Assembly: GCF_001306055.1 (NCBI RefSeq) | Contig: NZ_LGHJ01000009.1 | Span: 90,001 to 122,000, forward strand | Source of the DNA: Bellilinea caldifistulae | GTDB taxonomy: Bacteria; Chloroflexota; Anaerolineae; Anaerolineales; Anaerolineaceae | Length of the DNA stretch: 32,000 nucleotides | Reading direction: 5' to 3' | Shown here: positions 1 through 32,000 of the stretch, in pieces | Position numbering within the stretch: position 1 is the first letter of the stretch | Layout of the letters: every line of letters starts with the position of its first letter | Notes under the pieces: model-generated | What the model saw: only the letters and a program-made list of their open reading frames with translations | Databases searched by the model: none | What the model was told of the DNA's origin: nothing | Position numbers and translations under genes: made by a program

Positions 1-371
1 ATGGATAGATGTTGGACGTTGGTTTTCTTCTTTTTTTCACTACCCCTTGATTGTCATTTGGAACAATATGTACATTTCTCTTTTTTGCCATAGCGCTTAC
101 CCCGAGATCCATAAATCAAACCGCCCACGCATTGCGGTTCACTTGCACCCCATTCGGGGCGCTTGCGCGGGCGGCAAAAGTTTGCTATGCTTGTTTTTGC
201 CGCAACGCGCCTTCACCGCGTTGCCGTCTCAGCCTCGCCGATACCAGCGGTGGGGCTGAATTTGTCTTTCTCAATAGTATAGCAAAGTTTTCGTTTCCAA
301 TACCGTTTTGAGGTGGCAGAATCCAATCTCACAAACTTATTACCAAAATCTTACTCTAAAAGGAGGTTGGA

Positions 372-1234
372 ATGAGCCCACAAAACACCATCTGTATCAA
401 AGATGCCCTCGAGGAATTCCTCCTTTCACGTCAGGCGATGCGCTGTTCCTCAAAAACCCTTCGAACATACCAAAGCATCTTGGGACGATTTACCCAATGG
501 TTAGAAAAAGAGGGGGTTCAAACGGCAAACCAAATGACTTCCCGGCATGTTCGCAGATTTATGTCTCAAATTTCGGGTACTCAATGGCTTTAAATGGTTA
601 TGGCCGTGCTATTAGGACTTTCATAAATTTCCTGAGTCAAGAAGAACTGGTTGATCATAAAATCTATATAAAAGTCCCACCATCGCCCAGGTAAAACCTT
701 CCTTTTTTGAATTCCTCTCAAATCACACAATTATTGGAAGTTTGTGATGTCCAAGAAAAAACGATTGTTCTCTTGATCGTGGATAGCGGTTCAAGGCGAC
801 AAGAAGTTTGCAACTTGAAAATCGGAGATGTACAAATTGAAAACGGAATGATTCGTGTTGTTCTGAGCAAGGGAAATAAGGACAGGATAGTGTTTATTGG
901 TCAGGCTACGATCAATGCAATTTTAGATTATTTACCCGATTTCAATTATCGGGACAAAGAAAGTCCCCTTTTCAAAACCAAAAACGGCAAGCCTTTCAAC
1001 GGAGACCGTATGCAAAAAATGTTTCTCCGTCTTTCAAAACAATCGGGAATCAAAGTTACTCCTCACATGCTACGACGGTCATTTGCAACATTATCTTTGA
1101 AATTTGGAATGGACATGGTCAGCCTTCAAATGCTGATGGGGCATGCCAGCATAGAGACAACCCGCAGATACATTCAGTTATTAAGTGACGACCTTCAGAA
1201 TGCACAAAAAATGCAAGCCCCGTTGATCGGTTAA
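372..1234 (+). pseudogene. Tyrosine recombinase / phage-type integrase (XerC/XerD-like), disrupted by one frameshift and one in-frame stop
   Basis: The N-terminal core-binding segment reads in the frame of 372..593 (TLRTYQSILGRFTQWLEKEGV). Homology continues in another frame (GYGRAIRTFINFLSQEELV) up to an in-frame TAA at 692..694. The catalytic domain then follows in that same frame to 1234, with HMLRRSFAT (H-x-x-R) and GHASIETTRRY (catalytic Tyr). Sampled lines give about 40% GC, lower than the neighbouring core genes. Confidence 0.75.
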
Positions 1235-1287
1235 ACCTGAATGTTATATCGTTTGCCTCGCACTAAAAAGGCACCTACTTCATTGAA

Positions 1288-1354
1288 GCCCCCGGTGGAT
1301 TTCTGCGTTTGCTTGCGGAGCAGAAGGTTGCAAATTCGAGCCCTGCCGGGGGCA
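1288..1354 (+). other. Degenerate tRNA-like element (possible integration-site remnant)
   Basis: GCCCCCG (1288..1294) pairs perfectly with CGGGGGC (1347..1353), followed by a discriminator-like A. Immediately 5' of that is a 17-nt T-arm-like unit, GCAAA-TTCGAGC-CCTGC (1330..1346), with a canonical TTCGAGC loop but two A:C mismatches in the stem. The interior is about 7 nt too short, and I could not fold a canonical D or anticodon arm. No CCA is encoded. Confidence 0.3.
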
Positions 1355-1497
1355 CTCTGTATTTATAAGGTCGCCGACCCCATCGAGCATCAGCAGTTGA
1401 ACTTACCACCCATCACAGACCAACCGGCGGGCGATCGTTCGGCATACCGCTTTAAGATGCCAGGGGATGATGCACACCCTCGGACGCTTTTAAAGCA

Positions 1498-1526
1498 TTG
1501 ACACAAAGAAGTAATTGGATTATTCT
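1498..1526 (+). promoter_or_regulatory. Sigma70-like promoter candidate for the VOC gene
   Basis: TTGACA (1498..1503), an exact 17-nt spacer, then TATTCT (1521..1526). It lies about 100 nt upstream of the ATG at 1631. Confidence 0.4.
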
Positions 1527-1630
1527 GGTAAAGTAAGTCAACGATAATACTTGCTTAATCCGTCATCAAAGTTACAACCGCTGAAAGGGATTTTGCCAGA
1601 ACCCAATCGTTCAATTGAGAGGAAAACCGT

Positions 1631-2551
1631 ATGATCCCAGTCCTTGAGCCGGTGGCAATTGTCCCCCACCGCATCCATCCGCAAACCCGGCCGGCTTACG
1701 TACATCTCAAAGTGGCCAATTTAAGCCGAGAGATTGACTTTTACGAACGTCTGATCGGCTTGCGTCTCAATTGGAAAAACCAGCAAAGCGCCGGGCTTGG
1801 TATCGGCGGGCGCGATATCGTCCGGCTGTCTCAAATTACCAACGGCAAGCGTTACCGCGGGGTGAGCGGACTATACCATTTTGCCATCCTCTTCCCCAAT
1901 CGCCGCGAACTGGCCCGCGCGATTGCGCGTCTGTTCGCCTACAAATGGATCAATTATCCCACCGATCACATTATGACCAAAACCACTTATCTGGACGATC
2001 CGGAGGGTAATCACATTGAACTCTATTGCGAATCGCCCGAGGACGGCCTGTTTGGAATGGTCAATGGAGAATTCATCGCCATCCGCCAGGACGGCACTCC
2101 CAGCGACGGGAGAGAGCCGCTCGACCTGGAAGCGTTGTTTGCCCACCTCTCGCCGGATGACCGGCTGGACGAGCCGTTGCCGGAGGAAACCCGTCTTGGG
2201 CACTTTCACCTTTACGTCGGCAGCCTGAAAGACAGCCTGGCTTTTTACCATGATTTACTCGGTTTTGATAATATGGGAATCGCCCGTTCCTTTCGCATGG
2301 GAATGGTTTCAGCCGGCGGCTATCATCATCACATTGGTTTCAACACCTGGCAGGGTGAAGGCGCGCCCCCTGCCCCGCCCGATGCCCTGGGAATGCTGCA
2401 CTTCGCCTTTGAATTGCCCGAACCAGCCGAATTCGAGCGATTACATCAACACCTGACCACCCAGGCTGTCTCCTTCGATCTGCGGGCAGACGGCCTTGCC
2501 CTGCGAGACCCATCCGGCAATCAAATTGTGTTCCTGAAACCAATGAGGTAA
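1631..2551 (+). CDS. Two-domain VOC (glyoxalase/bleomycin-resistance/extradiol dioxygenase) family protein, catechol 2,3-dioxygenase-like
   Basis: 306-aa ORF with two VOC-type modules (VHLKVANLSREIDFYERLIGL and HFHLYVGSLKDSLAFYHDLLGF) and a GGYHHHIGFNTW motif typical of COG2514-type proteins. An SD-like GAGAGGAAAA precedes the ATG. Confidence 0.75.
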   Translation: MIPVLEPVAIVPHRIHPQTRPAYVHLKVANLSREIDFYERLIGLRLNWKNQQSAGLGIGGRDIVRLSQITNGKRYRGVSGLYHFAILFPNRRELARAIARLFAYKWINYPTDHIMTKTTYLDDPEGNHIELYCESPEDGLFGMVNGEFIAIRQDGTPSDGREPLDLEALFAHLSPDDRLDEPLPEETRLGHFHLYVGSLKDSLAFYHDLLGFDNMGIARSFRMGMVSAGGYHHHIGFNTWQGEGAPPAPPDALGMLHFAFELPEPAEFERLHQHLTTQAVSFDLRADGLALRDPSGNQIVFLKPMR

Positions 2552-2679
2552 GGTTCAGGAACGGGAAAAGCTCCGCCAAATTTTAATGCCTGATCCAGGC
2601 AGCCCCCCAAATCTTCCACCGCTGCGCATCCAGCGGCTGATAAAAGTCAGGCGCAAAGTTGTATCTTCCCTGTGCTTTT

Positions 2680-3597
2680 TTATGGTAAGGCGTTTCCGGC
2701 TGCCAGATAAATCTCATACCACTCTTCACGGGTGAGATTCACCTCGGCGGCTTTCAGGCTGTCCTCCAAACGCTGGAGGTTGGTCGTTCCGATGACCGGC
2801 TGCATTTTAGCCGGGTGACGCAGCAGCCACGCAATTGCAATCGTAGTGTTCGAGACACCGTAGCGTGCGGCAATTTCATTCATTTTAGCGTTTAGAGCCG
2901 GGAATTTTTCGTTTCCCACAAAAACACCCTCGAAGAAACCATACAGGAATGGCGACCAAGGCTGGATGGTAATGTCGTGCAGCCGGCAGTAGTCCAGCAC
3001 ACTGCCATCCCGATCATAAGCTGCTGGCACATCCATATTGACATTTATCCCCTGGGAAATCATGAAGGCGTGCATGATGCTCAACTGCAGCTGATTGGCC
3101 AGAATCGGCTGCCTGACATATTTTTTCAACAGCTCGATCTGCATCGGTTTGTGATTGGAAACGCCGAAATGCCTGACTTTTCCGGTGGATTGCAAAATGT
3201 CAAATGCTTCGGCCACTTCTTCCGGTTCTACCAGTGCATCCGGACGGTGCAGCAATAAAACATCCAGGTAATCGGTACGCAAACGCCTGAGGATGCCGTC
3301 CACCGAATTCAGGATATGTTCCTTCGAGAAATCGTACCGCCCCTCACGGATGCCGCACTTGGATTGTAAGATGACCTTTTCGCGCACATTATCATTCATG
3401 TGAATGGCCTGAGCGAAAATCTCCTCGCAGGCGCCACCTCCGTAAATATCGGCGTGATCAAAAAAATTTGCGCCGAGCTCCAGAGCGGTTTGGATGAACT
3501 TCTCGGCTTGCTCAGGCTGTAATTGATTGATCCGCATACAGCCAACCGCCACCACCGGTACTTCCAGATTGCTCGAACCCAATTTGATTTTTCTCAT
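2680..3597 (-). CDS. Aldo/keto reductase family oxidoreductase (YdhF-like)
   Basis: 305 aa. The N-terminus MRKIKLGSSNLEVPVVAVGCMRI, followed by FFDHADIYGGG, LLLHRPD and VRHFGVSNH, matches AKR signatures. An AGAGGTGAAG ribosome-binding site sits upstream. Confidence 0.85.
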   Translation of the reverse strand: MRKIKLGSSNLEVPVVAVGCMRINQLQPEQAEKFIQTALELGANFFDHADIYGGGACEEIFAQAIHMNDNVREKVILQSKCGIREGRYDFSKEHILNSVDGILRRLRTDYLDVLLLHRPDALVEPEEVAEAFDILQSTGKVRHFGVSNHKPMQIELLKKYVRQPILANQLQLSIMHAFMISQGINVNMDVPAAYDRDGSVLDYCRLHDITIQPWSPFLYGFFEGVFVGNEKFPALNAKMNEIAARYGVSNTTIAIAWLLRHPAKMQPVIGTTNLQRLEDSLKAAEVNLTREEWYEIYLAAGNALP

Positions 3598-3742
3598 GCT
3601 TCACCTCTTTCAGATGGTTCGGATTGCTAACACCCCTGATTTTACACCCCTTCGGACGATTAAAATTCCTTGTAACCAAAAGGGTACTGTCAAAGCCCCT
3701 CTTCCCAGAGGAGATAATGTTGAAATACTCAGCAAAGCAATT

Positions 3743-4441
3743 TCATTTCCTCTGGAATAAATTAAGAATTTCTATAGCCTGGCGAATGTTCTGGCTTAGC
3801 AATGAAAGATCGTTCTTATCGGAGGAGGGACTGTAATCCTCAATGACGAACATATCTCCCTCTGCCAGAATGGTGAAAAACGCGGTTCTGGAAAAATAAT
3901 CCGCTATTCGATCATTGAAAAATCGGCGGACACCCTCCTGATCACCGGAAAAGAGCTGGTACTTTTTGTTAAATTCCGGGAATTCCGGAAGTTCAACTTT
4001 TTCATCCACTGTGGAAACTACCCGCTCGATAATTTGATTGGCCAGGCTGCCCAGTCCAAACTGGTTTGGGTCAATTTTCGGAAAGATTTTGAGTGAGGGC
4101 AAAGATAGATTCCCGGAAATGATTGCAATGCCTCTTGACACGATAACCCCGTCGGGATTATACAGGCTAAAAATATACAGGATGCCGTCCGGCAATCTCC
4201 GCTGGTAAAGTTCGCGAAAAAAAGCATACCGATTACGATACAAATTACTAAACCGCTCTTCAAGAGCGCGGTCAGGAGATGCGGGTACAAATCCAAGACC
4301 TTTAAGGAGTGCCTGTCCTTCCTGCCTATTTTTGATAAACCTTCTGGAAAACACCAGAAACAAAACGACCCCTGCACCAATCACGAGCAAAGCAATCCAC
4401 GTCGTTAATTGAGACCCCTCGCCATTCATTCTGACCTCCAA
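3743..4441 (-). CDS. Hypothetical membrane-anchored protein (pattern reminiscent of DUF3137)
   Basis: 232 aa with one N-terminal TM helix (WIALLVIGAGVVLFLVF). The C-terminal stretch EFPEFNKKYQLFSGDQEGVRRFFNDRIADYF resembles the DUF3137 pattern as I remember it; this is not verified. The true start may be the internal Met 4 codons downstream. Confidence 0.55.
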   Translation of the reverse strand: MEVRMNGEGSQLTTWIALLVIGAGVVLFLVFSRRFIKNRQEGQALLKGLGFVPASPDRALEERFSNLYRNRYAFFRELYQRRLPDGILYIFSLYNPDGVIVSRGIAIISGNLSLPSLKIFPKIDPNQFGLGSLANQIIERVVSTVDEKVELPEFPEFNKKYQLFSGDQEGVRRFFNDRIADYFSRTAFFTILAEGDMFVIEDYSPSSDKNDLSLLSQNIRQAIEILNLFQRK

Positions 4442-4569
4442 AGATATCTCTGTAAATCCAATTTACAGGTTGAATGTTTATTTGGAACAACCCGAAAGAG
4501 AAAAAAACCTGGTTTAATTCCATCTCAGGCAATTGGAGTTGCACACCGGTCAGATGAGATTCTTCAGCC

Positions 4570-5316
4570 TTAGTGATCATCCAGCCTTAACTCATCAAAA
4601 TCAAAACATGCGTACGTCTCGTAAATTACCCGGCGGCTCTGTTCAATAACCTCCCCTGCTGGTGTAACCAGCACATTAACTGCGAAGAACTCATGGGGTT
4701 CACAACCCATACGGTGATCCGAGTCGAACAAGAAGACCACATACCCCTGCGGGGTTTCCTCCACATGAGTTTCCTCTATCTTATCCACTAAATACTTTAC
4801 CTTGCCGTTTGGATCAAAAGAATACTCAGCCGATAAAGAGGTCATCGCCATGGCGTAACTTAAAGCCTCTTCGGCTGATTCGACTGGCGCAAAAACCTCG
4901 CGGAATTCAGATTGCTTGATCATCAAGCGGGTTTCGTCATCAAGAAAGACCACAAAACTGCGGTATCTTGAATCAAGGCCATTTGGTTGGCGAAAATAAG
5001 CCTTGTTGGGTGGATTATCCCCCTGGTGGATACATTCCCCAACCGGAAAAGGCGGTTCTAAACCGCCTGTATAAAAGTGTGGCGGCCTGATCTCGTCACA
5101 ACCCAGCCGAATCAGTTCGGTACAATTTTCCCCCAGCACACCACTACATCCCGTTTCTGTGAGTCTTTCAACATTGACTGACCAGTCAAACGGCGGATAG
5201 TCCACAACGACGACTTTCGGAGTGGGGGTCGCATCAGGTAAGGATTGGCAACTTGCCATCCAGAACACCTGCAAAATCACCCATATCAGCCGGCTTTTGA
5301 GCATGAGTTTCGCCAA
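4570..5316 (-). CDS. Hypothetical Cys-rich secreted protein / putative lipoprotein
   Basis: 248 aa. The signal-like N-terminus LKSRLIWVILQVFWMASCQS has a lipobox-like MASC. The mature part contains many Cys residues. I recognise no family. An alternative start (MLKS) lies at 5304. Confidence 0.55.
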   Translation of the reverse strand: MAKLMLKSRLIWVILQVFWMASCQSLPDATPTPKVVVVDYPPFDWSVNVERLTETGCSGVLGENCTELIRLGCDEIRPPHFYTGGLEPPFPVGECIHQGDNPPNKAYFRQPNGLDSRYRSFVVFLDDETRLMIKQSEFREVFAPVESAEEALSYAMAMTSLSAEYSFDPNGKVKYLVDKIEETHVEETPQGYVVFLFDSDHRMGCEPHEFFAVNVLVTPAGEVIEQSRRVIYETYACFDFDELRLDDH

Positions 5317-5397
5317 AAGAAGAATGGGAAAAGGTGAAAACTTGGTTAACGTATATACGAAAGAAATGATAAAACAGTTCCATAGCTCTTGTTTCTC

Positions 5398-5772
5398 TCA
5401 CCCCTTAACATAAGAAAGTTTCTCACAAATCAAGCCGTCCCTCACACGGTACACATCCACCCCGCGCACGTGACCGCTGTTTCCCTCCTCGTCCACCCAA
5501 GAGTATTTCCATCGCATCACGCAGCGCTCGCCCATCCCGAAGACTTCTTCCACCTCAATCCGCGCTTGTGGAGACTGTTTGAAGAATTGTTCCCAAAAGC
5601 GGTGCAGCACTTCTTTCCCCCTGTAGGGAGTACCATCCGGAGGTGGATAGGTGTTTTCAAACAGGCAATCCTCGCTCATCCACTGCATCATTGCCGGCAC
5701 GTCATGCCGGTTGAAGGCCTCATTAAAAGCCAGCACCACCCGCAAGGCCGCTTCGATTTTTGCCAGTTTCAC
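5398..5772 (-). CDS. SnoaL-like / NTF2-fold family protein
   Basis: 124 aa. AFNEAFNRHDVPAMMQWMSEDCLFENT is a typical SnoaL-like opening. GTG start with an AAGGAGAG ribosome-binding site. Confidence 0.65.
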   Translation of the reverse strand: MKLAKIEAALRVVLAFNEAFNRHDVPAMMQWMSEDCLFENTYPPPDGTPYRGKEVLHRFWEQFFKQSPQARIEVEEVFGMGERCVMRWKYSWVDEEGNSGHVRGVDVYRVRDGLICEKLSYVKG

Positions 5773-5808
5773 GGCTCTCCTTGTGCGTAAAGGCGTTGTT
5801 TATATCAG

Positions 5809-6312
5809 TTATTGTATCGCATTCCGCAGCGTAATCACCGCTTGGGGCTGCCACTGCTCAGCGATGGACAGCAAAGAAGGGCGCACCACCACCACCGCCA
5901 GCCGGTAAGCCCGCGTGGCAATCGCTTCCAGCGCATTTACCCAGCCCTGGCCCTGCAACAACTCTAAGGGACCCATTTCATCCACGATCAATAAATCGCA
6001 CGGCAGCGCACGCCGAAAAACCGCATTGCCCCACCCAACCGTATCCGTCTCAAAAAGCCATTCACGGGTGTGAATAAGGGCGGCGTCTTTCACTGAACGG
6101 CGGGTAGCCAGCCGGCGGCGCTCACCGCTGCGCACATCCACCGCATCAATCGCTGTTTTTTGCCCGTTCTCAAACACCGCCGGACTGATCAAGCCGGCCA
6201 CATCCCACCCGGCTTGCCGCGCCAGATCCAAAAACTGCTGGCACCAGCGGGTTTTACCCGTACCGATTTCCCCGGTGATAATCCATAAGTCACCCGCCAC
6301 AATCTGCCTCAC
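5809..6312 (-). CDS. P-loop NTPase, THEP1/DUF2478-like
   Basis: 167 aa. Walker A GEIGTGKT and Walker-B-like LLIVDEMGPLEL. The GTG start overlaps the stop of the upstream ABC ATPase (GTGA at 6309..6312), which implies translational coupling. Confidence 0.65.
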   Translation of the reverse strand: MRQIVAGDLWIITGEIGTGKTRWCQQFLDLARQAGWDVAGLISPAVFENGQKTAIDAVDVRSGERRRLATRRSVKDAALIHTREWLFETDTVGWGNAVFRRALPCDLLIVDEMGPLELLQGQGWVNALEAIATRAYRLAVVVVRPSLLSIAEQWQPQAVITLRNAIQ

Positions 6313-7084
6313 ACCCAGGTCAAATAACGGTGACCGTCAAAACGATGCACCTGGACCGGAATACCGTAGACTTCGCTGAGCCGATCGGCTTGCCAGATGT
6401 CCTCCAGCGCCCCGCTGGAAAGCACCTGCCCGCCGCGCATCAACACTACTTGATCGGCGAGGGCGGCGACAACTTCCGGCTCATGAGAGGTGAATAAAAT
6501 CGTCGTACCACCGGCAACCAGATTCTGCAAGCAGGTCACCAGCCGTTTCTTGTTGCCCAAATCGAGATGGGAGGTCGGTTCGTCCAGTAAAAGCAGGTCG
6601 GCCTGTTGAGCCAGTGCCCGCGCCACCAGCAGCAGCTGAAACTCCCCGCCGCTCAGGGATTGGACTGTCCGCCGGGTCATTGGCAGCAAGCCGGTGGTTT
6701 CCAGAGCATACAGGGCAATTTCCACATCCTCAGCCGTCGGCATTTGCAACGGCGAGAGGTGCGGCGCTCTGCCCAGCAATACATATTCCAGAAGCGAATA
6801 AGAAAATGGATTGGTTTCGCGTTGCGGCACAGAGCCACCTTGCGCCCCAATTCCTGACGGGTATAGGAACTCAGCAGACGGCCCTCCAACCAGATACGCC
6901 CGGCCTGAGGTTGAAAACGGCCGTAAGCCAGTCGCAGCAGGGTGGTTTTACCGGCCCCGTTTGGCCCCAGAATAGCCGTCACCCGGCCGCGCGGTACATC
7001 CAGTGAAAGGCCCTGCAAGGCTCTTTCGGCTGCATCCGGGTCACGGTAAACCACTTGCTCAAAACGCAAAACGGCTTCGTTCAT
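6309..7084 (-). pseudogene. ABC transporter ATP-binding protein (FecE/FepC/BtuD type), interrupted by a 1-nt frameshift near 6830
   Basis: The N-terminal part starts at the ATG 7082..7084 and carries Walker A (GPNGAGKT). It loses homology after ...GRKVAL. The C-terminal part, in another frame from 6830, reads (V)PQRETNPFSY... and carries LSGGEFQ, Walker B LLLLDEPTSHLD and an H-loop SHE. CTGTG at 6828..6832 would read L-V-P-Q as CTGGTG, so one base appears to be missing. Repaired, the product would be about 258 aa. Confidence 0.8.
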
Positions 7085-7086
7085 AC

Positions 7087-8136
7087 TCAAACCTTGTAGG
7101 TACGACGGGTCATCAAGATCACAAAGCCCAGCGCGCCCAGCAGGGAGGTCAAGATGCCCAAGGGGATCTCGCCAGCGCTGATTGTGCGCGCCAGATTGTC
7201 GCAAATCATCATGAAAATGCCGCCCGACAGAAAAGCGGTCGGCAATCCATCCCGCGCGTCGGCACCGCTCAGCCGGCGGGCCAGCTGCGGCACCAGCAGA
7301 CCCACCCAGCCAATCAATCCGCTAATCGAGATGGAAGCAGCCGTTACCGCCACCGCCGCCAGCAACACCAGCAGGCGTTCACGGTTGGCAGCCACCCCCA
7401 GTGAAAAAACCACCTCATCATCCAGCGCCAGCAGGTTCAACCGCCAGCGCATCAACCACAGCACCAGCAGCCCCAGGCTGATCAACGGCAGCACTGAAAG
7501 TACCGACCGCCAGGTAATACTCCACAAGCCGCCCAACAGCCAGAAGGTAATATCCGGCAGTTGGCGCAAGGGGTCGGCCAGATACTTGATCAACCCGACC
7601 CCCGAAGCAAACAGAGCCGAAACGGCAATCCCCGCCAGCAACAAACGCAGTACCCAGCCGCCGTAGCGCACCCGCCGTGCCAGCAGATAAGAAAGGAACA
7701 AGCCAGCCAGCCCAAAAATCACGGCGCTGAACTGCACCTGCCAGCCCACCCCGCCTGAGGCAAGAATCGTCAGGGCTGCTCCAAAGGCAGCCGCCTGTGA
7801 AACGCCCAAAAAACCCGGCTCTACCAGCGGGTTGGCAAATACCATCTGCATCACCATACCGGCGCCTGCCAGGCTCATGCCAATTAACACAGAAGCAATC
7901 AGGCGCGGCAGGCGCAGGTTGAGAATCAAACGTTGCGCCAGCGGATCTTCCGTCAGTTGCGCGGGGGAGATCAAACCCACGTGCGGGTAACGTCCAAGGA
8001 ACAGGGAAAGTCCAAACACAACCAGCAGCAAGATCAACATGCCCAGTAACCGGCGGCGGCTCTGAGAACGGCTGGCGGACTTCAAAGCTGCCTTCGAAAC
8101 AACGGGCTGACTGCTGACCGGGCGAGCCAGATTCAC
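7087..8136 (-). CDS. FecCD-family ABC transporter permease (iron-siderophore / cobalamin type)
   Basis: 349 aa and polytopic, with typical FecCD motifs (LNLLALDDEVVFSLGV, GLIGWVGLLVPQLARRL, GILTSLLGALGFVILM). The stop lies 2 nt before the ATPase start. The start overlaps the stop of the binding-protein gene. Confidence 0.85.
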   Translation of the reverse strand: MNLARPVSSQPVVSKAALKSASRSQSRRRLLGMLILLLVVFGLSLFLGRYPHVGLISPAQLTEDPLAQRLILNLRLPRLIASVLIGMSLAGAGMVMQMVFANPLVEPGFLGVSQAAAFGAALTILASGGVGWQVQFSAVIFGLAGLFLSYLLARRVRYGGWVLRLLLAGIAVSALFASGVGLIKYLADPLRQLPDITFWLLGGLWSITWRSVLSVLPLISLGLLVLWLMRWRLNLLALDDEVVFSLGVAANRERLLVLLAAVAVTAASISISGLIGWVGLLVPQLARRLSGADARDGLPTAFLSGGIFMMICDNLARTISAGEIPLGILTSLLGALGFVILMTRRTYKV

Positions 8137-9320
8137 GGTTGAATACCCTTCAAAATCGGTAAAATTTTCCCTTCAAATTCAACCGCATCCAGCCCGTACA
8201 ATTGGGCGAAAAACTGCCGGGTTTCTCCAATCATATCCAGTTCAGGAAAGGCCTGCGGGTGTAACTGAGCCGCCAGAAAACGCAGGCCAAGAATCCAGCG
8301 CGTATCCGGCTGGTCCCACGAGTAAAAATCTTTGGGAAAAGGATACAAATGACCTTCCTGTACAGCGCGCAGCGCCTGCCACTGGCCGTCCTGTTTCAGG
8401 TTTTCAACCACCTGTTCCGGGTTTGCGGTGTAGGCGATGATAAAGATGCGATCGGCATCCCACTGGGCTATTTGTTCAAAGTTGACCTTGGTCCAGCCGC
8501 TGCCCAGTTCAATATCCGTCCAGACCGGCACACCCCCGGCCAATTCGGTTATGATGGTTTGCAGCCAGTTTTTTGGAGCCACATTGAAAGCCACCTGCCC
8601 ATCCCGGTCGGAGTAGTACAACAGCAGCGTGCGGGGTTTTTGTTCATCGGTTAAACCGGCCAGGGCACTACTGACCTCCTCGAGATGCTGCTGATAGAAC
8701 CCCCACACCTCTTCTGCCCGCTGGGGATTGCCGAAAAGAACGCCCAACGTTTGTAAATCGCGCTGATATTCTGCCGGGTTTTCCATCGAAAGGTAAACAA
8801 CCGGTATGCCCAACGCCTCTAACGGATTACCCAGCGTTTCCTGCATATAGGGTTTGAGGATGACCACATCCGGGCGGGCTGTAACCACCTGCTCGGCGCC
8901 CACATTGGTCTCAAAGGCAATTTTCTCCGGTAAACGCTCATCTACCAGGGCCAGAAAATCCCCATCCGGCGATTGGGACGTGCGTGAAACGGCGACCACC
9001 CGCTCGAAGGATTCGGGGAAGACATAAACGGCATCGGCCAGCAAGGCAACCCCCCGCCCCGCCACGACAATCCGCTGCGGTAAATTCTGCAATGTAACCC
9101 TTCGCCCCAGCGCATCCGTTACCGTAAGGGATGAATCAACCGGTGTTGAAGTGGGTGTAGCCGTCTCGGTAGCCCGCTGTGGCGTTGGGCTCGGTTCAGA
9201 CGGAGAAGAAGTGGGAGTTGGCTGGGTCTCAGGATTTTCGGTAGCAGCCTGCGGCTGACAGGCAGCCAGAAGGATCATGAGAATGATCATCCACAATACC
9301 CAAATCGTTCGTTTCATCAT
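8133..9320 (-). CDS. ABC transporter substrate-binding lipoprotein (FecB/BtuF-like periplasmic binding protein)
   Basis: 395 aa. Signal peptide with lipobox LLAAC, a long Thr/Pro/Ser tether, then a PBP domain (RIVVAGRGVALLADAV..., PDVVILKPY). Its position directly upstream of the FecCD permease supports the call. Confidence 0.8.
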   Translation of the reverse strand: MMKRTIWVLWMIILMILLAACQPQAATENPETQPTPTSSPSEPSPTPQRATETATPTSTPVDSSLTVTDALGRRVTLQNLPQRIVVAGRGVALLADAVYVFPESFERVVAVSRTSQSPDGDFLALVDERLPEKIAFETNVGAEQVVTARPDVVILKPYMQETLGNPLEALGIPVVYLSMENPAEYQRDLQTLGVLFGNPQRAEEVWGFYQQHLEEVSSALAGLTDEQKPRTLLLYYSDRDGQVAFNVAPKNWLQTIITELAGGVPVWTDIELGSGWTKVNFEQIAQWDADRIFIIAYTANPEQVVENLKQDGQWQALRAVQEGHLYPFPKDFYSWDQPDTRWILGLRFLAAQLHPQAFPELDMIGETRQFFAQLYGLDAVEFEGKILPILKGIQP

Positions 9321-9324
9321 AACA

Positions 9325-9882
9325 CTATATCTCCAAATTCAAGAATTTTTGGTCAAACCATTTCAATAAAGCCTGCACCTGATTGACACGAATTTCACAG
9401 GCCATCCGGTTGAACGGTTGACTTTCAGGGATGCGATCGAGTTGATTTTGTAAACGCTGCAATCCTTCCATCAGAACCCGCCGCTGATCGGCGAGAATCG
9501 GCTCGATGGCTTCGGGCCGGATTCGTCTCAACACATACAGGCGGGCAGGCAGGTCCAAACGCACCACCTGAACACTGCACGGAGATGGCTGGATCAGCCA
9601 CTCCTCAGCCTGTTTGCGGCCGGCTTCGGTCAGTTCAAATACCCGGCGTGGCAGGCCCCGTCTGGAAGGCGTTTGTGTGCCAGCAACCCACCCGCGCGCC
9701 TCTAACCGCTTGAGAGTGGCATATAACTGGCTCTGACTCAACCGCCAGATCTGGTTCAAATCCTGCTGAAGGGTGCGGTTTAGCTGATAACCGTCCCGCG
9801 CCCCTTCCAGCAAGAGGGACAGCAGCAGATTTTCGGGCGTGGCTGAACGAGATTGGGGAGCAGTTTTCTCGGAAAGCTTCAT
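9325..9882 (-). CDS. PadR-family transcriptional regulator
   Basis: 185 aa. Winged-helix signature LLLSLLLEGARDGYQLNRTL...SQLYATLKRLEARGWV plus a C-terminal helical extension. It is the first gene of the importer operon, 4 nt from the binding-protein gene. Confidence 0.8.
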   Translation of the reverse strand: MKLSEKTAPQSRSATPENLLLSLLLEGARDGYQLNRTLQQDLNQIWRLSQSQLYATLKRLEARGWVAGTQTPSRRGLPRRVFELTEAGRKQAEEWLIQPSPCSVQVVRLDLPARLYVLRRIRPEAIEPILADQRRVLMEGLQRLQNQLDRIPESQPFNRMACEIRVNQVQALLKWFDQKFLNLEI

Positions 9883-10007
9883 AAACTCACTCGATGAGTA
9901 TTATACAACCGGATTTTCCGTTCGGCAACATGCCGTACTCATCTTTCCAGCATGACATTCGACACCTTCGATTTACCTCATCCACACATTTCCGCATTCC
10001 ATTCTCG

Positions 10008-10016
10008 TGCTAGAAT
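10008..10016 (+). promoter_or_regulatory. Extended -10 promoter candidate (TGcTAGAAT) for the SRPBCC membrane-protein gene
   Basis: TGCTAGAAT at 10008..10016, about 60 nt upstream of the ATG at 10079. It is embedded in the inverted repeat CCATTCT(9999..10005)/AGAATGG(10012..10018). The -35 region is poor. Confidence 0.3.
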
Positions 10017-10078
10017 GGAAGAAAACCACTTAATTTTCTTTTCCCAATCCGGTTACAAATCGGTAGGGGGAGTAAGCA

Positions 10079-11014
10079 ATGAATCAATCCAACAAACGAA
10101 AGCGCATCTTGATCGGCGTGGTCACGGTGGTGATTTTCCTGAGCGCCGGCTTTTACTGGGCGAGTCGTCAAATTCCAACTTGGGGAAGCTCCGCCCAAGA
10201 GATCAACCTTGCCCTGCCGGGTGATGAACTGATCCCCTCGCCAGAACTGATCTGGAATCACGCCATCACCGTTCAGGCGCTCCCGCAACAGATATACCCG
10301 TGGCTGGTTCAAATCGGCGATTCACGCGCCGCCTTCTATTCAATCACATTCATCGAGAATCTGTTTTGCATGACCACCGGGGAATGCCATTATAAAAACG
10401 CCGATCGAATTCACGAGGAATGGCAAAACCCCACCCGCGGCGAACAGGGCATTATTATCAATTATCTGGTGATTCAGGATTATCAACCGGATGAATTTGT
10501 GCTGGCGAGAAACTCCACCGCCCTGCCGTTACAATGGACATGGTTGTGGTATGTCTATCCCATTGGCGAGAATACATCCCGTTTGGTAGTCCGCCATCGT
10601 ATTGATACACCGCAAGATGTCCCGATGGGGATCTTCAACCTGATCATGAACAGCGGGTATGTGATGGAAAGAGGAATGATGCTGGGTATCCGCGAACGGG
10701 CTGAAGGACGCATTCCCTCCCCGCTCACCGAATCCGTCGGGGCGCTCATCTGGCTGCTGGTCTTTCTTGGCGGCGTGATTGCAGCGGTTAATTTTATCCG
10801 TCTTCCGCGCGGCTATCATGCCCTTGGTGTGGGTATAGAAGTCATCATCGTCCTGTTTATCCTCACTTTCATCCAGCCTCCCTTCTGGCTGCGCTGGGTG
10901 TTGTTAATGCTGGTGACAGCCGGGGTGACCATCACCTTCTGGCAAACTAAAACGATGCCCCAAAAAACCTCACCGGGTCAACAGCCCTTTGAAGAAGATA
11001 GTCAGACGGCTTGA
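10079..11014 (+). CDS. Membrane-anchored SRPBCC-fold family protein
   Basis: 311 aa. N-terminal TM helix, a central region with the pattern IYPWLVQIGDSRAAFYS...TSRLVVRHRI...GYVMERGMMLGIRERAEG typical of a bacterial SRPBCC subfamily, and C-terminal TM helices. A GGGGGAG ribosome-binding site sits upstream. Confidence 0.55.
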   Translation: MNQSNKRKRILIGVVTVVIFLSAGFYWASRQIPTWGSSAQEINLALPGDELIPSPELIWNHAITVQALPQQIYPWLVQIGDSRAAFYSITFIENLFCMTTGECHYKNADRIHEEWQNPTRGEQGIIINYLVIQDYQPDEFVLARNSTALPLQWTWLWYVYPIGENTSRLVVRHRIDTPQDVPMGIFNLIMNSGYVMERGMMLGIRERAEGRIPSPLTESVGALIWLLVFLGGVIAAVNFIRLPRGYHALGVGIEVIIVLFILTFIQPPFWLRWVLLMLVTAGVTITFWQTKTMPQKTSPGQQPFEEDSQTA

Positions 11015-11082
11015 ATCTACGCCCATTTGTGATAAGATACATCCAAATTATTCCACCTTAACCACTGAGGAGGAAGTCATTT

Positions 11083-11532
11083 ATGGATGAATTCATGCAA
11101 GCCGCCTATGAGGAAGCCATGCAAGGCTACCGCGAAGGGGGTATTCCGATTGGTTCGGTGCTGGTCTTGGATGGAAAAATCATCGGACGGGGACACAACC
11201 GCCGGGTGCAGCGCGGCAGCCCGGTGCTGCACGCCGAAATGGATGCGCTTGAAAATGCCGGCCGGCTGGCTCCGGAAGAATACCGCCGGGCAACCATCTA
11301 TACCACGCTCTCTCCCTGTGATATGTGCAGCGGCGCTATTTTGCTTTACAAAATTCCGCGTGTGGTGATCGGTGAAAATCAGACCTTTCTGGGGGCAGAA
11401 GAATTGCTCAAATCACGCGGGGTGGAACTGGTTGTTTTGAATGACCCGCAATTGATTCAGATGATGAAGGATTTTATCGCCGAAAAACCCGATCTGTGGT
11501 ACGAGGATATTGGTCACTGCATTGAGTGCTGA
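11083..11532 (+). CDS. Cytosine deaminase, yeast FCY1-type (CMP/dCMP-deaminase zinc-binding fold)
   Basis: 149 aa, alignable by eye along its whole length with yeast Fcy1 (AYEEA..GY.EGG.PIG, GRGHN.R, HAE...LEN.GRL, TLSPCDMC.GAI..Y.IPR.V.GEN, W.EDIG). The zinc ligands HAE and PCDMC are present. A GAGGAGGA ribosome-binding site sits upstream. Confidence 0.85.
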   Translation: MDEFMQAAYEEAMQGYREGGIPIGSVLVLDGKIIGRGHNRRVQRGSPVLHAEMDALENAGRLAPEEYRRATIYTTLSPCDMCSGAILLYKIPRVVIGENQTFLGAEELLKSRGVELVVLNDPQLIQMMKDFIAEKPDLWYEDIGHCIEC

Positions 11533-11625
11533 GTCGGTTTTGTGCAACTTTCTTTCCTCTTTTGCGTAAATAGTGTTGCATGTAATCCGTAATTCAATTA
11601 CACAACCGCGAAAGAGGTAAAACAA

Positions 11626-12075
11626 ATGACACAATCCACCCCCACTCCCGTTATCGTCCAACCGCAGGAACAAGGTCCCGGCTGCCTGATTCGCATCCTG
11701 TACTTTTTGCTGGTCGGCCTCTGGCTGGGCGGCATCGTCACGGTCGTTGCCTGGGTGCTGAACGTGACCATCATCGGGCTGCCGCTGGGTCTCTGGCTGC
11801 TCAATCGGCTGCCCCAAATCATGACCCTCAAACCGGTCAAACGGCAGGCGCGGGTGATGGTCGTGGACGGGAAGGTGATCTATCGCGAGTCCAGCCTGCC
11901 GCAGCCGCCTTTCCTGCTGCGCGCCCTGTATTTTGTGCTGGTTGGCTGGTGGTTCAGCGCGTTGTGGCTGGCGCTGGCCTGGCTGTTGACCGGTGTCAGT
12001 CTTGGACTGGGGTTACCGCTTGCCTTCTGGATGTTTGACCAGACACCCGCCATTACCACCCTCGCACGGTATTGA
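11626..12075 (+). CDS. YccF-domain inner-membrane protein (DUF307)
   Basis: 149 aa with two internal repeats of the YccF motif (LYFLLVGLWLG...IIGLPLGLWLLNRLP and LYFVLVGWWFS...GLGLPLAFWMF). Confidence 0.7.
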   Translation: MTQSTPTPVIVQPQEQGPGCLIRILYFLLVGLWLGGIVTVVAWVLNVTIIGLPLGLWLLNRLPQIMTLKPVKRQARVMVVDGKVIYRESSLPQPPFLLRALYFVLVGWWFSALWLALAWLLTGVSLGLGLPLAFWMFDQTPAITTLARY

Positions 12076-12098
12076 TCCGACCCTATGACTTCAACATG

Positions 12099-12130
12099 CA
12101 GCCGCCTCTCCCGGCCGGGAGAGGCGGCTG
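12099..12130. terminator. Bidirectional intrinsic terminator hairpin between convergent yccF-like and gdh genes
   Basis: Perfect 32-nt palindrome CAGCCGCCTCTCCCGG/CCGGGAGAGGCGGCTG forming a 16-bp GC-rich stem. It lies 23 nt after the yccF-like stop and 22 nt after the gdh stop. The U-tracts are weak (TTGATT). Confidence 0.6.
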
Positions 12131-12152
12131 TTGATTGGCTGGTTCCCTGAGA

Positions 12153-13439
12153 TTAAATCCAGCCGCGCAGTTCCATCGCCTTCACGACGCGGTTAATCGC
12201 TACCATGTAAGCCGCGTCCCGCATATACACCTTCTCTTTTTCTGCCAGTTCCAACACGGCTTCAAAAGCCGCGGTCATCTTTTGGTCAAGTTTGGAAAGG
12301 ACTTCCTCTTTTGGCCAGTAGAAATTCATATCGTTCTGGACGCTTTCAAAGTAAGAAACCGTCACACCCCCAGCGTTGCACAGGAAGTCCGGGATGAGGA
12401 AGATACCCCGCTGGCGGATAACCTCGTCGGCTTCGGGGGTCGTGGGGCCGTTTGCGCCTTCGGCAATAATTTTCACGCGCGGCGAAATCTTGTGCACCGA
12501 TTCGGCATTGATCTGACCTTCCAATGCTGCCGGAATCAGCACATCCACCTCTTTGCTCAACCAGGCATCCGCCGGTTCAATGGCATAACCGGCTTCTCTG
12601 GCTTTGTTTTTGTCAATCGTGCCGTATTGATCGGTGATGCTCATCAGGAAGCGCGGGTCAATCCCATCCGCCTTGCTGACCGTGTAGGGAGTGCGGTCTT
12701 CGCGGTCCCAGTAAGAAACACACACCACCTTGCCGCCCAGTAACTCGGTGAAGCCAATCGCCGCGTATTGCGCCACATTGCCAAAGCCCTGAATGGCTGC
12801 CAGACACTGGGTGGGATCCATTTTGAGATGCTTCATTGCTTCGCGCACGGTGTAAATCACGCCAAAGCCGGTGGCTTCGGTGCGGCCGAGCGAGCCGCCG
12901 CCCCCAACCGGTTTACCCGTGATCACGCCGGGAGTATATTCACCAACCAGTTTGGAGTACTCGTCCATCATCCAGCCCATCATTTGCGGAGTGGTACCGA
13001 CATCCGGGGCCGGCACATCCTGACGCGGGCCGATGTTCTTCCACATTTGCTGCACCCAGCCGCGTGCCAGGCGTTCTTTTTCGCTGGTGGAGAGGGTAGC
13101 CGGATCAACAACTACACCGCCCTTGCCGCCACCCAGCGGAATATCCACAACCGCGCATTTCCAGGTCATCCAGGTGGCCAGCGCGCGCACGGTGTCAATC
13201 GTTTCGGCCGGGTGAAACCGAATGCCGCCTTTGCTGGGGCCACGGGCATCGTTATGCTGAACGCGGAAACCCTGAAAGACCTTGATCGTGCCGTCATCCA
13301 TTCGCACCGGGATGCGGAAGTGGAATTCGCGCAGCGGCCAGCGCAGAATCTCGCGTACCTGTGGGTCAAGTTTGAGCAGTTCTGCCACATGATCGAATTG
13401 GCGTTGTGCCATTTCAAACGCATTGGTGGTTTCTGCCAT
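12153..13439 (-). CDS. gdhA: Glutamate dehydrogenase (Glu/Leu/Phe/Val dehydrogenase family)
   Basis: 428 aa. The catalytic-lysine signature IPLGGGKGGVVVDP, KGGIRFHP and the Rossmann GFGNVAQYAA are present. The length is typical of hexameric GDH. Confidence 0.9.
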   Translation of the reverse strand: MAETTNAFEMAQRQFDHVAELLKLDPQVREILRWPLREFHFRIPVRMDDGTIKVFQGFRVQHNDARGPSKGGIRFHPAETIDTVRALATWMTWKCAVVDIPLGGGKGGVVVDPATLSTSEKERLARGWVQQMWKNIGPRQDVPAPDVGTTPQMMGWMMDEYSKLVGEYTPGVITGKPVGGGGSLGRTEATGFGVIYTVREAMKHLKMDPTQCLAAIQGFGNVAQYAAIGFTELLGGKVVCVSYWDREDRTPYTVSKADGIDPRFLMSITDQYGTIDKNKAREAGYAIEPADAWLSKEVDVLIPAALEGQINAESVHKISPRVKIIAEGANGPTTPEADEVIRQRGIFLIPDFLCNAGGVTVSYFESVQNDMNFYWPKEEVLSKLDQKMTAAFEAVLELAEKEKVYMRDAAYMVAINRVVKAMELRGWI

Positions 13440-13487
13440 TGTTTTTTTCTCCTGTGAATGAAAGATTTGGTCAATTCAGCCGACAAT

Positions 13488-13521
13488 TAAAAAATAAACG
13501 GGCACAACGGCGCTGTGCCCG
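13488..13521 (-). terminator. Rho-independent terminator (minus strand) downstream of gatB
   Basis: The minus strand reads CGGGCACA-gcgccgt-TGTGCCCG followed by TTTATTTTTT. That is an 8-bp GC-rich stem (13499..13506 / 13514..13521) plus a T-tract (13488..13498). Confidence 0.7.
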
Positions 13522-13701
13522 CTCAGGACTGGGTTTGGAATTGCTGCTGGCAGCTCATCAGTTCAATTGACCTCGCGGAAGGTGATGATGATCCTGATAT
13601 AGGGTAGCAAACCTGAAGCCGTTCGTCAATATGATGAAAATCGCCTCTCTCCGGTGATTCCCGGCATCGTTCGGCGCAATTCGTCACATTCCAGTATCGT
13701 T

Positions 13702-15177
13702 TCAATTACCTTTCGATCCGGCCAGCTGGCGCTCCAGCTCGGCGCGCGCCACAGCGGGGCTGGCACGCCCGGCCGTCTGGCGCATCACCTGCCCCAGCAG
13801 CCAGTTGAACACGGTCGTTTTCCCCTGATGGTAAGAAGCTACCTCGCGCGGGAATTCGGCCAGCACCTTCGCAACAATGTCGGCAATCTGGCCGGCATCG
13901 TCCAACTGGATTAAACCGCGCTCTTCGATGATTGCATGTGCCGGCTTACCGCTGGCAAGCATTTCATTCAGAACCAGCTTGGCCGTGTTCAGGTTGATGA
14001 TCCCTTTGGCCGTCAGGCGCAACAGGTCAACCAGCCCGGCGGGCGGCACGCGTAAATTTTCAAACTTTTCTCCGCTCTGGTTGAGCCACCCAAAAATTTC
14101 TCCGGTGATCCACAGGGCTATCGTGCGCGGGGCTATCGAATCGCCGGCCTGTTCGAGGCAGGCCTCAAAATAACGGGCAACCGCCTCTTCCTCGCTCAGT
14201 AAAACCGCTTCGCCTGCGCTCAGTCCGTAGTTGTGGATAAAACGCTTCTTCATCGCCTGCGGTAGCTCCGGCAAATTGGCGCGCACCTGCTCAATCCACT
14301 CCGGCTCAATCACCAGCGGTGGCAAATCCGGTTCGGGAAAGTAACGGTAATCATGCGCCTCTTCTTTGCTGCGCTGGCTTACGGTTACCTGAGCGGCCTC
14401 ATCCCATCCCAACGTTTCCTGCTGGACAGCCTGACCGTTTTGCAGCAAATCCGTCTGGCGTTCAATTTCGTAGGCAATTGCCCGCTCCATTGCCCGGAAG
14501 CTGTTCAGGTTCTTAATTTCTACCCGCGTGCCGAGGGTCTGGCTGCCTGAGGGGCGCAGGGAAACATTGGCTTCAAAGCGGATCACGCCCTTTTCCATAT
14601 CACCGCTATTCGCACCAACCCGCCTCAAAATTGCCCGCAAAGTGGTGGCATAGGCGCGCACTTCTTCTAACGAGTGCATATCCGGTTCGCTGACAATTTC
14701 AAGCAAAGGCACACCGGCGCGGTTTAGATCAACCAGCGAGAAGGATTGCCCGTCTGGATCCTGCATGTGGATCAGTTTTCCGGTATCTTCTTCCAGATGA
14801 ACCCGGCGGATGCGCACCGTCTTTTCCCCCCGTGCGGTTTCAATGCGCAGTACCCCGCGCTGCGCCAGGGGGTATTCATACTGCGAGATCTGGTAGCCTT
14901 TGGGTAAATCGGGATAAAAATAATTCTTGCGGGCGAACAAACTCAACGGCGCAATTTCACATTCCAGCGCCAGCGCCACCCGCAAAGCCAGTTCCACCGC
15001 CTTGCGGTTGACCACCGGAAGCGTGCCCGGCATGCCGGCACACACCGGACATACGGCCGTGTTCGGTTCAGCACGGGTGGAATCCACCACCGGACAGGCA
15101 CAAAACATCTTCGAGCGGGTTTGCAGCTCGGCGTGAACCTCTAATCCGATGACCGTTTCGTACGGCATAGCATGCAC
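13702..15177 (-). CDS. gatB: Asp-tRNA(Asn)/Glu-tRNA(Gln) amidotransferase subunit B
   Basis: 491 aa. Canonical GatB N-terminus [15 protein letters not shown], the [12 protein letters not shown] zinc motif, and a C-terminal YqeY-like tail. gatA and gatC are not adjacent. Confidence 0.92.
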
Positions 15178-15345
15178 ATCCTTAATCTTGTCGGAATGCC
15201 AACGATTTTACCATAGCGCACCGCCCTCCCAAATCCAATAATTTCCCAATCGGCTCTTAATAATTTCTGAACAATCGTTTGTTATCTTAAGCACAGCAAC
15301 AAACGGGAAATTCCCGAATTTATTTTGACAGAAAGGAGTAAGGTT

Positions 15346-16056
15346 ATGAAGAACAAAAAAGTATGGATTGGGATCTCAATAGGCGCTCTTGCCCTGATGC
15401 TGGCTATCGGCTTAGCAACCCAGGCCGTTCAGAGTGTCAGCGCGTCCGCACTGCCGCAAATTGGTGGCCCGTTTGGCGGCGGACGGGGCATGATGGGGCC
15501 AAACGCGGGTGAAGCCCTGGCGCAGGCCCTGGGTATTACCACCGATGATCTGAACAACGCCTATCAGCAAGCCGTCCAATCCGCTGTGCAGGAAGGGCTG
15601 GACAAGGGCTTGATCACCCAGGCGCAAGCCGACGCTATCCTCAACGGAACCGGCCGCTTTGGCGGCAGAGGCATGCTCGGCTGGCTATTCCAAAACGGGG
15701 TAGATTTCGAAGCACATCTTGCCAAAGCGCTGGGCATTTCGGTGGATGAGTTACAGGCGGCTTACACCAAGGCTGCCGAGATTCGGCTGGAACAGGCCGT
15801 GGCTGACGGACGCATCACCGAAGAAGAAGCCAACCTGCTCCGCGCCCGCCATGCGTTGTTCAACAACGAAACCTTCCAGAACTCCATGCAGGCCGCTTTT
15901 GAAAACGCCGTAAAAGAAGCCGTGACCAATGGAGTCATCACCCAGGCACAGGCGGATCTCATCCTCCAGCAAGGCGGATTTGGAATGCGCGGTGGCTTCA
16001 TGGGATTTGGCGGCTGCCAGGGTGGTGGACGCGGCGGCTTTGGCCGGGGCTGGTAA
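15346..16056 (+). CDS. Secreted Gly/Met-rich repeat protein (DUF2680/YckD-like helical repeats)
   Basis: The ATG at 15346 is preceded by AAGGAG; the ORF track's upstream TTG at 15325 is less likely. Signal peptide KKVWIGISIGALALMLAIGLA. Two to three repeats of [GGRGM(M/L)G]-[ALGIxxDxLxxAYxxA...G(L/R/V)ITxxQA(D)xIL], ending in GGFGMRGGFMGFGGCQGGGRGGFGRGW. Confidence 0.7.
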   Translation: MKNKKVWIGISIGALALMLAIGLATQAVQSVSASALPQIGGPFGGGRGMMGPNAGEALAQALGITTDDLNNAYQQAVQSAVQEGLDKGLITQAQADAILNGTGRFGGRGMLGWLFQNGVDFEAHLAKALGISVDELQAAYTKAAEIRLEQAVADGRITEEEANLLRARHALFNNETFQNSMQAAFENAVKEAVTNGVITQAQADLILQQGGFGMRGGFMGFGGCQGGGRGGFGRGW

Positions 16057-16115
16057 TCCATCTAACCGGCTGGCGGTACGGTAACTTTTCTCCTCCTTCA
16101 AAAATACCGCTTTAC

Positions 16116-16160
16116 GGGTGAGGATGCAGCGTAAGATCCCCGGCATCCTCACCCTTTGAT
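16116..16160 (+). terminator. Intrinsic terminator-like hairpin after the repeat-protein gene
   Basis: GGGTGAGGATGC (16116..16127) pairs with GCATCCTCACCC (16143..16154), a 12-bp stem, followed by TTTGATT. The 15-nt loop is rather large. Confidence 0.5.
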
Positions 16161-16185
16161 TCTGACCGGAGTATAATGGATAGGT

Positions 16186-16872
16186 ATGGCAAAAAAACTG
16201 CTCATCGTAGATGACAAACTGGAGCTGCGTCAACTGCTGCGTTCCTACCTTGTCGAGGAAGGCTTTGAGGTGTTCACCGCCAGCAACGGTCAGGAAGCCC
16301 TGTTTACTGCCCGCCAACACAAGCCCGATTTGATTATCCTGGACCTGATGATGCCGGAAATGAGTGGTTTTGAATTTTTACGCGCTTTCCGGCGCGAATC
16401 CGAAACGCCGGTGATTGTGTTAACCGCCCGGCTGGAGGAAAACGACAAAGTGGTAGGGCTGGAATTGGGTGCAGATGACTATGTCACCAAACCCTTCAGC
16501 ATGCGCGAACTGACCGCTCGTATCCGCGCTGTTCTGCGCCGGATGGATAAAGCCGTTGCAGCGCCGGAGCGGCTGCGCCGCGGTAACATTGAGCTGGACC
16601 GCACCAGCCGGCTGGTCTGGGTCAACGGTCAGGAAGTGGAACTGACCCCCTCAGAATTTGAAATTCTGGCAGCCTTCCTGGAAACGCCCGGTAAGGTCTT
16701 TTCGCGACTGGAACTGCTGGAGCGCATTCAGGGGGATGCCTATGAAGGCTACGAGCGGACGATTGATGTGCACATCCGTAATTTGCGCCTCAAAATCGAA
16801 CCTGACCCGGCCAACCCCCATTACATTGAAACCGTCTACGGGGCCGGCTATCGGTTTACCGTGCGGGACTGA
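16186..16872 (+). CDS. OmpR/PhoB-family response regulator
   Basis: 228 aa. Receiver domain (LLIVDD, DLIILDLMMP phospho-Asp, TARLEENDKV, K in VTKPF) and a winged-helix output domain (LTPSEFEILAAFL..., TVYGAGYRF). Confidence 0.9.
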   Translation: MAKKLLIVDDKLELRQLLRSYLVEEGFEVFTASNGQEALFTARQHKPDLIILDLMMPEMSGFEFLRAFRRESETPVIVLTARLEENDKVVGLELGADDYVTKPFSMRELTARIRAVLRRMDKAVAAPERLRRGNIELDRTSRLVWVNGQEVELTPSEFEILAAFLETPGKVFSRLELLERIQGDAYEGYERTIDVHIRNLRLKIEPDPANPHYIETVYGAGYRFTVRD

Positions 16873-16894
16873 GACATGCTTGTGTAGATAACCC

Positions 16895-18268
16895 ATGCGT
16901 TCTTTAACCCTCAAACTTACTCTGGCCTTTCTGATTGTGGGTGTGACCGGCGCTTTGCTGGTAGCGGTCTTCATCAACCGGCGCATTCAGTCGGCTTTTG
17001 ACCGCTTTCTGTTGACCCGCGAAGAGCAAACCATGATCTCGGCCTTATTGGAGTATTACCAAATCAACGGTTCATGGGAAGGGATTGACAATGCCTTGCT
17101 GCGCCGGCCGCGCATGATGATGCAGGGGATGGGCGGAATGATGCGCACCCTGGAAGCAACCTGGGCACGCCTGACGCTGGTAGATGCCAACCGGCGGGTT
17201 TTGTTCAGTATCTCGGCAGCTGAACCGAGCGGCACCTTGATCCCCGACAGTGAATTGAACCGGGCTGTCGAGCTCAAGGTGGATAACCAGACCATCGGCT
17301 GGGTGATTCTGAACGCCAAGCGCCGCGCTCTGCTTGCCGACACCCCCGAAGCGGTCTTTTTACGGGGGGTCAATCAAGCTGCCTTGATTAGCGCAGCGAT
17401 TGCCTCGCTGCTGGCGCTAACCTTGGGCGGTTTTCTGGCATATGGGCTGACCCGCTCACTGCGGGAGTTGACCCACGCAACCGAGGAAATTGCGCGCGGA
17501 AATTACGGCAAAGAGGTTGCCGTTCGTTCCAAAGATGAACTGGGGACGCTGGCTCAGGCATTCAACAAAATGAGCCGGGAACTGGCCAATGCCGTTCGAC
17601 TGCGCCGTCAGATGACCGCCGATATTGCCCACGAACTGCGCTCACCGCTGACCGTGCTTTCCGGTTATGCCGAAGCGCTCAGTGACGGTAAGCTTAAAGG
17701 AAGTCCCGAAATTTTCAATGTTCTTCATCAGGAAACGCGCCAGCTGAGCCGGCTGGTGGACGACCTGCGCCTCCTCTCGCTGGCGGATGCCGGCGAATTG
17801 AGTTTGCTGATACAACCCACCGACATTAGCGGCCTGTTGAATCAGGTCATCACCCGCCACCAGGTCACGGCTCAGCAAAAGCAAATTGACTTACAGGCTG
17901 CTATCCCACCTGGCCTGCCCAGATATCCCCTCGACCCCGACCGGATTGCTCAGGTACTGGATAACCTGATTCTGAATGCTTTCCGATACACACCGGCGGG
18001 CGGCTGGATTCGGCTGAGCGCCGAATGGCTGCCTTCTGGCGGGTTACGCCTGAAAGTGCAGGATAACGGCAGCGGTATTGCCGCCGAGGACTTGCCGTAC
18101 ATCTTCGAGCGTTTCTACCGTGCCGATAAAGCGCGTCATTCCACTCAGGAATCGGGATTGGGTCTGGCAATTGCCCGCTCGATCGTCGAAGCACATCGCG
18201 GCAGGATTAATGTGGAAAGCCAGCCGGGGAAAGGCACAACCTTTATCATTGAGTTACCGTCCCCTTAA
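16895..18268 (+). CDS. Sensor histidine kinase (TM - extracytoplasmic loop - TM - HAMP - HisKA - HATPase_c)
   Basis: 457 aa. H-box ADIAHELRSPLT, N-box LDNLILNAFRYT, G-boxes DNGSGI and GLGLAI. The extracytoplasmic loop of about 140 aa contains RMMMQGMGGMMR (17114..17143). Confidence 0.9.
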   Translation: MRSLTLKLTLAFLIVGVTGALLVAVFINRRIQSAFDRFLLTREEQTMISALLEYYQINGSWEGIDNALLRRPRMMMQGMGGMMRTLEATWARLTLVDANRRVLFSISAAEPSGTLIPDSELNRAVELKVDNQTIGWVILNAKRRALLADTPEAVFLRGVNQAALISAAIASLLALTLGGFLAYGLTRSLRELTHATEEIARGNYGKEVAVRSKDELGTLAQAFNKMSRELANAVRLRRQMTADIAHELRSPLTVLSGYAEALSDGKLKGSPEIFNVLHQETRQLSRLVDDLRLLSLADAGELSLLIQPTDISGLLNQVITRHQVTAQQKQIDLQAAIPPGLPRYPLDPDRIAQVLDNLILNAFRYTPAGGWIRLSAEWLPSGGLRLKVQDNGSGIAAEDLPYIFERFYRADKARHSTQESGLGLAIARSIVEAHRGRINVESQPGKGTTFIIELPSP

Positions 18269-18271
18269 TTT

Positions 18272-19321
18272 GTGCAGCATGTTACAATTGCACCTATGCT
18301 GAAACGCTGGCAATTCTGGGTTGGCATTGCAATCAGTGCCTTTTTTCTCTACCTTGCCCTGCGCGGGCTGCATTTGGGGGAAGTCTGGAACTCCTTACAA
18401 TCGGCTCAGTTCTGGTGGCTACTGCCGGGCGTGGCGGTGTATTTTATCGGGGTTTGGGCACGAGCGTGGCGCTGGCACTACCTGCTGCGCCCGCTGAAGA
18501 AAATTTCCACCCGCACCATGTTCCCGATTGTGACCATCGGCTACATGGGCAACAACATTTACCCGGCCCGCGCCGGAGAGGTGCTCCGCGCTGCCATTCT
18601 TAAAGATCGTGAGGGGGTGGCCATTTCCGCTTCACTGGCAACGGTGGTTGTGGAACGCATCTTCGATGCGGTGGTAATGCTGGGATTTGTTTTCTTCAAC
18701 CTTGGCGAGTTGAGCCGCCTGACCCACGATTCGGGGTTTGTGGGCAACATTCAACAGCTTTCCATTTGGAGCGCCCTGATTTTCATCGGCGCGTTAATTG
18801 TCTTCCTGCTGGCGGCCATGTTCCCGCGCGTTACCGAACGGTTGACGATGGGGATTTTGAAAAAGGTGGTGCCGGCTCGCTTTCGCCCCAAAATCAGCGG
18901 GGTTGTCCTGCGCTTCTTAACCGGTCTGGAGTCCCTGCGTTCGCCGCGCGAAGCCTTGATGGTCTTTTTGACCACGGTGATCATCTGGCTGCTGGAAACC
19001 GGCAAGTACTGGTTCATCATGCACGGTTTTGGCTTTGAAGTGAGTTTCTTTGCGCTGATGCTGATGAACGGCATCGTCAACATTGCCACCACCCTGCCCT
19101 CCGCACCGGGTTACGTGGGGACGTTCGACGCTCCGGGTATCGCCGTGCTGGTGGCTTACGGCGTTCCGCAGGCAACCGCGGCTGCCTACACTCTGGTTTT
19201 ACATGCCGCGCTCTGGCTGCCGATTACCGCCCTGGGCGCGTTTTATTACTTCAAACAGCCACTGCGCTGGGGAAAAGATTTGCAGCAAATCCGTCAGACA
19301 GAAAGCGCTGCAACAGACTAA
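18272..19321 (+). CDS. UPF0104 / lysyl-phosphatidylglycerol-synthase-TM-region-like (flippase-like) membrane protein
   Basis: 349 aa and polytopic. RAWRWHYLLRP and the NNIYPARAGEVLR motifs are typical of the PF03706-type family. No C-terminal aminoacyl-PG synthase domain. The GTG start lies 3 nt after the kinase stop; an alternative ATG is at 18296. Confidence 0.7.
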   Translation: MQHVTIAPMLKRWQFWVGIAISAFFLYLALRGLHLGEVWNSLQSAQFWWLLPGVAVYFIGVWARAWRWHYLLRPLKKISTRTMFPIVTIGYMGNNIYPARAGEVLRAAILKDREGVAISASLATVVVERIFDAVVMLGFVFFNLGELSRLTHDSGFVGNIQQLSIWSALIFIGALIVFLLAAMFPRVTERLTMGILKKVVPARFRPKISGVVLRFLTGLESLRSPREALMVFLTTVIIWLLETGKYWFIMHGFGFEVSFFALMLMNGIVNIATTLPSAPGYVGTFDAPGIAVLVAYGVPQATAAAYTLVLHAALWLPITALGAFYYFKQPLRWGKDLQQIRQTESAATD

Positions 19322-19336
19322 CACAGAGGATTGACT

Positions 19337-20641
19337 ATGCGTATCGCTGTCATTGGAGCAGGAATCGGCGGAATGAGCGCCGCCTTCGATTTCATCAACG
19401 CCGGTCATCAGGTAGTGATTTATGAATCCGCCCCGTATGTCGGCGGTCTGGCGGCCGGTTTTAAGGACGAAGGCTGGGAGTGGTCGGTGGAGCATTTTTA
19501 TCATCACTGGTTTCAATCCGACCGCGATATGCTTGGCCTGATTCGCGAGCTGGGCTTGCAGGACAAAGTTGTTTTTCCCCGTCCCAAGACGGTGGTGTAC
19601 TATAAAGAGAAGTTCTACCCGCTGGATTCGCCGCTGGCGGCGCTGACTTTTCCCGGCTTTACCCTGCCGGATATGATTCGCTTTGGGCTGGTGACGGCTT
19701 ACCTGCGCTACCTGGCCGATTGGAAACCGCTGGAGAAAGTCACCGCCGATGAGTGGATGCGCAAAGCCTATGGTGAGCGGTTGTACAGTGTGCTGTTTGA
19801 GCCGCTGCTGCAAGGCAAGTTTGGCCAGCATTACAAATCGGTCAACATGGCGTGGTTTTGGGCGCGCTTTAAGGTGCGCACCACCCGGTTGGGCACTTTT
19901 CAGGGAGGCTTTCAGGCTTTTTCGGATACCTTTGCCGAAATTCTGCGCAAACGCGGGGTTGAAATTCATCTCAACACACCTGTTGAGCGGATCGAAAGCG
20001 GTACAAACGGGCAGGTAAATATCCTGCTGAAAGAAGGTGAGCAGGTCTCTTTTGACCAGTGTCTGGTCACAGTTGGGCCGGGGTTGCTGGCGAAACTGGC
20101 TCCAGGGCTGCCGGAGGATTACCTGCGCGGTCTATTAACCTTGAAAAGCATGGGAGCGGTGGTGATGGTGCTGGCCTTACGCCATCCGCTCTCGGAAGAG
20201 GGTTATTACTGGTTCAACATCCCTAAAAGCGCCGGTTATCCGTTTCTGGCGTTGGTGGAACACACTAACTTCCTGCCCAGCCGCTACTTTGGTGGCGATC
20301 ACATTGTGTATATTGGCGATTATCTCGATGCCGATCACGAGCACTTCCGTTTGAGTAAAGAAGAATTGCTGGAGCGGTTTCTGCCGGTGCTGCCGCGTTT
20401 TAACCCGCGTTTCGAGCCGGGCTGGGTGCGTAAGACCTGGCTGTTCCGCACCACCTACGCACAACCGGTGCCGCTCGTCAACCACTCCCAGAATATCCCG
20501 GCCATCCGCACCCCGCTGCCGGGTCTGTACTTTGCCAGCATGAGTCAGGTGTACCCGTGGGATCGCGGTACAAATTTTGCCGTACAAATTGCCCGCCGTG
20601 CGGCAAAAATGATGCTGGAAGACCTTACCAAAAGAAATTGA
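19337..20641 (+). CDS. NAD(P)/FAD-dependent oxidoreductase (amine-oxidase / phytoene-desaturase / protoporphyrinogen-oxidase superfamily)
   Basis: About 434 aa from the ATG at 19337. N-terminal dinucleotide fold MRIAVIGAGIGGMSAAF...VVIYESAPYVGGL. The substrate is not assignable from sequence alone. Confidence 0.75.
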   Translation: MRIAVIGAGIGGMSAAFDFINAGHQVVIYESAPYVGGLAAGFKDEGWEWSVEHFYHHWFQSDRDMLGLIRELGLQDKVVFPRPKTVVYYKEKFYPLDSPLAALTFPGFTLPDMIRFGLVTAYLRYLADWKPLEKVTADEWMRKAYGERLYSVLFEPLLQGKFGQHYKSVNMAWFWARFKVRTTRLGTFQGGFQAFSDTFAEILRKRGVEIHLNTPVERIESGTNGQVNILLKEGEQVSFDQCLVTVGPGLLAKLAPGLPEDYLRGLLTLKSMGAVVMVLALRHPLSEEGYYWFNIPKSAGYPFLALVEHTNFLPSRYFGGDHIVYIGDYLDADHEHFRLSKEELLERFLPVLPRFNPRFEPGWVRKTWLFRTTYAQPVPLVNHSQNIPAIRTPLPGLYFASMSQVYPWDRGTNFAVQIARRAAKMMLEDLTKRN

Positions 20642-20900
20642 ATGTTAAAAATTTATACCTTGAGAAGACTCTCGTCTGGGTGTCTTGTGGAATTTTTTTA
20701 GGGGTTAAAATTTTTATGGCGTTTTTGCAATTAAGCACCATAGATAGAACATCAGATCAACAACAGTCACAATACCCCCATATATGGGGGTTTATTGGTG
20801 AAGCTAACCCCCGTTTATGGTGTTACCGTTCAACTAAACTATCGCGAATTAACCCAAGAAATTTTGGAAATGTCCTTAACATGAGAATCCTTAAAGATTA
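20642..20900. other. AT-rich intergenic block upstream of dnaA; candidate replication origin / DNA-unwinding region
   Basis: About 32-33% GC on two hand-counted lines, set within flanks above 55% GC. Contains AT-rich 13/14-mers GTTAAAAATTTAT (20644..20656) and GTTAAAATTTTTAT (20704..20717), the perfect palindrome CCCCCATATATGGGGG (20775..20790), and the direct repeat GTTTAT(T)GGTG (20790..20800 and 20813..20822). I saw only weak DnaA-box matches: TGTGGAATT at 20686 and TAAGCCACA at 21061. Confidence 0.35.
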
Positions 20901-20932
20901 ACGGTTTTTTAGAGTAGCGTAGGGTAAGCGTC

Positions 20933-20961
20933 TTGTCGGGCAGGCCTGCTTCTGTTAGAAT
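20933..20961 (+). promoter_or_regulatory. Sigma70-like promoter candidate for dnaA
   Basis: TTGTCG (20933..20938), a 17-nt spacer, then TAGAAT (20956..20961). This would give a leader of about 180 nt containing the hairpins GCGGGT..ACCCGC (about 21001..21022) and CCCTGTGC-AAA-GCACGGG. Confidence 0.3.
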
Positions 20962-21145
20962 GAACAAGCAATCAGCAATACGGGGACAGCCCGATTGTCA
21001 GCGGGTCTTCTCTACCACCCGCTAAACCCTGTGCAAAGCACGGGCAAAATCATCATTCATTAAGCCACACCCGACGGTGGGATTGTCGTTCCTATCCCGC
21101 CTGTTCTTTGGCTTTGCACCCAATCCTGTATGCGGAGGACGACGT

Positions 21146-22477
21146 ATGAATGCTCAACAAGCCTGGCAGGCAGCCCTCGGACAACTGCAAATGGAAATGC
21201 CCAAAGCCTCTTTCGATACCTGGGTTCGTAATGCTGAATTGATCCGCGTGGAAAACAACAAAGCCCGCATTGGTGTCCAAAATGCCTATGCCCGAGACTG
21301 GCTGGAAAGCCGCCTGGCCGGCACATTTGCCCGCTTGTTGACCGGATACCTCGACTCACCGGTAGAGGTGGAGTTCGTTGTCTGGCACCGCGATGCCGAA
21401 CACGAATCCGCTGCACCTTCCGAAATCGTCTCCCATTCCAATGGGAACGGGAACGGCAATGGCAATCGCTGCTTGATTGACCGCTATCGTTTTGATAATT
21501 TTGTGGTGGGCGCCAGCAACCGTATGGCGCACGCGGCTTGTGTGGCCGTGGCTGAAAAACCGGCTCATGCCTATAACCCATTGTTCCTTTATGGCGGGGT
21601 GGGGTTGGGGAAAACCCATCTGCTGCACGCGATTGGCAACGCAGCCACCGAAAAGGGATTGCAGGTGTTGTATGTCTCGTCGGAAGATTTCACCAATGAG
21701 CTGATCAACGCCATCCGCACGCAAAACACGCTGGCTTTCCGTGAACGCTACCGCTCGATGGATGTGCTGCTGATAGACGATATTCAATTCATTGCCGGCA
21801 AAGAATCTACCCAGGAAGAATTTTTCCACACCTTCAACACCCTTCATAATCAGGAAAAGCAGATTGTGCTCTCCTCCGACCGACCGCCCAAGGCGATGGT
21901 CACGTTGGAAGAGCGGCTGCGCTCGCGCTTTGAGTGGGGCTTGACCGTGGACATTCAACCGCCCGACCTGGAAACGCGCATCGCCATTTTACGTTCCAAA
22001 GCCATGCGGGCCGGGCGTGAAGTCCCGATGGACATCTTGACGCTGATTGCGAGGCAGATTCAATCCAACATTCGCGAATTGGAAGGCGCGCTTACCCGCA
22101 TTCTGGCGTATTCCGACCTGAGCAACCAGCCCATCACCGCTAAACTGGTCGAAATTGCGCTGGCCGATCTGTTGCCTCAACAAAGCACAGTGGAACCGGG
22201 AGCGATTATTACCGCGGTGGGGCGGGTATTTGGCGTTAGCCGTGAAAAGTTAGTCGGGCGGGATCGCTCCCGCGAAGTGGCTCTGCCGCGTCAGGTAGCC
22301 ATGTACCTGATGCGCGAAATTGGCGGACTTTCCCTGCCGCAGATTGGAGAGGCCCTGGGCGGACGCGACCACACCACCGTGCTGTATGCCTGCGAAAAAA
22401 TTGCCGACCAGATCGAACGCGACGACCGCCTCCGCCGGCAGGTACTGAACGTCAGGGAACAGGTGTTGGGGAGGTAA
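21146..22477 (+). CDS. dnaA: Chromosomal replication initiator protein DnaA
   Basis: I prefer the ATG at 21146 (GGAGGA ribosome-binding site 6 nt upstream; the N-terminus MNAQQAWQAALGQLQMEM is typical of domain I) over the ORF-track start at 21077. Walker A GGVGLGKTHLL, Walker B LLIDDIQF, sensor motifs, and the C-terminal DNA-binding HTH GGRDHTTVLYACEKI are present. The domain II linker contains an (NG)4 run. Confidence 0.93.
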   Translation: MNAQQAWQAALGQLQMEMPKASFDTWVRNAELIRVENNKARIGVQNAYARDWLESRLAGTFARLLTGYLDSPVEVEFVVWHRDAEHESAAPSEIVSHSNGNGNGNGNRCLIDRYRFDNFVVGASNRMAHAACVAVAEKPAHAYNPLFLYGGVGLGKTHLLHAIGNAATEKGLQVLYVSSEDFTNELINAIRTQNTLAFRERYRSMDVLLIDDIQFIAGKESTQEEFFHTFNTLHNQEKQIVLSSDRPPKAMVTLEERLRSRFEWGLTVDIQPPDLETRIAILRSKAMRAGREVPMDILTLIARQIQSNIRELEGALTRILAYSDLSNQPITAKLVEIALADLLPQQSTVEPGAIITAVGRVFGVSREKLVGRDRSREVALPRQVAMYLMREIGGLSLPQIGEALGGRDHTTVLYACEKIADQIERDDRLRRQVLNVREQVLGR

Positions 22478-22488
22478 GGGGGATAGAG

Positions 22489-24138
22489 TTATCTGGTCTT
22501 ATACTCAATAATTTTATCGTAACGGTATACAGGATCCATTTCCCAGGGTTGACGAATTGTTGGAATTCGCCAGGCCCTGGAGAGATTGGGATTATAATAA
22601 GGATCCCCTTTTTTTATTTTCTCTCGAAAATACTCCCTTTTAGCTAAAAAGTCTTGTTTCGGAATATATTTTCCTCTTGTTTTTCCCTCATAATGGATCA
22701 ACTGAACATCTGGAGTATAAACGATTCTATAACCAGCATCTATGATTCTAAGGCATAGATCAACATCTCCAAAAGCAAGCGTGAGGGATTCATCAAAACC
22801 ACCCACTTGTTCAAAAACATCTCGTCGGACCATCATGCAAGCTCCCGTGACTGCTGACACATTGCGCATCCAATCAACATATCCGTAAGGTGTGTAAATA
22901 TCCGATTTCACTCCCATAAACACATGTGAAGCGTGTCCTTCAAGCCCAATTACAATGCCTGCATGTTGGACCGAACCATCAGGATAGAGCAATTTAGGAC
23001 CTACCGCTCCAACACCCGGGATTTGTAACACACCAGCTAAATTGGTTAGCCAGTCCGGATCAATAATTTCTGTGTCGTTATTTAGAAACAGTAACAGATC
23101 TCCCGTCGCTATTGCAGCTCCCTGATTACATGCGCGAGAAAAGTTGAAGGGAAGGTTTTCTTTTATCACAAGGAAATTCTCATATCTCGACTCATAAAAC
23201 GAGTATAGATTCACAACGTCTAATTTTTCGCTTTGATTATCAACGATAATTACTTCATAATTAGAATAATTAGTCAAGGTGAACAATGAACCAAGACTTT
23301 TACTAATAAACTTATAATTATTACGAGAAGGAATAATTATAGAAATCTTCGTTCCTATATCAGAAAATTTAATAGAAACACTACCGTTTTCCCTCATGTG
23401 AAAAATGGCGTTTATACCCCAATTTTTCATAATACACGAAACAGATTGAATGTGCTGGTTTATTAAAATATCATTTTGCCATGATGATTCTTCTACTTCA
23501 ATTATTGAATTTTGAACATGAGTAACGTCTTTTGAACATTCCATTACTTTACTAAGTAATTCATTGTGGTCAAATAAATTTAATTGTTTCAGAAATTCAA
23601 CCCGATAAACCGCTTTTTCAAGGATATTTATTGAGAGACATAACTCCGGTGACCATTCCGGCTTCAAAAAATACTTATTTCCAAAGGAAGAAATTATCAA
23701 GTCAAAATACAAAACATCCGAGCATACGTGATTTTCTAGAGTTTCAATAAAACATTTAGAGAGACGATCCCCCGGCCGAAGATACATTATGTGACTAGTA
23801 GATATTTTACTGAAGAAATCTTTGCTATAAATATTTAGGTCTCTTAAGTCAAATGGAATAAATTTTTCGGATTCGACTATCTGATGCAACCTTTTGTCAA
23901 ATAAGCAAATCCATTTTTGAGAAGTCTGGAAAACTATTGAATCAACAGTTGATTGTGTATATTCTTGTTTTGGCTCATAAATTAAAACAAAGGTTATCGT
24001 CAAGTTTTCTGAATTTGAATTTGTATAATTAGTATAAATGTTTTCCTCAATGATTTCGGAGAAAAAAGGGCGTATTTTGCAACTTATTATTAATTTTTCA
24101 ATAAAAATACGAAACAGCCAAAAAAGATAATTTAACAT
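22489..24138 (-). CDS. Two-module family-2 glycosyltransferase (degenerate N-terminal GT2-like half plus active C-terminal GT2)
   Basis: 549 aa. The C-terminal half has ISIIIPSRNN...EVIIVDNQS...FLNNDTEI...GACMMVRRDVFEQVGGFDE...DVDLCLR, and ends with the DPYYNPNLS-type tail seen in many GT2 enzymes. The N-terminal half begins like a GT2 (ITFVLIYEPKQ...SIVFQT) but has no visible DxD. Low GC. Confidence 0.8.
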   Translation of the reverse strand: MLNYLFWLFRIFIEKLIISCKIRPFFSEIIEENIYTNYTNSNSENLTITFVLIYEPKQEYTQSTVDSIVFQTSQKWICLFDKRLHQIVESEKFIPFDLRDLNIYSKDFFSKISTSHIMYLRPGDRLSKCFIETLENHVCSDVLYFDLIISSFGNKYFLKPEWSPELCLSINILEKAVYRVEFLKQLNLFDHNELLSKVMECSKDVTHVQNSIIEVEESSWQNDILINQHIQSVSCIMKNWGINAIFHMRENGSVSIKFSDIGTKISIIIPSRNNYKFISKSLGSLFTLTNYSNYEVIIVDNQSEKLDVVNLYSFYESRYENFLVIKENLPFNFSRACNQGAAIATGDLLLFLNNDTEIIDPDWLTNLAGVLQIPGVGAVGPKLLYPDGSVQHAGIVIGLEGHASHVFMGVKSDIYTPYGYVDWMRNVSAVTGACMMVRRDVFEQVGGFDESLTLAFGDVDLCLRIIDAGYRIVYTPDVQLIHYEGKTRGKYIPKQDFLAKREYFREKIKKGDPYYNPNLSRAWRIPTIRQPWEMDPVYRYDKIIEYKTR

Positions 24139-24141
24139 CTT

Positions 24142-26820
24142 TTATCTGCTTATGATAGGTAAAAATTCCTTGAATAGTTGATCAACAATGAGAACACGCA
24201 ATAATATATTCTTATCCCCCCCTATCCCGCAATTAACGCTGAGTGTAGCCTCAAAATTTCTGTTAAGAAATTGTTGAACAACAAACTTAATATTCGCAAC
24301 CCTTTCAAAATTTAATTCAGGTGTCTCAACTAAAACATTTTGACTATTTTTTGAAGAAATTTGACAATTCAAGACTCCTCCACCAGCATTATAAATAGTA
24401 ATAAATCCTACTTTATCCTGATCATTGACATCAAATAATGCAAGGAAATTGCTTGGTGCCTCCAATAGTGGAGACTTTTCATTTTCGATCACATATCCCC
24501 CATACTTTGTAATTACAAATAATCTATATTCTAATTTGTCATATAAATTTGCCAAACTCACCTCTCCAAACAGACTAATCGAAATATAATCAACCATGTC
24601 AATATCCAAATCTATCAAATCCGAAGATTGGATATTCGAAATTGACCATTCCACTCTGGCTGGATTAGAAAATTTATTAAATTTAATAAAGGGAGAATTG
24701 ATCGTTTGTTGAGTTACCGAATAAGAATGCTCACCTATCCTTAATGTGTAATTTTGTTGAGAAGGATCATAAATAAAACCCCATTCTCCTACAGTTTGAT
24801 TATTTAGAAATGCATTACTACCCCCTGAACCATACAGAATATACGGAACTATAGATGACCGATCAATGCGAACTACAGGCGGAAATTGCCTTATCAGTCC
24901 ATATACATGAGGGGACGCAAGAGATGTATTCGAGAATCCCTTTTTCGTGTACTCCACCCCAACATTTCTATAAATTGTTATAGTGTTTAGTTTTGAAACA
25001 TCATTACAGCAATAATTAGGATTGCTATTTGTGTAAACTGATAAATTTTGGAAGGTATTTGTGTAAAACTGATTATTGTAATATATTACATGATTGATTG
25101 GATAACTTTTATTATCTCTGTCGTAAATTGGTAAACCCTTATTCTCACTAAAAATATTCGATCTCACCTCACCCTTCGCATCCAAAAAACGTTCATCCAT
25201 AACTGCCATAAATAATGCTGCCCCATACGACACGTTAGGGTCAGCACCAATAGTAAATAGCTCATTACTGCTAAAAATATTGTCAAGAATGTCAATAACA
25301 GAACCCGAGCCATAAATCGCTCCCCCAAATTTTGATTTGTTCTTAATGAATTTCGAGAAAGTTATTGTTCCATATGAATTTTGAATAACTGATATTGCCC
25401 CTCCATTTGCAGATGAGTTTCCAAAAAATAGACTGTCGTTTATTTGAAAATTCGCCAAATCTAACATCACCGCCCCCCCATGCCCACCATCATCTCGTGA
25501 AAACAAACCTAAAAAGGCAGTATTCTCAATAACTACGTGGGCCCGATTTTCATCGGATGTTCCCATTCTAGAGACATTGTTATTCCCAAACAATCTATTC
25601 GCATCACCAGCCACATAAACTCCACCTGCGTCCTTTGCAAAAAAACTTTTATTATCCCCCTTAAAGATACTATCTTTGATAATCAGTCTTGCCGACGGAC
25701 GGTTAATCTGGGCATCGAGTGAAGTATCATTCGATGTTGCTGAAATAGAGCCTCCAAAGTAACTTAAGCTTGCTTGATTTGACTCAAAGACAGAAGTATA
25801 CACTTCTGTTTCTGATCTATATAATGATATTGCGCCGCCTATTTCTGCTTGATTATTTGTAAATACAGAATAATAAATGCTTGTTTTCGCATTGTCTTCT
25901 GTGTGAATTGCTCCCCCTTCATTAGGTGACGGCGTGTTTATGTTTGTTGCTTTCTTGGCTTTATTTAATTCAAACCTTGAATTTACAACTATAACATCCG
26001 TTAATGGATAATCCCATCTACCAATCGAATAAATCGCCCCTCCTGCAAAACCCGATTCATTCGAAAGAAATACCGAATCAGCAACACGGATCTTCGCGTC
26101 CCCCACATGAATAGCTCCTCCAGATGCTATATTTCGATGGCCGGCAATATTTGTCCTATTCCCATTAAATTCTGAGTTGACAATCCACCCCTTCGAACCA
26201 CTTACAATTGCGATTGCTCCGCCATAGTTTTTGTCTATATTATTTGTAAAACGCGAGTTTAAGATATAAACTTTTGAGTTATTGGTAATAAACAAAGCCC
26301 CTCCACCTGCAGAGGGTTGTTCTCCCCGATTGTTAATAAAAGCACAATTAACGAAAGTAACTTTTGCACCATCAACTGTACCTGCACCACCATAACCATC
26401 AATCATGGAATAACTATTTTGGAAAGTCAGTCCTTCAAAAATCACCAATCCCGAATTATTATGTATATAAAGAATTCCTTTATTGCCCCCTATAGGTGGC
26501 TCAATCAACACATTTCCGCTTGAAGACTTAATTATAAAGTGTTTTGTGGAATTCTTTATCTCAATAAATTCACGATAAACTCCATCCGAGATTTCAATAA
26601 TACCCCCATCCACTACTTGTTGAATGGCTTGATTGATAGTAATATTTTGGGGACCTGGCACCATCACTACCAAGGAATTTTGGTCTTCCATTCTTAAGTT
26701 TTTATTGGAAAATCCTGGAATAGAACTTATATTTGCAAATAACAAAGATAATGAAAATACGATACTAAACGATCGCATCCCCGAAACCATGTTGTAAAAG
26801 AATTTTTTTATCATCTTCAT
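24142..26820 (-). CDS. Secreted right-handed beta-helix repeat protein with GGAI/FxxN (polymorphic-membrane-protein-type) repeats
   Basis: 892 aa. Signal-like N-terminus (MRSFSIVFSLSLLFANISS). The real start may be one of the internal Mets at 26790 or 26778, which would shorten the 56-nt overlap with the upstream gene. About a dozen G-G-A-[ILV]-type units occur every 25-35 aa, interleaved with (F/V)xxN motifs (GGALFITNNSKV, GGAIAIVSGS, GGAIHVGDAK, GGAIYSIG, GGAIHTED, GGAISLYRS, NGGAISV, FGGAIYG). The C-terminal ~300 aa are non-repetitive and include an Ig-like pattern (ITIYNAGGGVLNCQISS). Confidence 0.75.
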   Translation of the reverse strand: MKMIKKFFYNMVSGMRSFSIVFSLSLLFANISSIPGFSNKNLRMEDQNSLVVMVPGPQNITINQAIQQVVDGGIIEISDGVYREFIEIKNSTKHFIIKSSSGNVLIEPPIGGNKGILYIHNNSGLVIFEGLTFQNSYSMIDGYGGAGTVDGAKVTFVNCAFINNRGEQPSAGGGALFITNNSKVYILNSRFTNNIDKNYGGAIAIVSGSKGWIVNSEFNGNRTNIAGHRNIASGGAIHVGDAKIRVADSVFLSNESGFAGGAIYSIGRWDYPLTDVIVVNSRFELNKAKKATNINTPSPNEGGAIHTEDNAKTSIYYSVFTNNQAEIGGAISLYRSETEVYTSVFESNQASLSYFGGSISATSNDTSLDAQINRPSARLIIKDSIFKGDNKSFFAKDAGGVYVAGDANRLFGNNNVSRMGTSDENRAHVVIENTAFLGLFSRDDGGHGGAVMLDLANFQINDSLFFGNSSANGGAISVIQNSYGTITFSKFIKNKSKFGGAIYGSGSVIDILDNIFSSNELFTIGADPNVSYGAALFMAVMDERFLDAKGEVRSNIFSENKGLPIYDRDNKSYPINHVIYYNNQFYTNTFQNLSVYTNSNPNYCCNDVSKLNTITIYRNVGVEYTKKGFSNTSLASPHVYGLIRQFPPVVRIDRSSIVPYILYGSGGSNAFLNNQTVGEWGFIYDPSQQNYTLRIGEHSYSVTQQTINSPFIKFNKFSNPARVEWSISNIQSSDLIDLDIDMVDYISISLFGEVSLANLYDKLEYRLFVITKYGGYVIENEKSPLLEAPSNFLALFDVNDQDKVGFITIYNAGGGVLNCQISSKNSQNVLVETPELNFERVANIKFVVQQFLNRNFEATLSVNCGIGGDKNILLRVLIVDQLFKEFLPIISR

Positions 26821-27865
26821 TTGCTATTTCCCGATAAAAATACTTTATGGCTGGTCTTAAGTATTGTTTGTAATGAATGTATCTAATTTTTGAATGAATC
26901 GATTTTTCTTTGAATAGCGCATCAATAAAACCATTATAATAAGAATAATCTAACACTTTCAAGAATAGATAATCTACAGTTTTGTTAGGGTAAGATTCAA
27001 AATAACTAATCAGGCGAATAGCGTTTTTCCACATTCGTTCTTCAAAATCCACAGAATAGGATTTTTGAGCAAACGGTAAATGCAACAGTAAATTAAACAA
27101 TCTTTTTACTTGGGCATTCAAGACACAAATTGTACCGGGATGTTTTTTGATCAATAAATATGACATTACTCCACTTTTATATTGTCGTTTTGAAAAGCTC
27201 CATGAAGTATGATAATGATAATGATAACCCAAAATTTGTGGTTGATAGACAATCTCTAGCCCTTTCTTAGATAAACGGTATCCAAGCTCTACATCTTCAA
27301 AGGCTGCATAAATAAAGTCTGTATCAAACCATTTTGTTTCATAAAACAAAAAATCCCGCTTAACGGAAATATTACAGGTATAAAAGTGTCTAAAATCATA
27401 AGTATCACCCTCTTTCATGTAATAATAACTGAATTGTTGAGCTCCATTTCCATCAATATGTCTCATTAGGTTATTTGAGGGCATATCAGGCGGCCAAGTA
27501 ACTTTACCAAGAACAGCTGTTGTTTCGTTTCTATACTTCTGATGAGCGATATAGTGGCCACTTACAAAGTTTCTCAAAGGTAATATATCGTCTCCCACAA
27601 AGATCAAAATTGGCGAGTCGGCCATGCTTATTCCAGTATTTCGAGCTGCAGCAGGGCCCATATTGGATTGATGTCTAAAAACCTTTAGGTCATAATTTTT
27701 CGGTTTGTAGCTCATTAACAAATCAAATGTATTATCAGACGAGGCATCATCTATGGCTATAACTTCAAACCTGGAATTAAATTCCTGATTATCATAAGCG
27801 GATAGAACTCGATTAAGATCATGCGCTCTGTTATAGCAGGGCATAATTACACTAATTTTATTCAT
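26765..27865 (-). CDS. Family-2 glycosyltransferase
   Basis: 366 aa. ISVIMPCYNRAHDL...FEVIAIDDASSDNT...ILIFVGDDILP (DxD) are classic GT-A/GT2 signatures. It overlaps the upstream gene by 8 nt. Confidence 0.8.
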   Translation of the reverse strand: MNKISVIMPCYNRAHDLNRVLSAYDNQEFNSRFEVIAIDDASSDNTFDLLMSYKPKNYDLKVFRHQSNMGPAAARNTGISMADSPILIFVGDDILPLRNFVSGHYIAHQKYRNETTAVLGKVTWPPDMPSNNLMRHIDGNGAQQFSYYYMKEGDTYDFRHFYTCNISVKRDFLFYETKWFDTDFIYAAFEDVELGYRLSKKGLEIVYQPQILGYHYHYHTSWSFSKRQYKSGVMSYLLIKKHPGTICVLNAQVKRLFNLLLHLPFAQKSYSVDFEERMWKNAIRLISYFESYPNKTVDYLFLKVLDYSYYNGFIDALFKEKSIHSKIRYIHYKQYLRPAIKYFYREIANEDDKKILLQHGFGDAIV

Positions 27866-28892
27866 CGTTATTAATTCTTGATTTTTGGAGAATCTTATTG
27901 ATTAAGGATTGAAATAGCCTTTTTCCGTCAGTTACCTTACTCTGCTTTTCCTCATCTACAATTGTTTTAGTAATATATTTGATAATTGTTTTTCTCACAT
28001 CATTTTCAGGGTGCAACAAGAGCTCAGCTAAATTATCATTTGTTGAGATTCCCAAACTCAATAGTGCAATTAGTGCTTTATCTGCCCCACCCACATAAAT
28101 TGAATGAATAAGATTATTAATTCTTGAACCCTCAATCAGGTTAGTTTTTTCTAGATGAGATAAACTGGGTAAATGACGGGCAAGAGTCCAACATATCTCA
28201 TAATACATCTCAGCTATATTCGTGCGAATAGTATTTGACGAATGTATCCGATATTTTAGTAATGGATGTGGATATAAAAATAAGTCAAAATATTTTATAG
28301 TCCGGAGTAAATAATCCCAATCGTGGGTGAATTTCAGATTAGTAAAGAAACCGACTTTTTCAAGAACAGATCTGGTGAAAATAAAATTTGAGGTAGTACT
28401 TACATAATTTTCTGTCAACAACGGCAGGTAAATGTTATCTTGTGCACGAAATGAATACTCAGGATGTTCAAGAGACCATGGTTCTAAGTTGTGGTGTCCC
28501 TCCTTAATGCCTAATGTTTTTCCCTTTTTATCAATAACCTCAATGTAGCTACAAAATAACCCAATGCTTTTATCTTGCAAGAATACTTCTTTAGCTACGT
28601 TTAACCTTCCTGAACAATATAAATCATCCGAGTTTAAGATAGCAATATATTTTCCTTTAGCTAAACTTAGACCAATATTAAGCGCCGCATGAGCCCCTTT
28701 ATTTTGTTGTGTGTATAAAGTCATTCGCTTATCGTTTATTTTTCTTAACAATTCAACAGAGTTATCTGTTGAGCCGTCATCGACAACAATTAACTCAAGG
28801 TCAACATCTTGACCAAATAATACACTATTCACAGCCTCAATAATATAACTTGAATGATTGTAAGAGGGAATAATGACAGAAAACTCAGTCAT
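27858..28892 (-). CDS. Family-2 glycosyltransferase
   Basis: 344 aa. FSVIIPSYNHSSYIIEAVNSV...LELIVVDDGSTDNS...YIAILNSDDLY. The start overlaps the stop of the upstream giant GT (ATGA, 28889..28892). Confidence 0.8.
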   Translation of the reverse strand: MTEFSVIIPSYNHSSYIIEAVNSVLFGQDVDLELIVVDDGSTDNSVELLRKINDKRMTLYTQQNKGAHAALNIGLSLAKGKYIAILNSDDLYCSGRLNVAKEVFLQDKSIGLFCSYIEVIDKKGKTLGIKEGHHNLEPWSLEHPEYSFRAQDNIYLPLLTENYVSTTSNFIFTRSVLEKVGFFTNLKFTHDWDYLLRTIKYFDLFLYPHPLLKYRIHSSNTIRTNIAEMYYEICWTLARHLPSLSHLEKTNLIEGSRINNLIHSIYVGGADKALIALLSLGISTNDNLAELLLHPENDVRKTIIKYITKTIVDEEKQSKVTDGKRLFQSLINKILQKSRINNDE

Positions 28893-31800
28893 TTCTCTCC
28901 CAAAAACGCTTTTTTATACTTTTCAGCCATTAATTTTATCGAGTAATTCTGCTTAACCGCTTCCCTGAGTTTTTCTTTATTAGGTGGATTATCTATTACT
29001 CGCTGAATCCCTTCTAGTAATTTATCTATTTGCCCGGGTTCAGCTTCTGCAATCCCCCCACCAGTTGCTAACAGCACCTCTTTTATATTCCCAACATCTG
29101 TAGACACAACGGGAACACCCATAGATAGCGATTCTAGAACAACCATTGGCATTCCCTCATACTCTGATGTCAAGACAATTACATCAGATATAGCAAAAAT
29201 GTCCCGACTGGGCGAATAGAAAGTTCTATGATGGATATTTTTTAACCCTTTCATTATGATTTCCCCATTAACTGATTCAGATAAAACACCATCCCCAACC
29301 ATTAGAAAATAATAATTGAGTCCCTTTAGATTAGCTCTTCTTGATAATTCGACAAAATCCAGCGGCCGTTTTTGAGGATGAATCCTCCCGATAAAAGTTA
29401 CCACTTTCAAATCTAAAGGAATGCCTAATCGTGTTTTTATTTCCTTTAACTTTTCTTTATTGTAATAGGCTGGATTATAAAAATCAGTATTTACTCCATT
29501 CTCAATATAGTAAATTGAGTGAGGTAGAACACCCTTCTCTATATACGCATCAACGATTTTTTTATTAATTGCAATGTGTGAATCAAGTGCCCTAACTATC
29601 TCCTTAGAATACCAATTTATCCAACCAGCCTCATGATCATAAACTTGATTTATGATTCTTAATTTTGGATGTTTTTTTGAAATCGATATGATGTTTTCAT
29701 AAATCCAAATACTACCATTTGCTATATAAAGTATATTAACATGAAATTTCTCAATAAGGTAATTTAAAACCTGGAGATACAAGGATTGATCAATAAAATC
29801 TGGAAAGGTATAAATAAATGGTGTAATTTGACGAAATTCATCTATTGTTGTTCCCAACTCAGCTTTGTGAAACTCTTGGGTTGCAATAACAAAAATAAAA
29901 TCGTCCTTAAGATGACTCATCATCTCAAGGGAAATTCTTTCAACCCCTCCTACTGCAAGAAAAGGTTGAATCATTAATACAACAGGTTTTTCACTATTAT
30001 TTATTGAAGATGAGATGTAGACAGTATTTTTATCACGAACTTTTTTGAGTCTCTCAAGATTATTGAACTGCCCAATAATATACTTCGTGATAGGTTCATA
30101 ATGAATGCTTGCCTCATTTACTATTACATCAAATGGAACATTCGCCTCTGTATCAGGTATATTCACTGGTTGAATAATTAATTTTCCTACTCCTTGAAAC
30201 GTCATTGTTAAATTTTGGTCTTGAGTTTTTGTTATTTCTTCAATTACCTCTTTATTAAGAACCATACGAAAGTATGGCAATTCAGGACTACCTGGAAATA
30301 AACCCCTCTCAAGTTTTTCTGAAAATAAACTTGTATAACCCAATTGATTAATCGTATAGGGTAAATTCTCAACCTCTAACGCGATCAAATTAGTTTCTAA
30401 AAAAGTTGGAGGCATTGAAAGAAGATCAAAATAACCTATCACTACATATTTTGTCTTTATAGATTTCAGAACATCTTTCCAAGAATTAACATTCTCGATT
30501 AGAATATTATTTGATCCAAAGTATTCTAAAATTGCGAGTTTTTTATCCCACAGAACAACATCTGCAACAACGGTTTGCCTAGATAACCACTCTTTTACCT
30601 GCTCAATATTAGGAAAAGGAATTTTATCATTTGCAGGAACAAGAATGGTAACAAAATTTTCGTCATCTTTTATTTTTGGAATTATTTGAACCGATACATT
30701 TTGCTCTTTTTTTCCAGAAAACAATATCTGTCTCCTTTTCTTAAGCAAGAAACTTTTAGTTTTAGCAAAGATTTTATCAAAAATACTCCCTTGAGGAAAT
30801 ATCTTAAAGCGCATAATTGACAATCTTTCCAGGATCCTCCAAGTGATTGAGTTCTTTATCGATTGTATTTGTGATTCTTTTTCTTTAATCAATAGGTCTT
30901 TATTTTCAATCAACTTGATTAATTCTGATTTTTTCCTTTTTTCGTTCTCAAGAGATTGTTCATCTTTTTTATACCAAAACTCTGTAATCTTTATAACTTC
31001 TAAAATTTTTTTCTCTAGCTGATCGCTTTTTTTGTTTTGTAAAATCTTCTCAAAGGCATCTTCCCATGCTTTAGCTCGCTCTTCAGTAAGCACATAATTA
31101 TCCTTAACAAACCTTAATGCATTTATTCCAATCTCATACCGAATAATCGGGTTTTCAATTAACTTTCTGATGTAATATTCCCATTCATCCAAGGAGCTCG
31201 CTAAAAATCCATTTACCTCATTTGTTACGCAAGAGTAAGGTGGCAAGTTGGTATAAACACCAGGCACACCTAGAGTACTATATTCAAGATATTTTAGAGA
31301 ACTTTTAGATCGGTTAAAGTCACAATCAACAAGTGGGGCAATAAACAAATCAGTAGATTGAGACAAGAACCACTTAACAAACAATTTATAGTCGGAGAGC
31401 GCGACGTCAATATAGATTGAATTACGAGCTTTTTCTAAATCTCCGGGTGGTCTACATCCCCAAAAAGAAAGCTCTACCTTAGATGCATATTTTTGGCTAA
31501 TCTTGTATAGAACTGGTTTTATCATTTCTAGATCTGCAAAATGAGAAGCAGATCCCATAAATGTTATTTTTACAGGATATTCATTTTTTATAATTTGCGG
31601 GGGAAATCTAAATTCCCAAATTTCTGGAATTATATAATTTGGCAAAATAAAAATATTTTCCGAGAATCCTTGAAGATAGGATTTCAGCATAGGATTACTA
31701 CAAATAATGGCATCAGAATTAATAATAGCCTCAAGAATTCGATATCTAGCTGGTTTATAACGTTTTAAATCAGGATGAAATTCGGGTAAATCCAGCAATA

Positions 31801-32000
31801 GATCATCAATTTCATAAATTACAGGTTTATTAAATTTTTTTGCCTTCTCAAAAACCTTACAATAATCTTTATAATGAGCCGGGAAATCTCTTTGAATGAC
31901 CACTAAATCAACTTGTTCAATTATCTCATCCTTTACTACAATTTTATCCGCCGCCCAATGATTGCCTCGCAAAACTTCAATACCAATTTTTTGTAAGGGT
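28889..32000 (-). CDS. Giant multi-module glycosyltransferase (N-terminal GT-B-like module, coiled coil, degenerate GT2-like middle, C-terminal GT4/GT1-type module); 5' end outside window
   Basis: At least 1027 aa. The reading frame stays open from 31972 to the window edge, so the TTG at 31972 is probably not the start. The C-terminal module has IGRIHPQKRP...EYEGMPMVVLESLSMGVPVVSTDVG (the GT4 EX7E region). Residues about 312-385 form a Lys/Glu-rich heptad-like stretch ending in SITWRILERL. Residues about 440-470 read FVTILVPANDKIPFPNIEQVKEWLSRQT, which looks like a GT2 start. Confidence 0.75.
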   Translation of the reverse strand, partial: PLQKIGIEVLRGNHWAADKIVVKDEIIEQVDLVVIQRDFPAHYKDYCKVFEKAKKFNKPVIYEIDDLLLDLPEFHPDLKRYKPARYRILEAIINSDAIICSNPMLKSYLQGFSENIFILPNYIIPEIWEFRFPPQIIKNEYPVKITFMGSASHFADLEMIKPVLYKISQKYASKVELSFWGCRPPGDLEKARNSIYIDVALSDYKLFVKWFLSQSTDLFIAPLVDCDFNRSKSSLKYLEYSTLGVPGVYTNLPPYSCVTNEVNGFLASSLDEWEYYIRKLIENPIIRYEIGINALRFVKDNYVLTEERAKAWEDAFEKILQNKKSDQLEKKILEVIKITEFWYKKDEQSLENEKRKKSELIKLIENKDLLIKEKESQIQSIKNSITWRILERLSIMRFKIFPQGSIFDKIFAKTKSFLLKKRRQILFSGKKEQNVSVQIIPKIKDDENFVTILVPANDKIPFPNIEQVKEWLSRQTVVADVVLWDKKLAILEYFGSNNILIENVNSWKDVLKSIKTKYVVIGYFDLLSMPPTFLETNLIALEVENLPYTINQLGYTSLFSEKLERGLFPGSPELPYFRMVLNKEVIEEITKTQDQNLTMTFQGVGKLIIQPVNIPDTEANVPFDVIVNEASIHYEPITKYIIGQFNNLERLKKVRDKNTVYISSSINNSEKPVVLMIQPFLAVGGVERISLEMMSHLKDDFIFVIATQEFHKAELGTTIDEFRQITPFIYTFPDFIDQSLYLQVLNYLIEKFHVNILYIANGSIWIYENIISISKKHPKLRIINQVYDHEAGWINWYSKEIVRALDSHIAINKKIVDAYIEKGVLPHSIYYIENGVNTDFYNPAYYNKEKLKEIKTRLGIPLDLKVVTFIGRIHPQKRPLDFVELSRRANLKGLNYYFLMVGDGVLSESVNGEIIMKGLKNIHHRTFYSPSRDIFAISDVIVLTSEYEGMPMVVLESLSMGVPVVSTDVGNIKEVLLATGGGIAEAEPGQIDKLLEGIQRVIDNPPNKEKLREAVKQNYSIKLMAEKYKKAFLGEK

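Follow-up and report, generated by a model that had tools for sequence, protein, structure and literature searches.

A low-GC block beside dnaA in Bellilinea caldifistulae is very probably part of a resident surface-glycan assembly locus

The window, the whole 32,000-nucleotide stretch of Bellilinea caldifistulae (Anaerolineaceae) DNA analyzed here, matches NCBI AC812_03420 of that species exactly. It carries dnaA and, from 22489 to the window edge, a series of minus-strand genes for a GT2-type glycosyltransferase (GT), a beta-helix protein, two further GT2 proteins and a large GT. G+C steps from 54% to 34% at 22,478. The features around the step are the following.

21077..22477, plus strand: dnaA, with a likely true start at the ATG at 21146 (TIGR00362, E 2e-161; GC3 0.65)
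22478..22488, no strand: 11-nt spacer between two convergent stop codons, read from the sequence; the compositional junction
22489..24138, minus strand: 549-aa protein with a GT2 domain at residues 263-495 (PF00535, E 6e-22), the last gene of the operon
24142..26820, minus strand: predicted 892-aa secreted beta-helix/Ig protein (Chlam_PMP repeats, signal-like N-terminus)
26765..27865, minus strand: 366-aa GT2, EpsD-like, with a C-terminal extension (PF00535, E 7e-23)
27858..28892, minus strand: 344-aa GT2 (PF00535, E 1e-25)
28889..32000, minus strand: large GT with two GT-B modules, cut by the window edge; 1058 aa in full, with its start at about 32065 in extended coordinates

The five minus-strand ORFs are tightly packed, as the first-pass annotation had described: the first pair is 3 nt apart, and the others overlap by 56, 8, and 4 nt. 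The domain search bears out all three GT2 proteins and supports the proposed surface-glycan operon of GT2/GT4 enzymes with a secreted beta-helix protein, and the operon does extend past the window edge. No Pfam match was found for residues 1-260 of the 549-aa protein, whose orthologs are 84% identical in L084 and 39% identical in L091 (GT2_606). The 366-aa GT2 matches the EpsD model NF041875 (E 4e-49, below the model cut-off) and has 49% identical orthologs in L091 and L092. L084 and L093 represent a sister lineage (DnaA 94%, other host proteins 88-96% identical) and L094 a third lineage; L091 and L092 are other Chloroflexota that carry the same core gene set.

The large GT had been called a three-module enzyme of more than 1027 aa. 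The size holds, but no more than two GT-B modules and a coiled coil can be shown. The first module, at the N-terminus (residues 48-329), is paralogous to a separate 424-aa GT1, a coiled coil placed by a heptad heuristic at about 314-409 is followed by an amphipathic S-x-T-W-R motif, and the C-terminal GT4 module spans residues 691-1058. The 240-aa middle domain (451-690) has no family match. Full-length homologs number about 60, and those with a name come from Anaerolineae/Chloroflexota.

The dnaA gene belongs to the host core and forms the conserved left edge of the block. The block had been described as starting 11 bp past the dnaA stop; the spacing is correct, but dnaA and the first block ORF point toward each other, which makes 22489 the operon's 3′ end and not its beginning. 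A terminator-like hairpin for dnaA, identified as a consensus match, lies at 22588-22607 on the plus strand, inside the 3′ end of the 549-aa gene. The suggestion that the block occupies the site of dnaN fails: the closest relatives have no dnaN after dnaA, and RNase J is found there in L005. Around dnaA, synteny with the closest relatives is kept upstream only.

As window averages, G+C is 0.536 over 1-22477 and 0.340 over 22478-32000. The reported drop is real, but the upper host value of 68% given with it was too high. The published genome has 52.18% GC (PMC4574363). In 1-kb windows, G+C is 0.31-0.39 in the block and 0.44-0.60 outside, with host stretches at 3.5-5 kb reaching merely 0.44-0.47. 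The block is foreign-looking in composition, as had been claimed, with GC3 of 0.26-0.30 in its five genes vs 0.60-0.72 in most host genes; two host ORFs at 3.7-5.3 kb have GC3 of 0.48-0.51.

The whole locus covers about 15.5 kb (22489 to about 37967, extended coordinates). Past the window edge it contains an IS5 element (transposase NF033579, E 3e-27), a coiled-coil methyltransferase gene, wzm/wzt, the 424-aa GT1 and another GT2. The exporter genes are about 2.2 kb past the window end, and the earlier statement that there is no ABC exporter is true of the visible part but a window-edge artefact. On L001, a contig independently assembled from another sample, they are located as follows.

L001 3881-4720: Wzm, ABC2_membrane permease (PF01061; PDB 6m96/6oih Wzm, E 3e-20; also 9qfx, a probable O-antigen/LPS ABC permease)
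L001 3115-3864: Wzt ATPase, 249 aa (ABC_tran; TagH and galactan Wzt models, E 1e-58 to 5e-65, with scores below the equivalog cut-offs)

An ABC-2 permease and its cognate ATPase are both encoded in the cluster, outside the 32-kb window, together with several cytoplasmic GTs (four GT2, one GT1, and the 1058-aa protein). The 249-aa Wzt has no C-terminal carbohydrate-binding module (Wzt_C), a hallmark of the capped subclass alone; the Wzt proteins of relatives L090 and L091 have one. The search for exporters and mobile genes beyond 32,000 that had been advised found, besides wzm/wzt, the internal IS5 as the only mobile gene, and no integrase is present at either block boundary. GC3 is 0.36-0.40 in the wzm/wzt/GT1/GT2 arm and 0.66 in IS5. 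G+C is 0.34 in the central part of the cluster, 0.42 in the transporter arm and 0.54 in the local host DNA, so the cluster is clearly below the genome average with its minimum in the central GT genes, the pattern that marks S-layer-glycan (slg) clusters.

The 287-aa methyltransferase (MT287, Methyltransf_23) has a coiled coil at residues 190-268 by the same heuristic and shares with the large GT the tail motif that follows it (blastp E 3e-5). Its weak PDB match is CgnL (7pd7), also the nearest relative reported for the O7 terminator methyltransferase (PMC11231755). As seen, the pathway is incomplete: no priming polyprenyl-phosphate glycosyl-1-phosphate transferase of the WecA/WbaP type is encoded in extended 22489-38892, and no sugar-nucleotide genes lie within the 15.5-kb locus. 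Related clusters contain Glycos_transf_4 (L088) or rml genes (L089/L091), and by analogy with WecA in enterobacteria the priming transferase may be encoded elsewhere.

In the sister lineages the locus includes two genes for polytopic membrane proteins of 519 aa and 810 aa (13-TM). The 810-aa protein hits Pfam PF20176 (JGI name: DUF6541); the family of the 810-aa protein has at least 1356 matches, the named ones from Anaerolineales/Chloroflexota. Both genes are gone from B. caldifistulae. IS5 and the methyltransferase gene have taken their place, and all that is left of the 810-aa gene is its final 72 codons, at extended 32070-32285 (81% identical). The loss of the two genes is IS5-associated, and the pathway may be disabled or rewired here.

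Taken together, we consider it very probable that the low-GC block makes up two-thirds, on the dnaA side, of a resident locus for ABC-transporter-dependent cell-surface glycan assembly. The gene content is observed, and the steps that follow are inferred from protein families. On the cytoplasmic side, the four stand-alone GT2 proteins, the GT1 and the dual-GT-B protein would assemble the glycan on a polyprenyl-phosphate carrier. The S-x-T-W-R motif of the latter may form a membrane-proximal amphipathic helix, and with the coiled coil it would mark the protein as a polymerase/terminator scaffold. MT287, with the same coiled coil and motif tail, probably caps the chain, and Wzm/Wzt would export the lipid-linked polymer. 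In characterized systems, a carbohydrate-binding module accompanies the chain-terminating modification (PMC11231755); recognition of a methyl cap by the exporter is weakened as a step because this Wzt has no such module. Outside the membrane the secreted PL6-like beta-helix/Ig protein may act on, or bind, the polymer, and in the sister lineages the two polytopic proteins would also participate. The locus behaves like a classic hypervariable surface-polysaccharide locus, with a conserved transporter, a replaceable and fast-evolving center, and the lowest GC in the center.

Coiled-coil terminators and modular polymerases of ABC-transporter-dependent systems provide the framework for this reading (PMC11231755). 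Escherichia coli O9a/Klebsiella pneumoniae O3 WbdA-WbdD, K. pneumoniae O12 WbbB, and O7 ORF6 share with the locus a Wzm/Wzt exporter and a polymerase with several GT modules; the same systems include a methyltransferase whose C-terminus carries a coiled coil and a short tail motif, and in WbbB a coiled coil parts the N-terminal from the C-terminal GT module of a large GT (PMC11231755). The Bellilinea system differs in that Wzt is without the carbohydrate-binding module, there is no kinase domain, the coiled coils have a short length of about 70-95 residues, a lipid A-core/WaaL setting is missing, and extra conserved extracytoplasmic parts are present (the beta-helix protein; YfhO or the 810-aa membrane protein). 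Low-GC slg and O-antigen clusters are the closest parallels to the locus as a whole. Surface-glycan clusters are classically AT-rich and the finding is largely ordinary; less ordinary are the beta-helix/Ig protein and the IS5-associated loss of membrane-protein genes.

The 892-aa protein has a signal-like hydrophobic N-terminal segment. In its AF2 model (full-length pLDDT 89.8, helix-only pLDDT 94.2), residues from about 50 to 630 form a right-handed parallel beta-helix resembling PL6 lyases, and the C-terminus (about 640-880) forms three Ig/PapD-like beta-sandwich domains. Foldseek neighbors of the helix are mainly carbohydrate-active enzymes, with the PL6 lyases 5gkq, 5gkd, 1dbg, and 7o78 as top matches (E 9e-7 to 3e-4; 10-14% identity, TM-scores 0.2-0.5). 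The protein shares the helix and a profile-detectable N-terminal cap with PL6 lyases such as chondroitinase B and AlyGC, the family profile matching the chondroitinase B cap over residues 27-136 (E 3e-5). E308, R335, and D365 are invariant with one-coil spacing, and an invariant acidic residue and Arg about 27 residues (about one coil) apart are reminiscent of the Ca2+-site/Arg arrangement in PL6. PL6 enzymes have a Lys250/Arg271 pair (PMC6488583); no invariant lysine equal to the PL6 catalytic base was found in the family, K312 not being conserved. The GGAI-type PMP repeats and the three Ig-like domains also set the protein apart from PL6 lyases. It had been termed Pmp-type, and it shares Chlam_PMP/POMP repeats and a beta-helical passenger-like fold with chlamydial Pmp autotransporters, but the nearest fold is that of PL6 lyases, the C-terminus is an Ig-like sandwich, no PF03797 autotransporter beta-barrel is present, and the setting is glycan biosynthesis. 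A beta-helix gene within a glycan biosynthetic cluster recalls Vibrio cholerae RbmB, an operon-encoded matrix glycanase. Homologs are in glycan clusters in L087-L092, with polytopic partners (YfhO in L088, L091, and L092; Wzy_C in L089; the 810-aa protein in L084 and L094), and gene context suggests that this conserved, unnamed protein is a companion of glycan clusters in several phyla.

The 892-aa protein could instead belong to a surface layer or sheath and serve as the secreted glycoprotein acceptor of an slg-type protein-glycosylation locus, the exported glycan being moved to it by a membrane oligosaccharyltransferase (candidates are the 810-aa protein, YfhO, and the Wzy_C protein). A structural glycoprotein gene adjoins slg clusters, and the Bellilinea cluster likewise includes a secreted surface-protein gene. 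The slg clusters of thermophilic Bacillaceae (Geobacillus stearothermophilus NRS 2004/3a, Paenibacillus alvei) resemble it in other ways: here too a cluster of 30-43% GC, lowest in the central strain-specific GT genes, lies in a thermophile's genome of about 52-53% GC (PMC2943079). Also in common are wzm/wzt beside GT genes, overlapping ORFs, a multidomain GT and a methyltransferase function that caps the chain, and the slg clusters are likened to LPS and cps loci (PMC2943079). Polytopic membrane proteins consistently accompany the beta-helix gene, PMP-type repeats are typical of surface proteins, and the gene is among the fastest-evolving of the locus (78% identity, dN/dS 0.16 vs L084). Unlike slg clusters, the Bellilinea block has no Wzy_C O-oligosaccharyltransferase (found only in the distant L089), no WsaP-type priming enzyme and no rml genes; its secreted protein, a putative acceptor, is a PL6-like beta-helix where slg clusters have an S-layer protein of the SLH type, and its host belongs to the Chloroflexota. 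Several features argue against an acceptor. No SLH or other wall-anchoring domain is present. Neither WWDxG nor any other oligosaccharyltransferase signature occurs in the 810-aa protein, which has no PDB match either, sequon enrichment in the 892-aa protein is marginal (19 vs 13 +/- 3.2), and the helix has enzyme neighbors and the three invariant polar residues. B. caldifistulae has lost the candidate transferase, yet its beta-helix gene is still intact. We regard an acceptor role as rather doubtful.

Alternatively, the locus may be decaying, the IS5 insertion/deletion having severed the operon promoter and essential membrane parts so that the five genes are becoming pseudogenes. The 810-aa gene remnant adjoins IS5, IS5 and the methyltransferase gene now lie between the operon start and the divergent wzm promoter region, and a second strain has the same IS. 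All five ORFs are nevertheless intact, and their dN/dS of 0.12-0.17 vs L084 points to purifying selection over most of the divergence. The methyltransferase is native to such clusters (46% identical ortholog in L092), suggesting allele replacement over pure decay, and decay is unlikely.

The first-pass annotation favored recent acquisition from a low-GC donor; on this reading the block would be too young to have ameliorated. The strong GC3 contrast, the IS5 element inside the locus and the lack of a low-GC block after dnaA in the family-level relatives L004, L005, and L006 fit this, as do close strains with 0 SNPs over 6.6-9.5 kb of the block and 1-5% difference in the adjacent dnaA, which could reflect recent within-species spread of one allele. 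However, L084/L093 and L094 have the block at the same place, flanked by dnaA and a CMD-family gene (the latter 93-94% identical across lineages), and the junction sequence itself is homologous in L084, with an 8-nt spacer. Wzm/Wzt are 90-94% identical in these lineages and the central GTs and beta-helix protein 63-86%. Synonymous divergence from L084 is comparable (dS 0.50-0.77 for island genes; 0.64-1.20, around 0.9, for host genes). IS5 has host-like GC and sits within the block, not at its border, and named hits to block proteins outside the clade are from Anaerolineae/Chloroflexota, with no low-GC donor phylum. The same low-GC block at the same locus in close relatives, with host-like hits, was what the annotation itself had named as the mark of an ancient resident cluster. 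Recent acquisition is already largely refuted and very improbable.

The block instead appears to be old and not drifting toward host composition, because divergence at four-fold degenerate sites equals that of the host (island 0.37, host 0.41), yet GC4 is 0.302 in the island and 0.776 in the host, the island value being about 0.30 in both lineages. Under a two-state amelioration model, which takes no account of codon selection or saturation, an ameliorating island would have a GC4 of 0.55 today or an impossible -0.21 at the split. The block would thus have been in place between dnaA and the CMD-family gene before the three Bellilinea-clade lineages split and would have held its own AT-rich composition since. 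An assembly chimera, a fusion of the dnaA contig with a low-GC contig from a different organism, would explain the abrupt step within the 11-nt spacer but is hardly credible: L001 (99.95% identical) and L002 (99.3%), independent assemblies from other samples, cross the junction in colinear order and reach about 510-530 bp into dnaA, the same junction is in a 96.8-kb metagenome contig of the sister species, and past the far boundary there are again host genes, 84-94% conserved in relatives.

The beta-helix/Ig family comprises about 210 clusters at 50% identity, and its invariant Glu, Arg, and Asp fall on successive coils. We tentatively propose that it may be a core extracytoplasmic part of an envelope-glycan pathway, as glycan-processing enzyme or acceptor, with YfhO or the 810-aa family as GT-C-like membrane partners, in a pathway widespread in Chloroflexota and present in other phyla. 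As a separate part of this proposal, active maintenance, not a donor signature that is fading, would account for the extreme AT-richness of the allele in the Bellilinea clade; it could stem from selection on expression or silencing, or from a missing host GC-raising force.

A sharp GC step beside a core gene does not by itself point to misassembly or to a recent transfer. AT-richness persists for very long in surface-glycan loci, quantified here as equal synonymous divergence with GC4 of 0.30 vs 0.78 in two lineages. Contigs consisting mostly of such islands were binned to the wrong organism, one labelled Bacteroidia and one Thermosphaera. Anaerolineae are filamentous bacteria, abundant in digesters, and their envelope chemistry is poorly known. 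The locus outlines a gene set for a cell-envelope glycan in this class and flags the unnamed beta-helix protein and the unnamed membrane-protein families as testable parts of the pathway.

The first 22.5 kb of the window has a G+C content of 0.44-0.60 (mean 0.536, 1-kb sliding profile), and from 22.5 kb to the window end the content is 0.31-0.39 (mean 0.340). Per-gene GC3 sets the two compartments clearly apart, with 0.26-0.30 in the five block genes versus 0.60-0.72 in most host genes; two host-side ORFs at 3.7-5.3 kb read 0.48-0.51. The low-GC block and its five-gene coordinates, as proposed in the first-pass annotation, are borne out exactly by the ORF list and the GC profile. Neighboring genes overlap by 56, 8, and 4 nt, apart from one pair with a 3-nt gap between them. 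Pfam and NCBIfam models identify three GT2 proteins, a C-terminal GT4 module in the large protein, and Chlam_PMP repeats in the 892-aa protein.

Features of the low-GC block and its flanks (extended coordinates: the window plus the reverse complement of positions 1-6892 of the near-identical contig L001, about 6.9 kb past the window end)
stop at 22477, plus: dnaA (TIGR00362, E 2e-161)
22489-24138, minus: 549-aa GT2
24142-26820, minus: 892-aa beta-helix protein
26765-27865, minus: 366-aa GT2
27858-28892, minus: 344-aa GT2
28889 to beyond 32000 (start about 32065), minus: large GT, 1058 aa in full
32070-32285 (L001 about 6608-6823), minus: remnant of an 810-aa membrane-protein gene, beside the IS5
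32328-33176, plus: IS5-family transposase gene (NF033579, E 3e-27; GC3 0.66, host-like)
33232-34095, minus: MT287, a 287-aa SAM-methyltransferase (GC3 0.29)
34173-35012, plus: wzm (PF01061; PDB Wzm 6m96/6oih, E 3e-20)
35029-35778, plus: wzt, 249 aa, without Wzt_C (TagH and galactan-Wzt models, E 1e-58 to 5e-65)
35784-37058, plus: 424-aa GT1
37068-37967, plus: 299-aa GT2
from 37970, minus: CMD-family gene, then a gene of about 325-329 aa (host-like GC)

The whole block spans about 15.5 kb at 37% G+C. GC3 is 0.36-0.40 in wzm, wzt, the 424-aa GT1, and the 299-aa GT2, and the locus has three composition tiers, with the minimum in the central GT genes. The first-pass annotation saw no ABC exporter in the visible part of the block; wzm and wzt do occur, just past the window edge. 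Neither a simple scan nor blastn found terminal inverted repeats for the IS5 or further IS copies in the window.

Because dnaA runs along the plus strand to its stop at 22477, the 11-nt spacer is the meeting point of two convergent genes, and what had been taken for the beginning of the operon is its 3′ end. With a spacer this short, transcripts of dnaA and of the operon must either overlap or terminate within each other's coding regions. Some 110 nt beyond the dnaA stop, where the 549-aa GT2 gene has its 3′ end, the coding sequence contains a terminator-like hairpin with a T-run after it (22588-22607, plus strand; a consensus match only). The longest dnaA ORF has a GTG start at 21077, and the sister DnaA (441 aa) points instead to the ATG at 21146. 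The linker region of DnaA contains a (Gly-Asn)4 repeat (21440-21466), and no DnaA-box cluster that would place oriC was found upstream of dnaA in the window.

Elsewhere in the window, two adjacent plus-strand ORFs (308-694 and 707-1234, the second a 175-aa Phage_integrase fragment, E 4e-32) occupy a 43% GC stretch at the left edge and are probably a split tyrosine recombinase from another mobile element. Minus-strand ORFs at 3743-4441 and 4570-5316 have no Pfam match, below-host GC (0.45-0.49), and GC3 of 0.48-0.51, and may form a further small accessory patch. An AT skew of +0.36 at 7001-8000, over a minus-strand FecCD-family permease gene, is the ordinary codon composition of a membrane protein.

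The 892-aa protein has an exact match in NCBI AC812_03420 from Bellilinea caldifistulae, a thermophilic filamentous member of the Anaerolineaceae with a draft genome of 3.70 Mb and 52.18% G+C (PMC4574363). An exact-sequence look-up placed block proteins on four contigs of different assemblies, two of which were compared with the window. An assembly chimera, one of the two explanations first offered for the step, is excluded: L001 (DRR198553; 99.95% identity, colinear from 32000 down to 21949) and L002 (SRR24079451; 99.3%, down to 21969) both run through the junction and reach about 510-530 bp into dnaA.

Among these close strains the adjacent core gene is less conserved than the island, and the differences are patchy. 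All five mismatches between the window and L001 (21949-32000) are in dnaA (22012-22408), with none in the 9.5 kb of island; against L002, 19 mismatches are in dnaA and 50 in the large GT (28961-31126), and the stretch 22328-28960 is free of them. This pattern points to recombination at the edge of the locus or to one allele having swept recently; an alternative is that the metagenome contigs are mosaics.

The other explanation, recent acquisition from a low-GC donor, is contradicted by relatives that carry the block at the same site. The nearest beta-helix homolog outside Bellilinea (78% identity) is on a 96.8-kb JGI contig of a sister lineage (L084/L093), in which host genes are 88-96% identical to those of the window and DnaA 94%. 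There, the same low-GC operon converges on dnaA across an 8-nt spacer, the junction sequence is alignable to the window, and the far boundary matches (299-aa GT2, then the CMD-family gene, 93% identical, and the ~325-aa gene, 85%). A third lineage, L094 (BPGY01000029.1), shares this gene order and far boundary, with flanks as in Bellilinea. It is binned as "Bacteroidia" and is evidently a misbinned contig of the Bellilinea clade, judging from these flanks and the 94% identity of both CMD and Wzt. Across the three lineages Wzm and Wzt are 90-94% identical, and the GTs and beta-helix protein just 63-86%. L094 and L087 (JAWANS010000038.1, binned as "Thermosphaera", a doubtful placement) are public MAG contigs that consist mostly of the low-GC cluster. 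More low-GC genes lie beyond the CMD and ~325-aa genes (L093 1-630, GC3 0.29; L094 485-3039, GC3 0.37), and the host-like segment formed by these two genes may form an islet with AT-rich regions on both sides.

Family-level relatives, drawn from the listed matches of a DnaA scan of GTDB species genomes (L004-L006, DnaA 62-68% identical), differ from the window 3′ of dnaA, where their GC is host-like. L004 and L005 keep the dnaA-upstream neighbors LPG_synthase_TM and amine oxidase, L006 matches the window in dnaA only, and L005 has RNase J after dnaA. None of the three carries dnaN after dnaA, so the island is not in "the dnaN position" for this lineage, as had been supposed. The far-flank genes (CMD, ~325-aa gene) were not found within 10 kb of dnaA in these three.

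Divergence between the window and L084 bears on the age of the block. dS is 0.64-1.20 in host genes and 0.50-0.77 in block genes (dN/dS 0.02-0.08 and 0.12-0.17, respectively). Four-fold degenerate sites differ at 0.41 in host (n=923) and 0.37 in block genes (n=925), with W/S-class differences of 0.268 and 0.265. GC4 is 0.776 in host genes and 0.302 in the block in both lineages. In a crude two-state relaxation model calibrated on host genes (per-lineage decay factor 0.48), a block that had GC4 of 0.30 when the lineages split and ameliorated from there would stand at about 0.55 today; run backward, the model starts a block now at 0.30 from an impossible -0.21. Block and host have diverged together, and the block keeps its own AT-rich equilibrium, a conclusion that is robust qualitatively although the model is crude. 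With L084 as outgroup, SNPs between window and L002 polarize as 20 AT>GC versus 13 GC>AT changes, but they are all in one gene and resemble a recombination tract, and so carry no information on amelioration.

Low GC is not a property of the gene family itself, as homologous clusters have host-like GC in L089 (0.51), Tahibacter L090 (0.68), and two other Chloroflexota (L091, 0.57; L092, 0.53), and the L088, L091, and L092 clusters show a mild central dip at most. Those homologs of the large GT and 810-aa protein that carry names are from Anaerolineae/Chloroflexota, and the L092 cluster includes an MT287 ortholog (46% identical); the gene content is thus native to the phylum. The AT-rich allele, if ever imported, arrived before the three-lineage split, and the donor was probably another member of the Chloroflexota. 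It could have come from a lineage resembling L087, a contig of 40% GC that bears the same cassette.

In the interval from wzm to the large GT, the sisters encode two polytopic membrane proteins (519 aa; 810 aa with ~13 TM segments), in place of which Bellilinea has MT287 and the IS5. Of the 810-aa gene, Bellilinea keeps just the final 72 codons (81% identical, directly upstream of the large GT), and it has thus undergone an IS-associated deletion or replacement. The 810-aa protein (L084 2291-4723) belongs to a large uncharacterized family, mostly from Anaerolineales (at least 1356 hits), with hits to PF20176/DUF6541 and PF07760/DUF1616. One family member also has a fused GT2 domain. The 810-aa protein may be an extracytoplasmic glycosyltransferase. 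We rejected the idea that it or the 519-aa protein is an oligosaccharyltransferase: Pfam, NCBIfam, and PDB-sequence searches gave no hits, and neither protein has a WWDxG motif.

The content of the locus fits ABC-transporter-dependent glycan assembly. In characterized systems, polymerase GT modules are distributed across single- and multi-module proteins, the terminator (often a methyltransferase) has a coiled-coil molecular ruler, and Wzm/Wzt export the finished lipid-linked chain (PMC11231755). The large GT begins with a GT-B module paralogous to the separate 424-aa GT1 (E 7e-20), followed by a predicted coiled coil (~314-409), a 240-aa domain without a family, and the GT4 module. MT287 has a methyltransferase domain and then a predicted coiled coil (~190-268), and the coils of both proteins end in a common short motif, S-x-S/T-W-K/R...F-P (blastp E 3e-5). 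The arrangement is reminiscent of WbbB and WbdD. At E<=1, Pfam matches neither the large GT's middle domain nor the N-terminal half of the 549-aa GT2 nor the C-terminal extension of either small GT2. Two features set the locus apart: Wzt has no carbohydrate-binding module, and the block contains no priming enzyme or sugar-nucleotide genes.

The closest overall parallel is the S-layer glycan (slg) clusters of thermophilic Bacillaceae, where the glycoprotein gene adjoins the cluster. Published features of slg clusters are 30-43% GC within genomes of 45-53% GC with the minimum in central GT genes, overlapping ORFs, GT genes downstream of wzm/wzt, and a multidomain GT with a capping methyltransferase (PMC2943079).

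The confident AlphaFold model of the 892-aa protein (pLDDT 89.8, pTM 0.84; helix alone 94.2 and 0.93) has a disordered signal region, a right-handed beta-helix (~50-630), and C-terminal Ig/PapD-like sandwiches. Foldseek with the helix alone returned almost exclusively PL6 lyases at the top (AlyGC, chondroitinase B, others), then tailspike depolymerases, GH110, RbmB, and AlgE4, with the adhesins PfbA, pertactin, and Ag43 lower. The family profile also detected the chondroitinase B N-terminal cap by sequence (E 3e-5). E308, R335, and D365 are invariant in 33-36 homologs with identity down to ~30%, and their spacing of 27-30 residues is about one coil; no lysine is invariant in this set. The pattern calls to mind how PL6 enzymes arrange their Ca2+ site and Arg (Lys250/Arg271; PMC6488583).

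The family comprises ~210 representative clusters at E<=1e-30, and the gene was inside a glycan cluster in all neighborhoods examined. In Chloroflexota-type loci and L087-L089 it occurs alongside two GT2 genes and a large dual GT, and often there is a polytopic membrane protein too (YfhO, 810-aa family, or Wzy_C). In L090 it accompanies Wzm/Wzt, a WbsX/RgpF GT, GtrA, and two membrane proteins. We tentatively favor a putative dedicated extracytoplasmic role in glycan processing or glycan binding. A role as acceptor glycoprotein seems rather unlikely; N-glycosylation sequons (19 versus 13 +/- 3.2 in shuffles) are not significantly enriched.

The compositional observation in the first-pass annotation thus stands, and neither of its two simplest readings does. 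What lies beside dnaA is a surface-glycan locus, resident, hypervariable, and AT-rich; its kind is well known, and the phylum is new for it. Modestly new are its conserved, unnamed PL6-like beta-helix component and the failure to ameliorate put in numbers.
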